Positions 1 to 64,000 of a stretch of 64,000 nucleotides of DNA are shown piece by piece (the stretch's first letter is position 1; every line of letters begins with the position of its first letter). The stretch comes from Acidobacteriota bacterium (lineage in GTDB: Bacteria; Acidobacteriota; UBA6911; RPQK01; JAJDTT01), in NCBI GenBank assembly GCA_965217775.1, contig CBDCJH010000002.1, positions 5,216,001 to 5,280,000 of the forward strand, in the 5' to 3' direction. A model generated the notes under the pieces. The model had not been told where the DNA came from. It worked only from the letters and a program-made list of their open reading frames with translations, and did no database searches. Position numbers and translations under genes: made by a program.

Positions 1-1
1 C

Positions 2-2662
2 GGCCAGGGCAAGACCACCTGCGGCTGGATTCATCCTGCGGGCGGCCAGGTTCTCTTCGCCTCGACCCACCATGATTCCGAATCCGGCCGGAAGCAACGG
101 GAGGAACTGGAGCGCCGGGCCTCGGGCAGGACCCGCCGGTACACCTGGGATTTCGACGCGGAGTATGAAATCTACGGACTCGCTCTTGCAACGTCGACGT
201 TGCAGAACCTCACCAACAAGTTGGGATATGACGCCGAAGCTTCCTGGTCGCCGGATGGCGGACGGATCGTATTCGCCTCGAATCGGTTGGCCTATGAAGG
301 CCGTCTGGCGCCGGAGCAGGTGGAGTCCCGGGATCGGGACCCTTCGTCCTTTGTGGAACTCTACTCCATGAACTCGGACGGAACCGATGTCCGCCGGCTG
401 ACCGCCTCGCCGGGGTATGACGGCGGTCCCTTCTTCAGTCCCTCCGGCCAGGGAATATGCTGGCGAAGATTCACCGAGGACGGGCTGGTGGCCGAGATCT
501 ACCTGATGGATATGGACGGGGGCCGGCAGCGGCCCGTGACGCGGCTGGGGAAGATGTCCTGGGCGCCGTTTTTCCATCCTTCCGGCGATTACCTGATCTT
601 CACCACCAACCTGCACGGCCTGGGCAATTTCGAGCTCTACCTGGTGGCCACCGGGGATCGCTCCGAACCGGTGCGCGTCACCCGGACTCCCGGATTCGAC
701 GGTCTGCCCGTCTTCTCGCCGGATGGAGATACGCTGGCCTGGACCTCCAACCGGACTCCCGGGAAGATTTCCCAGATCTATCTGGCCGACTGGGACGACC
801 GGGAAGCGAGACGCCTGCTGGGACTTACCACACAGGCGGGGCAGGCGGGCACTGACGCGGCCCCGGAGATATCGGGTGCGGCCCGAATCCGGGAGCAGGA
901 CCTTCGCCGCCACGTGAACCGCTTGGCGTCCGAGGAGATGGAGGGACGAATGACCGGGACCCGGGGAGAGTTCCTGGCCACCGAATACGCCGCTTCGGTC
1001 CTGGCTCGGTTGGGGTTGAAGCCGGTTGGAGACGATGGGTCCTACTTCCAAGCCTTCCCCTTCACGGCGGGAGTCTCCCTGGGCTCCGAGAACCGATTGG
1101 CCATCGTGAGCGGGGAAGAGAAGAAGTCGCTGCGCCTGGACCATGACTGGAGGCCGCTGTCCTTCTCGGCCACCGGAACCTTCGGAGCCGCTCAGGTGGT
1201 CTTCGCCGGGTACGGAATCGTGGCTCCCGAGTTGGAGGAGAACCCGGGTTACGATTCCTATGCTCACCTGGACGTGGCCGGCAAGTGGGTCCTGGTGCTG
1301 CGCTATTACCCCGAAGAGGTGTCTCCCCAACGGCGGCGCCATCTGGCTCGCTATGGGAGCCTTCGATACAAGGCTATGCAGGCCCTGGACCGTGGCGCCC
1401 AGGGACTCCTCATCGCCAGCGGTCCCAACTCCAAGGTTCGCCGGGAGCTGATCCCGTTGAGGCTCGACGGTGCGGTCACGGACGGACGCCTTCCCGTCAT
1501 CTCCATTACCGACCGGACAGCCGGAATTCTGCTGGAGTCCAACGACCGGACCTTGGGAGAGCTTCAGGAAGAACTGGATTCCGGCGAGCTCCAGATGGGG
1601 TTCGCGTTGCCCGGGGTCAAGGTGGATTCGAACGTCGATCTGAACACGGAGCAGAGGACCGGCCGGAACGTTCTGGGGTTGCTGCAGGCGGGTCAGAGCA
1701 GCGACGCGGACGGAGTTCTGGTAGTGGGCGCCCACGTGGATCACTTGGGCGCGGGAGCCACGGCTGCATCATTGGCCCGGTCGGACGAGGAGGGAGGGAT
1801 TCACTACGGGGCCGACGACAACGCGTCCGGGGTCGCCGCGGTTCTGGAAATTGCGGATCATCTCGTGGACCTCCGGGACAAGGGAGACCTTCCGCCGGGG
1901 CGAGACGTTTTGTTCGCACTCTGGTCAGGGGAGGAGCTGGGTCTGCTGGGCTCGAACCATTTCATGAAGACCTATGGATCGGGCCATGGGGATGGGACCG
2001 GAAGCGACCTGTTGGCCTATCTGAATCTGGACATGGTGGGTCGGTTGAAGACATCCCTGGTGGTGCAGGGTGTGGGTTCGAGTTCCGTCTGGCCCTCCGC
2101 CATCGAACGGTCCAACCTGAATCTGGGCCTGCCCATCGTGATGCAGCCCGAGAGCCATCTGCCCACGGATGCCACCTCCTTCTATGTCAAACAGGTCCCG
2201 ATCCTGAGTCTCTTTACCGGCTCCCACGAGGATTACCACACGCCCGGAGACCGCCCTGAAAAACTCAACTACCTGGGAACGCGGAAGATTGCGTCATTCC
2301 TTAGCCGGATTGCCGTCCATCTCTTGGAGAACCCCGATCGTCCCGATTACCAGGAGATGAGCGACCCCAGAAGGCGAGGGGCCAGGAGCGGGCTGAGAGC
2401 CTACCTGGGTACGATCCCAGATTACGCCCAGGGTACGGAAAAGGGTCTCAGCCTCTCCGGTGTCGCACCCGGAGGACCGGCCGAAAAGGCGGGAGTCAGA
2501 GCCGGGGATCTGGTGGTGCGTCTGGCCGGCCGTGAGATCGGGGACATCTACGATTACACCTACGCCATCGATTTTCTGGAGATCGGCTCACCGACCGAGA
2601 TCGTCGTGGTGCGAGAGGGGAAGAGGATCACCCTGACCGTCGTCCCGGCTTCCAGGGACTAG
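2..2662 (+). CDS. M28-family aminopeptidase with TolB/PD40 propeller, PA and PDZ domains (5'-truncated by window edge)
   Basis: Frame open from base 2. PD40-like repeats (YDAEASWSPDG, YDGGPFFSP, FDGLPVFSPDG); M28 motifs GAHVDHLG, GADDNASG, SGEELGLLGS, NLDMVG, DYHTPGD; C-terminal PDZ (YLGTIPDY...GPAEKAG). Confidence 0.92.
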   Translation, partial: GQGKTTCGWIHPAGGQVLFASTHHDSESGRKQREELERRASGRTRRYTWDFDAEYEIYGLALATSTLQNLTNKLGYDAEASWSPDGGRIVFASNRLAYEGRLAPEQVESRDRDPSSFVELYSMNSDGTDVRRLTASPGYDGGPFFSPSGQGICWRRFTEDGLVAEIYLMDMDGGRQRPVTRLGKMSWAPFFHPSGDYLIFTTNLHGLGNFELYLVATGDRSEPVRVTRTPGFDGLPVFSPDGDTLAWTSNRTPGKISQIYLADWDDREARRLLGLTTQAGQAGTDAAPEISGAARIREQDLRRHVNRLASEEMEGRMTGTRGEFLATEYAASVLARLGLKPVGDDGSYFQAFPFTAGVSLGSENRLAIVSGEEKKSLRLDHDWRPLSFSATGTFGAAQVVFAGYGIVAPELEENPGYDSYAHLDVAGKWVLVLRYYPEEVSPQRRRHLARYGSLRYKAMQALDRGAQGLLIASGPNSKVRRELIPLRLDGAVTDGRLPVISITDRTAGILLESNDRTLGELQEELDSGELQMGFALPGVKVDSNVDLNTEQRTGRNVLGLLQAGQSSDADGVLVVGAHVDHLGAGATAASLARSDEEGGIHYGADDNASGVAAVLEIADHLVDLRDKGDLPPGRDVLFALWSGEELGLLGSNHFMKTYGSGHGDGTGSDLLAYLNLDMVGRLKTSLVVQGVGSSSVWPSAIERSNLNLGLPIVMQPESHLPTDATSFYVKQVPILSLFTGSHEDYHTPGDRPEKLNYLGTRKIASFLSRIAVHLLENPDRPDYQEMSDPRRRGARSGLRAYLGTIPDYAQGTEKGLSLSGVAPGGPAEKAGVRAGDLVVRLAGREIGDIYDYTYAIDFLEIGSPTEIVVVREGKRITLTVVPASRD

Positions 2663-2823
2663 CAGTCCGTGGTGAAAGTCGCGCGAGCACCGAGACCGTT
2701 CCTGCGCCCGCCGGACAAGGCGCGATTCGGGAGCATACCGGGAGTATGTGACTGAATCGCAACGCAGTCCGCCGGGATGCAGGGGCGGTCGAATGCCGTG
2801 ACGACTTTTGCCACGGGCTGCTA
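2660..2823 (+). mobile_element. 164-bp MITE-like repeat, copy 1
   Basis: Imperfect TIRs TAGCAGTCCGTGGTGAAAGTC...GACTTTTGCCACGGGCTGCTA; near-identical copies at 27581, 39283 and 63307. Its left end overlaps the peptidase TAG stop. Confidence 0.85.
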
Positions 2824-2895
2824 ACGCAAGCCGTTGAGAGAAGAGCGTCTCGGGATGGGTCCCGATTCAGTTTTTCCTTGTAAATCCATGAACTT

Positions 2896-3210
2896 GTGTT
2901 ATTATCGCTGACCGTGCGGATGAGGGGCATCGGCCGAAACACCGAGACGCGACAAAAGGTAGACTTCAGGTCCGAGAGAAACCTAGCCGTTGCCATCTTG
3001 AGGCAGGCTTGGCACGAAGCCGTCATCGACTTGCGGATCGTCAAGGAAAACTCCCGCAAAGATTATCGCCTGCTCAAGAAGAAGGCCATCGAGTGGATCG
3101 TCAGTGACGAAGACGGCTTCCCCTACTGGTGCAAGCTGGCTGACGCGGACCACAGTGCCATCCGGCAACGCCTGCAGGAGCGACTGAGCCAACAGTACAA
3201 CTGTCAGTAG
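2896..3210 (+). CDS. small hypothetical protein (start may be ATG 2920)
   Basis: 104-aa ORF, helical, ERNLAVAILRQAW...FPYWC motif; plausible codon usage. Confidence 0.65.
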   Translation: MLLSLTVRMRGIGRNTETRQKVDFRSERNLAVAILRQAWHEAVIDLRIVKENSRKDYRLLKKKAIEWIVSDEDGFPYWCKLADADHSAIRQRLQERLSQQYNCQ

Positions 3211-3309
3211 ACTCCCTCAGACCTGGGAACGGATTCGCGGACAGCCTGCCGAATTCCAGAATACGTCTATCCCAGTTCCAAAAAGATTCCATTTCACCTC
3301 CCCCGAGAC

Positions 3310-3392
3310 GTAGGGGCAACCCTTGCGTTCGCCCTCCCCGGGCCGATCCGTGAGGGGGCGACAGCGGGCACCCACACAAGGGGTGCCCCTAC
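3310..3392. repeat. GTAG-type REP doublet (REPIN-like)
   Basis: GTAGGGGCAACCCTTGCGTTCGCCC...GGGCACCCACACAAGGGGTGCCCCTAC: two inverted palindromes starting with GTAG and ending with CTAC. Confidence 0.75.
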
Positions 3393-3393
3393 A

Positions 3394-3422
3394 TTGCCTG
3401 ACGAAGGGGTAATGAATATAAT
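3394..3422 (+). promoter_or_regulatory. sigma70-type promoter for tRNA-Asp
   Basis: TTGCCT-N17-TATAAT, ending 16 bp upstream of the tRNA. Confidence 0.7.
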
Positions 3423-3438
3423 GTGCGTTCGGTCGAGC

Positions 3439-3516
3439 GGGGCCGTAGTTCAGATTGGTTAGAACGCCGGCCTGTCACGCCGGAGGTCGCGAGTTCGAGT
3501 CTCGTCGGTCCCGCCA
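3439..3516 (+). tRNA. tRNA-Asp(GTC)
   Basis: Acceptor stem GGGGCCG/CGGTCCC, anticodon loop CTGTCAC, GTTCGAG T-loop, encoded CCA. Confidence 0.97.
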
Positions 3517-3551
3517 ATCCCGTCACCTTCCCCTTGACACCGGCATCCAGC

Positions 3552-4910
3552 ATGGAGAAGTCTCTCCAGTCTCCCACCCGGGTCCGTTGGCTGGTCTTCG
3601 GCTTGGCCTGCGCCTCGTCGTGGATGCTCTACCTCCACCGATACACCTGGAATTTCATTGGACCTGAGTTGGAGAAGTCCTACGGCCTCTCCAAGGCAGA
3701 GCTGGGCACCCTCTTCTCCTTCTTCATCCCTCCCTACGGGCTCCTGCAGATTCCCAGCGGCATCCTGAGCGATCTGGTCGGTCCACATCTGTTTCTGGGA
3801 CTGATCATGATCCTCTGGTCGTTGGCGCTTCCCCTGCATGCCGCGGCCGGCAGCTTCGCATCGCTGGCCGTCGTCCGCGTTCTCTTCGGCACCTTCCAGG
3901 CGGGCTGCTATCCCAACCTGGCCAAGGTCACCCAGGTCTGGTTTCCCCGCAGCCGGCGCACCGTCATCCAGGGTTGGGTGGCCACCTTCTTCGGCCGGGG
4001 CGGAGGGGCCATGTCCCCCATCCTCTTCGGAACCCTGCTCATCGGCTACTGCGGCTTCTCATGGCAATCCGCATTGGTGTTGTTGGGGGGAGGAGGGGTT
4101 CTTCTGGGTGTCCTCTTCCTGCACCAGTTCCGCAATTCGCCGGAGGTGGACCCGAGGACCAACCAGGCGGAGCGGGATCTGATCCGGGAGGGATCGCGGA
4201 AACCGGACCCCGAGGGTTCCCGGGTGCTGCCCTGGCGCCGGGTCGCGCGCAATCGCAGCATGCGCTTTTTCGTCCTGGGCCAGATCACGAGCGCGGCCGC
4301 CGACACCATCTACGTATCGTTCATGGGAGATTTTTTCCTGAACGCCAAGGGCATCGAGATGATCCAGGCAGGCATACTGGTGAGCCTGCCCCTGTGGGGA
4401 GGAGCCGTGGGGGGCATGGTGGGAGGCTACTGCAACGACTGGGCCATCCAGTGGAGCGGAAGCCGGCGTTGGGGCCGGAGCGTCATCGGTTTCACCGGCA
4501 AGTTCCTGGCCTGTTTGCTGATGCTCTTGACCATCCGTCAGGAGAGCGCGGTGGCGGCCGGGATCTCCCTGTTCGCGGTCAAGTTCTTTACCGACTGGAG
4601 CCAACCGACGGTGTGGGGAACCTGCACCGATCTGGGAGGACGATACTCGGCGACTCTCTTCGGAATCATCAACACGTCGGGCAGCGCGGGGGGCGTCCTC
4701 GCGCCCCCGATCTTCGGTCTGATTCTGGACTACAACACGGCCCGAAACTGGGTGGACGGCGCCTGGGTCCGGACCACCGACTACAACCCCCTCTTTGTGC
4801 TCGTAGCCGCCCTGTATCTGCTCAGCGCGCTGTCCTGGTTCTTCGTCGACTGCACCGAATCCGTGGCAAGCGAGCTCGAACCGGAGCCGAAGGTCACACC
4901 AGCAACGTAG
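3552..4910 (+). CDS. MFS transporter (ACS/sugar-acid type)
   Basis: About 12 TM segments, GILSDLVG motif-A-like, RVLFGTFQAGCYP. The ORF-track start at 3423 overlaps the tRNA, so ATG 3552 is preferred. Confidence 0.9.
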   Translation: MEKSLQSPTRVRWLVFGLACASSWMLYLHRYTWNFIGPELEKSYGLSKAELGTLFSFFIPPYGLLQIPSGILSDLVGPHLFLGLIMILWSLALPLHAAAGSFASLAVVRVLFGTFQAGCYPNLAKVTQVWFPRSRRTVIQGWVATFFGRGGGAMSPILFGTLLIGYCGFSWQSALVLLGGGGVLLGVLFLHQFRNSPEVDPRTNQAERDLIREGSRKPDPEGSRVLPWRRVARNRSMRFFVLGQITSAAADTIYVSFMGDFFLNAKGIEMIQAGILVSLPLWGGAVGGMVGGYCNDWAIQWSGSRRWGRSVIGFTGKFLACLLMLLTIRQESAVAAGISLFAVKFFTDWSQPTVWGTCTDLGGRYSATLFGIINTSGSAGGVLAPPIFGLILDYNTARNWVDGAWVRTTDYNPLFVLVAALYLLSALSWFFVDCTESVASELEPEPKVTPAT

Positions 4911-4919
4911 AGGGGGCGA

Positions 4920-5900
4920 TCAGAGCTCGGCCCAGATCCCGAATTTTTCCTGAGCCGCCAGATCGTAGATGCGGCGGGCGACGGCCGCGTCCTGGATGGC
5001 CATTCCGGTCGCGTCAAAAAGAGTGATCTCGTCGTCGGACGTGCGACCCTCAATCGAGCCGTTGATCACCTGTCCCAGAGTTCCCCTGATATCGTCCCGG
5101 TCGATATGGCCTTTTTCCAGCGGCTCCGAGACCTCGCCCAAGTGGCAGATCTGCTCGATGTGATCGCCGAAGATGGTGCACCGCGCATGCACGCCATTGG
5201 CCAATTCCTGTTTCCAGGCCTGGTCCGCCCCCATGCACGACAGGTGGGTCCCGGGTTTCAACCATTGGTTCTGTACGATGGGGACGGTGGTATTGGTGCA
5301 GGTAATGATGACGTCGCTCGTCGTGACCAGATCCTGCGGGTGGCGGACCGGCTCCACCGGTCGGCCCAGATCCTCGGAAAGCTCGGCGACGTAGCTTTCC
5401 AGGGCTTTGGGAAAGGAGTCGTAGACTCGGATTTCCTCGAAGGACCGGACCTGAACGGCGGCTCGCAGGGCGTGCCTCCCCTGGAATCCGGCTCCCAGGA
5501 TCCCCAGCGTCCGAACGTCCGTCCTGGCCAGGTGCTTGATGGCGACCGCGGCCGAGGCTCCGGTTCTGAGCCCGGTCACCCAGGCACCGTCCATCAGGGC
5601 CAGCGGCTTTCCCGTGTCGGGATCGAACAACGAGATCTGGGAGAGAATGTTGGGCAGGTTCCGCTTGGGGTTCTCTTCCCGGCCCTGTCCCAGTTTCATG
5701 GCCAGGACGTTCAGGTCCGGGAGCATGCTGGCCATGCAGGCGCTGATGCCGCCCGGGACCTGGAAAATGAGTTTTTTGGGAAGGATGTCGTTCCCCTTCT
5801 CATGATTGGCGAAGGCCTGCTCCACCATGTCGATGGACTCCTGGATGCTGAATCGTGAGATGATTTCTTTCTGACTGATGATCAGAATCGGGTAAGCCAC
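4920..5900 (-). CDS. ornithine cyclodeaminase / mu-crystallin family protein
   Basis: TGLRTGASAAVA, GILGAGFQG Rossmann motif, FDATGMAIQD; GTG start at 5900 with GGAGGA RBS. Confidence 0.9.
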   Translation of the reverse strand: MAYPILIISQKEIISRFSIQESIDMVEQAFANHEKGNDILPKKLIFQVPGGISACMASMLPDLNVLAMKLGQGREENPKRNLPNILSQISLFDPDTGKPLALMDGAWVTGLRTGASAAVAIKHLARTDVRTLGILGAGFQGRHALRAAVQVRSFEEIRVYDSFPKALESYVAELSEDLGRPVEPVRHPQDLVTTSDVIITCTNTTVPIVQNQWLKPGTHLSCMGADQAWKQELANGVHARCTIFGDHIEQICHLGEVSEPLEKGHIDRDDIRGTLGQVINGSIEGRTSDDEITLFDATGMAIQDAAVARRIYDLAAQEKFGIWAEL

Positions 5901-7045
5901 TGTCGTATCCTCCTGAGTCCCTCCCGGATGGTGTCCGGACCCACCGCGTATGAAATTCTGAAGGCCCGGCGGCAAGACTCGCCGAAGCCGGTTCCGGGAA
6001 TGCAACAGACTTGCGCCTCCTCCAGGAGACGCAGGCAAAACGTATCCGCATCCAGATCCAGATCGAATCTGGGAAAGATGTAGAAGGCCCCTCCGGGAGT
6101 ATAGCTGGAGAGATGCGGTATGTCTCGAAGCAGGTCCAGGGCCAGATTGCGCCGTTCCCGGTACTCGGAAACCATGGGGGGGATAAAGGTCTGATCTCCG
6201 GTCAGCGCCTCGATGCCGGCCCACTGGCCCGGCGTGTTGGCCACGGTGGTGGTAAAAGTGTGGAGCTTTTGCAGGAGCCGCCAATTGGTATGGCCCGTCA
6301 CGACCCAGCCGACTCGGATGCCGGTCATGGCGTAGGTTTTGGACAAGCTGTGGAACACGAAGAGACGGTCCCGGTCGGGCTCCAGCGCCAGCATGGAGGG
6401 GTAACTCCCCTCATGGTCGTAGACCAGTTGTTCATAGACTTCGTCCGATCCCAGCAACAGGCCATGCCTCCGCGCCACCGTGGCCAGCCCCTGGAGGACC
6501 TCCACCGGATAGGTTGACCCGGTGGGATTGCAGGGAGAGTTGACCAGAATCATCCTGGTTCGGGGAGTGACGGCGGCTTCGACCTCACTGGGATCCGGTA
6601 TGTAGCCGTCTTCGACCCTCGTCACCACGGAAACGGGTTCCCCGCCGATCATCCGAATGAATGGAGCATAGACGACGAAAGCCGGCTCCAACAGGATGAC
6701 CTCGTCGCCGGGACTGATGAAGGCCTGAAGTGTCAGGGTGATGGCCTCCACCGCGCCGTCGGTGACCAGGATCTCTTCGGGATGGACTTGAACGCCCTGG
6801 GTTCTTTCGTAGTAGCCGCCGATGGCCTCTCTGAATTCGGGGACACCCGAGTCCAGGGCGTAACGAGTCTTGCCCTCGTGAAGGGCCTGCACCATGGCCT
6901 CGATGACCGGAGCGGGAGTGTTGAAATCCGGTTGCCCGATGGAGAGATGAACCACGTCGTCCTTTCCCGCAGCCTCGTTGAACATCATGCGGATACTGGA
7001 AGGCGGAAGATCGACGACACTCCTTCTTGGCATGGGATCGGTCAA
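5882..7045 (-). CDS. PLP-dependent aminotransferase class I/II
   Basis: LSIGQPDF, NSPCNPTG, SDEVY, SLSKTYAMTGIRVG (PLP lysine). Confidence 0.93.
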   Translation of the reverse strand: MTDPMPRRSVVDLPPSSIRMMFNEAAGKDDVVHLSIGQPDFNTPAPVIEAMVQALHEGKTRYALDSGVPEFREAIGGYYERTQGVQVHPEEILVTDGAVEAITLTLQAFISPGDEVILLEPAFVVYAPFIRMIGGEPVSVVTRVEDGYIPDPSEVEAAVTPRTRMILVNSPCNPTGSTYPVEVLQGLATVARRHGLLLGSDEVYEQLVYDHEGSYPSMLALEPDRDRLFVFHSLSKTYAMTGIRVGWVVTGHTNWRLLQKLHTFTTTVANTPGQWAGIEALTGDQTFIPPMVSEYRERRNLALDLLRDIPHLSSYTPGGAFYIFPRFDLDLDADTFCLRLLEEAQVCCIPGTGFGESCRRAFRISYAVGPDTIREGLRRIRQWLTRF

Positions 7046-7085
7046 TTAAACTAGACTGGAGCGGGTTTCCAACGACGGACATCTT

Positions 7086-8969
7086 ATGTTCCAAGCCACC
7101 GGATATCAAGTGCGGGCGGGATCGAAACCGCGGGGGCGGTGCTTCCTCGCCCGGTGGTTGGTTCTGGGTCTTCTGTCCTCCAACATCTTCGCGACCGGTC
7201 AGGATCAGGAGCTCAATGCGGCCCTGATCGGGGCCGCCGTGGAGGGCCGCACCGATCAGGTCGCGGCCTTGTTGGACCGGGGCGCCAGCATGTTGGTCCG
7301 GGACCCGGATGGATTGAACCCCCTCATGTACGCCGCCATGGGCGGGAATGAACAGACCGTCCGCCTGCTCCTGGCCCGGGGGTCGGAACTGGAAGCCAGG
7401 ACCCGGGACGGCGCCACCGCCCTGATGATCGGTTCCGGATCCGGACATGTGGCTGCCGTTGGCGCCTTGCTGGAGGCGGGAGCGGACATACGCTCCAACG
7501 ACGCCAGTGGACATACGCCGTTGGTCTGGGGAGTACTGGGAGGGAGCGTGGCGGTGGTCCGGACACTGTTGGCGGCCGGGGCCGGACCCGACGCGCGAGA
7601 CAAGACGGGCTGGACCGTCCTGATGCGGGCATCGTCCCAGGGCGACCTGCCTGTGGTCGAGGCTCTGCTCGAAGGAGGATCCAAGGTCGGGACTCGGAGC
7701 CGCGACAACTGGACGGCTCTCGCCTTGGCCTTGTTCGAGGGCCACGGACGAACGGCTGCTCTCCTGGTCCGCCACGGAGCCGACGTCGATGAGGTGGACG
7801 TCAACGGCATCCCGCTCCTGATGCATGCGGCGTCGGGAGGGAAGACCGAAGCGGCCCGATTCCTGCTGGCCCACGGCGCCGCCACCGGCTTTCGGGACAA
7901 GGAGGGCAACGGACCACTGGCGGCGGCGGCCTACAATGGCTTTGCACCCATCGTCGAGGCTCTGATCCGGGCGGGGGCCGTGGTGGACAGCCGCGACAGT
8001 CAAGGCCGGACACCTCTCACGCAGGCCGCCTCCCAGGGGAAGGCGGATGCGGTCAAGGCGCTTCTGGCGGCGGGCGCGGATCCGCAGATCAAGTCCAATC
8101 GGGGCCAGACGGCTCTGGACCTGGCCGTCTGGTACGACCACACGAAGGTCATCGAAGCGCTGCTCCCGGCCGGGGAACGGGTCGATACCCCCGACGAGGC
8201 GGGTCGAACCCTTCTCGTGCACGCCGCGTTGGAAGGAAACGAGGCGACGGTCAAGGTCCTGCTGGCCCGGGGGACCGATCCGGACCGGCCGGACCGGGAG
8301 GGGAGGACGCCGCTCATCTACGCCGCCCTCCATGGTCACGCCGAAGTGGCCCGGCGGCTCATCGACGGCGGCGCCCGGCTCGACTCTCGCAGCAACGAGG
8401 GTTGGACGGCCCTGGGGCTGGCGCTGAGCCAGGACCGCGGTCCCATCATCGACGCCCTCTTGGCGGCGGGGGTGGATGTGAATTCGGTGGCCCCGCACAG
8501 CCAATCTTTCCTGGGAATGGCGGCCTACCGGGGGCGACTTGAATCGGTTCGGAAACTGTTGCAACGCGGCGCTCGTGTCGGAACGCGAGGCGCGGGGGGC
8601 CAGACGCCTCTCGCCTTCGCGGCGTATCAGGGATTTCCGGAGATCGCCAAGCTGCTGCTGGACCGGGGGGCGGACCCGGATGTCCAAGACGATTCCGGCC
8701 GGACCCCACTGATGCAAGCCGCCTGGAACGGTCATGCTGAAGTGGCGGAACTCCTACTGGACCGGGAGGCCCGGATCGACGCCCAGGACGGTGAGGGCGC
8801 CACTGCCTTGGCCCTTGCCGCGGCCCGAGGTCAGACGGACCTGGTCCGGCTGTTGCTGAGCCGCGGCGCAGACGTGCGTATCCGGAACCACCAGGGACGG
8901 ACTCCCCTCATGTTGGCGCAGGGGGAAGGCCGGAAGGTCACGGCCAGATTGCTCCAGGACCGCGAGTAG
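7086..8969 (+). CDS. secreted ankyrin-repeat protein (~17 repeats)
   Basis: Signal-like N-terminus followed by tandem 33-aa G-T-P/A-L-xx-AA repeats. Confidence 0.93.
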   Translation: MFQATGYQVRAGSKPRGRCFLARWLVLGLLSSNIFATGQDQELNAALIGAAVEGRTDQVAALLDRGASMLVRDPDGLNPLMYAAMGGNEQTVRLLLARGSELEARTRDGATALMIGSGSGHVAAVGALLEAGADIRSNDASGHTPLVWGVLGGSVAVVRTLLAAGAGPDARDKTGWTVLMRASSQGDLPVVEALLEGGSKVGTRSRDNWTALALALFEGHGRTAALLVRHGADVDEVDVNGIPLLMHAASGGKTEAARFLLAHGAATGFRDKEGNGPLAAAAYNGFAPIVEALIRAGAVVDSRDSQGRTPLTQAASQGKADAVKALLAAGADPQIKSNRGQTALDLAVWYDHTKVIEALLPAGERVDTPDEAGRTLLVHAALEGNEATVKVLLARGTDPDRPDREGRTPLIYAALHGHAEVARRLIDGGARLDSRSNEGWTALGLALSQDRGPIIDALLAAGVDVNSVAPHSQSFLGMAAYRGRLESVRKLLQRGARVGTRGAGGQTPLAFAAYQGFPEIAKLLLDRGADPDVQDDSGRTPLMQAAWNGHAEVAELLLDREARIDAQDGEGATALALAAARGQTDLVRLLLSRGADVRIRNHQGRTPLMLAQGEGRKVTARLLQDRE

Positions 8970-9005
8970 AAGCCGTCTGGGCCGCACGCGCGGATCCGGT
9001 TAGTC

Positions 9006-9074
9006 TCACCTGTTCCCGGTCGGCCCCGACCGGAAAGAAGCTCTTTCCATCAGGTACTCGAGAACCAGTGCCAG
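9006..9074 (-). pseudogene. diverged 3'-end fragment of the CxxCH gene that ends at 18945
   Basis: 9020-9074 aligns without gaps to 18950-19004; LALVLEYLMERASFRSGP vs LTLVIEYLMEKATPRLGP. Confidence 0.75.
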
Positions 9075-9101
9075 CCGACAAATAGACTGTTCCCTCGAAG
9101 G

Positions 9102-9257
9102 AAGCGATCTTCCGGGCGGTGCGCTTCGGCCCCGTCCGGAGGCCTGACCGTCCCCCCAGCGCGTTTTGCGCGGCGGCTCCTGGAACAACAACCCCAGGAA
9201 CCTGCGCTCCGCGAACCGCAACAGGAACACCACCGGGAACCGGAACAACAAGAACGG
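9102..9257 (+). repeat. diverged orphan copy of the DGR RT 3' end plus most of the TR
   Basis: 156 bp colinear with 18550-18705 with 7 substitutions, not adenine-restricted; lacks the GTTCCGCGTGGCCCG 3' end. Confidence 0.9.
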
Positions 9258-9524
9258 ACCCACACCTCGTGAAAAGGGAACTGTCCCCTGTTCCGGCTCC
9301 CCTTGACCTTAACTATGACCATACTTTATCTGTATATTCGCCATATATTGTCTGTATGTGTTCTAGTACTCGTTAAGTGTTGAAGATGCTGCTGAATGGG
9401 CTTTGGCATCGACTGAAAAGGTGGATGGGTCCAGGGTTGGCCTCTCGACGTCCCTCGACTTGGCGGCACAATGCGCATCCAGAACGAAGCATGGTTGGAA
9501 TCTGCAACCACATAGGAGGCACAC

Positions 9525-9746
9525 ATGTTACGAAAAGTCACCATGAATCTGACCGAGCGCGATATCGAAATCACCAACAGGCTGACGCAAAAATTGGACT
9601 CGCGAAGCAAAGCATCAACTGTGAGTAGCGCATTGTCGGTGATGGACGATCTGACCAGGTTGGTCGAAGACGGCGGAGAATTGTACAGACGCAAGAAGGA
9701 CGGTTCGATGGAGCGTCTTGTCATTGTGGGGCTGAGAGGTGGCTGA
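9525..9746 (+). CDS. small putative ribbon-helix-helix/CopG-like protein
   Basis: AGGAGG RBS; N-terminal beta-strand-like RKVTMNLT followed by two helices; lower GC than the backbone. Confidence 0.6.
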   Translation: MLRKVTMNLTERDIEITNRLTQKLDSRSKASTVSSALSVMDDLTRLVEDGGELYRRKKDGSMERLVIVGLRGG

Positions 9747-9990
9747 GACCCCCGCTCCCCAGGATTGGGGCGATAGTGGGAATTCTGCAATCGCGATAGG
9801 TTTAACCCCCGCCTATGAATCGGGCCAGTTCTTTTATCGAGTCGTGGCAATATCGCTGGGCACGGCCATTGTTCTATCTGTGCTGGGTTCCGTGCAGTTG
9901 GCATTCTACGAGAAAGAGAATGAGGCCCTTCTCGCCATAGGCTCTGCGGCCGTCGGCGCATTGGCTGGCGTATTGGCGGGAAGACGGTAA
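9739..9990 (+). CDS. small two-TM membrane protein
   Basis: Overlaps the preceding ORF; two hydrophobic helices ending LAIGSAAVGALAGVL. Confidence 0.65.
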   Translation: MAETPAPQDWGDSGNSAIAIGLTPAYESGQFFYRVVAISLGTAIVLSVLGSVQLAFYEKENEALLAIGSAAVGALAGVLAGRR

Positions 9991-10037
9991 GTTTCGCACG
10001 TCATCACGGAAAAATAGACTGTCCCATTCTTGCGCTG

Positions 10038-10082
10038 ACCAGATTGCTCCAGGAGCAGGAGTAGCCGGTCTGCGCCACACGC
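10038..10082 (+). pseudogene. short diverged copy of the ankyrin gene terminus and downstream spacer
   Basis: CCAGATTGCTCCAGGAGCAGGAGTAGCCGGTCTGCGCCACACGC resembles 8944-8990 and 11969-11998; starts about 8 bp after a motif. Confidence 0.65.
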
Positions 10083-10164
10083 CTCCGCCATCCTCCTGAC
10101 ATCGAACGAGGGGCGGAGAACGTGACTGTCCCGGGGCGGAAAACGTGACTGCCCCCTTCTCTCC

Positions 10165-10407
10165 GCCTTTTCGACGATCGATTGGCTCGTAGAGAACGGC
10201 TACGTTCGGGCTCTCCAGCGTGGAGGACTACAGGTCAACGGCTGCATGTTGACCGAGAAGGCGCTGAAGCTACTCAACTCCATTCCCGATGGCGTCCAGC
10301 AACCCGACGAGACTTTTGGAAAGATTCTTGCTCGCCTGATCAAGGAGGGTGGGATAGACGCGGCCAAGGGCCTGGTCACCCAATTGTTTACATCTGGACT
10401 AACCTGA
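10165..10407 (+). pseudogene. 5'-truncated gene fragment (~80 codons)
   Basis: Open frame AFSTIDWLVENGYVR...LTEKALKLLNSIP...KEGGIDAAKGLVTQLFTSGLT* begins directly after the motif; no start codon or RBS at its 5' end; not in the ORF track. Confidence 0.6.
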
Positions 10408-10873
10408 TGCGCTACCGTACTAATGACAACGGCGCGCGAAAAATAGACTGTCCCCTTCTCCCCAATTCACGGGGAAACTGTCCGGTTCTCGTTTCCCAAA
10501 CGTCATAGCTATTTGAGCACCAAAGGCGAGAGACTTGTGAGGGGCCGCTTCGGCTCCGTCTCGCGAAACCAGGGTTAGTAATTGGTGTCTGTGATCGGTT
10601 CCGGCACGAGGGCAATACCTCCGGGTTCGCTGTTGACGGGAAATAGCGAATGGGAAGACGCCACCTTGGGAGTCCGCCGGACGGGCTCTGCGCTGGAGTC
10701 GGCTCTTGGAGAAATCTGGCTCACGAGCGCAGGTGGGACGCCAAATGCCTCTGGACATCGCCGGATCTTAGCTTTGGTCAACACATACGAGTCAGCAAGA
10801 CGGCTCTTGCGGAAAACGTGATTGTCCCCTTCTCCTCGGTTTTCTCCCGGCACCATCAATCCCTGGAAAGCAT

Positions 10874-11427
10874 TCACTGCTGAGTCAGTCCATGGAAGTA
10901 AGTCTTTGCCTTCCCGGATTCCTCCCCTGCACAGGTAGTGATTATCCAGTATTCTCCCACCCTGACCGGCATGAGAAGGGAGGCACCCGTCACATGGACG
11001 CCATGTTTCGGTCCCCCAGTGCGAATGTGCGCAGATGCATTGGCAAGCAATGTCGCCCGTTTACGGGCCTCTTGACTCACCAAATCCTCTCGGTTTGCAG
11101 AGACATACCCGCAAAGGGTTACACGCTCACCCTCCTTACCCAATTCCAACGCCGCAGACACAAGTCCGTCTGTAGATGCCTGCTGAACTGTGTCAAAAGT
11201 CAGCGGACCCGACATTTCGGAAAAGCCGACTCGCTGGTTTCGAATCTCCAGTAATTGAACAACAATCAAAACCGCCAGACTGATCTCCACTACTAGGACC
11301 ACGACCAGCAGGACCCGAGATCGACCATCTATAGCCGAAAGTGCAGAGGCTGCGATCTGCCAAACTGCGTAGACGGTAAGTCCCCCACATACACTATCGT
11401 TATCAGATCAGCAATGTTGTCCAGCAT
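10874..11427 (-). pseudogene. frameshifted membrane-anchored hypothetical protein
   Basis: GAGGAGG RBS and ATG 11427 give MLDNIADLITIV, which continues in another frame as VCGGLTVYAVWQ...; apparent 2-nt GT insertion near 11393. Confidence 0.55.
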
Positions 11428-11609
11428 TTATCCTCCTCTTTTCCGAATGCACGCATATATCGGGGACTCCAGGAACAAGCGACGTAGGTAAAACTAGTTC
11501 TACCATGGACGGAAGGGGACAGTCTCGCTCCTGTGGCCAATTTTGAGCGCGGAACGTGAGTGCGGAACGGACAACGTGACTGTCCCTTTCCCCCTTGATC
11601 AGGCGGTCT

Positions 11610-11994
11610 GCGAGGTGCGGCGGGACAGACGGCTCTCGCCTGCGCGGCGTACCAGGGATTTCCGGAGATCGCCAAGTTGCTGCTGTACCGGGGGGCGGAC
11701 CGGGATGTTCAGGACGACGATGGTCGGACCCCGCTGATGCAAGCCGCCTGGAACGGTCATGCTGAGGTGGCGGAACTCCTACTGGATCGGAAGTCCCGGA
11801 TCGATGTCCAGGATGGTGAGGGCGCCACTGCCTTGGCCCTCGCCGCGTCCCGAGGCCAAGCGGATCTGGTCCGGCTGCTGTTGAGCCGCGGCGCGGACGC
11901 CGGTATCCGGAACCACCAGGGACGGACTCCCCTCATGCTGGCGCAGGCCGAGGGCCGAAAGGTCACGGCCAGATTGCTCCAAGAGCAGGAATAG
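11610..11994 (+). pseudogene. diverged duplicate of the last 385 bp of the ankyrin gene
   Basis: Gap-free colinear with 8585-8969, largely conservative changes, no proper start; begins just after the motif at 11578. Confidence 0.9.
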
Positions 11995-11999
11995 CCGGC

Positions 12000-12242
12000 C
12001 CGTAACATCCGCAAGCCGCCGCCTGCCATCCCCCTGCGCGAGTCCTGCCGCCACCAGGAACGGGTCACAAAACCCGCCCTCGCCAACCTTTCCAAGTGGC
12101 CCCTCATTGGGTCGAGGGCATACGCGTCCTGCTCAAGAAGGGCACGGCGGTGGCCAGCGTCGCAGCCTTCCTCGATGTCGTGCGTTCTCCCCCTCACGGC
12201 CACATCGACGCCCCCATCGGCTCCCTGCGCAAGATCGCCCTC
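12000..12242 (+). mobile_element. IS1634-family transposase N-terminal remnant
   Basis: PPAIPLRES...LANLSKWP then (frameshift) VEGIRVLLK...VVRSPPHGHI...LRKIAL matches the IS1634 N-terminal signature. Confidence 0.7.
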
Positions 12243-12545
12243 CATGCACCGGCGATTTCGTTCACCATGACTCCCATGGGCCGCTCCGGCAGCCGTCGGC
12301 CCATGTTGACTATCGTCTGTCCTCCGTATACTTTGACTCGAATTGAGATCCGGCCCCCCTATACCAGGGAGAAATCGCGAAATGCTGCGGATTTTCGAAA
12401 CATATTGAGGCTCTGAGAGTCTCCGGAATCGACGATCTCTTCTGGCGCAAGGGTGGCGGTATAGGTTCCTGGGCGTTCTTTCACCGCTTCCGCGGACTGA
12501 GGGTCGGGCAGGAACTCTCGGAAGAGCGAAACAAGGAGCCTCCCG

Positions 12546-14015
12546 ATGCGATGTTTTCAGGCGATGTCGATAGGTATCGTCCTGACCGCGTCCACCTTGG
12601 GATGGGAATCGAGCGTCTTCGCCCAAGTTCGCGGGCGCGTGAAGAGTAGCCTGCTATTGCTCATCGACGCCTCCGGGAGCATGGGAGATCCCATCGGAAG
12701 GGGGAATTCACAGGTCAAGATCGAAGCTGCCAAGCAGGCCGCCATCGCCGCCTTGGGCCGGGCGGCAAACAGCGGTTCGGTGGAAGTCGCGGTTCTGGCC
12801 TTCAGCGGAGATTGCAAAAATCCTGTCCCTCGCTACCAGGACTTCACCCGGGATGTCAGTCGGCTCACGCAGTTCATCAATAGTCTGCAGCCGGGCGGCG
12901 GCACCCCCATGGCCGAAGCCTTGCTATTCGCCAACCGCTATATGCACGGAAACAGTGATCCCGGTGCTGCCACGCGAATGATCATGTTGCTTGCGGATGG
13001 CCAGAACGACTGCGGCGATGTCGCTCAGGCGATGGGCAGCTTGAAGTCCGGCGGGATCATCTTCCGGCATGAAACCGTGGGGTTCGGCATTACGCCAAGC
13101 TCTCCGGCGACGCACGATTTGCGCCAGATTGCCACTCAAACCGGCGGCGTCTACCACCATGCCGCCGACGCCAACCAACTGGCGGACGTGTTCATGGAGT
13201 TCGTGGACACGTTTTCCGTTATTGACATGCTGGGAATGTTCGGACGTCCCGGCGCGCGTGGGACGGCGGTAAACCCGCAAGGGCAACCGAAGAAGAAACA
13301 AGCGCCAGACATCGCTCCCCCAACTTCCAAGCCAGGGTCTGGTGAATTGTCAAACATGCTCGGTCTCTTCAAACCAAAACAGTCGGCGGCGGAGGTGGAC
13401 AATTCACTTCCTGCCGCTTCCGGATCGATGCTGTGCTACCGGCAATTCACCAACCCCTCGGGGCTGGACGGCGTGCGCGACCATCATCAGGTCACCGAAT
13501 TCACCTGCGCCACTTCATGCCAGTCTTTTGGGTCGTCCCCGTACCTTACCGGCGAGACCAGAGTCGACCGCCCGCCCGGGACGTCGTGCGCGGAGCAGTG
13601 CATCTACGCAGCCGGTTCCGATTTCGATGCGAAATTCGTCCATGGCCGGTCCATCATCGAGAACCACTGCGTGAACGCATTCGATCCGCTACAGTCGCCC
13701 GACGTGGTGACCCATTTCTACTGCGACCTCTCGGACAATAAGCATCGCGTCACTTGGCAGAGCAGGACGCGGCCATGGGCCGGCTTTCGCATCTATCTCA
13801 ATCACTTTCCCGACCGAAACGACGAAGCGCAATTCATGGGCGAAACAGTGGGGAACACGTTTGATTTCGAGTACGGGACGAACTTTCACGAAAATCCAGT
13901 GGTGGACGGGATGAATCTCTGGAATCCGTTTCCGCAAGTCGGGGTGAGTGCCTGCAACAAGTATGGAATCTGCACGCCGGTTTTCTACGGAAATCGGGGC
14001 GGCTGCGGGCCGTAG
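12546..14015 (+). CDS. secreted VWA-domain protein with Cys-rich C-terminus
   Basis: Signal peptide, MIDAS motif DASGS, GGTPM, LADG; many Cys in the C-terminal half. Confidence 0.85.
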   Translation: MRCFQAMSIGIVLTASTLGWESSVFAQVRGRVKSSLLLLIDASGSMGDPIGRGNSQVKIEAAKQAAIAALGRAANSGSVEVAVLAFSGDCKNPVPRYQDFTRDVSRLTQFINSLQPGGGTPMAEALLFANRYMHGNSDPGAATRMIMLLADGQNDCGDVAQAMGSLKSGGIIFRHETVGFGITPSSPATHDLRQIATQTGGVYHHAADANQLADVFMEFVDTFSVIDMLGMFGRPGARGTAVNPQGQPKKKQAPDIAPPTSKPGSGELSNMLGLFKPKQSAAEVDNSLPAASGSMLCYRQFTNPSGLDGVRDHHQVTEFTCATSCQSFGSSPYLTGETRVDRPPGTSCAEQCIYAAGSDFDAKFVHGRSIIENHCVNAFDPLQSPDVVTHFYCDLSDNKHRVTWQSRTRPWAGFRIYLNHFPDRNDEAQFMGETVGNTFDFEYGTNFHENPVVDGMNLWNPFPQVGVSACNKYGICTPVFYGNRGGCGP

Positions 14016-14440
14016 ACGGGCGCGGACCTTCCCATTCCCGATCGATTGGACAGGTGGGGGCTCGCGTTACGAGGTTTCGCGCCTGGTATCGAGTCACGAT
14101 GGGGTCACCGACATCATGCCCTTCAAATCATGGCGGGCCAGCATGGAGATTCGTGAGGCTCTCTCTCGGGAGCACTGGCCGACGACTATCCGACGGTTCA
14201 AACGGTAAAGCGTCGACTGCTGGACGAGTGCGGTGATGACTGTCACGTCGTCATGGAATTCAGTGTCGTATGCGCGGCCTTTGCGGCGGATGAGGTGCTG
14301 GACCGAGGACTACGAAGACCGCGCGCGGGCTCAGAAAAGGGCCATGGATGAATGCTGAGAGAGGCGGGACATGGTCCATTGTACGAGTCTGGTGTTGCAT
14401 GCGACGTTGAGCGATGAAATCAGATGATGGGAGAAGCACC

Positions 14441-17071
14441 ATGAGGAAGACAGTTGGTCGTTTACTGGCCGTGTCGTTATTGGGGGGCATTGTGTTTGGT
14501 TCGGCGCAACTTCCGCCGGAGATCCTCGCGGACCAATATCTGCTGCAAGCCGACCAGCAGATAGCCAAGAACGACCATGAGGAGGCGCTCCAGTCACTCC
14601 AGAAGATCCTGGCTCTGCAAAAGGAGCACGGACTGACGTTGCCGGAGGCGTTCCACTTCAAGTATGCGCAAGTGGCGTTTGCAGCCGGATCGTTTCCAAC
14701 GGCGTTGGAGTCGGTGAACCAGTATTTGGTGATGGCCGGCAGAGACGGCGAGTTCTACCAGAAGGCGTTGGAGTTGTTGCTTGCAATCAAGGCGGTGGCG
14801 GACCGGACCCCGTGCGCGGGCCAACCCAAGGGGACCGAGTGCTGGCTGGAGTTGGCGAGTCAGCCGGGATGCTCTGTCTGGATTCCACAATTCGAGCCCT
14901 ACAAGGCAGCAACGTGGACCGGGGAGTGTTCCGGGGGCGTGGCTCAAGGGCGGGGAACCCTCAAATGGGTCTGGGAAGCTGGTGACAAGCTCTACAAGGA
15001 AAAGAAGAGCGTCGAGAAGGCTGAGACCCCGAATGCCCCACAGCTCCGATCAGGAACGCCGTCCACGTTCCGGGACGGACCCACGTGCGCGGGCCAGCCC
15101 AATGGCACAGCCTGCTGGATGGAGTTGGCCGACCAACCAGGATGCTACGTCTGGGATAGTGACCTCAATGTGGACGCAACCGTGACTTGGACGGGCGAGT
15201 GCATCGAGGGCATTGGTCAGGGTACCGGCACGTTTAAATCGGTGTGGGACGGTGGCAAGAAGACATCGGAAAATACAGGGCGAATGCAAGCCGGCAAGAA
15301 GCACGGGCAGTGGGTCTTGCGCCGTGAGAACGGGGATGTCTTCCAAGGCCCATATGTGGAGGGCAAGTTTCATGGACCTTGGATCCTGCGCTTGGCAGAC
15401 GGGACAGTCCAGGAAGGCTCGTTTATGGAGGGGAAGCATTACGGGCAGTGGGTCTTGCGCTACAAGGACGGGGATGTCGAGCAAGGATCGGCTGTGGAAG
15501 GCAAGCGCCACGGGCAGTGGTTATGGCGCGACAAGGACGGGAGCGTAGAGGAAAGGTTCTATGTGGAGGGCAAGAAAATCGGGAGCAATGCGAACGCTGA
15601 AGTCATGGAAGGGCTTATGGTAAACGGCCAGATGCACGGGGACTGGGTCTGGCGTGAAGCGGACGGGGATGTCGAGGAAGGGCCCTATGTCGAGGGTCAA
15701 CGCCACGGGCAGTGGGTCTTGCGGTTCGCGAGCGGGAACGTCTGGGAAGGGCCCTATGTAAGCGGCAAGAAGCAGGGAAGTTGGGTCGAGGGGAACTGGA
15801 AAGGGGCCTATGCCGAGGACAGGAAGCACGGCGACTGGGTCAAACTTCACAAGAACGGAAACATCAGCGAAGAGGTGCCCTTTGTTAAGGGCAAGCGGCA
15901 GGGGCGCTGGGTCAGTCGTAACGAGGACGGGAGTGTCTTTGCAGAAGGGACATATGTAGCGGATCAGAAGCACGGTCGATGGTTAGACAGATACGAGGAG
16001 GCGGCCGGAAGCTACTGGGATAAGGGGTCAGGATCTTACGTGGAGGGGAAGCGGCACGGGCGCTGGAGCTGGCAGGATGGTGCCGGTGACTCAGCGATTG
16101 GACCCTACGTCGAGGGGAAGGAGCACGGCTTTTGGACATTTTACGACAAGGATTCGAAGATCGGGGAGCCCCCTGCAGAGGGCCCCTATGAAGAGGGCCA
16201 GCGCCACGGGCGGTGGGTCTTGCGCGACAAGAACGGGACCATCTCGGAAGGCCCGTATGTCAAGGGAAAGCGGCACGGAACCTGGCTCCTTTACTCGAAG
16301 GGGAAAAAAGACAATTCATTGACGAGTAAGCTCATATATGACAGTGGCAGCATTGCCCCTGTCCCGCTCAAACCGGAAATGGCGGTCATTCCAGCGGGAG
16401 AATACCGGAGAGGCTGTAGGTTGGACTGTGGCGAATACTCGGCCGCAGAGAAACCGGTGCGAAAAGTGAGGGTGGAGGCGTTCGAGTTGTCCAGGTACGA
16501 GGTGACGTTCGAGGAGTACGATCGTTACACGGCGGCGACGGGACGGGAACGCGCGGACGATGAGGGCTGGGGCCGTGGGAGGCAACCGGTAATCAACGTG
16601 TCGTGGGAGGATGCGGTGGCGTATGCGAGTTGGCTGTCGGAGCAGACGGGGCAACGCTATCGGTTGCCGAGCGAGGCGGAGTGGGAGTACGCTGCGCGGT
16701 CGGGAACGAAAAAGAAGAAGTACAGTTGGGGCAACGAGATTGGGCGCAACCGGGCTAACTGCAGGGGTTGTGGCAGTCAGTGGGGCAAGCAGACGGCCCC
16801 GGTGGGATCGTTCCCACCTAACCGTTGGGGCCTGCATGACATGCACGGGAACGTGTGGGAGTGGGTGCAGGACTGCTGGAACGGCTCCTACCAAGGGGCG
16901 CCGGCGGACGGCACGGCCTGGGCAAGCGGGGACTGTTCCCAGCGCGTTTTGCGCGGCGGCTCCTGGTACGTCAGCCCCAGGCTTCTCCGCTCCGCGAACC
17001 GCATCAGGATCACCACCACGAACCGGTACTACGACGACGGGTTCCGCGTGGCCCGGACTATTACCCCTTGA
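14441..17071 (+). CDS. DGR target protein: secreted; TPR-like + Cys repeats + MORN-like repeats + FGE-sulfatase/CLec domain
   Basis: Signal peptide; repeated G.Y..GKRHG.W; YEVTFEEY, RLPSEAEWEYAAR, GLHDMHGNVWEW, RGGSW...GFRVAR; the VR encodes the C-terminus. Alternative ATG at 14414. Confidence 0.93.
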   Translation: MRKTVGRLLAVSLLGGIVFGSAQLPPEILADQYLLQADQQIAKNDHEEALQSLQKILALQKEHGLTLPEAFHFKYAQVAFAAGSFPTALESVNQYLVMAGRDGEFYQKALELLLAIKAVADRTPCAGQPKGTECWLELASQPGCSVWIPQFEPYKAATWTGECSGGVAQGRGTLKWVWEAGDKLYKEKKSVEKAETPNAPQLRSGTPSTFRDGPTCAGQPNGTACWMELADQPGCYVWDSDLNVDATVTWTGECIEGIGQGTGTFKSVWDGGKKTSENTGRMQAGKKHGQWVLRRENGDVFQGPYVEGKFHGPWILRLADGTVQEGSFMEGKHYGQWVLRYKDGDVEQGSAVEGKRHGQWLWRDKDGSVEERFYVEGKKIGSNANAEVMEGLMVNGQMHGDWVWREADGDVEEGPYVEGQRHGQWVLRFASGNVWEGPYVSGKKQGSWVEGNWKGAYAEDRKHGDWVKLHKNGNISEEVPFVKGKRQGRWVSRNEDGSVFAEGTYVADQKHGRWLDRYEEAAGSYWDKGSGSYVEGKRHGRWSWQDGAGDSAIGPYVEGKEHGFWTFYDKDSKIGEPPAEGPYEEGQRHGRWVLRDKNGTISEGPYVKGKRHGTWLLYSKGKKDNSLTSKLIYDSGSIAPVPLKPEMAVIPAGEYRRGCRLDCGEYSAAEKPVRKVRVEAFELSRYEVTFEEYDRYTAATGRERADDEGWGRGRQPVINVSWEDAVAYASWLSEQTGQRYRLPSEAEWEYAARSGTKKKKYSWGNEIGRNRANCRGCGSQWGKQTAPVGSFPPNRWGLHDMHGNVWEWVQDCWNGSYQGAPADGTAWASGDCSQRVLRGGSWYVSPRLLRSANRIRITTTNRYYDDGFRVARTITP
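16938..17055 (+). repeat. DGR variable repeat (VR)
   Basis: 118-bp match to 18603-18720 with 12 mismatches, all opposite TR adenines. Confidence 0.97.
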
Positions 17072-17100
17072 GTCTTTAAATCTTTACTTCCTACGGGGGT

Positions 17101-17120
17101 CCAGGGGGCTGGCCCCCTGG
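17101..17120. promoter_or_regulatory. GC-rich hairpin downstream of VR (DGR target-recognition-type stem-loop)
   Basis: CCAGGGGG-CTGG-CCCCCTGG: 8-bp stem, 4-nt loop, 45 bp after the VR. Confidence 0.75.
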
Positions 17121-17146
17121 TATTTTTCTGAGGCTCAGCGGCAAAT

Positions 17147-17542
17147 TTGAGCAATGCAACCCATCGAGGGCGTGTGGGCAGAGGTGACCGTTCGCGCGAG
17201 ACGGGGCCGGCGCTGGAGTCGCACTTCCGGTTCGTCGCGTGGTTGATCCCGACGATGGAGCGGTTTCCGCGCCGGAAGAAGTTTCTGCTGGGGGACCGGA
17301 TCCAGACCTCGGCGCTGGACGTTCTGGAGCGGCTGATCGAGGCGACCTACACCCGGCGCCGGGGTCCCGCCCTGACCTCCGCCAACCTGGGCCTGGAGAA
17401 ACTGCGGTTCCTGTGCCGCCTGGCGCACAAACTCCGTTACCTGGACCCTCGCCGCTACGAGCACGCGGCGCGACAACTGGACGAGACCGGTCGTCTGGTG
17501 GGCGGCTGGCGCAAGACGCATCATGGCCGAGAAAGCGCGTGA
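17147..17542 (+). CDS. avd: DGR accessory variability determinant Avd
   Basis: WLIPTMERFPR..KFLLGDRI, ANLGLEKLRFL.RLA, E.GRLVGGW; basic four-helix-bundle type protein directly upstream of RT. Confidence 0.9.
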   Translation: MSNATHRGRVGRGDRSRETGPALESHFRFVAWLIPTMERFPRRKKFLLGDRIQTSALDVLERLIEATYTRRRGPALTSANLGLEKLRFLCRLAHKLRYLDPRRYEHAARQLDETGRLVGGWRKTHHGRESA

Positions 17543-18794
17543 TCTCTTCGACCGGATCGCCTCGTTTCCCGCCCTGCTGGAGGCGGCCCGGATCGCCGCC
17601 CGGGGCAAGCGGACCAAGCCCGGCGTGGCGTCGTTCCTCGCCAATCTGGAACCTCAGGTCCTGCGCCTGGAGCGGGAACTGAGGAGCGGGTGCTACCGTC
17701 CCGGACGCTACACCGTCATCGAGAGCCGGGACCCCAAACGCCGCATGGTCTCGGCGGCGCCCTTTTGGGACCGGGTCGTCCACCACGCCTTCTGCCGCGT
17801 CGTGGAACCCATCTTCGAACGCGGCTTCATCCACGACAGCTACGCCAACCGGAAGGGCAAGGGAACCCACAGGGCCATCGCGCGCTACGAACGATTTCGC
17901 GACCGGCACCGCTGGGTGCTGCGTTGTGACATCTTCCGCTACTTCCCGGCCATCGACCACGAGACCCTCAAGGCGGACCTGCGGCGGCGGATCGCCTGCC
18001 GGCGCACCCTGGCGTTGGCGGAACGCCTCATCGATGGGTCCTACCTGCAGGAATCGGTGAACCTCTACTATCCCGGCGACAATCTCTTCACCCCCTTCGA
18101 ACGCCGGCGAGGTTTGCCCATCGGCAACCTGGCGAGCCAGTTCTTCGCCAAACTCTATCTGAACGGCCTCGACCACTTCTGCAAGGAAGTGCTGCGGGCG
18201 AAGGGATATCTCAGGTACGTGGACGACTTCGCGCTGTTTCACGACGACCGCGGGCGGCTCGAGGACTGGCGGAATCGAATCACGACGTATCTCAAGGGCC
18301 GGCGCCTGCGGCTGCACCCACGCAAGACGGTGGTGCTGGAAACTGCTCAACCGACTCCGTTCCTGGGCCTGGTCCTTTTTCCGGGCGGTTATCGCCGATT
18401 GCCGGAAGCGAACGTGCGCCGGTTCCGCAATCGCCTGCGGGGGCTGCGCGACCGCTGGCACGCGGGCGCTGTGGACCTGGAACAGATGACTCGGCACGTG
18501 CGCGCCTGGATCGCGCATGCCGAGCATGCGAATACCTGGCGCCTGCGCCAAGCGATCTTCCGGGCGGTGCGCTTCGGCGCCGTCCGGGGGCCTGACCGTC
18601 CCCCCAGCGCGTTTTGCGCGGCGGCTCCTGGAACAACAACCCCAGGAATCTCCGCTCCGCGAACCGCAACAGGAACACCACCACGAACCGGAACAACAAC
18701 AACGGGTTCCGCGTGGCCCGCACGCTCGCAAGCCGGAGCCGGGGTCCCTACGGGGACGCCGGGAGCGCCTCCGAGCGTCCAGGGACGGTCATGA
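17523..18794 (+). CDS. DGR reverse transcriptase
   Basis: PKRRMVSAAPFWDRVVHHA, SYANRKGKGTH, DIFRYFPAIDH, GLPIGNLASQ (DGR-type SQ), RYVDDF, FLG. Confidence 0.96.
   Translation: MAEKARDLFDRIASFPALLEAARIAARGKRTKPGVASFLANLEPQVLRLERELRSGCYRPGRYTVIESRDPKRRMVSAAPFWDRVVHHAFCRVVEPIFERGFIHDSYANRKGKGTHRAIARYERFRDRHRWVLRCDIFRYFPAIDHETLKADLRRRIACRRTLALAERLIDGSYLQESVNLYYPGDNLFTPFERRRGLPIGNLASQFFAKLYLNGLDHFCKEVLRAKGYLRYVDDFALFHDDRGRLEDWRNRITTYLKGRRLRLHPRKTVVLETAQPTPFLGLVLFPGGYRRLPEANVRRFRNRLRGLRDRWHAGAVDLEQMTRHVRAWIAHAEHANTWRLRQAIFRAVRFGAVRGPDRPPSAFCAAAPGTTTPGISAPRTATGTPPRTGTTTTGSAWPARSQAGAGVPTGTPGAPPSVQGRS
18603..18720 (+). ncRNA. DGR template repeat (TR), embedded in the RT 3' coding region
   Basis: AAC-rich (12 AAY codons in the VR frame); matches the VR except at adenines. 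Confidence 0.96.
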
Positions 18795-18896
18795 TGAAGA
18801 CCGGGACGGCGCCCCTCTTGCCCCGCGGTCGCGGGGGAGGGGCGCTTCCCAATGCGGTTTGTGGGCGGTGGGTCGCCGGATAATCAGATTATCCGG
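18744..18896 (+). other. structured region 3' of TR (three hairpins)
   Basis: GTCCC-TACG-GGGAC (UNCG loop, 18744-18757); GCGCCCCTC...GAGGGGCGC (18809-18845); CCGGATAATC-A-GATTATCCGG (18876-18896). Confidence 0.55.
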
Positions 18897-18944
18897 TTTC
18901 GAAATCGTTCCACGGTGGGGGCTCCTGGTATCGACTCACCCGGG

Positions 18945-20453
18945 CTAATTCGGCCCCAGCCGGGGAGTAGCTTTCTCCATCAGGTACTCGATCACCAGGG
19001 TGAGATCGCGGGGCGCGACGTTCATCCCCTTCTCGAACATGTACTCTTCCATTTTACGGGTCACGCCCGGCCAATCCTCGCGGCCGTAGGCTTCGGGGTG
19101 AGGCCGGGCATGGCAACCGGTGCAGGCCCGCTCCACCGCCCGTGCTCCGGGAGAGTCGTCCAACCGGGCGGCCGGCGCGGGACGGTGTTTCAGGGAAAGG
19201 GACGGGACGGCGAACGCGGAGTTGTCACTGGAGATCCGGTCCCGGTAGTGGATCAGCGTCAGCGTCAACAGGTAGGTGTTGGCGCCGTCCATGGTGCCCA
19301 GTTTGATCCCCGCGACCGGCGGTTTGTCCAGTCCCCAAAGACTGAGGGCGCGGGGTAGCGGCCAGACGCCCGTTTCACTCTGCGACGCGACGTACCCGTT
19401 CACGGCGGCGTCCACCTGAGGCGATCTCCTGCCGGCGGTCATGAGCGCCCGCACCAGGAGGCTGCGGAAGCCCGGGAACTCCATCAAGGCGAAATGCGAC
19501 TTCCAGCCACGACCGATGGTCGCCTCCATGAGTTGAAGACACCGCTGGTAGGCCAAGTCGGGTTCCAGGTCGAAGTCGTGGGTCAGGAAAACGTACCAGG
19601 CCAGTCCTACGTAGTCCGCTGCGATCATGGGCGGACCCAGGGCCAGGAGCCGGTTCGCCAGTCCCCGGCGGAGATCGGTCAGGCGAGCGTCCGTGGACGG
19701 AAACCCGGCTTGCAGGAGCGCGTACAGTAGCTTGGCGCTGTTCTCCAGGTCGGGCACCGGGCTGCCGTGCTCCCAGCCGTGCTTTCCGGTGAGCGAGTTC
19801 CGGGCGTTGCCCAGGGTCTGGATGATGTTGCCCGATTGCATGATGGTGAAGATCCGGTCGGGGACCGGCAGGGAACTGGGGGGTAGATAGGGAAGGGAGA
19901 GCGGCGACCTGAGCGCCCAGTCGTACGCCTTCTTAACCAGGGAAGAGCGGCCCAAATTGGCCAGTGCGATCATGCCCTTGGGATGGAGGCAGCCCTCGTG
20001 GGACCAGAGCCAGCTCCCGGTCCGGCCATCGAATTCCTCCACGAACCAGGTTCTGACCTTCCGGAAAAGATCGCTCTCGGGGTCGACACCGAAGTCCTGG
20101 TAGTACATGAGGAAATGGGTCAGCAGGTAGAGCTGGTAGGCCACGTAAGCCTTGGGTCCGTAGCGTTTGACGGTGCCCTCGGCATTCTTGTAGTCGACGT
20201 AGCCGCCGTTGGAGACGGCGGCGTAAGAGGGCTCGACGAAGTCCCGGATGAAGGATCGGGTGCCCCGGGTGATGGCTCGATCAAGATCCGCCCGCGCCGG
20301 CTGTCCCGGCACCGGCGGCGAGGGAATCTCGCCCTGCGCGGGGAGCTCGCCGGCACCCTTGATCGGGGCTGCCGTAAGGTTCGCCAGCGTCAACAGCAGG
20401 AGAATCACTGTCCCCATCGGACTCGCCGGTACCGGTTTGGAAAGGACCTGCAT
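18945..20453 (-). CDS. secreted hypothetical protein with C-terminal cytochrome c (CxxCH) domain
   Basis: Hydrophobic signal-like N-terminus; ACTGCHARPHP...WPGVTRKM near the C-terminus; start uncertain. Confidence 0.75.
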   Translation of the reverse strand: MQVLSKPVPASPMGTVILLLLTLANLTAAPIKGAGELPAQGEIPSPPVPGQPARADLDRAITRGTRSFIRDFVEPSYAAVSNGGYVDYKNAEGTVKRYGPKAYVAYQLYLLTHFLMYYQDFGVDPESDLFRKVRTWFVEEFDGRTGSWLWSHEGCLHPKGMIALANLGRSSLVKKAYDWALRSPLSLPYLPPSSLPVPDRIFTIMQSGNIIQTLGNARNSLTGKHGWEHGSPVPDLENSAKLLYALLQAGFPSTDARLTDLRRGLANRLLALGPPMIAADYVGLAWYVFLTHDFDLEPDLAYQRCLQLMEATIGRGWKSHFALMEFPGFRSLLVRALMTAGRRSPQVDAAVNGYVASQSETGVWPLPRALSLWGLDKPPVAGIKLGTMDGANTYLLTLTLIHYRDRISSDNSAFAVPSLSLKHRPAPAARLDDSPGARAVERACTGCHARPHPEAYGREDWPGVTRKMEEYMFEKGMNVAPRDLTLVIEYLMEKATPRLGPN

Positions 20454-20614
20454 GTTGCGGAGTTCCGGAGCGCAGTCTAGCATAGCAGCCCTCAACGGCC
20501 CGTAGCGGGAGCCCCAGCGGAAAGGTTTCAGGAATGCAAGACACGAGACCGGAAAACTCATCTCCTGGCTCGGGAAGCCGTGGCTTTCAGGCGCCCCATC
20601 CCGGTTCCAAGGAG

Positions 20615-22141
20615 ATGCCGCGATGGCAGACCGGTGAGTTGGTGAAGGCGCCCGTCTTCACGACTCGCAACTGGTTCGGGTTGCTGGGCCCCGGCCTGCT
20701 CCTGGGAGGGGGCGCCATCGGCGGCGGCGAATGGCTGATGGGGCCCGCCGTCACGGCCAAGTACGGCGGCGCTCTCATGTGGCTCGCCACCCTGAGCATC
20801 ATGAGTCAGGTTCTCTACAACATTGAGATCAGCCGCTACACACTCTACACGGGAGAACCGATCTTCACCGGCAAGTTCCGTACGTTGCCTGGACCCAGAT
20901 TCTGGCTCATCGCCTACATCTTCCTGGATTTCGGAGCCGTCTTTCCCTATCTGGCGGCCAATGCGGCCACGCCTCTGGCCGCCGTGCTCCTGGGCGGAGT
21001 CCTGCCGGACCCCCTCAACAACGATGCCCACTGGTGGCTCCTGAAGATCCTGGGCTACGTGATTTTCCTGGCGGCCCTGGTTCCGTTGCTGATCGGCGGC
21101 AAGATCTACAACTCGCTCCGGGCGGTGATGACCTTCAAGATCGTGGTGGTCCTGGGGTTTCTCTCGATCCTGGGAATCTTCCACTCCAGTCTCTCCACCT
21201 GGGGCGAGATCTTCAGCGGCTTCCTCAAGTTCGGGTCGGTTCCCGTCGGTGGAAACGAGACCGAGAACATCTTCGTCTCCCTGCTGGACAAGGGTACGAT
21301 GCCCGAGATCGATTTCAGCACCATCTCCCTCCTGGCGGCATTCGCCGCCATCGCCGGCAGCGGGGGGCTCTCCAATGCTCCCATCAGCAACTACACGAGG
21401 GATCAGGGTTGGGGAATGGGGCGTCACGTCGGAGCCATCCCCAGCGTCATCGGGGGGCACAACCTGAGCCTGTCCCACGTGGGAATGGTCTTCGAGGTGA
21501 CGCGGAGCTCCCTGGGCAGATTCCGCCGCTGGTACCGGCATGTTGCCCGCGACCAGTTGGCCGTCTGGATGCCGGCCTGCTTCCTGGGACTGGCCCTGCC
21601 CAGCATGCTCTCGGTGCAATTTCTGCCCCGGGGTACGGAAGCCAGCAGTTGGGTCGCAGCCGGCATGACGGCGTCCGGGGTCCGGGATCACGTGGGGGCG
21701 GCCTGGGGCCTGGACGCCGGCGTGCTCTTCTGGTACCTCACCATGTTCTGCGGTTTTCTGGTTCTGGCTCCGACCATGGCGACGTCGGCGGACGGAGTGA
21801 TCCGCCGCTGGGTGGACGTGTTCTGGACCTCCAGCGCCCGCCTGCGGAAGCTGGAGCCCGGCCGGATCCGGATCGTCTATTTCAAGGTGCTGGCCGGCTA
21901 TGCCGTGTTCGGTCTCATCATGCTCTCTTTGGCGCCGCCGCTGGAACTCTTGAAGTTCGCCACCAACATCTTCAATTACGCTTTGGGCGTGAGCTGCTTC
22001 CACACGCTGGCCGTCAACGTCATCCTGTTGCCCCCGGAACTTCGCCCCGGCTGGCCCATGCGAATCGGAATGTTCCTGGCCGGATCCTTCTTCACCCTGT
22101 TGGCCATCATCACGACCCTGAGTCTGGTCGGATTGCTTTGA
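20615..22141 (+). CDS. Nramp-like / APC-superfamily transporter
   Basis: LGPGLLLGGGAIGGGEW, EISRYTLYTGE; about 11 TM helices. Confidence 0.8.
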   Translation: MPRWQTGELVKAPVFTTRNWFGLLGPGLLLGGGAIGGGEWLMGPAVTAKYGGALMWLATLSIMSQVLYNIEISRYTLYTGEPIFTGKFRTLPGPRFWLIAYIFLDFGAVFPYLAANAATPLAAVLLGGVLPDPLNNDAHWWLLKILGYVIFLAALVPLLIGGKIYNSLRAVMTFKIVVVLGFLSILGIFHSSLSTWGEIFSGFLKFGSVPVGGNETENIFVSLLDKGTMPEIDFSTISLLAAFAAIAGSGGLSNAPISNYTRDQGWGMGRHVGAIPSVIGGHNLSLSHVGMVFEVTRSSLGRFRRWYRHVARDQLAVWMPACFLGLALPSMLSVQFLPRGTEASSWVAAGMTASGVRDHVGAAWGLDAGVLFWYLTMFCGFLVLAPTMATSADGVIRRWVDVFWTSSARLRKLEPGRIRIVYFKVLAGYAVFGLIMLSLAPPLELLKFATNIFNYALGVSCFHTLAVNVILLPPELRPGWPMRIGMFLAGSFFTLLAIITTLSLVGLL

Positions 22142-22177
22142 TGAGGGTTCGCCGCGCGCCGGCGTCTGTCCGCGGCT

Positions 22178-22873
22178 TCAGAATCCGAACTTCTTCAACA
22201 GGCGGGCGGTTTCTTGCGGCTTCTCCAGAGGAGGCAGGTCGGGCCGGCGCATGATCTCGTGCGCCTCCTTCTCGAAGACGAGCATCTGTCCCGCCTTCTC
22301 AGGCAGGATCCGGAGGCAGCTCGCGGGGAGCTTGATGACCCCTTCGTTGTTGGCGTGGATGACGTCGCCCGGGGTCACCTGGATGCCGCCGACCTGAACC
22401 GGCTCGTTCACCCCCGAGACCGTCAGCGCGCAGTGGTGGATGGTGAGGCCTCGCGCATAGGCTGCGAAGGGAATGCTCATCAGTCCGGGAATGTCTCTGA
22501 CCCCGCCATTGGTCACGAGCGCGCTGCAACCGGCGGTGTGCAGCGCTTTGGCCATGCCGTCGCCGAACACGCACTCGTGCTCGGGCCTGGAGCCGACCGC
22601 CTCGCATACCCACACCACGGGCTCTTCCATCTTGTCGATCCGGTCCACCATCTCCCAGAAACCGCTCAGGTCCGATTGCCTTCCGGGCGTGCTGCTGTCC
22701 AGCTTGCAGGTCACGGCCACTCCGACGCTGGGGCCCAGCGAAGGGGTGACCGATTGGATGGCGCCCGACATGTAGAACTCTTCGGGCGGAGTCGGATCGA
22801 TGTAGCCGATGGTGTTGGCGAGCAATGCCGTGTCGTATTCGATCAGACGGTTCAAAGTCTGAATCAGGGACAT
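22178..22873 (-). CDS. RraA / HMG aldolase family protein
   Basis: FGDGMA, LVTNGGVRD, VTPGDVIHANNEGV. Confidence 0.85.
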   Translation of the reverse strand: MSLIQTLNRLIEYDTALLANTIGYIDPTPPEEFYMSGAIQSVTPSLGPSVGVAVTCKLDSSTPGRQSDLSGFWEMVDRIDKMEEPVVWVCEAVGSRPEHECVFGDGMAKALHTAGCSALVTNGGVRDIPGLMSIPFAAYARGLTIHHCALTVSGVNEPVQVGGIQVTPGDVIHANNEGVIKLPASCLRILPEKAGQMLVFEKEAHEIMRRPDLPPLEKPQETARLLKKFGF

Positions 22874-23009
22874 GTTCTCCTCCGTCGAAATCTTCGCTGG
22901 TCGCCGTCCGATCCAGTGTAGAATCGGACGGTAATGGTCGAAAGGGTCCGATAGCCTATCATGGTCTCTTCAGGTGGTAGTACGCGGATATGAAGCACGC
23001 GAGGCATCG

Positions 23010-24005
23010 ATGAGCGGAGGTCGAGTGAAGACTGAACGAACCGGACGCCGGGAATTCCTTGCCGGCCTGGGAACCGGTCTTCTGGCGGTCTCCGGGAAGC
23101 CGATCCGAGGCGAACCTTTCGCTCACCGCCGGAGTGCCGCCGTTCCCGAGTGGACGTATTCCATCTTCTCCAAGCATCTGCAATGGTTGGACTACCCGGA
23201 ATTGGGAGTGGCCGTGTCCCAGTTGGGCTTTGACGGAGTCGACCTCACCGTCCGTCCTTCAGGGCATGTTCTGCCCGAGAAGGTGAGAACTGATCTTCCC
23301 CGGGCGGTGTCGGCCGTCGGGGAATCGGGTGTCCGCGTTCCCACTATAACGACGGCCATAATCCACCCGGAGGATGCTGGGACCCGGGAGATCCTGGAGA
23401 CCGCCAGCGGCCTGGGGATCCCCTGCTATCGGCTGGGGTACTATCGCTACCCGGAAGACGGGGACATTTCGGAGACGCTGGCGGAGATCAGGAGAAATCT
23501 CGCCGGCTTGGCCGATCTGAATCGAAGGTTCGAGATCTGCGGCGACTATCAGAACCACGCCGGCGCTTCCCATTTTGGAGCGGCGTTGTGGGACCTGCGT
23601 CAAGCGTTGGAGGGACTCCCCCGGCGCTGGCTCGGTTGCCAGTTCGACATCCGCCACGCCACCGTGGAAGGGGGGCTTGCCTGGCCCACCAACTTCAGGG
23701 CCTTGGCCGACCGGGTCCACACCGTGGTGGTGAAAGACTTCAGGTGGAAGGAAACACCCGGCGGGTGGCAGGTGGAAAACTGTCCCTTGGGCGAGGGCAT
23801 GGTTCCCATCGGTCCCTTTCTGGCCCGCTTGCTGAAATCGGGTTTCGCAGGTCCAATCAGCCTTCACTGCGAGTACTCCCTCGGCGGCGCCGAGCGGGGC
23901 ACCCGCCGACTCACCATGGACCGGGATCGGGTTCTGGAGTCCATCGGGAAGGATCTGGCCACCCTGAAGCGGCTGGTGCGAGAGGCCGTGGCTTCCGTGG
24001 GCTGA
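23010..24005 (+). CDS. Tat-exported sugar phosphate isomerase/epimerase (TIM barrel)
   Basis: RREFL Tat motif; GFDGVDLTVR, YQNH, FDIRHA, ISLHCEY. Confidence 0.85.
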   Translation: MSGGRVKTERTGRREFLAGLGTGLLAVSGKPIRGEPFAHRRSAAVPEWTYSIFSKHLQWLDYPELGVAVSQLGFDGVDLTVRPSGHVLPEKVRTDLPRAVSAVGESGVRVPTITTAIIHPEDAGTREILETASGLGIPCYRLGYYRYPEDGDISETLAEIRRNLAGLADLNRRFEICGDYQNHAGASHFGAALWDLRQALEGLPRRWLGCQFDIRHATVEGGLAWPTNFRALADRVHTVVVKDFRWKETPGGWQVENCPLGEGMVPIGPFLARLLKSGFAGPISLHCEYSLGGAERGTRRLTMDRDRVLESIGKDLATLKRLVREAVASVG

Positions 24006-24156
24006 TGCCTGACGGCAAGAACCCCCGTAGCCGCTTCTCGTTCGCTTGCCTCCCTTTCGCTAAATGGAACTCGCCTCCAGAGGCCGTCGTGAAATATTCT
24101 GAAGTCCGAAAGTCCCATTTTCCCTTGAGCAGTAAAAGAAAGCGGAACCATCCAAG

Positions 24157-25146
24157 ATGAACATCGAGATCCGAGAGATCCAGAGAAGAATCGATGCCGA
24201 GAGTGTCGTGGTGGAGCGACTCCTCGAAGAGGTTTCCAAGGTGATCGTGGGCCAGGAATATATGGTCCGGCGCCTGCTCATCGGGCTTCTCACCAATGGC
24301 CACGTACTGCTGGAGGGGGTGCCCGGTCTGGCCAAGACCCTGACGGTCAAGACCCTCTCCCAGACCATCGCCACCGGGTTTCAACGGGTTCAGTTCACGC
24401 CCGACCTGCTCCCCGCGGATCTGATCGGCACGCTGGTCTACGATCAGAGCGACGGCACCTTCAAGACCAAGAAGGGACCCATCTTCTCCAACCTGATTCT
24501 GGCTGACGAGATCAATCGCTCACCGGCCAAGGTCCAGTCGGCTCTGCTGGAGGCCATGCAGGAGCGGACCGTGACCATCGGCGAAACCACTTATCCCCTG
24601 GATGACCCGTTCCTGGTTCTGGCGACCCAGAATCCCATCGAGCAGGAGGGCACCTATCCGCTTCCGGAGGCGCAGGTCGACCGCTTCATGTTGAAGCTGT
24701 CGGTGGGGTATCCGTCGCGAATGGAAGAGTTGGAGATCATGCGCCGCATGTCCGGAAGCGTCGTTCCCGAGGCCAGCCCTGTGGTGTCGCCGGAGGAGGT
24801 CCGACGCGCCCGGGACGCGGTGCAGGAAATCTACATGGACGCCAAGATTCAACGGTATATCGTCGACATCGTCTTCGCGACGCGAACTCCCGGCGATTGC
24901 GGAATGGACGAGCTGGTCGACCTCGTCAATTTCGGGGCTTCTCCCAGAGCCTCCATCTTTCTGGCTCGGGCGGCCCGGGCCCACGCCTTCCTGGACCATC
25001 GGGCCTATGTGACTCCGGAAGACGTTCGCGCCATCGGCATGGACGTCCTCAGGCACCGGGTCATTCTGACCTACGAGGCGGAAGCCGAAGAGGTGACTGC
25101 CGAGGACGTGGTCCGGAAGGTCCTGAACAACGTGGAAGTGCCGTAA
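24157..25146 (+). CDS. moxR: MoxR-family AAA+ ATPase
   Basis: EGVPGLAKT, QFTPDLLPAD, DEINRSPAKVQSALLEAMQE, LPEAQVDRF. Confidence 0.96.
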   Translation: MNIEIREIQRRIDAESVVVERLLEEVSKVIVGQEYMVRRLLIGLLTNGHVLLEGVPGLAKTLTVKTLSQTIATGFQRVQFTPDLLPADLIGTLVYDQSDGTFKTKKGPIFSNLILADEINRSPAKVQSALLEAMQERTVTIGETTYPLDDPFLVLATQNPIEQEGTYPLPEAQVDRFMLKLSVGYPSRMEELEIMRRMSGSVVPEASPVVSPEEVRRARDAVQEIYMDAKIQRYIVDIVFATRTPGDCGMDELVDLVNFGASPRASIFLARAARAHAFLDHRAYVTPEDVRAIGMDVLRHRVILTYEAEAEEVTAEDVVRKVLNNVEVP

Positions 25147-25271
25147 GACGAGGAAAAAGAAAAGAGGAAAGAGAAAAAAGAGGAAGATGGGAAAAGCTGC
25201 CGCTCGCTTTGGACTTGTGGGCCGCGCGTGCTTCGCGGCGGGCGGCGTCCGTCTTGGGGTTTTCCGTTGAG

Positions 25272-26153
25272 ATGATTCCACGAGAGATCCTGCGCAAGGT
25301 TCGCCGTCTCGAGATCGCCACTCGAGGTCTGGTCAACAACGTCTTTTCGGGCGAATACCATTCCGTGTTCAAGGGACGCGGCATGAGCTTTGCCGAGGTC
25401 CGCGAGTACCAGATCGGGGATGACGTCCGGACTATCGACTGGAATGTGACGGCCCGCATGGATCGTCCCTACGTCAAGCTGTTCGACGAGGAGAGGGACC
25501 TGACGGTGATGCTCCTGGTCGACGCCAGCCTCTCGGGAGAGTTCGGGTCCGGGGAGCGCATGAAGGGAGAGGTCGCCGTCGAGATCTGCGCTCTGCTGGC
25601 GTTTTCCGCCATCAAGAACAACGACAAGGTGGGCCTGATCATCTTCACCGACCGGATCGAGAAATTCGTGCCCCCCCGCAAGGGCCGCTCCCACGTGCTC
25701 CGGGTCCTGCGGGAGTTGCTGTATTTCCAGCCCCGGCACCACGCCACCGACATCGGTCTGGCCCTCGAGTACCTGATGCGGGTGATCCGCCGAAGAAGCA
25801 TCGTGTTCCTGGTGTCGGACTTCCTCGCGGACGGTTTCCGGCGCGGGCTCCGGGTCGCCAACCGGAGGCATGACGTGGTGGCCATCCGGGTCCGGGACCC
25901 CAGGGAACGGGAACTTCCGCGAGTGGGTTTCGTCGAGTTCGAGGATGCCGAGACGGGCGAGCAACTGATCCTCAACACCAATGACCCCGAGGTTCGAGAG
26001 GCTTTCAAGGCCCAGGTTCTCCGGGAGGACGAGGAGTTCAGGAGCTTTCTCAACTCCATCAGCGTCGACAGCATCGAGGTGGATTCCAACCGGAGCTATC
26101 TGGAGTTGTTGATCCGGTTCTTCCGGACCCGGAGCCGGCGACTGCGGCGATGA
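25272..26153 (+). CDS. DUF58 (VWA-like) protein
   Basis: GEYHSVFKGRGMSFAEVREYQIGDDVRTIDWNVTAR; start taken at MIPREIL. Confidence 0.92.
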   Translation: MIPREILRKVRRLEIATRGLVNNVFSGEYHSVFKGRGMSFAEVREYQIGDDVRTIDWNVTARMDRPYVKLFDEERDLTVMLLVDASLSGEFGSGERMKGEVAVEICALLAFSAIKNNDKVGLIIFTDRIEKFVPPRKGRSHVLRVLRELLYFQPRHHATDIGLALEYLMRVIRRRSIVFLVSDFLADGFRRGLRVANRRHDVVAIRVRDPRERELPRVGFVEFEDAETGEQLILNTNDPEVREAFKAQVLREDEEFRSFLNSISVDSIEVDSNRSYLELLIRFFRTRSRRLRR

Positions 26154-27145
26154 GACACAACGCCATCTCAATTGCGATCCTGATCTTCTGCCTGCTGGTG
26201 CTGCGGGGACAATCCCCCGTCCAGTTGGATTCCCAGGTGGATCTTACCCAGGTCACGGTGGGGGATCCGATTCGCTTCACCCTGACGGTGACGGCGGTCC
26301 CCGGCGTGGAAGTGGATCTGCCGGAAGTGGACCCTGACTTGGGCGAGTTCGAGGTCCTCGGCCAGGAGGTCGCGGGTCCGGTCGAGGAGGAAGGGAATCG
26401 GATCTGGACCGTGGCCTACACTCTGGCTCTCTACGAAACGGGCAGTTTCGAGATTCCACCGGTCCCGGTGACCTACCGTGGCGACGGGATCCAAGCCGGC
26501 TCGGTCCGGACGCAGGAGCATTCGATTCGGGTCGAGAGCACTCTGTCGGACGATTCCAAGGACATCCTCGACATCAAGGGACCGCTGGAGATTCCGCGAA
26601 GCCTCTGGTCGCTGTGGCCCTGGTTCGCCGCCGCCCTGGGCCTGGCGGCCCTGATCCTCCTGTATCTTCGCCGGAGGGGCGGGGAGGCTCCGTCGGCGGT
26701 CTCGCGGAAACCCCGGCTCTCGCCTTATGACGAGGCGTATCAGGCGCTCTGCCGCCTCCGGGACTCGGGACTTCCGGAAGAGGGTCGGCTCAAGCCCTAT
26801 TTCACCCGGCTCTCGGAGATCATCCGCCACTACCTGGAACGGCGGTATCCGATTCAAGCCATGGAATCGACGACCACGCAGGTCCTGGACCAACTGCGGA
26901 AGATGGCTCTCGCCCTGGATGAGCTGCAACTGTTTCGGGATTTCTTCCCTTGCTGTGACCTGGTCAAATTCGCCAAATACACCCCCCCGCTCCCGGAGCA
27001 GGAGCGAGTGACGAAGCTGGCCTTCCGGATTCTGGAGGTCACCCGCCCGGCGGAACCGGTTCTATCGGCCGCCCCGCAGTCCGCGCCGGAGACCGGCGAT
27101 CGTCAGCCAGGGGATCGCCGCTACGGGCAAGACGATACACATTAG
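26150..27145 (+). CDS. BatD-like membrane-anchored protein
   Basis: Signal peptide, VTVGDPI Ig-like domain, DIKGP then a TM helix, DLVKFAK; position in the bat operon. Confidence 0.8.
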   Translation: MRHNAISIAILIFCLLVLRGQSPVQLDSQVDLTQVTVGDPIRFTLTVTAVPGVEVDLPEVDPDLGEFEVLGQEVAGPVEEEGNRIWTVAYTLALYETGSFEIPPVPVTYRGDGIQAGSVRTQEHSIRVESTLSDDSKDILDIKGPLEIPRSLWSLWPWFAAALGLAALILLYLRRRGGEAPSAVSRKPRLSPYDEAYQALCRLRDSGLPEEGRLKPYFTRLSEIIRHYLERRYPIQAMESTTTQVLDQLRKMALALDELQLFRDFFPCCDLVKFAKYTPPLPEQERVTKLAFRILEVTRPAEPVLSAAPQSAPETGDRQPGDRRYGQDDTH

Positions 27146-27156
27146 AGGAGGTCATC

Positions 27157-27477
27157 ATGGTTCCTGTTCCCCCGATTTTGCTTGGGGCTCTGATCGACGC
27201 TGTGGTCACGGCCGTTACGAAAGTCATTGACAAGCGAATGGGCAAAGACCCAGGGTCCGGCATCGATGCGGCAGATGTGCGCCAAGCGTTCGATCAGGCC
27301 ACGACGAACCTGCAAGACGACTTGGCTCAGATCCGGGAGGCTATTGCGTCGCGTCCCACGACCGAGGCCCTGGAATCGACCATCCGCGATCTGGAATCTC
27401 GGATCTATCGGGCCTTGGCAGTACAGGCCGCCGGCATCGTGGGGATGGTTGCGGCCCTCCTGTGGGTTCTCGGATGA
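27157..27477 (+). CDS. small coiled-coil protein with C-terminal TM helix
   Basis: GAGGAGG RBS; TTEALESTIRDLESRIYR followed by a hydrophobic tail. Confidence 0.65.
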   Translation: MVPVPPILLGALIDAVVTAVTKVIDKRMGKDPGSGIDAADVRQAFDQATTNLQDDLAQIREAIASRPTTEALESTIRDLESRIYRALAVQAAGIVGMVAALLWVLG

Positions 27478-27580
27478 GGATCGTGTGCGGGATCACGGCC
27501 GCACGGATTCTCCCACCGAGTGGGAGTTCAAAGCTGACCGCCGGCGGGTCCGAAACCGGTAGAGTGGACCCCTGGGGCCA

Positions 27581-27744
27581 TAGCAGCCCGTGGCAAAAGT
27601 CATCACGGCATTCGACCGTCCCTGCATCCCGGCGGACGGCGTTGCGATTCGGGCACATACTCCCGGTATGCACCCGAATCGCGCCTTGTCCGGCGGGCGC
27701 AGGAACGGTCTCGGTGCTCGCGGGACTTTCACCACGGACTGATA
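27581..27744 (-). mobile_element. 164-bp MITE-like repeat, copy 2 (inverted, inside the bat operon)
   Basis: Reverse-complement match to 63307-63470; TA at both ends. Confidence 0.85.
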
Positions 27745-27808
27745 GAGAACCTCGATTCGGACAATTGGGGATCTACGACCTGATTTCGCTTTGCCCCGAG
27801 ATTTGACC

Positions 27809-28801
27809 ATGTCGTACCGTTTCGCGGATCCCTGGTTTCTCAGCCTGCTGCTGATCCTTCCGCTGATCCTGGTCTGGACCCTGAGGCGGGCGGGCCGCCG
27901 GAACTCCAGTCTGCGGTTTCCGCATGTGGGATCTCTCAAGAAGGCCTATAAGCCCATGGCGGCCCGTTCCCGCCATTTTCTATTCGCCCTTCGGTTGATT
28001 GCCCTGGGGCTTCTGGTTCTCGCCGCGGCCCGGCCCCAGAGTGGCGCCACGCGTGAGGAGGTGACGGCGGAAGGGATCGACATCGTGCTGGCATTGGATC
28101 TGTCCAGTTCCATGCTGGCCCAGGACATCGAGCCGGACCGGATCGAGGCGGCGAAGCAGGTGGCCGCCGATTTCATCCGCCGCCGGACCAACGACCGCAT
28201 CGGCTTGGTGGTCTTCGCCAGCCACGGTTTCGTCCAATGTCCCCTGACCCTGGACTACGGGATCCTTCTGGATTTTCTGGACGAGCTGAAGGTGGGCCTG
28301 CTGGACGACGGGACCGCCCTGGGCATGGGCATCGCCACCGCGGTCGGACGTCTCAAGGAAAGTGAAGCCGAGTCCAAGGTGTTGATCCTGCTCACCGACG
28401 GCCGCAACAACGCGGGGGAAATCGACCCCGCCACCGCGGCCCAGATGGCCCAGGCCTTCGAAATCCGCATCTACTCCATCGGAGCCGGAACCCGGGGCGT
28501 GGCCCCCTATCCGGTGGACGACCCCGTCTTAGGCCGCCGCCAGACCCGGATTCGTGTCGACATCGACGAAGAGGCTCTTCGTCAAGCCGCCGACGTGACG
28601 GGCGGGCGATATTTTCGGGCCACGGATCGTGAGAGCCTGGAGCAGATCTACAGTGAGATCGACGAATTGGAAAAGAGTGAGATCAAGGTGAACCAATACA
28701 CTCAATACGGAGAGCTGTTCCCCTATCCGCTGGCCCTGGCCGTCGTGATTCTGTTGGGTGAGCTGGGACTCTCCGGAACCTGGTTTCGGAAGATACCGTG
28801 A
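27809..28801 (+). CDS. batA: BatA VWA protein
   Basis: RFADP..L, ARPQ, DLSSSM, LTDGRNNAG. Confidence 0.9.
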   Translation: MSYRFADPWFLSLLLILPLILVWTLRRAGRRNSSLRFPHVGSLKKAYKPMAARSRHFLFALRLIALGLLVLAAARPQSGATREEVTAEGIDIVLALDLSSSMLAQDIEPDRIEAAKQVAADFIRRRTNDRIGLVVFASHGFVQCPLTLDYGILLDFLDELKVGLLDDGTALGMGIATAVGRLKESEAESKVLILLTDGRNNAGEIDPATAAQMAQAFEIRIYSIGAGTRGVAPYPVDDPVLGRRQTRIRVDIDEEALRQAADVTGGRYFRATDRESLEQIYSEIDELEKSEIKVNQYTQYGELFPYPLALAVVILLGELGLSGTWFRKIP

Positions 28802-28828
28802 AACCAGACATACCGGAGGGAAGGGATC

Positions 28829-29860
28829 TTGTTTCGGTTCGGTGAACCGCAACTGCTGTATCTGTTGGTTCTGTTGCCGCTGTTGCCGGCTTTTCTGTTC
28901 TGGGTAATCCGGCGTAAACGGCGCGGGATCCGGGTCCTGGTGGGTCCCCACATGGCGCCCCGGCTCACCGGGAACTCCAGCAGCCGGCGCCAGTGGTCCA
29001 AGGGGCTGCTGGTGGTGGCCGCCGTCGGCCTGCTGTTGGGTGGTCTGGCCCGGCCCCAGTTCGGGACCCGTTTGGAGACGGTGGAAAGAGAGGGACAGGA
29101 TCTGGTGGTGGTCCTGGATCTGTCCGCCTCCATGCTGGCCCGGGACATCCAGCCGAACCGCCTGGAAAAGGCCAAGCACGCCATCGGCACGCTCATCGGC
29201 CTGCTGGAGGGGGACCGCATCGGGATCGTGGGGTTCGCCGGAGAGGCGTTCGTCCAATGTCCCCTGACCCTCGACTACGGGGCGGCCAGGACGCTGCTGG
29301 CCTCCATGGGTCCGGAGTCGATCCCGGTGCCGGGAACCGCGTTGGGCGAAGCCCTGCGCAAGGGGTTGGAGCTCTTCTCGGCCGAGGAGAAGAAGCACAA
29401 GGTGATGGTTCTGATCACCGACGGCGAAGACCATTTGGGACGGCCCCTGGAAGTGGCCCGGGAGGCGGCCGGCCAGGGAGTGGTCATCCACGCCGTGGGA
29501 ATCGGGTCGATGCAGGGAACCCCCATACCGGTCTTCGATTCCGAAGGCCGTGCCCAGGGTTTCAAGAAGAACAGGTCAGGCGAAGTGGTGATGACGCGGC
29601 TGGACGAGAGCACGCTTCGGGAGTTGGCCGAGGAGACGGGGGGCACCTATCACCGGGCCTCGCCTGGAGAGTCGGAATTGGAGGGGATCTACGGAGAAGT
29701 GGCGGCCATGGACAAGAAGCAGCTTGCCTCCATCCAGGTGGCCCAATATGAGGAGCGGTTTCAGATTCCCGTCCTGTTGGGTCTGGTGCTGCTGTTGGCC
29801 GACGTCCTGTTGTCCGAGCGGCGGCGGGTCGACAGAGTCTGGAGAGGGCGTTTTCGGTGA
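28829..29860 (+). CDS. batB: BatB VWA protein
   Basis: ARPQFG, DLSASM, ITDGEDH, ERFQ. Confidence 0.88.
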   Translation: MFRFGEPQLLYLLVLLPLLPAFLFWVIRRKRRGIRVLVGPHMAPRLTGNSSSRRQWSKGLLVVAAVGLLLGGLARPQFGTRLETVEREGQDLVVVLDLSASMLARDIQPNRLEKAKHAIGTLIGLLEGDRIGIVGFAGEAFVQCPLTLDYGAARTLLASMGPESIPVPGTALGEALRKGLELFSAEEKKHKVMVLITDGEDHLGRPLEVAREAAGQGVVIHAVGIGSMQGTPIPVFDSEGRAQGFKKNRSGEVVMTRLDESTLRELAEETGGTYHRASPGESELEGIYGEVAAMDKKQLASIQVAQYEERFQIPVLLGLVLLLADVLLSERRRVDRVWRGRFR

Positions 29861-30744
29861 TCGGGTTTCGGCGTCTGTTCGCAGGACTGTTGCTGGCGGG
29901 ACTGCTGTCCGGCTCCCAGCCTCTCTGGAGCCAGGCCGGCAGGGAGAAAGTTCTGGAGGGGAACCGGAATTTCTCGGAAGGGGACTACGACAAGGCTCTG
30001 GAGCTGTACCGGGAGGCACTGGAAGAGAGCCCGGAATCTTCGACCATCCGTTTCAATCTGGGGGATGCGCACTTCAAGAAAGAAGATATGGAGGATGCCG
30101 CGGATTCCTTCTCCCAGGCGTTGCAGTCGGAGGACCCCGAGATCGAGTCCCGGGCCCAGTATAATCTGGGCAACTCGCTCTATCGCCAGGGCAAGCTCCA
30201 GGAGAGCCTGAGCGCATACCGGGAGGCGCTGAAGCTGGCGCCCGGCGACCGGGACGCCAAGCACAATCTGGAGTTCGTGCTCAAGCAATTGCAGGAGCAG
30301 CAACAGCAGCAGAAGAATCAGAACCAACAGGGAGACGGGGAGCAGGATAAGGACAAGGATAAGAACCGGGACGAGAGTCAGTCCGACGGCGAGGATCAGT
30401 CACAGCAGGGCCAAGAGGACCGGCCGGAAGATCAGGAGGGCCAGGACCAGCAGGAAGAGGGGCAACAGTCCCGGGACCAGAATGACCGGCCGGATTCCGA
30501 AGATCCTGAACAGCGCCCGGGGGACCCACAGGAAAACAGGGACGAGAAGTCTCGCGCCGGCAGTGGCGACCAGCAACGGGAACCCGCTCAGGAGGACCAG
30601 GTTCAGACTCCTCCCAGTGGTTCCCAACCCATGTCTCGTGAAGCAGCAGAGCGGCTCCTGGAGGCCCTGGCTCAGGCCCAGGCGGGCGTCAAGAAGAAAC
30701 TCGAATTGCGCCCGGGAACCGTGAAGGTAGAGAAGGACTGGTGA
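29857..30744 (+). CDS. batC: BatC TPR protein
   Basis: TPRs (YNLGNSLY), Q/D/E-rich linker, EKDW C-terminus. Confidence 0.88.
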   Translation: MIGFRRLFAGLLLAGLLSGSQPLWSQAGREKVLEGNRNFSEGDYDKALELYREALEESPESSTIRFNLGDAHFKKEDMEDAADSFSQALQSEDPEIESRAQYNLGNSLYRQGKLQESLSAYREALKLAPGDRDAKHNLEFVLKQLQEQQQQQKNQNQQGDGEQDKDKDKNRDESQSDGEDQSQQGQEDRPEDQEGQDQQEEGQQSRDQNDRPDSEDPEQRPGDPQENRDEKSRAGSGDQQREPAQEDQVQTPPSGSQPMSREAAERLLEALAQAQAGVKKKLELRPGTVKVEKDW

Positions 30745-32573
30745 GAAGGATCTGCGGAACACTTCTGGCAGCGGTCCTGCTTTGCGGACCGGCAGGCGGT
30801 CAGGACCCGGCCGTCCAGGCGTTTCTGGACCGTACTTCCGTCTTCGTGGGCCAGCAGTTCACACTCTCGGTGGAGGTTTCGGGCAGGGGCGCCACCGGTG
30901 CCGGAGAGCCGAGCTTGCCTCCCATGGAGGAGTTCGCCGCGTTCCTGGGAAGGCGGAGTTCCCAGCAGTATCGGTTGGTGAACGGACGCATGTCCGCGTC
31001 CAGGACCTTCAGCTTCCATTTTCAGGCCACCCGGGAAGGCGAGTTCGAGATCGGCGCGGTCCAGGTGCAACTGGACCGCAGGGTCCACAAGACGGCCCCT
31101 CTTCGGATCCGGATCGGCGGCACCGGTCGACCGGCGCCCACTCCTCGTGGCGACCGCCGGCCGGCGGGCACGGCTGCCCAATCCGATCTCTTTGTGCGTG
31201 CAACGGCCGACCGGGAGCGCATTTATGAGAACCAGGCCCTGGTGGTGACTTACAAGATCTATACGCGCGTCAGCGTTTCCTCGTACGGGATCTCCAAGCA
31301 GCCGGACACGGCTGGTTTCTGGGTGGAAGACTATCCGCAGACCCGGCAGCCACATACCGAGGAAGTGATCGACGGACGGCGATATAGGGTGGCGCTGATC
31401 AAGAGGATGGCGCTTTTCCCCACCGGCGCTGGGGAAAAGGAGGTCGGCCCCCTGGTCCTGGAATGCCGGGTCCGGACCCGAGGCGTCTCCCGGGACCCCT
31501 TCCGAGGCTTTTTCAGCGGTGATCTCTTCGGCCGGGAGGTGACCCGGCAACTGGCTTCCGATTCGCTTCGGGTGCAAGTCCTGCCCTTGCCCCAGGAGGG
31601 CAGGCCCCCGGAATTCCAGGGCGCCGTGGGAAGTTTCTCCATTGCTGGTCAATTGGACAAGTCTCAGGTCAAGGCCAACGAGGCCCTGACCTACAAGGTT
31701 CGGATTTCCGGCAGCGGCAATCTGGCCGGACTGAGCGAGCCCCAAATTTCCTTCCCTTCCAGCTTCGAAGTCTACCCGCCAAAGGTGGAGCAGCAGATCA
31801 GACGGGATCCGAGCGGGATCTCGGGAGAGAAGACCTACGAATACGTGCTCATTCCCCGCCGTCCCGGTCCGGTGCGGCTGGAGCCGGTGAAGCTGGCCTA
31901 CTTCGACCCGGTCGAGGGCGCCTACCGGATCAGCCGCGCTCCCGAGTTGTCCGTCAACGTGGCGCCGGGAGACCACTTGGCGGAAGCGGCGGAAGCAGGG
32001 CTCTCCCGCCAGGAGGTGAAGCTGCTGGGACAGGATATCCGGTTCATCAAGATCGGGTCCGATCCATTCCGCAAGACCGGCGAGTCCTTGCTGACGGCCA
32101 AGGGGTTCTGGATTCCCTTCTCCTTGCCCCTGCTTTTCCTTCTGGGCGCCGTCGGTTACAGGCGGCATCTGACGCGGCTCAAGGGAGACGTAGCCTACGC
32201 GCGGGCCAGGAGGGCTCGCCGCGTCTCCCGGAAGAGACTGGCCCACGCCCGGACCCACTTGGCCCAGGGTGCCGAGAAAGAGTTCTACCAAGCCGTGGGA
32301 AAGGCACTCATGGGCTATCTGGCCGACAAGCTCAACGTGGCCCAAGCCGGAATGGTCAGTCAGGAGGTCAAGGAGACTTTGCGGGCCAGGGGAATCTCGG
32401 AAGAGTCCCTCACGGGCTATTTCGACTGTCTCCAGATCTGTGATTTGAAGCAGTTCGCGCCGTCTTCCTCCGCCGAGCAGGAAATGCAGGACCTGATGGC
32501 CAGCGCCCGGGACGCCGTGACCCGGATGGAGCAGGAGTTCGCCTCCCGCCCGGAAAGAAGGTATTCTCAGTGA
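30741..32573 (+). CDS. batD: BatD protein
   Basis: Repeated Ig-like domains, FQGAVG, ISGSGNL, late TM helix. Confidence 0.88.
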   Translation: MRRICGTLLAAVLLCGPAGGQDPAVQAFLDRTSVFVGQQFTLSVEVSGRGATGAGEPSLPPMEEFAAFLGRRSSQQYRLVNGRMSASRTFSFHFQATREGEFEIGAVQVQLDRRVHKTAPLRIRIGGTGRPAPTPRGDRRPAGTAAQSDLFVRATADRERIYENQALVVTYKIYTRVSVSSYGISKQPDTAGFWVEDYPQTRQPHTEEVIDGRRYRVALIKRMALFPTGAGEKEVGPLVLECRVRTRGVSRDPFRGFFSGDLFGREVTRQLASDSLRVQVLPLPQEGRPPEFQGAVGSFSIAGQLDKSQVKANEALTYKVRISGSGNLAGLSEPQISFPSSFEVYPPKVEQQIRRDPSGISGEKTYEYVLIPRRPGPVRLEPVKLAYFDPVEGAYRISRAPELSVNVAPGDHLAEAAEAGLSRQEVKLLGQDIRFIKIGSDPFRKTGESLLTAKGFWIPFSLPLLFLLGAVGYRRHLTRLKGDVAYARARRARRVSRKRLAHARTHLAQGAEKEFYQAVGKALMGYLADKLNVAQAGMVSQEVKETLRARGISEESLTGYFDCLQICDLKQFAPSSSAEQEMQDLMASARDAVTRMEQEFASRPERRYSQ

Positions 32574-33331
32574 ACCCACGGGCGATCGCTCTGCTCTCGC
32601 TGACTTTGATCTTCGCTCCGGTTTGGGGGGACTCTCGGGAGGGTCTCTTCCAACAGGGCAACCGAAATTACGAGGCTGGTGAATACCGGAAGGCCCTGGA
32701 GAGCTACGCGAGCGTTGCCGCCATGGGTTACGAGTCGGGCCCACTCTATTTCAACATGGGAAATTGCTACTACAAGCTCGGCGAGACGGGGCAGGCCATT
32801 CTTCACTACGAGCGCGCGGCTCGACTGATCCCCGGAGATGAGGATCTGGAGGTGAACCTGTCACTGGCACGGCTCAAGGTGGTCGATCAAATTCCCGAGC
32901 TGCCCCGGTTCCGGCTCCTGGTCCTCTTGGAGCGCTTCGTGTTCTTTCTTCCCCGCAGCGCTCTATGGGTCCTGATGTGGAGTTCCTACGCCGTTCTGGT
33001 GGCTGCCTGGATCCTCAGGCTTCTTTGGAGTCGGGGCCGCAGGTTCACCGGCAAGATCGTCTGGGCCGGAGTTCTCCTGCTGATCGGGTCCTCCCTATGC
33101 TTGGCTGGTCAGATTCGCCAGGAGAGAGAACCCTCCGAGGCCATCATCCTGGCCCAGGAGGCCCGGGCCGTGAGTGCCCCGGGAGAAGAAGGCATCCAGG
33201 TCTTCACGCTCCACGAGGGGACCAAGGTGCGAATTCAGGAAGTCTCGGGGTCATGGGTCGAAGTCCTTCTCGCCGACGGTAATGTAGGATGGCTGAAGGC
33301 CGACTCCATGGCCAGGATCGCTCAGCAATGA
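32570..33331 (+). CDS. batE: BatE (TPR + SH3b)
   Basis: YFNMGNCYYK, LHEGTKV, GW at the C-terminus. Confidence 0.88.
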   Translation: MNPRAIALLSLTLIFAPVWGDSREGLFQQGNRNYEAGEYRKALESYASVAAMGYESGPLYFNMGNCYYKLGETGQAILHYERAARLIPGDEDLEVNLSLARLKVVDQIPELPRFRLLVLLERFVFFLPRSALWVLMWSSYAVLVAAWILRLLWSRGRRFTGKIVWAGVLLLIGSSLCLAGQIRQEREPSEAIILAQEARAVSAPGEEGIQVFTLHEGTKVRIQEVSGSWVEVLLADGNVGWLKADSMARIAQQ

Positions 33332-34101
33332 GATCGAAAATCGGAAAGCCGGTGGTTTTGGTGCTGGCCGCAGCGCTCCTGATAGCGGGACCCGTGTTTG
33401 GGGCGATCCGGCAGCAGGAGAAGCCGATCCATCTCATCGAGGCTGCCGAACGGGGAGACGTGGACGCGGTGAAGTACCTCCTGGACCTCGGTGTGGACGT
33501 CAACGGGAGGGACGAGCAGGGAACCACGGCTCTGACCGCCGCCGCTTGGGTGGGTCAGACCGAAGTGGTCAAGATCCTGTTGGAACGAGGCTCCGAGATC
33601 GATCCCCGGGATGAACTGGCCGGAATGACACCCCTCATCTGGGCCTGCTGGAAGGGATATGGTCAAACCGTGGGGGTTCTTCTGGAAGCCGCAGCCGACG
33701 TGAACCTCAAGGACAAGAACGAACGGGGCGGGCTCATGGGAGCCGCCTGGGAGGGGCACACAGGGATCGTCAGGATGTTGCTTGCCGCCGGCGCCCAGTT
33801 GGAATCGCGTGATTACACTGGCGCCACCGCCCTGATGTGGGCCGCCTGGAACGGCCGCCTGGAAACCACCCAAGCCCTGCTGGCGGCCGGGGCCGCCATC
33901 GATGCCCGCGAGAACGAAGGCAAGACGGCACTCATCGGCGCGGCGACGGACGGCCATCTGCCAGTGGTGCAAGCGCTGGTGAACGCGGGAGCTCGACTGG
34001 ACGTCAAGGACCAGAAGGGCCTTACCGCCCTTTCGGCCGCAGCCTCCAACCGCCACACCGAGGTCGTCCGCTATCTACAAGAGGCCGGCGCCACCAGGTA
34101 A
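33328..34101 (+). CDS. secreted ankyrin-repeat protein
   Basis: Signal peptide plus about 7 ankyrin repeats; ATG overlaps the batE stop. Confidence 0.9.
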   Translation: MRSKIGKPVVLVLAAALLIAGPVFGAIRQQEKPIHLIEAAERGDVDAVKYLLDLGVDVNGRDEQGTTALTAAAWVGQTEVVKILLERGSEIDPRDELAGMTPLIWACWKGYGQTVGVLLEAAADVNLKDKNERGGLMGAAWEGHTGIVRMLLAAGAQLESRDYTGATALMWAAWNGRLETTQALLAAGAAIDARENEGKTALIGAATDGHLPVVQALVNAGARLDVKDQKGLTALSAAASNRHTEVVRYLQEAGATR

Positions 34102-34174
34102 CTGAATCCCGGGACCCCGGGCGTTGAGATAGCTCCTCAGTCTCCTTCTCTCACTCCTCACTCCTCGTTTCCCG

Positions 34175-34296
34175 TCACTTCCAACCCGGCACGAACTCCC
34201 GGTCCCCAGGAATGACGTTCAACTGTTTCCTCCCTTCAACTGTTTCCTCCCCCCGAACTCCCGGTCCCCAGGAATGACGTTCAACTGTTTCCTCCC
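34175..34296 (-). pseudogene. diverged copy of the sulfatase 3' end with nested tandem duplications
   Basis: RKQLNVIPGDREFVPGWK* vs RRQLNVIPGDRGFEPGWE* at 35929-35985; a 42-bp unit is repeated at 34193 and 34255. Confidence 0.8.
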
Positions 34297-34298
34297 CC

Positions 34299-34432
34299 GG
34301 AAAGGGACAGTCTCGATTCCCGGTCCGCGATTCCGGTCCGCGGTCTCGATTCCCGGTCTCGCGCGATTCCCGGAACGGGAACGGCTCAACAGAACGGTTC
34401 AACAGACCGCGGAAAGGGACAGTCTCGATTCC
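34299..34432 (-). repeat. two GACTGTCCC-core motifs left of RAYT
   Basis: GGAAAGGGACAGTCTCGATTCC at 34299-34320 and 34411-34432. Confidence 0.85.
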
Positions 34433-34579
34433 GGGTCGCGATCCTCGTTCAAATCTGCTTCCCTCGTTCTCCTGAACCGTCAGAAAAATGGGGAAAGTCC
34501 AGAGTCTATTGGGCGGTTTCCGTGATCTGGGTCGTCCGGTGCCACGGTGGCAGAATCGACGGACGGAGATCAGGCGAGT

Positions 34580-35515
34580 CTACGTGACGAAGGCGTGCGA
34601 GCGCTGCTCCCGCAGGGAAAACAGCACTCCGCCCAGTTGGGGGATGGGGTGTCGGCGACGCCGATATCGACCTTGCTTTCGATACGTCTCCAGCAGTTGC
34701 GCCACTTTCTCTGCCGGACCGACGGCCAATCCGTCCGTCAGAAATCGCAAACGACGGCGAAAGGCTCCGGCACGGGTAAATCCACGTCGCTGCTCCTGAT
34801 GGAGGATCCACCGGGGGATTGCGGCCTGGTTCTCCCGGGTGGGGACGGCTCCTCGATAGTACAAGCGAGCCCGGTAACTCCTGTACACGTCGGTTCCCGG
34901 ATCCGAGGGGAACAGTTCCTCCAATGGAATCAGGTCGTGATCCTTGCCGGTGAGTCTCCAGCGGGCTGAGCCCCACTTCCATTGCTCGGGCCGCTTGACC
35001 AGTCCGGCTCGGACGGCGTTGAGTTCCACGTAAAGAATGGCGTCTTGGACCGCTTCGGTTCCCAATAGTTCCGGGTTCTTGAAACGTTCACTCCAAAAAT
35101 GGCCTCGCCGTCGAAACTGGTGGTTGAACCACACGGCATACAGCCCGTCCACGTTCTGCATCAGTTTCGACACGTCAAAGAGACGCTGGTTGAAAGCCTT
35201 CCATTGGGCGACGGTCCAATCGGCGGTTTTCTTCTCTACCTTTCGCCCATAAAGCTTGTCGGCGCTCTCCATCAACTCCTTGCGGGACAAGGAGCGAGGC
35301 TTCTCAAAATGGACGACGAAGTGGAAGTGATTGCCCATGATCTGAAACGCGGCCAAACGACACCGGTAGACACTGACGTAGAACAAAATCATGTCCAGGA
35401 GTTTGCGACGGGCTCGCCGGTCTTCGAAGGGGAACCAATCGGTCCAGCCAGTGACTCGATTGGTGAGGTGATAGAAGGCGGCTTCCTTGCTTTTGTGTCG
35501 CGCGGTTCGGGGCAT
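34580..35515 (-). mobile_element. REP-associated tyrosine transposase (RAYT / Y1 HUH, IS200-like)
   Basis: MPRTAR, YHLTNR, IMGNHFHFVV (HUH), GHFWSERF, YVELNAVRAGLV..PEQWKWGS. Confidence 0.9.
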
Positions 35516-35706
35516 GGGCACGGTCCTCGGTTAATCGGACTCGGTCTCGGAGGGGAGTCAGTTCGCACCCCTGATGACAACAACGATTCAGAATTGAGAA
35601 AGGCGAAGGAAACTCAAGAAAATCAGCAAATCTCGGGTTTCCGGAAGTAGCCGAGGAAGCTTGACCAGGTGACCACCTGAGTCGTCTCAGGACGGAAAAA
35701 CACAGG

Positions 35707-35758
35707 ACGGAAAAACAGACTGTCCCCTTCTCACGGAAAAACAGACTGTCCCCTTCTC
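35707..35758 (+). repeat. tandem pair of 26-bp GACTGTCCC-core motifs right of RAYT
   Basis: ACGGAAAAACAGACTGTCCCCTTCTC twice; inverted relative to the left pair. Confidence 0.88.
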
Positions 35759-35759
35759 A

Positions 35760-35848
35760 AGAAGGGTCTCACTGCCCTTGGGGCCGCAGCTTCCAACCGG
35801 CACACAGAGGTCGTCCGCTATCTACAAGAGGCCGGCGCCACCAGGTAG
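35760..35848 (+). pseudogene. diverged duplicate of the ankyrin gene 3' end (34013-34101)
   Basis: KGLTALGAAASNRHTEVVRYLQEAGATR*; 7 silent changes (including the stop) and 1 amino-acid change; 35807-35847 is identical to 34060-34100. Confidence 0.92.
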
Positions 35849-35855
35849 GGGCTCC

Positions 35856-35918
35856 TGGGAGGGGACATTCTTGTCCCCCGGACATCCCGGAATCGAGGGT
35901 TACAAACCCCCACTCCCA
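35856..35918. repeat. degenerate REP doublet between convergent genes
   Basis: TGGGAGGGGACATTCTTGTCCCC...GAGGGTTACAAACCCCCACTCCCA. Confidence 0.5.
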
Positions 35919-35928
35919 TGCCTCCCCG

Positions 35929-37344
35929 TTACTCCCAACCCGGTTCGAAACCCCGGTCTCCGGGGATGACGTTCAACTGTCTCCGCAAGTCGAGGCAAGC
36001 CTCCTCCCAGCGGTCGAGGTCATCCCTGAGTCGGCTGACGGCGTCCGGGACCGCCGCCCGCTGCAGGAGGTTGTCCAGTTCGCAGGGATCCTGCATGAGA
36101 TCGTAGGCTTCGTCACCGTACTGGGGATCCCGGATGTAGGAGAACTCCTGGCTCCGCCCGGCTCGAACCAGGGCGTTTCGCCGACCCGAATTGAAGGTTC
36201 CGGTGGGAAAGGTTGACTTGAGGTGTCCATGGTAGTCGCCGACTTGGGCGAAGGCGACACGGCGCAGCGGCCGTCTCGCTCCCCGGCCCACCCACGCCAT
36301 CAGGTCCCGGCCCTGAGCGTATTCGGGAACCGGAATGCCGGCCAGGGAGAGGAAGGTGGGAAAAAGATCCACGAGATCCACGAGGCCGGGGATCCGGATT
36401 CCCCGGTGAGCCGTCAGATTCGTGGGTGGGCGGATCACCAGCGGGACGTGGGTCAGGCATTCGTACGGAACCTCGCACTTCTCGAAGAGTCCCTTCTCCC
36501 CCATGAAATCGCCGTGGTCGGAGGCGAAGATCACCCAGGTGTTCTCCAACAGGTCCCTTTCCACCAGAGCCTGGAAGACCCGATTCATCTGGTCGTCCAC
36601 GTAGCGGATCATTCCGTTGTAGACGGCCACGACCTTCTTGAGATCGTGTTCGGAAGCCTCCTCGGTTCTGACTTCCTTGAGAGCCTGGTTTTGCCAAGCG
36701 GGCCTTTCTCCGTCGTGGTCCATCACCGGGAGATCGACCTGACCGGGGTCCACCATGGAATCGTAGGGGGGAGGCACGAAATAGGAAGGATGGGGGTCGT
36801 TGAAGGAGAAGTGGAGAAAGAAAGGCATTCGGGACCGCCGTGCCGTGTCGATCATGCGGATCGACCGATCCGCCAGCAGCGCCGAATGTCCCTCCTCGGG
36901 AGCGCAATCGATGGCTCCGCAGGACCAGCCCACGTCTCTGCGGCCATGGGAGTACTTGGTCTCCAGGGCGCGGGCCAACGGACCAGGCTCGCGCAGGTCC
37001 ACCTGTTCATACCAGCCGCGGCTCAGGTTCCTACCTTGTTCGAAATGACCCGAGACCGCGGTGTAGTAACCGTGCGAGGCGAAGAACTCGGACATCTGCG
37101 GCAGGTTCAGGGGAGCTTTGTTCTGCCAACAGGTGACCTGGTGGACCAGCGGATGCACCCCGGTGAAGACGGAGGCCCGGCTGGGGGTGCAGATGGTGCT
37201 GGCGGCATAGGTCTCGGGGAAAGTGATTCCCTCTGCCGCCAGACCCTCCATGAAGGGGCAGGAGATCAAGGGGTTCCCCAGAATGGGCGCCGCCGAGGCC
37301 TTGAGTTGGTCGGCAGTGATGTAGACGAGGTTGGGCTTGTCCAA
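35929..37344 (-). CDS. sulfatase (Cys-type)
   Basis: PNLVYITADQ, CTPSRAS FGly motif, DPH, SDHGD. Confidence 0.93.
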   Translation of the reverse strand: MDKPNLVYITADQLKASAAPILGNPLISCPFMEGLAAEGITFPETYAASTICTPSRASVFTGVHPLVHQVTCWQNKAPLNLPQMSEFFASHGYYTAVSGHFEQGRNLSRGWYEQVDLREPGPLARALETKYSHGRRDVGWSCGAIDCAPEEGHSALLADRSIRMIDTARRSRMPFFLHFSFNDPHPSYFVPPPYDSMVDPGQVDLPVMDHDGERPAWQNQALKEVRTEEASEHDLKKVVAVYNGMIRYVDDQMNRVFQALVERDLLENTWVIFASDHGDFMGEKGLFEKCEVPYECLTHVPLVIRPPTNLTAHRGIRIPGLVDLVDLFPTFLSLAGIPVPEYAQGRDLMAWVGRGARRPLRRVAFAQVGDYHGHLKSTFPTGTFNSGRRNALVRAGRSQEFSYIRDPQYGDEAYDLMQDPCELDNLLQRAAVPDAVSRLRDDLDRWEEACLDLRRQLNVIPGDRGFEPGWE

Positions 37345-37387
37345 AGTCTTCAGTTCCGGAGGCCGCTACAAATCCTTTGAGATCCCC

Positions 37388-39163
37388 TCAGTGCGGCGCG
37401 ATCCGATGGGTCGACGTCGCCATCCTTCCGGTGAGACTCTGGCGGACCACGACCACGAGGTCGTGGGGCCCATCCGGCGCGATCCGTGCCGCCATGGGGA
37501 CGAAGTGCTTGTAGCGGAGGAATTTGGACAGATCCTGCTGATTGAAGTCCAGGTCGAATCTCTCAACGAAGTAGAAGTTGTCTCCGACCCATTTCCCGGC
37601 GTCGTCGAAGAGTGCCCCGAACATCTCGATGACGCACCGGTTCTGTCCTCCCTGGGATCTGAAGATGAAGGAGCCGGTGGGAATTCGGGCCTGGACCTGC
37701 ACCTGCCCCTTTCGGTTCAGGATCTGAGTGTCGACGGGAAAGTCCCGGAACAGGTCGGGGAACTTGAAGGCGTTGGCCAGATCGACGGTTTCGGCTTCTC
37801 GCGGGTCCTCTTCGACGTAACCTTCCCGGTACCGCAACCGGATGCCCTTTCTTCTGACCTTCACCTTGATCTTGTGGAACTTGCCCTGCTTCCGGATCGA
37901 GGACGGGACGTATCCCAAAAGGTAGTACTGACTGCCGTCCCGGTAGGCACTGCGGATCGGGCGTTCCAGGTCGTTGTCGTCGGCGAACCAGAGCCCACCG
38001 GTCTCCATCGAGAGGGAGGCCAGAAACTGGTGCGGGGCGGTGATGTCCTCGGTGGAGTAGGTTGGGTAAAGGTAATTGCCCGATCCTCTGTGTTCAGGGT
38101 TGCCGATCGCAGGGACCATCAGACCTCGGGGATCGATACTGTATACCGAAACCTGGGCTCGATTGGCCTGGCGCACCGCCGACCCAAGCCGGTTGATCAG
38201 GTGGGAGGCTTGTGAGGCGCCCGCCATGTAGTTGTTGGCTGCCAGATGGATCAGGGTGACCTGTCCCGGAGAGTAGGTGACGGCTCGTTGGGAGATCAGA
38301 TGTGTGACGGTGCGCTTGGCATCGAGAGGATAGCCCTTGGAGAAGTAGATCAACTGTTTTCGTCCCGGTAGGGAGCCCAGATGCCGGGAGAGTGCGCCGA
38401 TGGCGGCGCAGGTGAAGTCCATTTGCAGTTCGACCTTCACCAGGAGATCGCGGCCATGGTCCGCTGCCTGAGAGATGGCTCCGTCCAGATTCGGATCGAG
38501 TCTCTGCTCTCCGGCCCCGGTCTGGCCGGGATCGAAGGTGTCCAGGGCTCCCGCCTCCATTCGGGCGAAGGCATAGTCCAAACTCTCCACAAACCGGGCG
38601 ATGCCGGTCTCTTCAAAATCTCTCGCGACCAGTTTGTCGAGGGTGGTGTCCAATTGGGAAATGTCGCTGGTGAAGGGCAATTCGACTCGAAACTGCGGCC
38701 GTATGCTGGCGACCATCACCCGGTCGGTGGGAGCCAGTTCGGAGCGGGCGAACCGTCGTATGGATTCCTTGACCCGTTCCAGCCCATGAAAGGACATGGC
38801 CTGCAAGTCGAACAGGAAGACGAAATAGCCCCTGTCCTGCGGGGTCGTGGGGAGGGACCTGGTGGCGAGGGTGGGCGTGGGAACGGCACCGGTTCTGACG
38901 TCCGAAACCAGTTGTTCCTCGGACCCGGCCCGTTTGCGCAGGTCGAAGAAGGTCAGTCTCTGGAGCTTGCCGTCCTCGAAGACCTGAATCTCCCCGGGCT
39001 TCAGGTCGTGGACAAATTGTCCCCGCTTGTCGGTGACCACCAGGTCGACCAGGACGACCTCGGATTGGGCTCGGAAGGAGGGGAGCAGCTCCTGCTGGGC
39101 ATCGACGGGAACGAGAGTAAACCCCAAAAGACCGATGGCCCATGGCAGGCGACGAAATCGCAT
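37388..39163 (-). CDS. VWFA-related acidobacterial-type protein
   Basis: FRAQSEVVLVDLVVTDKRG, PGRKQLIYFSKG, VYSIDPRGL, YYLLGYVP; start uncertain. Confidence 0.85.
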   Translation of the reverse strand: MRFRRLPWAIGLLGFTLVPVDAQQELLPSFRAQSEVVLVDLVVTDKRGQFVHDLKPGEIQVFEDGKLQRLTFFDLRKRAGSEEQLVSDVRTGAVPTPTLATRSLPTTPQDRGYFVFLFDLQAMSFHGLERVKESIRRFARSELAPTDRVMVASIRPQFRVELPFTSDISQLDTTLDKLVARDFEETGIARFVESLDYAFARMEAGALDTFDPGQTGAGEQRLDPNLDGAISQAADHGRDLLVKVELQMDFTCAAIGALSRHLGSLPGRKQLIYFSKGYPLDAKRTVTHLISQRAVTYSPGQVTLIHLAANNYMAGASQASHLINRLGSAVRQANRAQVSVYSIDPRGLMVPAIGNPEHRGSGNYLYPTYSTEDITAPHQFLASLSMETGGLWFADDNDLERPIRSAYRDGSQYYLLGYVPSSIRKQGKFHKIKVKVRRKGIRLRYREGYVEEDPREAETVDLANAFKFPDLFRDFPVDTQILNRKGQVQVQARIPTGSFIFRSQGGQNRCVIEMFGALFDDAGKWVGDNFYFVERFDLDFNQQDLSKFLRYKHFVPMAARIAPDGPHDLVVVVRQSLTGRMATSTHRIAPH

Positions 39164-39282
39164 GGCGGCAACAGAAAGGACTTCGATCACGGTCACAGAA
39201 TACAGATGGGGCATCTTATCAGGCCCGGTCTTCGGATGAAGCCGCGATCTCGCCAGGGTCCAACTTTGCGGACTGCCTCCGG

Positions 39283-39446
39283 TATCAGTCCGTGGTGAAA
39301 GTCCCGCGAGCACCGAGACCGTTCCTGCGCCCGCCGGACAAGGCGCTTCGGAGGGAGCATACCGGGAGTATGTGAGCCGATGGCAACGCAGTCCGCCGGG
39401 ATGCAGGGACGGTCGAATGCCGTGAGGACTTTTGCCACGGGCTGTA
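39283..39446 (+). mobile_element. 164-bp MITE-like repeat, copy 3
   Basis: Same TIRs and body; slightly more diverged in the central hairpin. Confidence 0.83.
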
Positions 39447-39453
39447 TACTCAC

Positions 39454-39981
39454 GTGGTGAGATTCATCTTTCCGGCCGGTCTGCTCTGGGCGGTCTTGCT
39501 GCCTGGAGTGATGACGGCACAGGATTCCGAGTCGCCGGTCTCGGCTCGGAACTTTCTCTGGGTCAACCAAGATTTCTGCACCGCTGGACAACCGACCCAC
39601 CAGGACCTGATCCGCCTGAAGCAAAAAGGAGTCCACTCGGTCTTGAACCTGCGGACCGCCGCCGAGGACCCCGGCGTGGCGAAAGAGGGAGCTGCAGTGC
39701 AGGCGCTGGGACTCAAATATTTCCACCTTCCGGTGGACTCGAGTCGCCTGACTCCGAAGCTGGGAGACGAGTTTCTGCGGATCGTCTCGGATGAGTCGAA
39801 CCGGCCCCTTTTCATCCATTGCGCCAGCGCCAATCGGGTCGGAGCGTTCTGGATTCTTCACCGAGTGGTCAATCATGGCTGGACCATGGCGAAGGCGGAG
39901 GAAGAGGCCCGTAAGATCGGCCTGCGATCCAAGAAGTTGCTCGAGTTCGCCAGGAAGTACCTCGAACAAGCTGGCCACTGA
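39454..39981 (+). CDS. secreted DUF442-like Cys phosphatase / sulfurtransferase
   Basis: AGQP, VLNLR, HCASANR (CX5R). Confidence 0.82.
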   Translation: MVRFIFPAGLLWAVLLPGVMTAQDSESPVSARNFLWVNQDFCTAGQPTHQDLIRLKQKGVHSVLNLRTAAEDPGVAKEGAAVQALGLKYFHLPVDSSRLTPKLGDEFLRIVSDESNRPLFIHCASANRVGAFWILHRVVNHGWTMAKAEEEARKIGLRSKKLLEFARKYLEQAGH

Positions 39982-39999
39982 ATACCCGGGAGGTCTGAT

Positions 40000-42855
40000 A
40001 TGCGCTGGAATCTGGGGCTGATCTTGCTTTTTCTGCCTTGCGCCGTTGCGGCCTGGGGCCAGACGGAGACGAAGGTCTGGAAGGAATCCAGCTTCGAGGA
40101 TTTCGTTGACGGCAGGTTTGGCGACGGCGGCGCCAACACCTACGTTTCCCGGCGCGGACGCATCCAATTGGTGAATCGATGGGACCTCAATCAGGATGGG
40201 TTCATCGACCTGGTCTTTTCCAACACCCATCCCCACAAGGAGAAGATGGACGCGGCCATCTATTGGGGAAACGGCAGGGACTTCGACGTGTCCCGCCGCT
40301 CCTTCATCCCCAACGATGGCGCCCAGTGGGCGGCGGCCGGCGATCTGGATGGGGACGGCCGGATGGACGTGGTCTTCCCCAACTACACTAACGGCACCTG
40401 GGACGGCATGGACTCGTTCGTTTATTTCGGCGGCATCGAGGAGTTGAAGAACCGCCGGGACGACTCGGCGTGGGGTTTCCACCCCTTTTCCAGGAAGATC
40501 ACCCTCCCTTCGCGGGCGGCACAGGGAGCCGCCGTGGCCGATCTGAACCGTGACGGACACCCCGACGTGGTCCTGGCCCTGTCCGCCGGATTCTGGGAGT
40601 ATCGTGTCGGATTTCGGGGAGGGGGTTACGATTCGCCGTCCCGAGTCTTTTGGGGTTCCGCCCAAGGTCCCGACCGGGAGCGCTACGTGGATGTCCCGGC
40701 CCTGGGGGCCTCGGACGCTGCGGTCGCCGATCTGAACCAGGATGGATGGCCCGACCTCATCCTGGCCAACCAGGAAGACAAGGGGAACCAGGACATCGAT
40801 TCCTATGTTCTGTGGGGTGGTGAGGGAGGCTTCAGTCCCCAGCGCAAGGTGGATCTTCCGACCCATCAGGCCTTCGCCGTGGAGGCCGCCGACGTGAATG
40901 GCGACGGCCGCACGGATCTGGTGATCGCCAACGGGAAGGGCCCGGCTTCTTTCGTCTATCTCAACAGTGCGGAAGGCTTCTCGGCCGAGAGACGGCTGGA
41001 GCTTTCCACCAGTAATGCCCGCGACACCGCCGTCGCCGATTTCAACGGCGACGGCCACCAGGACATCTTCTTCACCAATCATCAGTCCCACGGAAACCCT
41101 CTCACCTACTCCTATCTGTATTGGGGCTCTGCGGAAGGCTTCTCCAATGAGCGGCGCCAAGAGTTCGAGACGGTGGGGGCCTGGGGCGTCTCGGCGGCCG
41201 ATCTGAATCGGGACGGGCACGTCGACCTGGTCATCTCCAACTACAAGGAACACTTTTCGTTCGAGGTTCCCTCCTATATCCAATGGAACTCCGAACAGGG
41301 ATTCGCTCCCACCCGGCGCACCTCCCTCTTCACCCAGGGCGCGGTGGGAAACCTGGTCACCGACTTCGACGGCGACGGCCATCCGGACGTGCTCTTCAAC
41401 AACACGGTGGCGCGCAGCCGGGGCGGAAACAGTCCCGTTTTCGTCTACTGGGGAGACGCCCAGGGCCACTACAGCGTCGAGCGGCGAATCTCGCTGCCCG
41501 CCGTCGACCCCTATGAATGGGGATCGGCGGACCTGGACGACGACGGCTGGACCGATCTGGTGGTCTCCAACTTTGGAGAGACGGTTCGGTGGCGCCAGGA
41601 GAGCCACGTCTACTGGGGTGATCCGAAGGGGTTCCAGGTCGACAACCGGTCCGCCCTGATGGGACGCGGCAGCGCCGGCGTGAGCATTGCCGATCTGGAC
41701 CGGGACGGATGGCTGGACGTGGTCCTGTCCAACGTCCCCAGTGAGGAGTTGGCGGAAACGGGAGCGTTCGTCTACTGGGGTGGCGGCGAAGGGTTCGTGG
41801 TCACCGAGCGGCTGGAGTTGGACAACGGGCCCACCGGCATCCCCGCCATTGCCGATCTGAACCGGGACGGACACCTGGACCTCGTTTTCTCGGCCAACGC
41901 AGAGGGTGTCCCCATCTATTGGGGCGACGGAAGCCGCGGCTACTCCTCGTCGCGCCGTGGCATCGTTCCCGGGTCGTCCGGCCTCCGGGGCGTGGAGGTC
42001 GCCGACCTGAATCGGGACGGAGTGCTCGATCTGGTCCTGAGCCGTTCCATCGAAGCGGGTTCCCGGTTGACCACCGGGTTCGTCTATTGGGGCTCGGGAA
42101 AGGGAGAATACGCTGCCGACCGGCGCACCATGTTCGAGATCGAAGGGGCCAACCTGATCACGGTGGCGGACGTGAACCAGGACGGATGGCTGGACCTAGT
42201 GTGCCCCAATTACAACACCGGGTCGAGCCGGGCGACTCTCTCGCGGGTGCATCTGGGCGGACCTGACGGGTTCGACCCGAAGCGGATGTTCGAGCTACCC
42301 ACCAACTCCGGGGCCGGAAGCATGGTGGCGGACTTCAACCAGGATGGATACGCCGACATTCTCTTCGTCTGCCACCGTTCCGAGGGGGACGCCAACCGGA
42401 CCGGATCCTTCGGCGATCACGTCACCAACTCCTTCCTCTACTGGGGAGGAGGCGACGGCTTCCGAGCGGACCGCCGGCTGGAGATCCCGGTCCGCGGACC
42501 CCATAACGACTCGGGGGTGGACCTGGGCAACATCTACGACCGGCGATACGAGTTCGAGTACGTCTCGTCGGCCTACTCGTTCACTGAGGGCCGTCCGGCG
42601 ACCCTGACCTGGAAAGCCCAGACTCCACTGGGCAGCCGAGTGCGTTTCCAGATCAGGACGGCCGAGTCGGAAGCAGAATTGGACGGAGCCGTGTGGCGGG
42701 GACCCGGCGGTCCGGCGACATTCTTCGAGCATCCCGCCGAAATCCCGTATACGGATCCGTCGCACTCGGTGATTCAATACCGTGCGACTCTTCATCCCGC
42801 TCCCACCGGAGTCGTATCGCCGATCCTGGAAGAAGTGGTCGTGCTGTTCCGGTAG
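40000..42855 (+). CDS. secreted FG-GAP/VCBS repeat protein
   Basis: More than 12 ADLNxDGxxDLV repeats with YWG motifs. Confidence 0.9.
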   Translation: MRWNLGLILLFLPCAVAAWGQTETKVWKESSFEDFVDGRFGDGGANTYVSRRGRIQLVNRWDLNQDGFIDLVFSNTHPHKEKMDAAIYWGNGRDFDVSRRSFIPNDGAQWAAAGDLDGDGRMDVVFPNYTNGTWDGMDSFVYFGGIEELKNRRDDSAWGFHPFSRKITLPSRAAQGAAVADLNRDGHPDVVLALSAGFWEYRVGFRGGGYDSPSRVFWGSAQGPDRERYVDVPALGASDAAVADLNQDGWPDLILANQEDKGNQDIDSYVLWGGEGGFSPQRKVDLPTHQAFAVEAADVNGDGRTDLVIANGKGPASFVYLNSAEGFSAERRLELSTSNARDTAVADFNGDGHQDIFFTNHQSHGNPLTYSYLYWGSAEGFSNERRQEFETVGAWGVSAADLNRDGHVDLVISNYKEHFSFEVPSYIQWNSEQGFAPTRRTSLFTQGAVGNLVTDFDGDGHPDVLFNNTVARSRGGNSPVFVYWGDAQGHYSVERRISLPAVDPYEWGSADLDDDGWTDLVVSNFGETVRWRQESHVYWGDPKGFQVDNRSALMGRGSAGVSIADLDRDGWLDVVLSNVPSEELAETGAFVYWGGGEGFVVTERLELDNGPTGIPAIADLNRDGHLDLVFSANAEGVPIYWGDGSRGYSSSRRGIVPGSSGLRGVEVADLNRDGVLDLVLSRSIEAGSRLTTGFVYWGSGKGEYAADRRTMFEIEGANLITVADVNQDGWLDLVCPNYNTGSSRATLSRVHLGGPDGFDPKRMFELPTNSGAGSMVADFNQDGYADILFVCHRSEGDANRTGSFGDHVTNSFLYWGGGDGFRADRRLEIPVRGPHNDSGVDLGNIYDRRYEFEYVSSAYSFTEGRPATLTWKAQTPLGSRVRFQIRTAESEAELDGAVWRGPGGPATFFEHPAEIPYTDPSHSVIQYRATLHPAPTGVVSPILEEVVVLFR

Positions 42856-42954
42856 GGAATTCGCTCCCGGCATCTGCAACCGGGGAGACTCTACCGTTTC
42901 CATCCGGAGACGGCGGGACTCGTTCTCCACGGAACCTCGCTACCCATGTAGCTT

Positions 42955-43362
42955 TTACCCGGTTTGTGGCGTCACCAGTTTCACTGCAGGGAAGTAGGTC
43001 TGGTATCGCCTCATGTCCCTCGTAAGAAGTGTCAGTCCTTGCGTCTCGGCGTGCGCGCCGATGTAGAAATCCGGTAGCGGCGATGACCGCACACCTCCGG
43101 CGCGACGGTACCGGAGAAAGGCTCTCGCTGCGAGAAACCCAGCCTCGTACGGTAGCTGAAAACGTACGAGCATAAAGGCATTCAGGTGATGGTCCAATTC
43201 TCTGGGGTCGGTGAAAGAAAGGGATGTCTCGGCGTAGATGATCGGGTTGATTCCGACTACTCCGGAGACCAGTGAATCACGTATTGAACGCTCGGACCAG
43301 GGACGCCAGACCGGGTCGTCCGAGAAGATGTCGAGCAATACGTTGGTGTCGACCAGAAACAC
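42955..43362 (-). CDS. vapC: VapC PIN-domain toxin
   Basis: LVDTNVLLD, IYAE, PLPDFYIGAHA, LLTRD. Confidence 0.9.
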   Translation of the reverse strand: MFLVDTNVLLDIFSDDPVWRPWSERSIRDSLVSGVVGINPIIYAETSLSFTDPRELDHHLNAFMLVRFQLPYEAGFLAARAFLRYRRAGGVRSSPLPDFYIGAHAETQGLTLLTRDMRRYQTYFPAVKLVTPQTG

Positions 43363-43593
43363 TCAGTCGTCCCCGCGCGTCAGCCGCATCACGTCATCGG
43401 TGCCGAGCCCACTGTCCGCGACGCCGCGTGCGTCGCGGAGGCGCTGCTCTATGAGCGCTCGTTTGGTCAACACGGGACGGATCAACACTCCACCGTCAGA
43501 CTCTTCGAAGGCCGCCTCCGTATTGGGGAGCAGTCCGAACTTCAGCCTGAGGCGCTGGGGGATTGTCACCTGACCCTTAGAGGTAATTCTCAT
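43363..43593 (-). CDS. vapB: AbrB/MazE-type antitoxin
   Basis: MRITSKGQVTIP; directly upstream of vapC. Confidence 0.9.
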   Translation of the reverse strand: MRITSKGQVTIPQRLRLKFGLLPNTEAAFEESDGGVLIRPVLTKRALIEQRLRDARGVADSGLGTDDVMRLTRGDD

Positions 43594-43623
43594 TGTAAGA
43601 GTATTACTGACTAAAGTCTTACA
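43594..43623. promoter_or_regulatory. putative TA autoregulatory operator
   Basis: TGTAAGA-N16-TCTTACA inverted repeat abutting the antitoxin ATG. Confidence 0.55.
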
Positions 43624-43730
43624 TTCAAGGCCCATCGAGTGACGACGGGTTCAGACCGGTGTGGTCAGTCCTCCTGTGGCGAATATCGGACCATCGGATC
43701 GTGTGAAAGCAGGAAAAGCTGCAATTCGCG

Positions 43731-44774
43731 TCAGGCCTGGATCCCATAGATCTCCATGGCGGTCCCGCCCCGGATCTGGGCAATGTCGCTTTCGCTCATG
43801 TACGGGCACCGCTCCTTGACGTAATCGAACTGGTGCCGGTATTGCTCGACGGTCGGAAGGTTCACGTGGGTGTACTCGGAGCCCCACATCAGCTTGGACG
43901 GGCCGAAGGTGTCGTAAAACGCCTTGAGGACCACGTCGCCGGGACCATACATGTCGGACTTGTGCTGGAGTCCGGTGAGGATCTCCATGACGACGTTGTA
44001 GTTTCTGACCAGCTCGACGACCGCTTCAGGAATTCGGACGGAGCCATCGTCCTGCAGGCAACTGGGCGGCCAATAGCCGTGGATGACGACCACCTTCAGA
44101 TCCGGAAACCGTTTGACCACGTTCAAAAGAGCCGGTCCCAGGGTCTGGAAGTTGTACGAATAAGACGTGATGCAGACGGGGACGCCCAGTGATTGGACCA
44201 GTTCCCATTGAGGGTCGTAACGGGGATGGTCGAAGTGGTAGAAGGGGTCGGGGGTGCCCCACTCCTTGGGGTCCATCCCCATTTTAACCCTCTGTTCCGG
44301 TGGCCAGCAGTCGTAGTACCAGCCCTTGAACCCCCATTCCTCGATGTGTTGCTGGATCAGCTTCAGCCCGCGGTCACCGGGGAGCAGCCGTTCGTCGATC
44401 TTGCTGATGGCGACGAACCGGCCCGGATGTTCCTTCATCACGCGGCGGTGGTATCGGTGCAGGTAGAAGGCGCATTGGAGCACCTGCATTTCGATGCCGA
44501 CGGCATCCATCAGGTAGAGGTTGTCCCGGTGGGACATCCCGTACTTCCAGTTTTTTCTGTACTCTCCATCCAGGTCTTGAATCTCAACTTGGCTGATGTG
44601 GCCATGGGCATCGATCTTCAGGGGCCGGTCGTCCTTCCTGTTTGGGCCAGAGATACGCGCGCTTCGCGCCTCGGCTCCGACAAGATGGGCGGCGGCGGCG
44701 GTCCCCAGGGCCTGTGCGGATCGGTGAAGAAAACCGCGGCGAGTCTGAGCGCCGTCAACTCGAGAACTCAACAT
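43731..44774 (-). CDS. Tat-exported amidohydrolase-2 family protein
   Basis: RRGFL, IDAHGH, LMWGSEY. Confidence 0.8.
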   Translation of the reverse strand: MLSSRVDGAQTRRGFLHRSAQALGTAAAAHLVGAEARSARISGPNRKDDRPLKIDAHGHISQVEIQDLDGEYRKNWKYGMSHRDNLYLMDAVGIEMQVLQCAFYLHRYHRRVMKEHPGRFVAISKIDERLLPGDRGLKLIQQHIEEWGFKGWYYDCWPPEQRVKMGMDPKEWGTPDPFYHFDHPRYDPQWELVQSLGVPVCITSYSYNFQTLGPALLNVVKRFPDLKVVVIHGYWPPSCLQDDGSVRIPEAVVELVRNYNVVMEILTGLQHKSDMYGPGDVVLKAFYDTFGPSKLMWGSEYTHVNLPTVEQYRHQFDYVKERCPYMSESDIAQIRGGTAMEIYGIQA

Positions 44775-44846
44775 GGATCACCTCCTGGACCACGGGACGT
44801 CACTGGTCCGAATCGATGTGGAAGATACGGAATACGACAGTTCGTA

Positions 44847-46568
44847 TCAATATTCCAGCCGCGTTTCAGGGTGAGAGTCCGGTGGTTCGCTCCTTTGGCC
44901 GGCGGTCTTGACCCATCCCTGCGGTCGGAGCACGACATCCAGGAAACTGGTTCGATCCTTCTGAATTGACACCAGTTTGGGCCGAACCGTCGCCAGTTCC
45001 GATTGGGTCCTTCTCGACTCCTGAGTCCAGTCCAGCTCCGGGCGCGAGTGGAAGCTCAAGGAGTAGAGGCCCGGCGGGATCCCTTCCAGGCTGAAACGCC
45101 CCTCTTGGGAAAAGCTCCTGAAGATACCCAGGTCGAAACCATCCTTTCTCAATACGATGGTGAAATCCCATACGGGATTCCCGTCGGAATCAGCGACGTT
45201 GCCCTCGATCCGCCCCCCACTCTTGACCCGTAGATCGATGTTGGCCTGGTAGGACCGGATCACCTTGGCCTCCGTGATGCCGCGTCCCAGGTGAAGGGCC
45301 GTGGCATAGATGCGAAAGGGGTACTCGGTGGCGTGATAGGTTTGCGTCTGCTTCGACCCGCCGGCCTCCCCGGCGATCGGGGAGACGATACCCTTGCCGC
45401 TCTCCAGGGCGGTCCCGATCACGAAGGGATCCGCGACGGTCCTTCCGTTGCTATCGTAGACTCGCACCGTGAAGCTCCGGTAAGCCTTGAGGACCGGAAA
45501 GATCTCGGTGTCCCGGATCACTTCATATACTTCCCGGAACTTCTGGTAGCCGTCGAGTTGAGCTCTCACCGTGGCGAGACCCGGCGGCAGATCGAATTCG
45601 AAGTAGCCTTCCGAGTCGGTGGTGGCATGGTCAAATCCCGTCCTACCGGACTCCATCCGCAGGTCCAGGTTGACCTTCGCCGCAGCCAGGGGGCCTCCCT
45701 CCTCACCGGAGATCCAACCCGGCAGCCGGACCATTTCGTCCGGTTCGGTCAGGACTATCTCGAGGGGTCCCGGAGGAGGGACATGGACCACTCCTACATA
45801 GGGTCGAAACCTCAATGTGAACACGTTGATCGCGTATCTCCCCTTCGGGGCTTCCAGCGAGAAGAATCCGTTCCGGTCCGTCTTGGCCCATCGAGGCTGT
45901 TCTGCTCTTCTCTGAATTCGGTTCCAAACCCGGACCGGGACATCGGCGGGTTTTTTGTGACGCAGACGCGTTCCCTCCTTCGACTCAGGTTCGGCCCGGA
46001 GGGAAATGGGAACCTCCGGGACTCCCTGACCGGTCCGGTCCCGGACCGATCCGGTCACCAGGGTCTCGGGGACTCTCGAGAGCAGGGGTATCGTGCGCCG
46101 AGCCTCAAGCCCCTCTGCTGCAAGGCTGACGTGGTGGGAGAGGTAGTCCGGATGCAGCGCAAACAGCCAGTAATGCCCGCGGTCCAGTTCTAAAGTGGTC
46201 CGTCCATCTGGTCCGGTCTCCCCTGAAAATTTCCTGGACCACGACCACAAATCCGCGACGTGAACCGTGGCCTCCGGCAGCGGAACTCGAGTTTCTTCAT
46301 CGATCACCAGGACCTCAAGCCGGGTTGGAGCATCGTTCCATTCCCCGGCTCTCTTCGCCGTACCGACCTTCGGAAGCTCTTGAGGTCTTTTCTCGCCGGC
46401 GCCGTACGGCGCCGGCCGCCGCACTCCGTCCTCGTCTCGAGGCGTCTGGATCTGGGAACTGGAGTGGGGAGTCGACACGGACTCCGGATCCGGACCGCCG
46501 TCGCGGAGAAGCAGGAAAACCAGGATCATCGCCAGTGGGAGCAGCAGGAATCGACGGGACCTGCCCAT
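44847..46568 (-). CDS. carboxypeptidase-regulatory-like (beta-sandwich) repeat protein
   Basis: N-terminal anchor; repeated G.V.D..G.P / TD..G.F modules. Confidence 0.75.
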   Translation of the reverse strand: MGRSRRFLLLPLAMILVFLLLRDGGPDPESVSTPHSSSQIQTPRDEDGVRRPAPYGAGEKRPQELPKVGTAKRAGEWNDAPTRLEVLVIDEETRVPLPEATVHVADLWSWSRKFSGETGPDGRTTLELDRGHYWLFALHPDYLSHHVSLAAEGLEARRTIPLLSRVPETLVTGSVRDRTGQGVPEVPISLRAEPESKEGTRLRHKKPADVPVRVWNRIQRRAEQPRWAKTDRNGFFSLEAPKGRYAINVFTLRFRPYVGVVHVPPPGPLEIVLTEPDEMVRLPGWISGEEGGPLAAAKVNLDLRMESGRTGFDHATTDSEGYFEFDLPPGLATVRAQLDGYQKFREVYEVIRDTEIFPVLKAYRSFTVRVYDSNGRTVADPFVIGTALESGKGIVSPIAGEAGGSKQTQTYHATEYPFRIYATALHLGRGITEAKVIRSYQANIDLRVKSGGRIEGNVADSDGNPVWDFTIVLRKDGFDLGIFRSFSQEGRFSLEGIPPGLYSLSFHSRPELDWTQESRRTQSELATVRPKLVSIQKDRTSFLDVVLRPQGWVKTAGQRSEPPDSHPETRLEY

Positions 46569-46599
46569 GTCTCGTCTCCGGGCGGTACTTCAGAGGGCG

Positions 46600-46675
46600 T
46601 GGAGGCGGCGACCGGATTCGAACCGGTGAATGGAGGTTTTGCAGACCTCTCCCTTAGCCACTTGGGTACGCCGCC
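46600..46675 (-). tRNA. tRNA-Cys(GCA)
   Basis: Reverse complement GGCGGCGTACCCAAGTGG...CTGCAAA...GTTCGAATCCGGTCGCCGCCTCCA. Confidence 0.96.
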
Positions 46676-46748
46676 ACCGATTCCGTCCATTATAGGGAAC
46701 GCCGGAATTGGAACTCAAATCTACGAGATCTGAGACCCGGAAGGATTC

Positions 46749-46777
46749 TTGACCGGTTGCGGTATTTCCAATAGCTT
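46749..46777 (+). promoter_or_regulatory. sigma70-like promoter for the bio operon
   Basis: TTGACC-N17-TAGCTT upstream of bioF; a divergent TATAAT (46689-46694, minus strand) serves tRNA-Cys. Confidence 0.5.
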
Positions 46778-46801
46778 GTACCCCATGCCGGCGGGGACTC
46801 C

Positions 46802-47953
46802 ATGAGAACTCTCGGTCGGGAATTGGAGCACCGCCTCGAGCGGATCCGCTCGTCCGGCCGCTACCGGTCCCTTGAGGAAGCGTCCCCCCAGCTAGAGGAC
46901 TTCTGCTCCAACGACTACCTTGATCTGTCCCGCGATCCCCGGCTGAGGGCGTTCCTGATCGAGCGCCTGCAAGAGGAGGCCGGGTCCCGTCCCGTCTCCG
47001 CCCCCTCCTCCCGGCTGCTGCGGGGAAACACGCCGCAACACCGCTTCCTGGAAGAGAAGCTGGCCCGCTTCAAGGGAACCGAAGCTGCCTTGGTGTTTCC
47101 CAGCGGCTACCAAGCCAACCTGGGTCTCCTCTCCACCCTCATGGGTCCCCGGGACCGAGTGGTTTCGGACCGGCTCAACCATGCCAGCATCATCGACGGA
47201 ATTCGCTTGAGCGGGGCGCGGAAGGTCATCCACCCACACCGGGATCTGGGGGCGATGCGAACCGCTCTCTCGTCTCCCCATCCGCGGGGGCGAACCTTTC
47301 TGGTCACCGAGTCCCTTTTCAGCATGGATGGAGACATCGCCCCATTGGACCAGTACGCCGACTTGGCCGAGGAGTGGGGAGCCGATCTGATCGTGGACGA
47401 CTCCCATGCCACCGGTCTCTTCGGCGACGGTCGAGGGTCGGGTCTCACGGAGCATTTCGGAATCGAGAAACGGGTTGCGGCCATCGTCTCGGGGTGCGGC
47501 AAAGGCCTGGGAGTGGCCGGCGCCTTCGTGGCCGGCCCCCGAACCGTCATCGAATACCTGATCAACGCTTGCCGCAGCTTCATCTTCACGACCTCCACGC
47601 CGCCGCTTCTCCTCTACGCGTTGGAGGCGGCGTTGGACATCATCCGGAGCGACCCGGAACGCCGGGAACGGGTCCTGGAGCTCTCCCACCTCCTGCGCCG
47701 GCAACTGAGAGCACAGGGACTGGACACATTGGACAGCGCGGGCCCCATCGTGCCGGTCATCCTGGGGGACAACCGCCGTGCTCTGGCCGTCGCCCAGCGG
47801 CTTCGAGAGCAGGGCTTGGACGTGAGGGCGCTTCGTCCCCCCACGGTGCCGGCCGGAACCGCACGGCTCCGGATCTCGGTTCATGCCAACCATACTCCCG
47901 AGCAGTTGGATCGCCTGTGCCGGGCTCTGGCTCAAGCCCTGGAGGCCGTTTGA
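46802..47953 (+). CDS. bioF: 8-amino-7-oxononanoate synthase
   Basis: FCSNDYL, SGYQAN, NHASIIDG, ESLFSMDGD, RPPTVP..ARLRIS. Confidence 0.93.
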   Translation: MRTLGRELEHRLERIRSSGRYRSLEEASPQLEDFCSNDYLDLSRDPRLRAFLIERLQEEAGSRPVSAPSSRLLRGNTPQHRFLEEKLARFKGTEAALVFPSGYQANLGLLSTLMGPRDRVVSDRLNHASIIDGIRLSGARKVIHPHRDLGAMRTALSSPHPRGRTFLVTESLFSMDGDIAPLDQYADLAEEWGADLIVDDSHATGLFGDGRGSGLTEHFGIEKRVAAIVSGCGKGLGVAGAFVAGPRTVIEYLINACRSFIFTTSTPPLLLYALEAALDIIRSDPERRERVLELSHLLRRQLRAQGLDTLDSAGPIVPVILGDNRRALAVAQRLREQGLDVRALRPPTVPAGTARLRISVHANHTPEQLDRLCRALAQALEAV

Positions 47954-48642
47954 TGGAAATCGTGGTCACCGGAACCGGAACCGAGATCGGGAAGACGGTC
48001 GTTTCCGCCGTTCTCCTGGCCCGCTGGTCCGGACAATTGGGAGTGAGCTACTGGAAACCCGTTGCCACGGGGGCGGAGGAGGGAAGCGACAGCCGGGAGG
48101 TGGCTTCCCTGGTGGGGCCGGAGCTGCGGGTTCTGGAGGAGTGTTACCGGTTCGCGCCTCCTCTCTCGCCTCACCTGGCGGCCCGTTTGGCTGGAGTCGA
48201 GATCGAACCGGAACGCATTCTTTCCGCCTACCGGCGTCATCGGGAGTCCTCGGGAAACGGTCTTCTGGTCGTGGAGGGGATCGGAGGGCTCCTCGTGCCC
48301 CTGACCGATCGAGGGTATCTCCTGGCCGATCTCCTGAGCGCCCTGGACCTGCCCTGTCTCGTGGTCTCGTCGAGCCGGCTCGGGACCATCAACCACACTC
48401 TCCTGACCCTGGAAGCGCTCCGTTCCAGAGGCCTGAGTCTGGCGGGAGTGGTCCTGAACGGTCCCGCCAACCTGGAAAATCGGTGGGCCATCGAGAGGTT
48501 TGGCCAGACCCGTGTCGTGGCGGAGTTGGAACCGCTCAATCCCCTCTCTCGGGAGACCGTTGCCCGGGCAGCTTCCGAATTCGACCCGGAAGGTGTTTTG
48601 GAGCACAATCTCCGGCAGTCCCGGTCGGACGGCAGGGTGTAG
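47953..48642 (+). CDS. bioD: dethiobiotin synthase
   Basis: VTGTGTEIGKT, YWKPV, EGIGG, LGTINHT; ATG overlaps the bioF stop. Confidence 0.93.
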   Translation: MEIVVTGTGTEIGKTVVSAVLLARWSGQLGVSYWKPVATGAEEGSDSREVASLVGPELRVLEECYRFAPPLSPHLAARLAGVEIEPERILSAYRRHRESSGNGLLVVEGIGGLLVPLTDRGYLLADLLSALDLPCLVVSSSRLGTINHTLLTLEALRSRGLSLAGVVLNGPANLENRWAIERFGQTRVVAELEPLNPLSRETVARAASEFDPEGVLEHNLRQSRSDGRV

Positions 48643-48662
48643 TACGGTAGCGAGTGTCAGCA

Positions 48663-49991
48663 ATGGGAGATTTCGGCGGCTGGGTGTCCCAGGATCGGAA
48701 ATACGTCTGGCATCCGTTTACCCAGATGCAGACGGCGCCTCCTCCGATTCCCATAGAGCGGGCCCAGGGGATCTATCTCCATACGGCGGACGGCCGGCGC
48801 CTATTGGACGGCATCTCCTCCTGGTGGGTCAACATCCACGGACACAATCATCCCCGTCTCAACCGCGCGTTGGAGGAACAGGCTTCGCGGCTGGGGCACG
48901 TGCTGTTTGCCGGTTGCACACATGAACCGGCGGCACGGTTGGCCTCCGAGCTGGTCCGGCGGGCGCCGTCAGGGTTGACCCGGGTCTTCTTCTCGGACAA
49001 CGGATCCACTTCGGTGGAAGTGGCTCTGAAGATGTCCTACCAGTACTGGAGGAACCGGGGCGAGACCCGGGATCTCTTCATCTCTCTGAAACATGCCTAC
49101 CATGGCGACACGCTGGGGGCCATGGGAGTGGGGGGAGTCGATGCCTTCCATGCCCAGTTCGCGGACCTTCTGGTTCAGCAGCTCCAGACCCACTCCCCCA
49201 CCTGCCGAACCTGCCCGGTGGGACGCATCCGCGCCACCTGCCGGATCGAGTGCAGCGGCCGGCTTGAGGATCTCCTGCGGGAGTCGGGTCACCGGGTGGC
49301 GGCGGTCATCGTGGAACCCATGGTTCAGGGGGCCGGTGGAATGATCATCTGGCCGGTGGAGTTCCTGAACCTGGTTCGGGACCTGACTCGCCGGCACGGG
49401 ACGCTGCTCATTGCCGACGAGGTTTTCACCGGCTTCGGCAGGACCGGAAAGATGTTTGCCTGCGAACATGGACCGGTGACGCCCGATCTCATGTGCCTCT
49501 CCAAAGCCCTCACGGGCGGGTATCTTCCCCTGGCCGCCACCTTGGTGACCGAGCCCTTGTACCAGGCGTTCCTCAGCGAGGATCGGGGGCGCGGGTTTCT
49601 GCACGGACATTCCTACACCGCCAACCCCCTGGGATGCGCCGTCGCCCTGGAAAGCCTGCTGCTGTTCGATCAGGAAAGGCGATTGGAGCGGGTGGCCCGA
49701 TTGGAGCAACTCTTCTCCGAGCGTCTGGCGCGCATCGGCCGGTTGCCGGGCGTGGCCGAGGTTCGAGGCATCGGAGCGCTGGCAGTGGTGGAACTGGAAG
49801 CCGAGGGGGAGGCAGGCTACCTCGACTCTCGATCACCCCGGTTGATCCAAGCCTTTTTGGAGAGGGGTCTTCTGCTACGGCCTCTGGGAAACGTCCTTTA
49901 TTTCCTTCCCCCATACGTCATCGAGGATCGGGAAGTCCACCGGGCCTTCGACGTCATCGAGGAGGTCCTGGTCTCCATCGTTCAAGGTTGA
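48663..49991 (+). CDS. bioA: adenosylmethionine-8-amino-7-oxononanoate aminotransferase
   Basis: WHPFTQM, SSWWVNIHG, YHGDT, DEVFTGFGRTG, SKALTGG, HSYTANP. Confidence 0.95.
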   Translation: MGDFGGWVSQDRKYVWHPFTQMQTAPPPIPIERAQGIYLHTADGRRLLDGISSWWVNIHGHNHPRLNRALEEQASRLGHVLFAGCTHEPAARLASELVRRAPSGLTRVFFSDNGSTSVEVALKMSYQYWRNRGETRDLFISLKHAYHGDTLGAMGVGGVDAFHAQFADLLVQQLQTHSPTCRTCPVGRIRATCRIECSGRLEDLLRESGHRVAAVIVEPMVQGAGGMIIWPVEFLNLVRDLTRRHGTLLIADEVFTGFGRTGKMFACEHGPVTPDLMCLSKALTGGYLPLAATLVTEPLYQAFLSEDRGRGFLHGHSYTANPLGCAVALESLLLFDQERRLERVARLEQLFSERLARIGRLPGVAEVRGIGALAVVELEAEGEAGYLDSRSPRLIQAFLERGLLLRPLGNVLYFLPPYVIEDREVHRAFDVIEEVLVSIVQG

Positions 49992-50119
49992 GGGCCCTTT
50001 CTCCGCCTGTCCTGTCAGCGCACATGCCTGCGGTCTGTTTGCTTTCCGATTTGTGGCTGTGCTAGCCTCCATTCCTGGTTGCGGTTTTACAACCGTGCGT
50101 TGCCGACCATTGGAGGGAG

Positions 50120-50422
50120 ATGGCTAGACTTCGACCAAGACCTTTTCGCCGTAGACCGCGGAGGCGGAAGAAGAGGCCTCCCCAGAGACGGGACGAGCCC
50201 AAAGAAAAGAAGTCGGACGCCATCGAGGTCACCGGAACCGTAACCGAGCCGCTTCCCAACGCCATGTTTCGAGTCGAATTGGAAAACGGGCACGTGGTGC
50301 TGGCCCATATTTCCGGGAAGATGCGTCGTCATTTCATCCGAATCCTCCGTGGCGACCGGGTCATGGTCGAGCTTTCACCCTACGATTTGACCCGGGGCCG
50401 TCTCACCTACCGGTACAAGTAA
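50120..50422 (+). CDS. infA: translation initiation factor IF-1 with Arg/Pro-rich N-terminal extension
   Basis: [33 protein letters not shown]...[11 protein letters not shown]. Confidence 0.95.
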
Positions 50423-50431
50423 GCCTCCCCG

Positions 50432-51907
50432 ATGACCAAGGGACGCGCCGTGACTCCCTGGATTCTGATTGCCCTTTCCCTGTTGTTGCCTCCGCTGGGC
50501 CTGATTCTGGTCTGGGCGGGGTCCGGCTGGAGGACGCGGAACCGGTTGCTGGCAAGCCTCGCGCTTCTGGCATTGACGTGGGTTTACGTGTTTCAAGGAC
50601 TGGGACTGAGCATCGAACGGGACGGCACCGGTTGGCGTCCGCTGGTTGCCATTACACCGATCTGGTCCCGGTACGCGACGGTCGAGGGAGCATCCGCTTC
50701 AAGCGCGGCTCACCGTTCTCCTTCGTCGGAAGTCCGAGGCTGGAACGGTTTTCGGGGGTCGGACCGGGACAGCCGTTATCTGGAGGGAGAGATCCGGACC
50801 GTCTGGCCCAGTGACGGACTCCCGCTGCTCTGGCGGCGGTCAGTGGGAGGCGGATACGCTTCCATTGTCGCCGGTTCGGGGCTCCTCTTCACCATCGAAC
50901 AACGGGGGCGCCAGGAAGTCGTGGCTGCCTATGATCCGGAAACCGGCGCCGAAGTCTGGAAACTTGGCTGGGACGCCGAGTTCCAGGAGGTCATGGGGGG
51001 AGACGGGCCCAGGGCGACTCCCCTGTGGCACGAGGGCCGTCTTTACGTCCTGGGGGCCACGGGCGAGTTCCGCTGCTTCGATGCCGCCAGCGGAAAAGTT
51101 CATTGGGGTCTGAACATCCTCTCGGAGAATGGAGCCCGGAATCTGGAATGGGGCATGTCCGCCTCACCCCTGATCACGGGTGACCAGGTCATTCTCCTGC
51201 CCGGCGGTCCTTCCGACAGATCCGTCGTCGCCTATCATCGACTCACCGGCGAGTTCCTCTGGGGGTCGCTCAGCGACAAACAGGCCTACGCCGCGCCGAT
51301 CCAATCCGAGTTGGCCGGGCGGGAGCAGCTGTTGGTCGTGACGGCCGAACGAGTCGTGGGACTGGACCCGGCAGGCGGGGACCTGCTCTGGGAGTACCCA
51401 TGGGTTACGTCCTACGACGTCAATTCGGTGGAACCTCTACTGCTGGGAAACGATCGGTTCTTCATCTCCTCCGGTTACGGCCACGGGGCAGCGGTGCTGG
51501 CGATCGGACGGGACGGCGACGGCTACACCGTAAAGACCGTCTGGAAAAACAAGGAAATGAAGAACAAGTTCAACGGCTCGGTCCTCCATGAGGGTCACGT
51601 CTACGGACTGGATGAGGGCATCCTGGCTTGCGTCGACGTGGCCACGGGAGAGAGGAAGTGGAAGGGAGGCCGTTATGGTTACGGCCAGATTCTTCTGGCC
51701 TCGGACCATCTCGTGGTGCTGACCGAGCGGGGCGACCTGGTTCTGGTCGAGGCCAATGCGGAGGCGCACCGCGAACTGGCGCGATTTTCGGCACTGACCG
51801 GAAAGACCTGGAATTATCCCGTCATCGTCGGGGGGCGGCTCCTGGTGAGGAACCAGACCCAGATGGCCTGCTTCGACGTCAGACCGATGCCGGTCGACCC
51901 CTCATAG
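50432..51907 (+). CDS. PQQ-like beta-propeller membrane protein
   Basis: Two N-terminal TMs, WNGFRG, GPRATP, repeated G..W blades. Confidence 0.85.
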   Translation: MTKGRAVTPWILIALSLLLPPLGLILVWAGSGWRTRNRLLASLALLALTWVYVFQGLGLSIERDGTGWRPLVAITPIWSRYATVEGASASSAAHRSPSSEVRGWNGFRGSDRDSRYLEGEIRTVWPSDGLPLLWRRSVGGGYASIVAGSGLLFTIEQRGRQEVVAAYDPETGAEVWKLGWDAEFQEVMGGDGPRATPLWHEGRLYVLGATGEFRCFDAASGKVHWGLNILSENGARNLEWGMSASPLITGDQVILLPGGPSDRSVVAYHRLTGEFLWGSLSDKQAYAAPIQSELAGREQLLVVTAERVVGLDPAGGDLLWEYPWVTSYDVNSVEPLLLGNDRFFISSGYGHGAAVLAIGRDGDGYTVKTVWKNKEMKNKFNGSVLHEGHVYGLDEGILACVDVATGERKWKGGRYGYGQILLASDHLVVLTERGDLVLVEANAEAHRELARFSALTGKTWNYPVIVGGRLLVRNQTQMACFDVRPMPVDPS

Positions 51908-53272
51908 CACCCACGGCTTTCGATACTCCCGGCGCACGAACCCGTTCGCCTCTTCGTCTCCCAGCACCCGTTCCTTCTTTGCATCCCACCGGATCCGCCG
52001 TCCCAGCCGGAGGGCGATGTTCCCCAGATGGGGAGTCGAGGTGGACCGATGTCCGATCTCCACGTCCGAGTTGGGCTTCTTTCGGCTCCGGACGCAATCC
52101 AGGAAGTTCAGGACGTGGACAAAGTGCTGATCGGAGCCGGGTGCCGTCACGAACCTGGATCGTCCCTCTCCGGAACTCCACTCCCGCCTGCGCCGATCGG
52201 GCGTTTTCTGATCCAGAATCCTCAGGTAGCGGGGCCGCGGAGCAACTGGAGTCCCCCCGGTCTCGGGCCGGATCTCGAAGCCGCCGCGGTTCAGATAGAG
52301 GGTCCCGTCGGTGCCGAAGAACTCGATGCCGTAGCCTCGTCCTGCCGGACCGTGGGCGTTCCCGACCCGGTGGGAGAAGGAGGCGATGAATTCGGGATAC
52401 TCGTAGAGAACCTCCAGCGTGTCGGGGGTCTCCCGGTTGTCGTCGATGCAGAAATTGCCCCCGACGGCGCTTGCGGCCAGCGGGGCGTCCACCTGCATGG
52501 CCCACTGGACGATGTCCAGATGATGGGTGCCCCAGTCGGTGAGCATTCCTCCCGAATAGTCCCAGAACCACCGGAAAGTGTGGGTAAAGCGATTGCCATT
52601 GAAGGGGGCCTTGGGCGCCGGACCCAGCCAGAAATCCCAGTCCAGACCCGGCGGAGGTTCCGTGTCCCGGGGCCGGCCCATCCCGGCCGGACTCTCGTTG
52701 CCGTAATTCCAGGTGTTGACTCGGCTCACCTTGCCGATGGCGCCGTCCTGGACCAGCTTCACGGCCTCCTGGAAGTGCACTCCTGAACGCTGTTGCGTCC
52801 CCATCTGGACGATGCGTCCGTTGCGACGAGCCGCCTCCACCATTTTCCGTCCTTCGTAGATGGTCAGGGAGAGAGGCTTCTCGACGTAGACGTCCTTCCC
52901 GGCATCGCAGGCCATGACGGTGGGCAGGGCATGCCAGTGATCGGGCGTGGAGACGACGACCACGTCCACCTCCTTCAGGTCCAGAACCTGGCGGAAGTCC
53001 TTGTAGGCGGCCGCCCGGCCGCCCTCCTGGTCGTCGGTCATCTGCAGACTCAGGTCCCGGTTGTGGTCCCACACGTCACAGACGGCCGCCACCCGGACCT
53101 GCTCCGATCTGAGAAAGTCCCTCAGATTGCTGCGGCCCATGCCGCCGGTTCCGACGAAGGCGCAGATCGCCCGGTCATTGGCGCCGAGCGGACCTCCCTT
53201 GCTGGTCTGGAGGGCGGGAGCCCCCGCGACTGCTGCTGCCGATACCACGAACTTGCGTCTGTTCATTTTCAT
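51902..53272 (-). CDS. Tat-exported Gfo/Idh/MocA oxidoreductase
   Basis: RRKF, TPDHWH, YVEKP, GTQQRS, DWGTHHLD. Confidence 0.92.
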   Translation of the reverse strand: MKMNRRKFVVSAAAVAGAPALQTSKGGPLGANDRAICAFVGTGGMGRSNLRDFLRSEQVRVAAVCDVWDHNRDLSLQMTDDQEGGRAAAYKDFRQVLDLKEVDVVVVSTPDHWHALPTVMACDAGKDVYVEKPLSLTIYEGRKMVEAARRNGRIVQMGTQQRSGVHFQEAVKLVQDGAIGKVSRVNTWNYGNESPAGMGRPRDTEPPPGLDWDFWLGPAPKAPFNGNRFTHTFRWFWDYSGGMLTDWGTHHLDIVQWAMQVDAPLAASAVGGNFCIDDNRETPDTLEVLYEYPEFIASFSHRVGNAHGPAGRGYGIEFFGTDGTLYLNRGGFEIRPETGGTPVAPRPRYLRILDQKTPDRRRREWSSGEGRSRFVTAPGSDQHFVHVLNFLDCVRSRKKPNSDVEIGHRSTSTPHLGNIALRLGRRIRWDAKKERVLGDEEANGFVRREYRKPWVL

Positions 53273-53372
53273 TGGCCAAGACTCCTGGGCTGGGCTTCGC
53301 TACGGTGCCTAGACTCTAATGTATAATCTCGGAATCGAATAGAGCAGAGATCTCCGAATCGAGGCTGACACT

Positions 53373-53879
53373 ATGAATTGGGACACCTTCCGCCGACTTC
53401 CCGATGACGCCCGGGTCTGGATCAGTGGTTTCGATCGCCCGCTCGGTCCGGCCGAGCAGGAGACGGTCCGCGCGGGAATGGCGCGTTTCTCAGCCGGCTG
53501 GGGTTCACACCAGGTGCCGGTCGAGTCCGCTTTCGAGATCGTTCACGATCGCTTTCTGGTGATCGCCGCGTGTACTCCGGGGTCCGTATCCGGTTGCTCC
53601 ATCGACGGCATGATGAGGAACATCCGGCATCTCTACGCGGCTGTCGGTGTCGCGCCTCCCGCCGGGAATCTTATCTTCTTCCGTGATGAAAGCGGCCGGA
53701 TCCGGTCCATAGACCATATGGAGTTCCGTGACGTGGCCGAGTCGGGTCGGCTCAAGCCCGACACCCTGGTGTTCGATACCATGATTCAGAACCTGGGGCA
53801 GTTGAGAGCCGGCCGCTTCGAACTTCCCTACGGAGAGGCTTGGCACGCTCGGATCTTTCCGCTTCCGGTCGCCACCTGA
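53373..53879 (+). CDS. conserved hypothetical protein
   Basis: ARVWI, W.SH and SGCSID motifs; GAGG RBS. Confidence 0.75.
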   Translation: MNWDTFRRLPDDARVWISGFDRPLGPAEQETVRAGMARFSAGWGSHQVPVESAFEIVHDRFLVIAACTPGSVSGCSIDGMMRNIRHLYAAVGVAPPAGNLIFFRDESGRIRSIDHMEFRDVAESGRLKPDTLVFDTMIQNLGQLRAGRFELPYGEAWHARIFPLPVAT

Positions 53880-54049
53880 TCCTGCCGGCGAAACGGAAAC
53901 TCCTGGTGGCGCGCGCCGGTTGCTGTTCGTCGGGAGGGGTTGCCCCACAGCGAAACGCGGGGCAACGTCCCTATTTCCGGAGAGGGTCCGTTAATTTCAG
54001 TTAACGGACGTTGTCTGAAGTATCACCAGCGTCAGCTATTCCCGGCAGG

Positions 54050-57000
54050 TCATCGGAGAACCGGAACCAAAGGCAACGTCGTGAAGATGCGGTTACCGGC
54101 GTCCATCTCCAGGGCGACGCCAGTGAACATCTTGCCTTCGGGCGCGGTGCAGCGCACCGAACCCTCGAAGTCGGACGTATCGGCCTCCGGGAACAGTTCG
54201 TTGATGAACCTGGCCTGCTGTCCGCCGCCGGCCAATTCCACCGGAGTGGTCGCGAGTACATCTCTCCCCTGTATCAAGTGGCAGGTCATCGTCACGGCCT
54301 CTGCTTCCAGGTTCCGGACCGCCGTCCCGGTGTTGATTCCACCCTCCTTCCGGCGGGCCGGGAAAAGAGCGTCGTTGACGGGTTGGGCGGCTCCCACTCC
54401 CGCCACGCCGACGGCCATGCTGTCAAAGCGCAGAAACCCGCCGATGTATCCGTCCGAGACCACACGCACGGATCCGCTCATCAACGCTCCCCGCCCATGC
54501 GTGGAGATCGTTCGCGCGGCCAGAGGCGGGATCCCCGCCGTGACCGCCAAAGCCCCATCTGCAGTGACCTCCAGATCTCCCGTCACGTCCAACAGCGAAT
54601 CAGCGGAGATCGGGTCCCCCTCCGAACTGAAAAAGCGGACCATCGGAGTGACCGTCTTGGTATCCACGTTCACCAGCACCAAGTCGGAGACGGTGGAGTC
54701 GCCATTGGCAAAGTGTGGAAACTCATTGGTGACAGGATTCCTTTCGCCCGGCGGTCGGATGACCCGGATTCGCAGGTTGCCCGAGTCGGCCACGTAGAGG
54801 TTGCCCGATCCGTCCACTGCCAGCCCGCGAGGGACAGCGAATTGGGCCTCCGTCGCCGGACCTCCGTCGCCGCTATAGCCACCCAGGAAGGGACCCGGCC
54901 CACTTCCCGCAAGGGTGGTGATCACTCTCCCGGCATCGATCCGCCGAATTCGGATCGCGCTCAAGTCGGTCACGTAGAGGTTGCCCGATCCATCCACCGC
55001 CAGAGTGGTGGGAGCAGCGAATTGCGCCTCCGTCGCCGGACCCCCGTCCCCGCTGAATCCCCGGACTCCCGTCCCCGCAATGGTGGTGATCACTCCCTCG
55101 GCATCGATCCGCCGAATCCGGTAGTTGCTTGAGTCGGCCACGTAGAGGTTGCCCGATCCGTCCACTGCCAGCCCGCGAGGGTAAGCGAATTGCGCCTCCG
55201 TCGCCGGACCCCCGTCCCCGCTGAATCCTCGTCCCCCCGTTCCGGCAATGGTGGTAATCATTCCCCCGGCATCGATCCGCCGAATTCGATAGTTGCTCGA
55301 GTCGACCACAAAGAGGTTGCCCGATCCGTCCACTGCCAGCCCGCGAGGGACAGCGAATTGCGCCTCCGTCGCCGGACCCCCGTCCCCGCTGAATCCCCGG
55401 ACTCCCGTCCCCGCGATGGTGGTGATCACTCCCTCGGCATCGATCCGCCGGATTCGGTTGCCGTTAAAATCGGACACGTAGAGGTTGCCCGACCCATCTA
55501 CCGCCAGCCCGCCGGGAGCAGCGAATTGCGCCTCCGTCGCCGGACCTCCGTCCCCGCCGGCGCCAGCCTTGCCTGTTCCCGCGAAGGTGAAGACATAAGG
55601 TTTTTCGACGTCGCCATCCAAAGTCGCGGTCACTGCCACCAAAGGCAACGTCGTGAAGATGCGGTTACCGGCGTCCATCTCCAGGGCGACGCCAGTGAAC
55701 ATCTTGCCTTCGGGCGCGGTGCAGCGCACCGAACCCTCGAAGTCGGACGTATCGGCCTCCGGGAACAGTTCGTTGATGAACCTGGCCTGCTGTCCGCCGC
55801 CGGCCAATTCCACCGGAGTGGTCGCGAGTACATCTCTCCCCTGTATCAAGTGGCAGGTCATCGTCACGGCCTCTGCCTCCAGGTTCCGGACCGCCGTCCC
55901 GGTGTTGATTCCACCCTCCTTCCGGCGGGCCGGGAAAAGAGCGTCGTTGACGGGTTGGGCGGCTCCCACTCCCGCCACGCCGACGGCCATGCTGTCAAAG
56001 CGCAGAAACCCGCCGATGTATCCGTCCGAGACCACACGCACGGATCCGCTCATCAACGCTCCCCGCCCATGCGTGGAGATCGTTCGCGCGGCCAGAGGCG
56101 GGATCCCCGCCGTGACCGCCAAAGCCCCATCTGCCGTGACCTCCAGATCTCCCGTCACGTCCAACAGCGAATCAGCGGAGATCGGGCCCCCCTCCGAACT
56201 GAAAAAGCGGACCATCGGAGTGACCGTCTTGGTATCCACGTTCACCAGCACCAAGTCGGAGACGGTGGAGTCGCCATTGGCAAAGTGTGGAAACTCATTG
56301 GTGACAGGATTCCTTTCGCCCGGCGGTCGGATGACCCGGATTCGCAGGTTGCCCGAGTCGGCCACGTAGAGGTTGCCCGATCCGTCCACTGCCAGCCCGC
56401 GAGGGACAGCGAATTGGGCCTCCGTCGCCGGACCTCCGTCGCCGCTATAGCCACCCAGGGAGGGAACCGGCCCACTTCCCGCGACGGTGGTGATTACTCC
56501 CTGGGCATCGATCCGCCGGATTCGGTCGTTGTGCGAGTCAGACACGTAGAGGTTGCCCGATCCGTCCAACGCCAGGCTTCCGGGGACAGCGAATTGGGCC
56601 TCCGTCGCTGGACCTCCGTCCCCGCTATAGCCACCCTCGTAGAAACCTGGTCCACTTCCTGCAATGGTCGTGACCATGCCCTCAGCATCGATCCGCCGGA
56701 TTCGGCTGTTGCCCGAGTCAGCCACGTAGAAGTTGCCCGAGTCGTCAAACGCCAGTCCACTGGGATAAGCGAATTGCGCCTCCGTCGCCGGACTCCCGTC
56801 CCCGCTGAATCCCCGGATCCCCGTTCCCGCGATGGTAGTGATCACTCCCTCAGCATCGATCCGCCGGATCCGGTGGTTGCCCGAGTCGGCCACGTAGAGG
56901 TTCCCCGATCCGTCCGCCGCCAGATAGTCGGAAGTAGAGAATTGGGCCTCCGTCGCGGGACCCCCATCTCCGCTGAATCCCCGGACTCCCGTTCCTGCGA

Positions 57001-57457
57001 TGGTAGTGATCACTCCCTCGGCATCGATCCGCCGGATTCGGTAGTTGAACGAGTCGGCCACGTAGAGGTTGCCGGACCCATCCACCGCCAGATCGGTGGG
57101 AGCAGCGAATTGCGCCTCTGTCGCCGGACTCCCGTCCCCGCTGAATCCCCGGACTCCCGTCCCCGCGATGGTGGTGATCACTCCCTCGGCATCGATCCGC
57201 CGGATCCGGTGGTTGCCCGAGTCGGCCACGTAGAGGTTCCCCGATCCGTCCACTGCCAGCCCGCGGGGCTCCGAGAGTTGCGCCTCCGTCGCCGGACCTC
57301 CGTCCCCACCGGCGCCAGCTTCGCCCGTTCCCGCGAAGGTGAAGACATATCGATCGCCTTCATCGGCAAGCAACACGGCAAACACCGCAAGGATGGCCGC
57401 AACGACAATCACAATCGTCGGGAATCTCCGCGTGAGGTCTCTAACATGCAGTTTCAT
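54050..57457 (-). CDS. secreted NHL-repeat protein built from two NHL + beta-domain modules
   Basis: Repeats GFSGDGGPATEAQF..P.GLAVDGSGNLYVADS.N.RIRRID; start taken at MKLHVRD, before the signal anchor. Confidence 0.9.
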   Translation of the reverse strand: MKLHVRDLTRRFPTIVIVVAAILAVFAVLLADEGDRYVFTFAGTGEAGAGGDGGPATEAQLSEPRGLAVDGSGNLYVADSGNHRIRRIDAEGVITTIAGTGVRGFSGDGSPATEAQFAAPTDLAVDGSGNLYVADSFNYRIRRIDAEGVITTIAGTGVRGFSGDGGPATEAQFSTSDYLAADGSGNLYVADSGNHRIRRIDAEGVITTIAGTGIRGFSGDGSPATEAQFAYPSGLAFDDSGNFYVADSGNSRIRRIDAEGMVTTIAGSGPGFYEGGYSGDGGPATEAQFAVPGSLALDGSGNLYVSDSHNDRIRRIDAQGVITTVAGSGPVPSLGGYSGDGGPATEAQFAVPRGLAVDGSGNLYVADSGNLRIRVIRPPGERNPVTNEFPHFANGDSTVSDLVLVNVDTKTVTPMVRFFSSEGGPISADSLLDVTGDLEVTADGALAVTAGIPPLAARTISTHGRGALMSGSVRVVSDGYIGGFLRFDSMAVGVAGVGAAQPVNDALFPARRKEGGINTGTAVRNLEAEAVTMTCHLIQGRDVLATTPVELAGGGQQARFINELFPEADTSDFEGSVRCTAPEGKMFTGVALEMDAGNRIFTTLPLVAVTATLDGDVEKPYVFTFAGTGKAGAGGDGGPATEAQFAAPGGLAVDGSGNLYVSDFNGNRIRRIDAEGVITTIAGTGVRGFSGDGGPATEAQFAVPRGLAVDGSGNLFVVDSSNYRIRRIDAGGMITTIAGTGGRGFSGDGGPATEAQFAYPRGLAVDGSGNLYVADSSNYRIRRIDAEGVITTIAGTGVRGFSGDGGPATEAQFAAPTTLAVDGSGNLYVTDLSAIRIRRIDAGRVITTLAGSGPGPFLGGYSGDGGPATEAQFAVPRGLAVDGSGNLYVADSGNLRIRVIRPPGERNPVTNEFPHFANGDSTVSDLVLVNVDTKTVTPMVRFFSSEGDPISADSLLDVTGDLEVTADGALAVTAGIPPLAARTISTHGRGALMSGSVRVVSDGYIGGFLRFDSMAVGVAGVGAAQPVNDALFPARRKEGGINTGTAVRNLEAEAVTMTCHLIQGRDVLATTPVELAGGGQQARFINELFPEADTSDFEGSVRCTAPEGKMFTGVALEMDAGNRIFTTLPLVPVLR
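54066..56459. repeat. near-identical 822-bp intragenic direct repeat (54066-54887 / 55638-56459)
   Basis: Offset 1572 bp; only 3 mismatches seen by eye. Confidence 0.9.
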
Positions 57458-57550
57458 CGGGAAATTCTCCTGTTGGTTTGCATTTCTCTCCATCGAGACA
57501 ATCGATTGAACAGTCGCATATCGTGCATGGGAAAATACTCGAACTCCCCC

Positions 57551-57575
57551 GAGAAGGGGACAGTCACCTTCTCTC
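57551..57575 (-). repeat. GACTGTCCC-core hairpin motif
   Basis: GAGAAGG-GGACAGTCA-CCTTCTC(TC); an identical 25-mer lies at 63084-63108. Confidence 0.8.
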
Positions 57576-57780
57576 GTGGGCCGATGCGGTTTCCAACCAG
57601 GAAGTCCAGGTGAGCATGAGACTGCAATGAGGGGCTTTGCAAGACCAATAGCTGCCATGTCAAGACATCCGCAGTACTCCCATCTATCTCTCCTTGCCCA
57701 TCGGGGCAGTGGGGGCTCAGAGAGGTGGCATATGGATTGGAGATATGAATGGGAGTGAGGACAGTTCGGGACTGGGTGTG

Positions 57781-58296
57781 CTAACGACTTTCGGGCGCTT
57801 TGTAGACCACGATGTCTTCGGGTTTCGTCGCGGCGTCGGCAGCAACCCCTATTCCGGCCCCAATTCCTGCCCCAAGAGCACCGAATCCCAACGCCAACCC
57901 GGCGATTTCGGTGTTCGACTCTCCACTTACACCTATGACCATTGCAAGCAAGGAGAGACTCCCAGCGAATGCGGCTCCGGTTACGGCTCCTTTCCATGCG
58001 CCATCGCCCACGCCATCCTTGGAAGGAATTGTAATGGTCTGGATGTCCATTCTCGGAATTGTTGCCCAGCCAGCGGGACTCAGGAGCTCCAGATCCGATA
58101 CTGATAGGCCTCGGAACTGGCCGCTGATTCGATCCCCGTTTTTCAGTTCCACTTTGATGGGCGACGCTATTTCCAAAGCGGAGACCTTTTCCCAGCGGCC
58201 CGGGATCACCTCCGCATGTGCTGGGATGGAGATCAATCCAGCCAGAATCAAAGAGACGATTTGGATCCGGTATGACTTCATGGTTGAGGATTTCAT
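57781..58296 (-). CDS. small secreted/membrane hypothetical protein (Sm-like domain + Gly-rich TMs)
   Basis: Signal peptide, GRWEKV, glycine-zipper helices, IVVYKAP end. Confidence 0.75.
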   Translation of the reverse strand: MKSSTMKSYRIQIVSLILAGLISIPAHAEVIPGRWEKVSALEIASPIKVELKNGDRISGQFRGLSVSDLELLSPAGWATIPRMDIQTITIPSKDGVGDGAWKGAVTGAAFAGSLSLLAMVIGVSGESNTEIAGLALGFGALGAGIGAGIGVAADAATKPEDIVVYKAPESR

Positions 58297-58371
58297 TTCG
58301 GCACGTCCTTGTGCTTTGAACTGACTCCACTGTCTGTTGAGAACGTTAGACGTCATCTTCTAATCAGCAAA

Positions 58372-58398
58372 TGTGATTTTTTCGCGGGAATGGGCTCA
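58372..58398 (-). promoter_or_regulatory. repeated promoter-like element TGAGCC-N16-TCACA, copy 1
   Basis: Five copies with an invariant 16-nt spacer, each upstream of a minus-strand gene or remnant. Confidence 0.65.
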
Positions 58399-58444
58399 AC
58401 TGGAGCGAGCCGGAAGAAAATCACAAGACACATCTGGCCCTCGA

Positions 58445-60883
58445 TCAAGGTCCAGAGTCAGACCAGGCCGAAGGCCTTCTCCATCGAATGACGTCCGCGA
58501 AGGCCTCATCGCTCCACTGCACGTTGTTGCCTTTTTCTAGGATCCCGATGGCGACCGTGGAGAGTTGGAAGTCGCTGTCCGTCCCCGGGACATCCAGGCA
58601 CATCTCGACGATGGTGGGCTCCTGGAGATCCCACGGAAACATGGCGCTCTGCTCCCCGGTGACCTCCAGACTGGGAAGATCGCCGGTGAGGTTCCCGTCC
58701 AGATCGAAGGCTCGGAAATGGAGCTGAGTACCGGACGGTGCGCTGAGACCAGGGTCGGTGGTCACGGAGGCGAAGCCGAGATCGCGTCCGGCTCCGAAGA
58801 TACCGGTCAAGACTTGACAATCCCCATCGCCCAGCCATTCTCGTGAGGATTGCCCAGCGACGGAAAAGACCTCATCGATCTCTCGATTCATTCGGTCTTC
58901 CACCAGATAGCGCGCCTGAACCTGAAGCGAATTGGCGGAACAGGGCGCTTGGGCAAATATTGAAACGGCCCCCACCACCAGTTCCGCCGCGTCTGCCGTC
59001 AAGGTCAGGATTTGGGCGCCTCCCCTGGGGATGGTCGTGTGCAGTAGGTTCCCTTCAACCACCTGACCATCGAACATGATCTCCGGACCTTCAGAGACGC
59101 CTCGATGAAAGAGCACCGCCACGTCGCAGGCCTCAGGCTTCGGATCCCGATTGGTGATCAGAATTTCGGCCTGGGCGTCGTTTTCGCCAAGAGGACCCAT
59201 GAAGACGTGAGGTAGAACCGCCGCGGTCGTGCAAGGCTCCCCCTCCCAAAGAGAAAGGCAGAAGGGCAGATCCATGGTTTCGGAGGCCTCCAGGGCTCTT
59301 ATTACAGCGAGAGCTCCCGGATCGGCCCCGCTCCGGTTCCACACCCGGAGTGCGATTGTCGTGTAGGTGACATCGGGGGACAGACCTCCCAATATCCACT
59401 CGATCGTGGCTCCGCCCCGCAACCTCAGTACGGCTTCCGGATCTTCGATCGGGGTTACCTGGGTCCAGATTCTGTCGTCAATTTCAAGCTGGTATTCGTA
59501 ACCGGCCGCCGGGTCCCCCGGATCGTCCCAAGTCACTCTGATCTGACCCGTGCTCAAGCGGACCGCGGCCAAGTTCCTCACGTATACATCGGGTAAATCG
59601 AGCAACTGATATGGGACTGGTCCCGTCAACTGGTTGCCCCGGTAACTGAACTCGGTCAAGCTGGACAGTTGGCCTAAATTGCCTGGGATCTGTCCCGTTA
59701 GTTGGTTGTTCTGGAGATGCAGCTGCTGCAGACGAGCAATGTTGCCCAATTCTCTTGGGATCATCCCGCTCAGCTGGTTGTGGTCGAGCCACAACCAGCG
59801 CAGTTGGAACAATTGGGCCAACTGGAACGGGATCGGTCCCGTCAATCGGTTATGGCTCAACAACAAAAACCGCAGTTCGGACAGTTGGCCGAGTTCGACC
59901 GGAATCGGTCCCGTCAACTGGTTGTTGTGAAGAAGCAGTCGCTGCAGGTGGAACAGCTGGGCCAACTCGACCGGAATCGGTCCCGTCAATTGATTGCCGT
60001 TCAAAAGCAACCGCTGCAGTTGGGAGAGTTGGCCGAGTTCGACCGGAATCGGACCGGTCAATTGATTGTTGTTGAGGGCCAGCGTCCTCAACGCGGGCAG
60101 CTGGGCTAGTTCCACCGGGATTGTCCCCGTCAGGTGATTGTTACTGAGGTAAAGAAGTTCCAACTGTGACAGTTGACTCAACTCGACCGGAATCGATCCC
60201 GTCAGCCCATTGAAGGCAAGATACAAAATCCGCAACTTGGACAGTTGGGCCAACTCGACCGGAATCGGTCCCGTCAATGGGTTGTGGCTGAAGGCCAACA
60301 CCTGCAACTCGGACAGTTGGCCGAGTTCCACCGGGATTGTCCCCGTCAGTCCGTTCAACTGGAGGATCAGTTCTCGTAGTTCGGACAGTTGACCCAACTC
60401 GGCCGGGATGGGCCCGGTCAACTGGTTCCGGCCGAGGCCCAACTCTCTCAATTGGGATAGTTGCGAAAGTTCCGCCGGGATGGACCCGGCCAACTGGTTG
60501 CTGGTGAGGAACAAATACTGCAAGCGGGACAGCTGACCCAACTCCGGGGGCAGCACTCCTGTTAAATCACTGTGGCCGAGGTTCAACCCCGTGACCCGCC
60601 GCGGCGATTCTGAAATCGTGAGGCCCCTCCAACTGCTCATGGCCAACCCGGCATCCCAATTCAGGGAGGCGGTCCCGGCCAACTTGCCACGCAGCTGCAA
60701 CAGGACCTTGCAGTCGGAAACCAGACCCGTGTTGTTCTCCGGGTCCGGGACCGCCGTGCCGCTATCGCACGCGTGCAGAGACCGGCTTCCCGTCGCTACA
60801 AGAAGAGCAACCACCAGGATCCAGACCGCCGTGGATCCCGTGGAAGGACGGATACCCACACGAGAAGAATCTATTTCACACAT
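58445..60883 (-). CDS. secreted leucine-rich repeat protein (plant receptor-like 24-aa LRRs)
   Basis: LRRNT-like cap (DCKVLL...LNW...WRG), about 13 NQLTGPIPVELGQLSQL repeats, C-terminal beta domains. Confidence 0.92.
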   Translation of the reverse strand: MCEIDSSRVGIRPSTGSTAVWILVVALLVATGSRSLHACDSGTAVPDPENNTGLVSDCKVLLQLRGKLAGTASLNWDAGLAMSSWRGLTISESPRRVTGLNLGHSDLTGVLPPELGQLSRLQYLFLTSNQLAGSIPAELSQLSQLRELGLGRNQLTGPIPAELGQLSELRELILQLNGLTGTIPVELGQLSELQVLAFSHNPLTGPIPVELAQLSKLRILYLAFNGLTGSIPVELSQLSQLELLYLSNNHLTGTIPVELAQLPALRTLALNNNQLTGPIPVELGQLSQLQRLLLNGNQLTGPIPVELAQLFHLQRLLLHNNQLTGPIPVELGQLSELRFLLLSHNRLTGPIPFQLAQLFQLRWLWLDHNQLSGMIPRELGNIARLQQLHLQNNQLTGQIPGNLGQLSSLTEFSYRGNQLTGPVPYQLLDLPDVYVRNLAAVRLSTGQIRVTWDDPGDPAAGYEYQLEIDDRIWTQVTPIEDPEAVLRLRGGATIEWILGGLSPDVTYTTIALRVWNRSGADPGALAVIRALEASETMDLPFCLSLWEGEPCTTAAVLPHVFMGPLGENDAQAEILITNRDPKPEACDVAVLFHRGVSEGPEIMFDGQVVEGNLLHTTIPRGGAQILTLTADAAELVVGAVSIFAQAPCSANSLQVQARYLVEDRMNREIDEVFSVAGQSSREWLGDGDCQVLTGIFGAGRDLGFASVTTDPGLSAPSGTQLHFRAFDLDGNLTGDLPSLEVTGEQSAMFPWDLQEPTIVEMCLDVPGTDSDFQLSTVAIGILEKGNNVQWSDEAFADVIRWRRPSAWSDSGP

Positions 60884-60925
60884 TGGTGTACTCCTGGCCT
60901 GAGAGTAATTCTCAGCATCGTCAAA

Positions 60926-60952
60926 TGTGATTGGTTCGCCCCAATGAGCTCA
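60926..60952 (-). promoter_or_regulatory. repeated promoter-like element, copy 2 (TGAGCT-N16-TCACA)
   Basis: 42 bp upstream of the LRR gene ATG. Confidence 0.6.
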
Positions 60953-61436
60953 TCGGATTGGACAAGCAAGGAGACGACTGGATCGGTAACGGGCCCGGAA
61001 ATGTTTCAACGCCGATGTCAGGATTGAACGGAGACGGGCGATCTGCGGCTGACGCATGAGGCAGCGCCGAGGCGGGTTGGAGAACTTCCTTCTCCACAGT
61101 CGGAAGATCCTGACTCCGATGAGGGGACCTATGCCGGAATGAAACCAGGGATGGTAGTGGAATAGAATATCTACCAGGCTGGCTCTTCCTCCGGTATAGG
61201 TCGAGTTGGCTTAGAGCCTGCCGGGTGCTGCTACACTTGGCGGGCTCGCCTTCGGAAAACAAGGATACCGCAGAAGAAAATTCAGGACAAGAAACGACTT
61301 TATTGATTTGGCGGCCTAAACAACTTTCACCGCCGGCCGGCCCGCGACCAGTTGTCACTCGGGTTCCCCTCTGAACTGTTCTCGACAGGTCATCGCTGTG
61401 GTTTCCGTGCTCTTCCTCCGGAACGACACCAATAGA

Positions 61437-61463
61437 TGTGATTTTTCCAGGAGAATGGGCTCA
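61437..61463 (-). promoter_or_regulatory. repeated promoter-like element, copy 3
   Basis: TGAGCC-N16-TCACA; the downstream gene appears decayed. Confidence 0.6.
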
Positions 61464-61646
61464 CCGGCGCGGAGAGTAGCCATGGCGTCAGCAGTTCCGT
61501 ATTACGTGTGGCAGAGGGGCGAGGTCCGTTAATTTGGGTTAATGGATGTAGGCCAGAAGGACCCTGCCGGTACGGGGGAAACATGCGCCTCAGGGGGGGT
61601 GTTTGCTGGGATTCGTATTGGATTCCCTATGGAGAAATTCTGCAAA

Positions 61647-62226
61647 TCAATCGACGATCGTGATGATGGTGGTCTCGCGATCCGATCATTGGCCCAGCCA
61701 GTGACCAACCACAGCACCGCCCAAAGGCGCACCAACTGCAGTGGCTAGAAGTAGATTGCCGTGGCGTCCATCAATATCCTAATTGGTGCTGTTGATAACG
61801 AGAGAGGTCAGATCTAAGGTGCCAGCTACGCGCAGAACAGCCCCCCACTCGAGAACGACCCCGCGTATTCTCCAGATGGATTTCTCGGAGTGAGTCTCTG
61901 GGGATAGAGGTTTCGGAGCCCCAAGGGTATCGCTTCCAGTTCGTGGCCTTTGTGACGCGACCCAGATGAATGCTGTCAGATAAAACCGTCACCCGATCGC
62001 TCCGGACGGCCCCCCCTCCAGACAGGATGACGGTGATCTTCTTCTCTCCCTCGAGGAAGGCGGGGAGTTGCTCCCAGGTCATCTCGCGGCGAATCTCAGT
62101 GCCGGCATTCAGCGTCTCGGGAATACAGGCTAGACCGATCGAAACTTGCGCCAGCAGTAACGGGATCATCCCCGCAGTTGTGGTTTTCCTCAGCCATCCT
62201 CCATTCGTGATCGTCAGACGTCTCAT
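61647..62226 (-). pseudogene. pseudogene of a small secreted Gly-zipper protein
   Basis: MRRLTITNGG...; frameshift near 61850, then WGAVL...TN*...GGAVVGHWLGQ*SDRETTIITIVD* with two internal stops. Confidence 0.65.
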
Positions 62227-62305
62227 GGCGTGTGCCTCCTTCTGCCTCGCTCTCCTGCCTCCCGTGGGACATCCCCACAAAGGGCAGGAGGTACGCATCA
62301 GGAAA

Positions 62306-62332
62306 TGTGAGTTTTTCGTTGGAAGGGGCTCA
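62306..62332 (-). promoter_or_regulatory. repeated promoter-like element, copy 4
   Basis: TGAGCC-N16-TCACA upstream of 62226. Confidence 0.62.
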
Positions 62333-62369
62333 CCGGGTTGGGAGTGGTCCCGGCGGCTAGAGTTCCGAA

Positions 62370-62969
62370 TCACTCGGAATCGTTCGGTTCGTTGGTCTTG
62401 ATGGCTGCTGGACCTGGCGGCCGGTGCGAGCCTCTGTGCTTGGGTGGCACTTCGTAGACCCCTTCCATGCGTGAGCCATAGAAGACAGTGGCCGTAATAG
62501 GGAGCGTTACGGTCAAGAGTCCCCCGTATTTTTCCATGCGCGTTGGAGCCTCGTCGTAATTGGTAAGCATTTCGATCACCGTGTGCGCCGTCAGCAAGGC
62601 AAGCAAGGTCGCCCAAGCTGGTTTTCTTTTCCAAAACGGGCGGTGCCTCAACACCTTACGTACATCCGACTTTTGAAACGTGCGGATTCGCAAATCCGTG
62701 TGGATGCGCTCGCTGAGTTCCAAGGTGACAGAGTCGTCCGTAGCCGATAGGAACCGACCCTTGATCTTCTCGCCATGTCCCAGCAAGGCTTCGTCTTCGT
62801 AGAGTTGTACCCCCGTCTTGGTGCCCGGCTTCACAGCCAGTACCGTGGACCATTCCGGCAGGTGCCTCGCGGTGCAGCCAGACAAGATGGTCAGAAACAG
62901 CAAGGGTGCGAGTCCAGTGGCCATGGTGTTCCTGAGTCCTTCTCCACTCCTGTTCGTCCGTCGTCTCAT
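62370..62969 (-). CDS. small putative lipoprotein, paralog-like to its neighbours
   Basis: GGAGG RBS, LSGC lipobox, W..V.A...G motif, two C-terminal hydrophobic segments. Confidence 0.75.
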   Translation of the reverse strand: MRRRTNRSGEGLRNTMATGLAPLLFLTILSGCTARHLPEWSTVLAVKPGTKTGVQLYEDEALLGHGEKIKGRFLSATDDSVTLELSERIHTDLRIRTFQKSDVRKVLRHRPFWKRKPAWATLLALLTAHTVIEMLTNYDEAPTRMEKYGGLLTVTLPITATVFYGSRMEGVYEVPPKHRGSHRPPGPAAIKTNEPNDSE

Positions 62970-63013
62970 GGCATCGACCTCCTCCGGGTGGGGATGAACC
63001 CGTCAGGGATCAA

Positions 63014-63040
63014 TGTGATTTTCTCGCCCGGATGGGATCA
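63014..63040 (-). promoter_or_regulatory. repeated promoter-like element, copy 5 (TGATCC-N16-TCACA)
   Basis: 44 bp upstream of ATG 62969. Confidence 0.62.
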
Positions 63041-63083
63041 CCAGGTTGGGGAAAAAGAGGAGCTCGAGCGCCTCATAAAGAGC

Positions 63084-63108
63084 GAGAAGGGGACAGTCAC
63101 CTTCTCTC
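63084..63108 (-). repeat. GACTGTCCC-core hairpin motif
   Basis: Identical to 57551-57575. Confidence 0.8.
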
Positions 63109-63306
63109 TGTGTGGATCCGGCTCTTGGGGGAAAACCATCGCTCACGAGTGCCCGTGGAAGGTCAAATGCCGCTGGACATCGCCGGATTTCGGCTTTTGT
63201 CACCGCATTCGAGTAGGCAGGACGGCTCTCGAATTCATATGGCTGAGAAGACCACTGAAATGCTGTTTAACAAACCGATTATCGGGTCGGTGATGAGAAT
63301 TCGGGC

Positions 63307-63470
63307 TAGCAGTCCGTGGTGAAAGTCCCGCGAGCACCGAGACCGTTCCTGCGCCCGCCGGACAAGGCGCGATTCGGGTGCATACCGGGAGTATGTGCCC
63401 GAATCGCAACGCCGTCCGCCGGGATGCAGGGACGGTCGAATGCCGTGATGACTTTTGCCACGGGCTGCTA
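63307..63470 (+). mobile_element. 164-bp MITE-like repeat, copy 4
   Basis: CTAG at both ends; same TIRs as the other copies. Confidence 0.87.
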
Positions 63471-63491
63471 GGGCTGGCGCAGGCTGGAATC

Positions 63492-64000
63492 TTAGGGCCT
63501 GTTGGGCTTCATTTCGATGTACGTCGATGGATCGGTGGAGTAGCTGATGGGCTTCGGGTCGAGTAGCTCGACCAACTTGTCCTTGATGGCAAAGGCCTGA
63601 AAAAAGTTGCCCCGGGGATTGTAGTGGCCGATCCAATAACGCCTGATGTACTCGTCCACAGTCAGGTTGAACTGGGCAAAATCCCTCCTGTGCGCTTCCA
63701 TCAGATCTACATAAGGCAGCCTCTTCTCTTCTAGAAAATCAAGAAGGCTCTGGTCGAAACGTTCCCCTGTTTTCAGCACCTGCGCTGCGTTCCGTTGCCC
63801 ATAGGAGAGCACGAAGAGGACTTGTTTTCCCTGAGCCGATGCAAAGTGCTCGATCTTCTCGACGATCCTCATGGTGGCGAACAGCGCGGCTCTGGTGTAA
63901 AGCTTTTCTGAGGTTCGCTTCAGCTCTTCCGGAGTCCCGATGCTGATCCGGAGGCCGTGTTCCCGAGCCAGCTCCTCAATCACGTCGTAGCTCGGCTGGG
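63492..64000 (-). CDS. SGNH-hydrolase-like protein, C-terminal part (5'-truncated by window edge)
   Basis: YVDLM...GHYNPRGN.F.A, resembling SGNH block V. Confidence 0.6.
   Translation of the reverse strand, partial: QPSYDVIEELAREHGLRISIGTPEELKRTSEKLYTRAALFATMRIVEKIEHFASAQGKQVLFVLSYGQRNAAQVLKTGERFDQSLLDFLEEKRLPYVDLMEAHRRDFAQFNLTVDEYIRRYWIGHYNPRGNFFQAFAIKDKLVELLDPKPISYSTDPSTYIEMKPNRP

Follow-up and report, generated by a model that had tools for sequence, protein, structure and literature searches.

The window analysed here is a 64,000-nt stretch of an Acidobacteriota genome. Just downstream of a conserved ankyrin gene (7086-8969) it carries an array, at 9075-11592, in which copies of a motif of about 25 nt with the core GACTGTCCCCTTCTC are interspersed with pieces of other genes and elements (Table 1). 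Together with a VWA gene and a DGR, the array lies in an insertion at 9069-18929 that is bracketed by a direct repeat of about 63 bp. Further along the window are a RAYT-like transposase gene, which forms part of a REPtron-like unit, and two more motif copies of the palindromic type.

Table 1. Features of the array, its insertion and other motif-associated loci in the window (bits, PWM scores of motif copies)
Feature	Position	Strand	Remarks
Imperfect direct repeat, ~63 bp, left copy	9006-9068	.	81% to 18936-18998; 3' end of minus-strand gene 18945-20561
Degenerate motif	9075-9099	+	14.9 bits; first of array; left edge of ~9.9-kb insertion
DGR template-repeat (TR) copy	9102-9257	+	53 nt upstream plus TR, minus last ~25 nt of TR
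Motif, palindromic-type variant	9269-9293	+	23.0 bits
Low-GC module (GC 0.523)	9305-10006	+	ORFs 9525-9746 (73 aa) and 9739-9990 (83 aa)
Motif	10007-10031	+	31.1 bits; homology to congener G005 extends ~10-12 nt beyond
Orphan ankyrin gene terminus	10038-10068	+	last ~30 nt including stop; 6 nt past motif
Tandem motif pair	10114-10161	+	weak 10114-10138 (11.7 bits), strong 10137-10161 (29.6 bits); collinearity with contig C1 ends here
5'-truncated gene	10164-10407	+	final 80 codons of 147-aa gene; joint 3 nt past motif
Motif and degenerate copy	10436-10490	+	35.1 bits; degenerate copy 10466-10490 (weak match 10476-10490)
IS 3'-end remnant	10491-10809	+	full IS copies in congener G006 encode DDE_Tnp_1_4 transposase
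Motif	10810-10834	+	31.1 bits
Orphan gene, frameshifted near codon 15	10874-11427	-	intact form 184 aa, 97% identical protein; segment GC 0.523
Inverted motif pair	11510-11592	.	11510-11534 minus (17.7 bits), 11568-11592 plus (24.7 bits)
Orphan ankyrin 3' end, 385 bp	11610-11994	+	88.8% to 8585-8959 of intact gene 7086-8969; 18 nt past motif
DGR	14414-18730	+	target gene 14414-17071 (FGE-sulfatase domain, VR); source of the array's TR copy
DGR parts	bAvd 17147-17542, RT 17523-18794, TR ~18603-18730	+	
REPtron-like unit	34298-35758	-	RAYT-like gene 34580-35521 (minus, 313 aa)
Motifs of REPtron-like unit	34298-34322, 34410-34434, 35708-35732, 35734-35758		first two minus, last two plus
Orphan ankyrin 3' copy, 88 bp	35760-35847	+	91% to 34013-34100 of gene 33289-34101; 2 nt past motif
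Palindromic-type motif	57551-57575	-	35.2 bits; surrounding stretch without C1 counterpart
Palindromic-type motif	63084-63108	-	35.2 bits; abuts truncated copy of the array's IS 3' end (63106-63305)

A first-pass annotation of the window had described a motif-punctuated array of fragments, with about ten motif copies in 2.5 kb, and motif counts and segment identities both confirm the observation. We find 9-10 copies at 9075-11592, far above chance, of which only five are strong (29.6-35.1 bits). A 24-nt pattern with up to 3 mismatches is expected 0.01 times in the window and occurs 9 times, with 5 of these matches at 10008-11592, and the 15-mer GACTGTCCCCTTCTC, again with up to 3 mismatches, occurs 20 times against 3.99 expected (largest shuffle 9), with 10 of these 20 at 9271-11592. 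At 11.7 bits or above, a PWM places nine sites in the array, starting at 9075, 9269, 10007, 10114, 10137, 10436, 10810, 11510 (minus strand) and 11568. The earlier wording "hairpin-like" holds up poorly. Compared with shuffled sequences, array-type variants fold no better (z 0.1 to 1.3) and the palindromic variant modestly better (z -1.3 to -1.7), and no covarying helix was found across 282 motif copies from the genome.

The segments between the motifs are largely what they had been taken for. The DGR piece is 95.5% identical to 18550-18705, keeps its TR-type adenines and begins 3 nt past the motif. DGRs make single-stranded cDNA, and a cDNA origin of this copy was considered; as a simple reading it was rejected, because 53 nt upstream of the TR are included and the TR 3' end is missing. 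The low-GC two-gene unit is present as described, and its two small ORFs have no family match. Copy matches identify both ankyrin ends, the one near 10038 and the one from 11610, and the downstream flank of the latter is the flank found in congeners G007 and G005. The 5'-truncated gene has its whole 147-aa parent on contig C1, intact at 66760-66317. As for the frameshifted gene, comparison with the 184-aa protein upholds that assignment; this one near-identical protein is all that is known of the intact form, the gene has no homologue among 14 genomes of the family, and short-read contigs show the same frameshift. The one segment previously left unidentified is the IS remnant. A known RNA was also considered there and rejected, as the segment has no Rfam match and proved to be of IS origin; the Rfam search found no family at 8900-12100 (E up to 1) and two tRNAs only in the whole window. 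Public short-read (Logan) contigs span 8900-9131, 10355-10499 and 10650-11754 with 0 differences. "Joints" within Logan contigs were set aside, as they rest on 23-27 nt that are motif only and may come from other loci or strains. Fragments in the array begin -3 to 18 nt from the 3' side of a motif, in keeping with the 0-20 bp originally claimed.

The array lies in a hypervariable insertion hot spot. The ~9.9-kb insertion that contains it is absent in 4 of 7 congeners, where sequence corresponding to window position ~18930 directly follows the ankyrin gene, and G007 and G005 have different motif-bounded joints at this same locus. The low-GC module recurs in G005, where it is 91% identical and again motif-bounded, in a different context. 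The two copies in the assembly differ in array content, as do the congeners, and the differences begin at motifs; all three breaks of collinearity between the window and C1 (at the array, at the RAYT block and within 54-63 kb) fall at motifs. In a second array, 3 congeners retain one motif-to-motif module of 2.2 kb intact beside differing neighbours, and in G006 the modules are shuffled. In every comparison made, covering two assembly copies, seven congeners and one distant genome, the repeat lies at structural-variant joints.

The motif belongs to a repeat family that is dispersed over the genome. Its core 10-mer has 148 exact occurrences against ~24 expected, and a PWM threshold of at least 16 bits gives 384 matches in the genome versus 16 in the reversed genome, or 282 motif sites after overlap merging. 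Clusters of at least 3 hold 67% of the 282 sites, compared with 3.9% under random placement. There are about 35 such clusters, the window array being one, and 126 of 155 adjacent motif pairs within clusters have the same orientation, with spacers of 9 to ~2900 nt of unrelated DNA. The conserved unit stops at ~25 nt and its flanks are unrelated, both in an 11-copy array and in the 282-copy profile. No GTAG or GT[AG]G (or CGTC) tetranucleotide appears in the position-wise consensus around the core. The C-rich strand holds 168 of 262 motif sites, and arrays split 19 to 9, a replication-strand bias that is modest and confounded by clustering, since the sites are not independent.

The motif had been reported to flank a RAYT at 34.6 kb. 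This is correct for the gene in the window, and inverted motifs flank 11 of 11 full-length RAYT-like gene copies in the genome, which share 86-100% amino acid identity (they were found by local tblastn; a PF01797 profile search of the genome missed them). The 313-aa protein scores 30.9 bits with PF01797 (Y1_Tnp; cut-off 23), and with NCBIfam REP_Tyr_transpos it aligns to positions 3-145 of 146 at 48 bits, against a cut-off of 80. Across 11 aligned homologues, residues H65, H67 and Y164 do not vary. With a pLDDT of 41, an AlphaFold model made with 11 close homologues as input does not suffice to establish the fold, and a phmmer search of the PDB gave no Y1 enzyme and one spurious phosphodiesterase match only. 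Motif abundance follows the RAYT-like gene over 41 genomes, among which related genomes are not independent: nine others with a RAYT of at least 70% identity (8 congeners, with 3-11 RAYT matches each, and G023) have 29-91 motif copies each, and the 13 genomes without a RAYT match have 0-3. The motif therefore tracks this RAYT clade, as first suggested, and is not common in genomes that lack it. G023 is from a different family, a point in favour of gene and repeat having been transferred together.

The motif might conceivably serve another role, as a site for a regulator, a nucleoid protein or some other recombinase, with the joints as stitching points of accessory islands. The palindromic variant, GAGAAGGTGAC T GTCCCCTTCTC, does resemble a dimer-binding site on duplex DNA, and the motif is conserved in sequence, not in structure. 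However, inverted motifs at all 11 RAYT-like genes, and the co-occurrence of motif and gene across genomes, one of them outside the family, make such a role highly improbable. Among 24 PF00589 matches in the genome, a single truncated fragment lies inside an array, which also speaks against another recombinase; a link to an integron-type or other tyrosine recombinase was rejected on this count.

Repeat edges coincide with joints between unrelated DNA segments. Homology to a paralogue starts 0-24 nt past a motif 5-8 times more commonly than elsewhere, and 55 unique starts fall within 20 nt after a motif, compared with 2-18 in bins 100-300 nt off on either side. Homology breakpoints are thus enriched at motif edges genome-wide rather than random relative to the motif. 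A fixed distance between motif and gene truncation point, the other half of the original suggestion, does not emerge, as joints lie anywhere from -3 to 24 nt. Of 56 motif sites with a joint, 52 have a paralogue that lacks the motif and differs in its upstream context; at 3 the motif is present in some paralogues and not others, at 1 it is present in all, and simple insertions number 0. Upstream sequence is not shared in 49 joint sequence pairs. Paralogues exist for 66 of 131 inter-motif segments, versus 19-30 of 131 in random controls. Source breakpoints are not enriched in genes (31/49 inside genes versus 178/200 random positions), and no conserved di- or tetranucleotide was seen by eye at the 49 source breakpoints, where HSP ends may be off by a few nt, too much for a firm negative. 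One recent event left an 83-nt copy directly past a motif; it matches its source at 100% identity. The RAYT block at 34101-35759 is missing from its C1 paralogue, and in the single comparison with this empty site the right end coincides exactly with a motif, a left end is not defined, and there is an imperfect direct repeat of 88 bp.

The joints could have formed passively. REP-like repeats may simply cluster, with the enzyme uninvolved in the joints, and identical 25-nt direct repeats or bound proteins may stall replication; slippage, template switching and illegitimate or short-homology recombination would then yield tandem duplications, deletions and insertions templated by nearby DNA. Sources are indeed mostly local (median distance to the paralogue 11 kb; 29 of 54 within 15 kb), joint distances vary without a site signature, and the motif's own 3' half is found partially duplicated. 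Another recent event, a 107-bp perfect tandem duplication that includes the motif and has its joint 9 nt past it, is of the expected kind, and arrays in G023, with two alternating modules plus truncated versions of these, fit unequal exchange between repeats. Yet exchange between repeats leaves the motif in both partners, which is the sole pattern at 1 of the 56 sites and is seen with part of the paralogues at a further 3. The joints show microhomology of only 0-2 nt, the foreign low-GC modules between motifs would be left unexplained, and a structural fork barrier is not evident because the array-type motif folds no better than shuffled sequences. We therefore regard passive clustering as possible, if on the unlikely side.

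Same-orientation arrays with ~1-kb spacing carry whole accessory genes, including GFO/IDH/MocA oxidoreductases, HTH regulators, DUF2806 and a ThsB-like TIR protein, with a GC of 0.56 versus 0.62 for the genome. The first-pass annotation had proposed a dedicated capture system, in which the RAYT-like enzyme and the motif would form a single-strand integron analogue: modules would be inserted and excised beside the motif as recombination site, giving selectable accessory arrays and a record of local and foreign DNA. Such heterogeneous genes in these arrays agree with this, as do the two-gene module bounded by motifs in two contexts and two genomes, the 2.2-kb unit with its changing neighbours, and modules common to distant arrays, such as one of 877 bp at 0.41 and 4.42 Mb. 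Many inserts, however, look useless, being gene ends of 30-400 nt, a TR piece or IS remnants, and module boundaries are neither precise nor repeated. Array genes occur on either strand, the arrays showed no common promoter or platform and are spread over ~35 loci, many beside the enzyme's own gene copies, and nothing points to selection for them. A dedicated capture system is thus very doubtful, and nothing indicates an integron- or CRISPR-like record, given the irregular spacing and the one tyrosine-recombinase match in 24 that lies in an array. What had been called local and foreign DNA consists mostly of nearby copies, with some foreign low-GC modules. It is also possible, though unlikely, that the RAYT-like enzyme and the 25-nt motif constitute an HUH-based single-strand cassette system, in which cuts beside the motif would free motif-ended modules as circles that re-enter beside other motifs; kb-scale accessory arrays could in this way be assembled, shuffled and exchanged without a tyrosine-recombinase integron, and the fragments would be misfires.

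With moderate confidence, we favour the combined reading that a multi-copy RAYT-like Y1 (HUH) transposase of this Acidobacteriota genus has the motif as its REP-like repeat, and that the array is a by-product of repeat-anchored RAYT rearrangement, a scar record rather than a dedicated capture or memory device. The repeat is found at the joints of truncated local copies and foreign modules alike, suggesting that the repeat family drives local genome reshuffling, and from these sequence patterns we infer that the RAYT catalyses the joints. The transposase would bind the repeat on single-stranded DNA and cut beside it; after a second cut at a poorly specified site, the ends would be rejoined, so that the intervening DNA is deleted, duplicated or circularised. 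Circles or displaced strands could re-enter beside another repeat or via homologous crossover in a shared gene end, and template switching, likewise anchored at the repeat, could take the place of cleavage and joining in forming truncated local duplicates and bringing modules together. Repeated rounds may leave repeats in the same orientation, 5'-truncated copies of nearby genes and occasional foreign modules. The earlier idea of iterative RAYT strand transfer thus keeps the tie between motif and RAYT and the breakpoint enrichment, and loses the programmed record.

Several observations count against an enzymatic mechanism. Sources are mostly ~10 kb off, beyond the single strand exposed by one fork. 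The distance from motif to joint is variable, the hairpin is poor, GTAG is missing and the strand bias is modest. The structure model is poor, the PDB search yielded no Y1 match, and breakpoints are not enriched in genes.

If the enzyme does make the joints, REP/RAYT systems would be active shapers of accessory-gene islands, not merely passive intergenic repeats, and a source of gene truncation and duplication. The perfect recent duplications, the empty site and the motif-bounded modules in different contexts are natural substrates with which the question could be put to the test both in vitro and by long-read sequencing of populations.

Cleavage and strand transfer of this general type have been described. 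According to Ton-Hoang et al. 2012 (PMC3333891), E. coli TnpA_REP requires the REP, cuts single-stranded DNA across a span of more than 400 nt at sites whose only defining feature is C^T, and carries out strand transfer in vitro, and this low-specificity cleavage and transfer was proposed to diversify and amplify REP clusters. The initial statement that no description of such an architecture was known should be softened to that extent; our literature search yielded neither this motif nor arrays of this kind. As in REP/RAYT systems, a short, clustered repeat with hundreds of copies follows its own enzyme across genomes, a Y1 HUH gene lies between inverted repeats, and the enzyme class, as PMC3333891 reports, needs the repeat, cuts loosely defined nearby sites and transfers strands. 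Unlike those systems, the motif has no GTAG/GT[AG]G foot, which known RAYTs need, and its hairpin potential appears weak or absent. Clusters are direct (126/155), whereas BIMEs have REPs of alternating orientation with short conserved linkers between them and REPINs are inverted pairs; here the inter-repeat DNA, 0.03-2.9 kb in length, is made up of whole genes and fragments of genes. With 11 copies at 86-100% identity, the enzyme also departs from the usual one or so per repeat family; in its 313 aa, the HUH and Y motifs stand ~100 residues apart. The arrays therefore differ from described systems in being direct, weakly palindromic and GTAG-less, with a multicopy RAYT and kb-scale cargo.

The enzyme's length and motifs (NHFH and YVELNAV) recall TnpA_Y1 subclasses 2.1 and 2.3, which Quentin et al. 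2018 (PMC6006769) describe as long (238 and 325 aa) and as having an NH[YF]H-type HUH motif and a YIELNP- or YVDLNP-type Y motif, subclass 2.3 having a large HUH-to-Y distance and occurring mainly in Chromatiales and Alteromonadales. No REP-like sequences were found for either subclass in that study, whereas the repeat association here is clear and the host is an acidobacterium. The repeats thus appear to accompany a RAYT of a subclass reported without REPs, the subclass being assigned by motif comparison only and not from a tree.

Elements of the IS200/IS605 family (IS608, ISDra2) share the single-strand Y1 HUH chemistry, cuts distant from the recognised element, circular single-strand intermediates and the absence of a short target duplication. 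Their ends are defined and have subterminal hairpins, they cleave at a fixed distance, and they target a specific tetranucleotide; here fixed ends or a fixed target were not found, and gene copies differ by up to 14%. Integrons and CALINs likewise have site-like repeats in the same orientation between heterogeneous, often low-GC accessory genes, and their recombination too has been suggested to act on single strands. Their attC sites, however, measure 55-140 nt and have paired inverted boxes, compared with the 25-nt repeat here, where no integron integrase is nearby, many "cassettes" are fragments and genes lie on both strands. Unlike a CRISPR array, the window array has gaps of ~0-700 nt and repeats that vary (11.7-35.1 bits), one of them inverted. 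Helitrons and IS91-type elements are Y2 rolling-circle elements in which an HUH enzyme and the end it recognises take up host-gene fragments, carried inside a defined element. Here, the fragments lie between free-standing repeats, and only 4 of the 56 joints have a motif at the source.

Copies of a motif of about 25 nt (core GACTGTCCCCTTCTC) separate unrelated segments of DNA at 9075-11592, as the first-pass annotation had proposed. The array holds 9-10 copies. The 24-nt pattern of that annotation, with up to three mismatches, matches the window 9 times where 0.01 matches are expected (5 of them at 10008-11592), and a 15-mer, also with up to three mismatches, matches 20 times against an expectation of 3.99 (10 at 9271-11592). 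A PWM built from motif copies of the same genome places nine sites of at least 11.7 bits in the array, five of them strong (29.6-35.1 bits) and one inverted. The motif had also been described as hairpin-like, for which the evidence was not convincing: array-type variants fold no better than shuffled sequences, 282 copies show no covarying helix, and a palindromic variant folds only slightly better than shuffles. The 3' half of the motif is often partly duplicated directly after it (2736-2790 of locus L073 in the congener G007; 5168917-5168948 and 4310918-4310948 on contig C2 of the source assembly); either slippage or successive rounds of cutting and rejoining may have left these duplications.

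The assembly, an Acidobacteriota MAG, totals 6.43 Mb (62.3% GC) and consists of a 144-kb contig, C1, and a second contig, C2. Genome-wide, the 10-mer core has 148 exact matches against about 24 expected, the 15-mer with up to two mismatches has 225 against 6-50 for 20 permuted motifs, and the PWM yields 384 hits against 16 in the reversed genome. Merging overlaps leaves 282 sites, 67% of which lie in 35 clusters of at least three, compared with 3.9% under random placement. Neighbouring motifs inside clusters share an orientation in 126 of 155 pairs, and GC is below the genome mean in most clusters.

The repeat belongs to a RAYT-like gene at 34580-35521 (minus strand). Its 313-aa product matches Pfam Y1_Tnp above the cut-off and the NCBIfam model for REP-associated tyrosine transposases over nearly the full length, with a score below that model's cut-off; the HUH motif (NHFH) and Y motif (YVELNAV) are invariant in 11 homologues. 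The genome carries 11 full-length copies of the gene (86-100% identity), all flanked by motifs in inverted orientation, the REPtron arrangement. The motif also follows the gene across 41 genomes of the order, which are related and not independent: eight congeners and G023, from a different family, combine a gene copy of at least 70% identity with 29-91 motif copies, the 13 genomes without a match hold 0-3, and the sister genus pairs a homologue of 44-55% identity with a motif that differs by one base. (The 41 include an unpublished genome, G016, on which no claim rests.) The annotated tie between motif and RAYT was borne out.

The system works like a REP/RAYT system in its core features: the repeat is short and present in many copies, it is arranged with the gene as in a REPtron, it co-occurs with the gene across genomes, and the protein has a Y1 domain with catalytic motifs. 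It departs from such systems in a motif without GTAG and in its eleven gene copies, and the palindromy of the motif is weak; its clusters are direct repeats, whereas the repeats of a BIME alternate. In motifs, length and copy number the protein resembles subclasses 2.1 and 2.3 of Quentin et al. (2018; PMC6006769), who report REP-like sequences as not found for these subclasses. Literature searches found no description of the motif, nor of gene-fragment arrays punctuated by REPs. Identity as an integron or CALIN was rejected, and so was identity as a CRISPR array.

Motif edges are meeting places of unrelated segments. When 35 clusters with their flanks were compared against the whole genome, 55 unique starts of paralogous homology fell in the first 20 nt past the 3' end of a motif, against 2-18 per bin at 100-300 nt on either side, confirming the suspected enrichment of breakpoints; homology ends are also enriched immediately 5' of the motif. 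At 52 of 56 motif sites with a downstream joint, the paralogue lacks a motif at the matching place and has different upstream sequence; none of the 56 looks like uninterrupted DNA into which a motif was simply inserted. A fixed distance from motif to truncation point, which the annotation had suggested testing for, was not found, the spacer spanning -3 to 24 nt across 49 joint pairs. These 49 pairs have no upstream sequence common to both partners and, by eye, no obvious site signature. In at least 16 of the 49 joints the copied DNA is the 3' portion of a long open frame, with the joint 70-1080 nt before the end of that frame, and by a crude ORF proxy source breakpoints lie inside long frames less often (31/49) than random positions do (178/200).

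Joints have formed repeatedly and in more than one lineage, in some cases recently. Two are fresh: an 83-nt copy that matches its source at 100% identity directly follows a motif with the next motif 12 nt on, and a perfect 107-bp tandem duplication has its joint 9 nt past a motif. In Salmonella, REPs play a role where tandem duplications are joined. After removal of segments bearing the RAYT gene, 66 of 131 inter-motif segments have a paralogue (at least 100 bp, at least 80% identity), compared with 19-30 of 131 in three random control sets, and the best paralogue is usually near (median distance 11 kb).

How could such joints arise? First, they could be repeat-anchored rearrangements, probably made by an enzyme, a reading we hold with about even confidence. 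Second, the repeats could provoke slippage and template switching without an enzyme. This is the main rival, and the local origin of fragments and the tandem duplications speak for it; however, motif-motif exchange is rare, being the sole pattern, with a motif in all partners, at 1 of the 56 sites and mixed at 3 more, and microhomology is nearly absent, and we consider it rather unlikely.

On the enzymatic reading, the RAYT-like protein would make the joints, in a manner modelled on E. coli TnpA_REP. According to PMC3333891, that enzyme binds REP on ssDNA, cuts on either side at sites specified by C^T only, over more than 400 nt, and also transfers strands, and its authors proposed that such cutting and transfer diversify and amplify REP clusters. 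By analogy, a cut beside the motif would be joined to a second, loosely specified cut. A second cut downstream would give a deletion, and use of a displaced or newly made strand a duplication. Alternatively, a circle ending at the motif could form and re-enter by crossover in a shared gene end. Three nested structures in the window, each a long imperfect direct repeat of a gene 3' end with a motif beside the orphan copy, would fit such re-entry.

The first-pass annotation had read the array as a RAYT-driven record of captured DNA. That reading is partly supported: the motif-gene tie and the motif-edge joints agree with it. A purpose-built capture system is unsupported and appears improbable, since many inserts are useless fragments, boundaries are imprecise, genes lie on both strands, and neither a platform nor an integrase is present. 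That the motif serves some other role seems to us very improbable indeed.

Features of the array, the nested repeats of the window, breaks in collinearity with C1, and two dense G023 arrays
Feature	Position	Strand	Remarks
DGR template-repeat (TR) region copy	9102-9257		95.5%
Two-ORF module	9305-10006		low GC
Ankyrin gene terminus	10038-10068		30 nt
147-aa gene, last 80 codons	10164-10407		whole gene on C1
IS 3'-end remnant	10491-10809		IS with DDE_Tnp_1_4 transposase
Orphan gene	10874-11427	-	frameshift near codon 15, judged against a 97%-identical 184-aa protein
Ankyrin gene, last 385 bp	11610-11994
Nested repeat, 88 bp			around RAYT block
Nested repeat, 63 bp			around 9.9-kb insertion
Nested repeat, 385 bp, ankyrin			around array
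Collinearity break	10132-16721		array and DNA to its right
Collinearity break	34101-35759		1.66-kb block with RAYT-like gene
Collinearity break	54-63 kb
G023 array (L080)	G023:C1:1459199-1460750		12 motif copies; the two arrays span 1.5-2.2 kb
G023 array (L081)	G023:C1:1487644-1489824		18 motif copies

The IS remnant had been left unidentified in the annotation. The DDE_Tnp_1_4 domain of the IS transposase is typical of the IS1380 family. Many near-identical copies of this IS occur in the congener G006 (at least 15 loci, L085-L096), and the copies at the array and control loci examined in the source assembly are truncated or diverged. In two arrays 3 Mb apart on C2 (motifs at 2122552-2122576 and 5169742-5169766), the joint falls at one and the same position of the DDE_Tnp_1_4 gene, although the two motifs are different variants; identity of the fragments to full IS copies is 81-85%. 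Either motif and fragment travelled together as one unit or the breakpoint is a preferred one.

Among 5.8 billion clustered proteins, just one is a near-identical relative of the orphan gene, and a search of 14 genomes from the family found no homologue. Short-read contigs from public runs, which may include the genome's own source sample, bridge 8900-9131, 10355-10499 and 10650-11754 with 0 differences; the array joints and the frameshift are thus not long-read artefacts. One public contig from another study has an extra C after 11381, which would restore the frame.

The ankyrin gene at the array locus is conserved in all seven congeners, and in four of them (G001, G002, G003, G006) sequence matching window position ~18930 follows it directly. 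Thus, 9069-18929 is an insertion in this genome; it comprises the array, a VWA gene and a whole DGR, and is bracketed by the ~63-bp imperfect repeat, which corresponds to the 3' end of a minus-strand gene next to it. The DGR (14414-18730) is complete, with an FGE-sulfatase-domain target gene with VR, then bAvd, RT and TR in order, and TR and VR differ at TR adenines. The DGR is also present on C1, at about 60.8-62.9 kb, whereas four of the seven congeners lack it at this locus. G007 has a second, independent motif-TR joint, in which the motif meets the middle of the TR. The two-gene module lies between two motifs in a different context in G005, and the sequence in common extends about 10-12 nt beyond the motif on the right.

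A second array, at 2.11 Mb on C2, has 13 motifs in one direction throughout and holds whole accessory genes and, between two motifs, a 76-nt gene end. One of its motif-to-motif modules (2.2 kb) stays together as a block in three congeners, five genomes share the motif edge at which homology begins, and module order differs in G006. G023 (3.4 Mb) has dense same-orientation arrays of two modules, about 177 and 108 nt, in irregular order and with truncated versions, each starting right after a motif. All of these arrays surround a single RAYT copy of that genome, at 1.42-1.49 Mb.

Window positions 1-54012 have a counterpart on C1 at 92-97% identity, and collinearity is broken at three places, with motifs at each. 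Over 1-64000, about 60 kb has such a counterpart, at C1 24.6-77.4 kb. Array content varies between copies: those in the window and C1 have common modules in different arrangement, with differences beginning -3 to 3 nt from motif ends, and congener loci carry other joints. The C1 array additionally has a piece of ankyrin gene, the truncated gene's 5' half and a 360-bp stretch carrying two further motifs. The 88-bp imperfect direct repeat bracketing the RAYT block is the 3' end of the ankyrin gene at 33289-34101, and its right copy starts 2 nt past a motif. C1 may represent either a paralogue on a plasmid or another strain that was co-assembled; the assembly's contamination estimate is 7.47%. 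Public runs also contain a more abundant variant of the two-gene module.

A ~165-bp repeat unrelated to the motif occurs at 2660-2823, 27578-27745, 39283-39445 and 63306-63474, and on C1 at 6.2, 25.2, 51.8, 86.0 and 119.0 kb; its many copies (89-97% identity) mark some ends of window-C1 homology blocks. A tRNA gene (3439-3513) overlaps the start of a long ORF (3423-4910, MFS transporter) and adjoins a short stretch where, compared with C1, flanking DNA is duplicated in inverted orientation: 2849-3250 and 3310 onward both match C1 from 74143.

Follow-up and report, generated by a model that had tools for sequence, protein, structure and literature searches.

The element and its duplicated flanks

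The window, a 64,000-nt stretch of an Acidobacteriota genome (G000), contains a transposase cassette between two convergent genes, each of which has a piece of its 3' end repeated on the far side of the cassette. The features, in window coordinates, are as follows.

33289..34101, + strand: ankyrin-repeat gene A, intact (270 aa ORF)
34013..34101, + strand: 3' end of A, repeated as A' (identical 41-nt block at 34060-34100)
34102..34174, no strand: left spacer, counted with the foreign patch
34175..34231, - strand: B', last 18 codons and stop of a sulfatase allele
34232..34293, - strand: slippage copies of B' between stub and terminal inverted repeat (TIR); a partial copy, then an exact 40-nt repeat of 34192-34231
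34297..34321, + strand: outer left TIR, core GGGACAGTCT at 34304; the foreign patch is joined at its outer end
34409..34433, + strand: inner left TIR, core at 34416
34580..35521, - strand: TIRYT-type HUH/Y1 transposase, 313 aa, with H65-F-H67 and Y164 intact
35707..35758, - strand: two tandem right TIRs, 26 nt each, cores ending at 35726 and 35752
35760..35848, + strand: A', ankyrin 3'-end stub lying 1 nt from the TIR
35849..35928, no strand: right spacer, of the type usual at empty sites (88% to C1 and G006)
35929..37344, - strand: sulfatase gene B, intact (471 aa)

A preliminary description made from the letters alone had given this layout for 34013..35985, and each of its coordinates was checked and found correct; it had missed the second copy of B', an exact 40 nt of part of B' at 34254-34293. 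The GGGACAGTCT words are two direct (34304 and 34416) and two inverted (ends 35726 and 35752), the transposase is the sole ORF between the TIRs, and the left and right spacers are 47% alike, which is the background level. Matches to NCBIfam secreted ankyrin effectors lie far below the cut-off, with the repeat alone behind them.

A (34013-34100) and A' (35760-35847) are 91% identical over 88 nt, with 8 differences plus TAA/TAG at 34101, and their longest identical block is the 41 nt at 34060-34100. As had been proposed, the differences are mostly silent (6 synonymous codons, 1 non-synonymous). B' differs from the end of B (35929-35985) at 11 of 57 nt, and the translations read RKQLNVIPGDREFVPGWK and RRQLNVIPGDRGFEPGWE, respectively. 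Against the 6.4 Mb genome the duplicate has an E-value of 1e-27, beyond chance. At 7 of the 9 A/A' differences A' agrees with C1, a close strain in which the site is empty, and it is a C1-type allele. B', on the other hand, differs by 9-14 of 57 nt from each sampled sulfatase end; on sequence comparison it would derive from a sulfatase allele of a lineage outside the sample, and three private amino-acid changes suggest some decay. Because A' has this affinity to C1 and B' is distant from all sampled ends, a single donor for both is unlikely, and the earlier proposal that A' and B' came together from one related strain is not supported. The left spacer is absent from the other sampled haplotypes (42-55% identity to them); no donor for left spacer and B' was found in 30 relatives, metagenome matches were 0, and genome contigs returned known loci of the genus only. 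A foreign origin for the entire A end was also considered and dropped, since C1 and A' have the same state over its last 41 nt and no clear drop showed in sliding windows.

The transposase and its terminal repeats

The transposase matches PF01797 above cut-off, and H65, H67 and Y164 are invariant among 60 homologues. Its best fold match is TnpA-REP (4er8, E 2.3e-6); a sequence search of solved structures gave chance matches only. Instead of the Y---NP signature of TnpA-Y1 class 2 the protein has Y164-VEL-N168-A169, where A is nearly invariant in the family. The C-terminal extension of ~120 aa is predicted to be folded, and no match to a Pfam helix-turn-helix, a feature of TnpA-Y1 subclass 2.1, was found in the C-terminal part of any of 60 members. 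Frame and catalytic residues are kept in 62 of 63 copies. The cassette is bounded by inverted GGGACAGTC repeats, the TIRs, whose cores (GGGGACAG on the right, AGGGACAG on the left) are of the GGGGWSAS type and inverted, matching over 23 nt at 78%; by eye they do not look palindromic. In TIRtrons the flanking repeat is not a GTAG-tagged REP hairpin.

These features recall the TIRtron/TIRYT elements, in which a RAYT-like Y1 gene lies between inverted repeats with a GGGGWSAS-type core; such repeats are also scattered singly, and Acidobacteria form a distinct group (Di Nocera et al. 2013, PMC3733652). In the available portions of those descriptions there is no mobility test, no flanking duplication and no mention of shared-locus fidelity, whereas the genus studied here has 4-11 copies per genome and diverged gene-end duplicates at 20 of 64 copies, and lacks the Pfam HTH. 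A literature search for TIRYT experiments or assays found none, and TIRYTs were named in two of the works that it returned.

The preliminary description had taken the element for a domesticated RAYT. That premise fails: this genome has 11 transposase copies, two of them 99.7% alike, and the score against NCBIfam NF047646 (REP-associated RAYT) is 48.1 bits, below the cut-off of 80. Domesticated REP-RAYTs (groups 2 and 3), by comparison, occur at about one copy per genome with no recent duplication. Identical copies occupy two loci in G002, and transposase genes are homogenised within genomes. The element is a multi-copy TIRYT-type Y1 transposase cassette, probably of TnpA-Y1 subclass 2.1 (Quentin et al. 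2018, PMC6006769), equivalent to RAYT group 1 (Bertels et al. 2017, PMC5581495), for which the available part of these schemes gives a duplication rate of 6.2%, the highest of any RAYT group. Metagenomes yielded relatives of the enzyme at 16 loci, too distant or partial for use.

Recurrence in the genus and remade joints

Gene-end duplicates bracket 20 of the 64 copies from 9 genomes, at 9 of 17 loci, and the anticipated recurrence at homologous elements is thus borne out within the genus. The 20 cases are not independent, as some share descent (e.g. L058/L073 and G000/G007). The duplicated gene 3' ends are 40-264 bp long, 70-98% identical, third-position biased and mostly adjoin a TIR; one copy ends no more than 40 nt from a TIR word in 18 of 20. 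Such a duplicate was found within 800 nt of 2 out of 200 random segments of 942 nt, and at none of 15 other IS in the same genome. Homologues outside the genus likewise had none (0/57); they occur as near-identical, armless copies at unrelated sites. The preliminary description had envisaged an intrinsic mobility route and had itself named homologues lacking duplications as evidence against it, and beyond the genus this generality is lost. Since 44 of the 64 copies also lack a duplicate, the enzyme alone is insufficient to make them. Within the genus, 61 of 64 copies sit at loci common to at least two genomes.

Over 27 gene-end pairs, 157 of 258 differences (61%) fall at third positions, with 140 synonymous and 90 non-synonymous changes and 3 new stops over 900 codons. 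This upholds the view that the duplicates stem from working alleles of other lineages and not from decay of self-copies; the third-position bias rejects an explanation by neutral decay of an old, once exact duplication alone. The top identity among the 20 is 97.8%, and none is exact. The stub is nearer to relatives than the working copy in the case of A' and at L070; the polarity is reversed for B' and at L055, where the repeat involves a single gene end and no matching stub is present opposite. At the 414-kb locus the duplicate measures 87, 235, 131 or 129 nt depending on the species, and since end points vary in this way the joints must have been remade.

TIR-jointed duplicates are also found around cargo without a transposase gene (e.g. 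8585-8959 and 11610-11984 of the window), and 21 of 87 TIR sites have duplicates versus 6 of 150 random sites. Near-exact duplicates (97-100%) lie beside TIRs within G000, so joints are also made in cis, and tandem copies with arms occur at 1.20-1.21 Mb. The genomes are mosaics. No short target-site duplication was apparent outside the TIRs: the longest word common to both outer sides is mostly 4-8 nt, null-like, and words of at least 9 nt occur in 6/53 cases versus 2/280 for the null. Stutters outside TIRs (20/53 versus 95/500 at random) are in modest excess only.

The same insertion with the same layout is present in another species, G007. Between the two, A is 98.5%, the transposase 99.3% and A' 100% identical, the G007 A' being 18 nt longer but otherwise the same. 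On the left, all sequence from the ankyrin stop to the TIR is different, and the TIR and the sequence inside it are common right up to the joint: the left spacer of G007 is 55% alike to that of G000, and its sulfatase stub is 46/57 alike, extends 12 nt deeper into the sulfatase and shows 7 synonymous and 1 non-synonymous differences. The right TIR is single in G007 and doubled in G000, whose inner left TIR, the product of a lineage-specific rearrangement, is missing from G007. The left patch has identity at its ankyrin end and a TIR joint at its opposite end. A hairpin-guided target at the right joint was considered and dropped, as the joint lies elsewhere in G007. Clean empty sites are found in C1, G006, G004 and G001. 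Since G007 has element, A and A' in common with G000 and another left spacer and stub, A' and the left patch arose in separate events.

Possible routes to the duplicates and what they would imply

Starting from the observed layout, its recurrence, the allelic nature of the duplicates, their TIR-abutting joints and the independence of the two sides, we tentatively favour, at somewhat under an even chance, reading the duplicates as what additive recombination between strains leaves behind, one end of the incoming DNA being held by homology and the other joined to a TIR. The TIR-bounded Y1 cassette would stay between convergent genes, at a restricted number of sites in the genus; DNA from another lineage would be anchored by ordinary homology in a neighbouring gene, and its other end joined to the outer end of a TIR. 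The join point would be variable and lie within the gene across the empty junction. The stretch around the junction would then be doubled, one copy per lineage, and because only outcomes with both genes whole survive, what is left over is the 3' end of a gene. Here at least two events would be needed, one on the right (A', C1-type) and one or two on the left (spacer and B' in G000; the other spacer and stub in G007). The joint may be made during transfer between cells, possibly catalysed by the transposase, which would make an HUH nick and transfer the strand, while repair by slippage would account for the stutters. In the available part of one report, E. coli TnpA-REP in vitro cleaves away from its site and swaps strands between partner molecules (PMC3333891). 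The absence of exact duplicates may reflect survivorship, exact repeats excising the element.

On its ankyrin side the left patch has homology over at most the last 41 nt, and the usual recombination anchor is longer than this. No Ku gene was found in G000, which leaves classical end-joining unsupported. The DNA might enter by transformation: comEC is present in 9/9 genomes, along with dprA and mutS. However, comEC/dprA are also found in 10 of 14 control genomes and so do not prove transformation.

A second explanation, fairly unlikely, is that exact duplicates arise in one cell at a TIR, through transposase activity (adjacent re-joining, a local hop or sister exchange), and are later reassorted by two-sided recombination between strains: crossovers inside the 1-kb element and in the flank would combine halves of different lineages, exact duplicates being lost by excision while diverged ones remain. 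The near-exact TIR-bounded duplicates in G000 fit this, as do its right joint (18 nt shorter, with a doubled TIR, relative to G007), the mosaic genomes with homogenised transposase genes and the loci common to many species. Yet each case would require a fresh joint in an element-bearing donor at that locus and transfer before the stub decayed; the G007 stub is fresh while the transposase is 99.3% identical, which confines the crossover to ~150 nt below the gene; and exact duplicates are entirely missing from the 20.

Rather improbable is repeated circle integration, in which the cassette and one captured arm pass from strain to strain by single crossover, tandems then collapsing; circles would come from one-ended excision or from recombination between duplicates. 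Both stubs are TIR-proximal, every A/A' difference falls to the TIR side of the 41-nt block, the pattern expected from a crossover in it, and the shared loci, clean empty sites and arm-bearing tandem copies agree with it. Several non-reciprocal cases (e.g. L055) speak against it, as does the armless, near-identical spread of homologues elsewhere; moreover, no circle junction was seen among the 15 of 24 joints listed from the contigs of four runs, although contigs lose rare forms. The original form of this idea, one circle integrated Campbell-style in the 41-bp block, is very improbable: a single crossover from one donor cannot yield both the G000 and G007 forms, nor the unlike origins of A' and B'.

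It is also quite improbable that the transposase is uninvolved, the TIRs and stutters being passive microhomology spots at which host repair closes homology-anchored DNA. Homology-facilitated illegitimate recombination proceeds without any transposase in the available account (PMC3240628), duplicates occur at TIRs with no transposase gene nearby and the trait is limited to this genus; but the other IS of the same genome lack duplicates, the joints lie at the outer end of the TIR, which the gene sequence there does not resemble in any fixed way, and nearly all copies keep frame and catalytic residues. A strain-chimeric assembly is hardly credible and was rejected: the assembly carries two haplotypes of the region (C1 and C2) and has 7.5% contamination, but the layout recurs in G007, the duplicate pattern is present in 8 genomes, and short-read contigs cross both flank junctions (34071-34221 without a difference in runs X7 and X9; 35819-36028 with 1 difference in run X11).

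Several known systems share parts of this picture. Restriction-modification genes can be inserted with long target duplications, direct repeats of >30 nt that are variable, imperfect and in some cases over gene 3' ends. Most of the species concerned are competent, and the authors put forward, without proof, a release-and-reinvade cycle (Furuta et al. 2010, PMC2853133). Our case resembles these in its variable direct repeats of >30 nt, single copy at the empty site, but the cargo is a Y1 transposase with TIRs, without restriction or modification genes, and the repeats are far more diverged (70-98%), codon-biased alleles, TIR-abutting and renewed on each side separately. In homology-facilitated illegitimate recombination, a RecA-dependent process that accompanies the uptake of foreign linear DNA, DNA is added with one end homologous and the other joined without homology, as in the left patch; in the available account its free end joins chance spots (PMC3240628), whereas here it joins a transposon end, repeatedly and at the same loci. 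An IS parting two copies without short target duplication has been described (Ngan et al. 2024, PMC11708052), but there the duplication is large and exact, within one clone and with a DDE enzyme, and here the duplicates are short and from different lineages.

Some integrative elements bring a replacement 3' end for their target gene and leave the displaced end as a stub. The whole target gene and displaced stub are alike here, but there is no integrase or fixed crossover core, and species differ in their end points at a single locus.

The bearing of these loci is on the persistence and movement of RAYT-like genes: in this genus the footprint can be counted against controls, the genomes are complete and the joint positions are exact, so that it becomes testable whether a Y1 enzyme joins foreign single strands to its repeat. 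It is conceivable, if doubtful, that TIRYT in this genus acts as a site-specific single-strand ligase joining the DNA of related strains to its TIR. If so, the cassette could withstand being replaced by empty alleles, would need homology on one side only to enter empty orthologous sites, and could place foreign cargo genes where TIRs mark a site; this would be transposase-catalysed, homology-anchored integration, with swapped gene C-termini as a by-product. A Y1 enzyme with this activity would add a route for gene gain and gene-end exchange between strains, and would be an enzyme that ligates arbitrary DNA to a ~22-nt tag. Should the joining prove false, the loci still show how an insertion element can keep its sites from species to species even as its sequence is homogenised per genome.

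The ankyrin/sulfatase locus and its element

Between an ankyrin gene and a sulfatase gene the window carries a Y1 transposase gene enclosed by inverted repeats (repeat words), and both flanking gene ends occur a second time beside this element, as the preliminary description had reported. The gene ends themselves are called A (ankyrin, left) and B (sulfatase, right), and their diverged spare copies, or stubs, A′ (right of the element) and B′ (left of it):

34013–34100: A, the ankyrin gene's 3′-terminal 88 nt
34060–34100: 41-nt block identical in A and A′
34175–34231: B′, a copy of the sulfatase gene's 3′-terminal 57 nt, with 11 differences
adjoining the left repeat: an exact additional 40-nt copy of part of B′
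between the stubs: two GGGACAGTCT words, then a 313-aa gene (minus strand), then two inverted words
35760–35847: A′, 91% identical to A
35849–35928: right spacer; it belongs to a family of dispersed hairpin repeats, for which the source genome (G000) has 15 or more partial matches

A and A′ differ mostly at silent sites (6 synonymous versus 1 non-synonymous codon differences). The spacers at this junction are unlike between species. Upstream of the ankyrin gene (27791–33331) lies what we take, from the translations, to be a BatA-E-like run, with two von Willebrand A genes, TPR genes and a long BatD-like gene.

The 313-aa protein matches Pfam Y1_Tnp above the cut-off, keeps the catalytic residues H65, H67 and Y164, and yields a structure model (pLDDT 89) whose best match is TnpA-REP 4er8. 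By its inverted GGGGACAG-type ends and Y1 gene the element fits the TIRtron/TIRYT group, which has already been described (PMC3733652; PMC6006769). The earlier characterization as a domesticated RAYT had to be abandoned, given a score against NCBIfam REP-RAYT of 48 bits (cut-off 80) and 11 full copies in G000 with protein identities of 86–99.7%. Seven congeners hold 4–11 copies and the eighth, a fragmented genome, holds 1. The neighbouring genes indicate an acidobacterial source. The highest duplication rate among RAYTs is reported for group 1 (PMC5581495).

Gene-end duplicates across the genus

Of 65 element matches in the genus, 64 were surveyed with 3.3-kb flanks, one short fragment being left out; element sequence and high-copy repeats were masked, and direct duplicates of at least 40 nt lying within 800 nt on both sides were counted. 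Direct gene-end duplicates were found at 20 of the 64 copies. Among 200 random segments 2 had such duplicates, and among 15 copies of other IS in G000 none did. They occupy 9 of 17 loci, the listed cases coming from about 7–8 genomes (G000 and congeners G001–G007, none from congener G008); since some are of common descent, the 20 cases outnumber the independent events. The duplicated pieces are 3′ ends of element-facing genes, 40–264 nt long and 70–97.8% identical, with no exact duplicate among the 20 copies. In 18 of these, one of the two duplicates terminates no more than 40 nt from a repeat word. That joints are remade is shown by the differing end points at a single locus (87, 235, 131 and 129 nt). 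Convergent genes flank 43 of 61 copies, whereas they make up 19–25% of gene pairs and flank 2 of 13 other IS. A far-side duplicate accompanies 21 of 87 repeat sites of G000, whether or not a transposase gene is present, versus 6 of 150 random sites.

The codon test used 27 of 31 rows (three in the wrong frame and one paralogue were dropped; two of those kept fall outside the 800-nt rule). Among the codons that differ in these 27 gene-end pairs, 140 are synonymous and 90 non-synonymous; third positions account for 157 of 258 changes, and 3 new stops occur in 900 codons. Because the changes are mostly synonymous and at third positions, and new stops are few, the stubs are recent fragments of functional alleles of other lineages.

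Other arrangements were also seen. The 3′ end of another ankyrin gene occurs twice in the window, at 8585–8959 and 11610–11984 (375 nt, 88.8%); the stub begins 24 nt away from a repeat of the sister type (GGGACAGTCACG, 11586), and the pair encloses 2.6 kb of other DNA, which holds repeats (at 10025, 10454 and 11516) but no transposase gene. The same locus on C1, the second-haplotype contig of G000, has a 246-nt duplicate (89.8%) and partly different contents. On C2, the contig of the window, three pieces of a single gene end accompany a three-copy transposase cluster at 1201–1212 kb; a stub and repeat have been copied to a second place at 99%, and one transposase copy has an internal stop. Near-exact, repeat-bounded tandem duplications lie at 407764–410105 (1.1 kb) and 5112520–5113687 (0.6 kb) of C2.

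Origin of the duplicated ends

The preliminary description had derived the locus from one circle, holding the transposase gene and the A/B junction, that integrated by one crossover in the 41-bp block. The congener G007 has the same insertion and resembles G000 in A (98.5%), the transposase gene (99.3%) and A′ (100%, extending 18 nt further in G007); it differs between the ankyrin stop codon and the outer end of the left repeat. There the spacer is 55% alike, and the sulfatase stub differs from B′ at 11 of 57 nt and reaches 12 nt deeper into the sulfatase gene. Since both genomes share the left repeat and the sequence immediately inward of it, the change in G007 ends at the outer end of the repeat. 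A′ agrees with C1 at 7 of the 9 A/A′ difference positions, and the right spacer is of the type usually found at empty sites. B′, by contrast, lies 9–14 of 57 nt away from each of the nine working sulfatase ends sampled; on these alleles, the two arms appear to be of unlike origins and separately installed. The unlike origins and the left side of G007 contradict the single circle. In favour of the preliminary description, all A/A′ differences lie on the repeat side of the block, which a crossover there would predict, and the left patch starts inside it.

In the reading that we tentatively prefer, DNA of a related strain would anchor by homology in a flanking gene, and its other end would join the outer end of the repeat, the joint falling at differing points within the far gene. 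The outcome would be displacement of the resident end (A′-like) or capture of a foreign overhang (B′-like), both polarities being present among the cases, and selection would retain cases with both genes whole. The joint may be made by the transposase, as suggested by the joint positions, the catalytic residues (intact in 62 of 63 copies) and the behaviour of Escherichia coli TnpA-REP, for which distant cutting and strand exchange between molecules are described (PMC3333891); that the enzyme joins incoming DNA to its repeat we hold to be rather doubtful.

Exact duplicates might instead arise in cis and later be reassorted, exact forms being lost by excision; several duplicates at G000 repeat sites are near-exact, which favours this account, but we consider it rather unlikely. 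Circle integration over several rounds is unlikely, and passive host repair quite improbable. A chimera of strains, which the preliminary description had named as a refutation, was a fair worry because the assembly holds two haplotypes of the region: C1 is about 92–97% identical to C2 over 144 kb (C2 5150–5303 kb, the whole window included) and its junction is empty. However, the insertion recurs in G007, a separate species, and short-read contigs match 34071–34221 with 0 differences in two runs and 35819–36028 with one difference in a third, which also has the empty form. A chimera is therefore very improbable; the layout of the locus is real.

C1 serves as empty-site control for the window region, and clean empty junctions are also present in congeners G006, G004 and G001. 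G003 and G005 have other element variants at or near the junction, and in G002 a repeat is accompanied there by 7.5 kb of other DNA. In locus L018 of G005 (3300–17700) the junction is larger by ~14 kb and contains stubs of the sulfatase gene (two) and the ankyrin gene (one) along with a decayed transposase.

Locus fidelity and homologues outside the genus

Far flanks were mapped to G000 (rearranged copies by one flank), and 61 of 64 copies lie at loci common to at least two genomes; both element orientations occur at five loci and in the 1.2-Mb cluster. The gene tree follows genome (20 changes versus 36–49 in shuffles) and not locus (47 versus 44–53). These patterns are explained equally well by repeated re-entry and by old sites that have undergone gene conversion, inversion and loss. 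In six copies (L057, L062, L065, L089, L095 and L101) the two flanks map far apart in G000 (e.g. 414 kb and 2871 kb), marking rearrangement breakpoints at these copies.

Long target duplications with a proposed release-and-reinvade cycle for restriction-modification inserts (PMC2853133), homology-facilitated illegitimate recombination (PMC3240628) and an IS at the centre of a duplication (PMC11708052) are in print. The open-access literature searched yielded no description of diverged gene-end duplicates at Y1/TIRYT ends; the duplicate counts with their controls, the allele test and the comparison with G007 come from the present analysis.

The pattern is general within the genus but not beyond it: flanking gene-end duplicates were found at 0 of 57 homologues of other genera (36–79% identity; 3 of 60 were left out for short flanks). 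Among the copies listed there, near-identical ones stand at unrelated sites and likeness stops about at the repeats. Two copies in a genome of another family (L150 and L151 in G023) are 99.8% identical to each other and 79% to the window protein, are without flanking duplicates, and likely reflect recent transfer. comEC is present in 9 of 9 genomes of the genus and is common in control genomes too; mosaic identities are seen among the genomes of the genus. From the armless homologues we conclude that members of the enzyme family can move with no need of such arms, and that the duplicates need an extra, genus-specific factor, which would most simply be frequent recombination between lineages.
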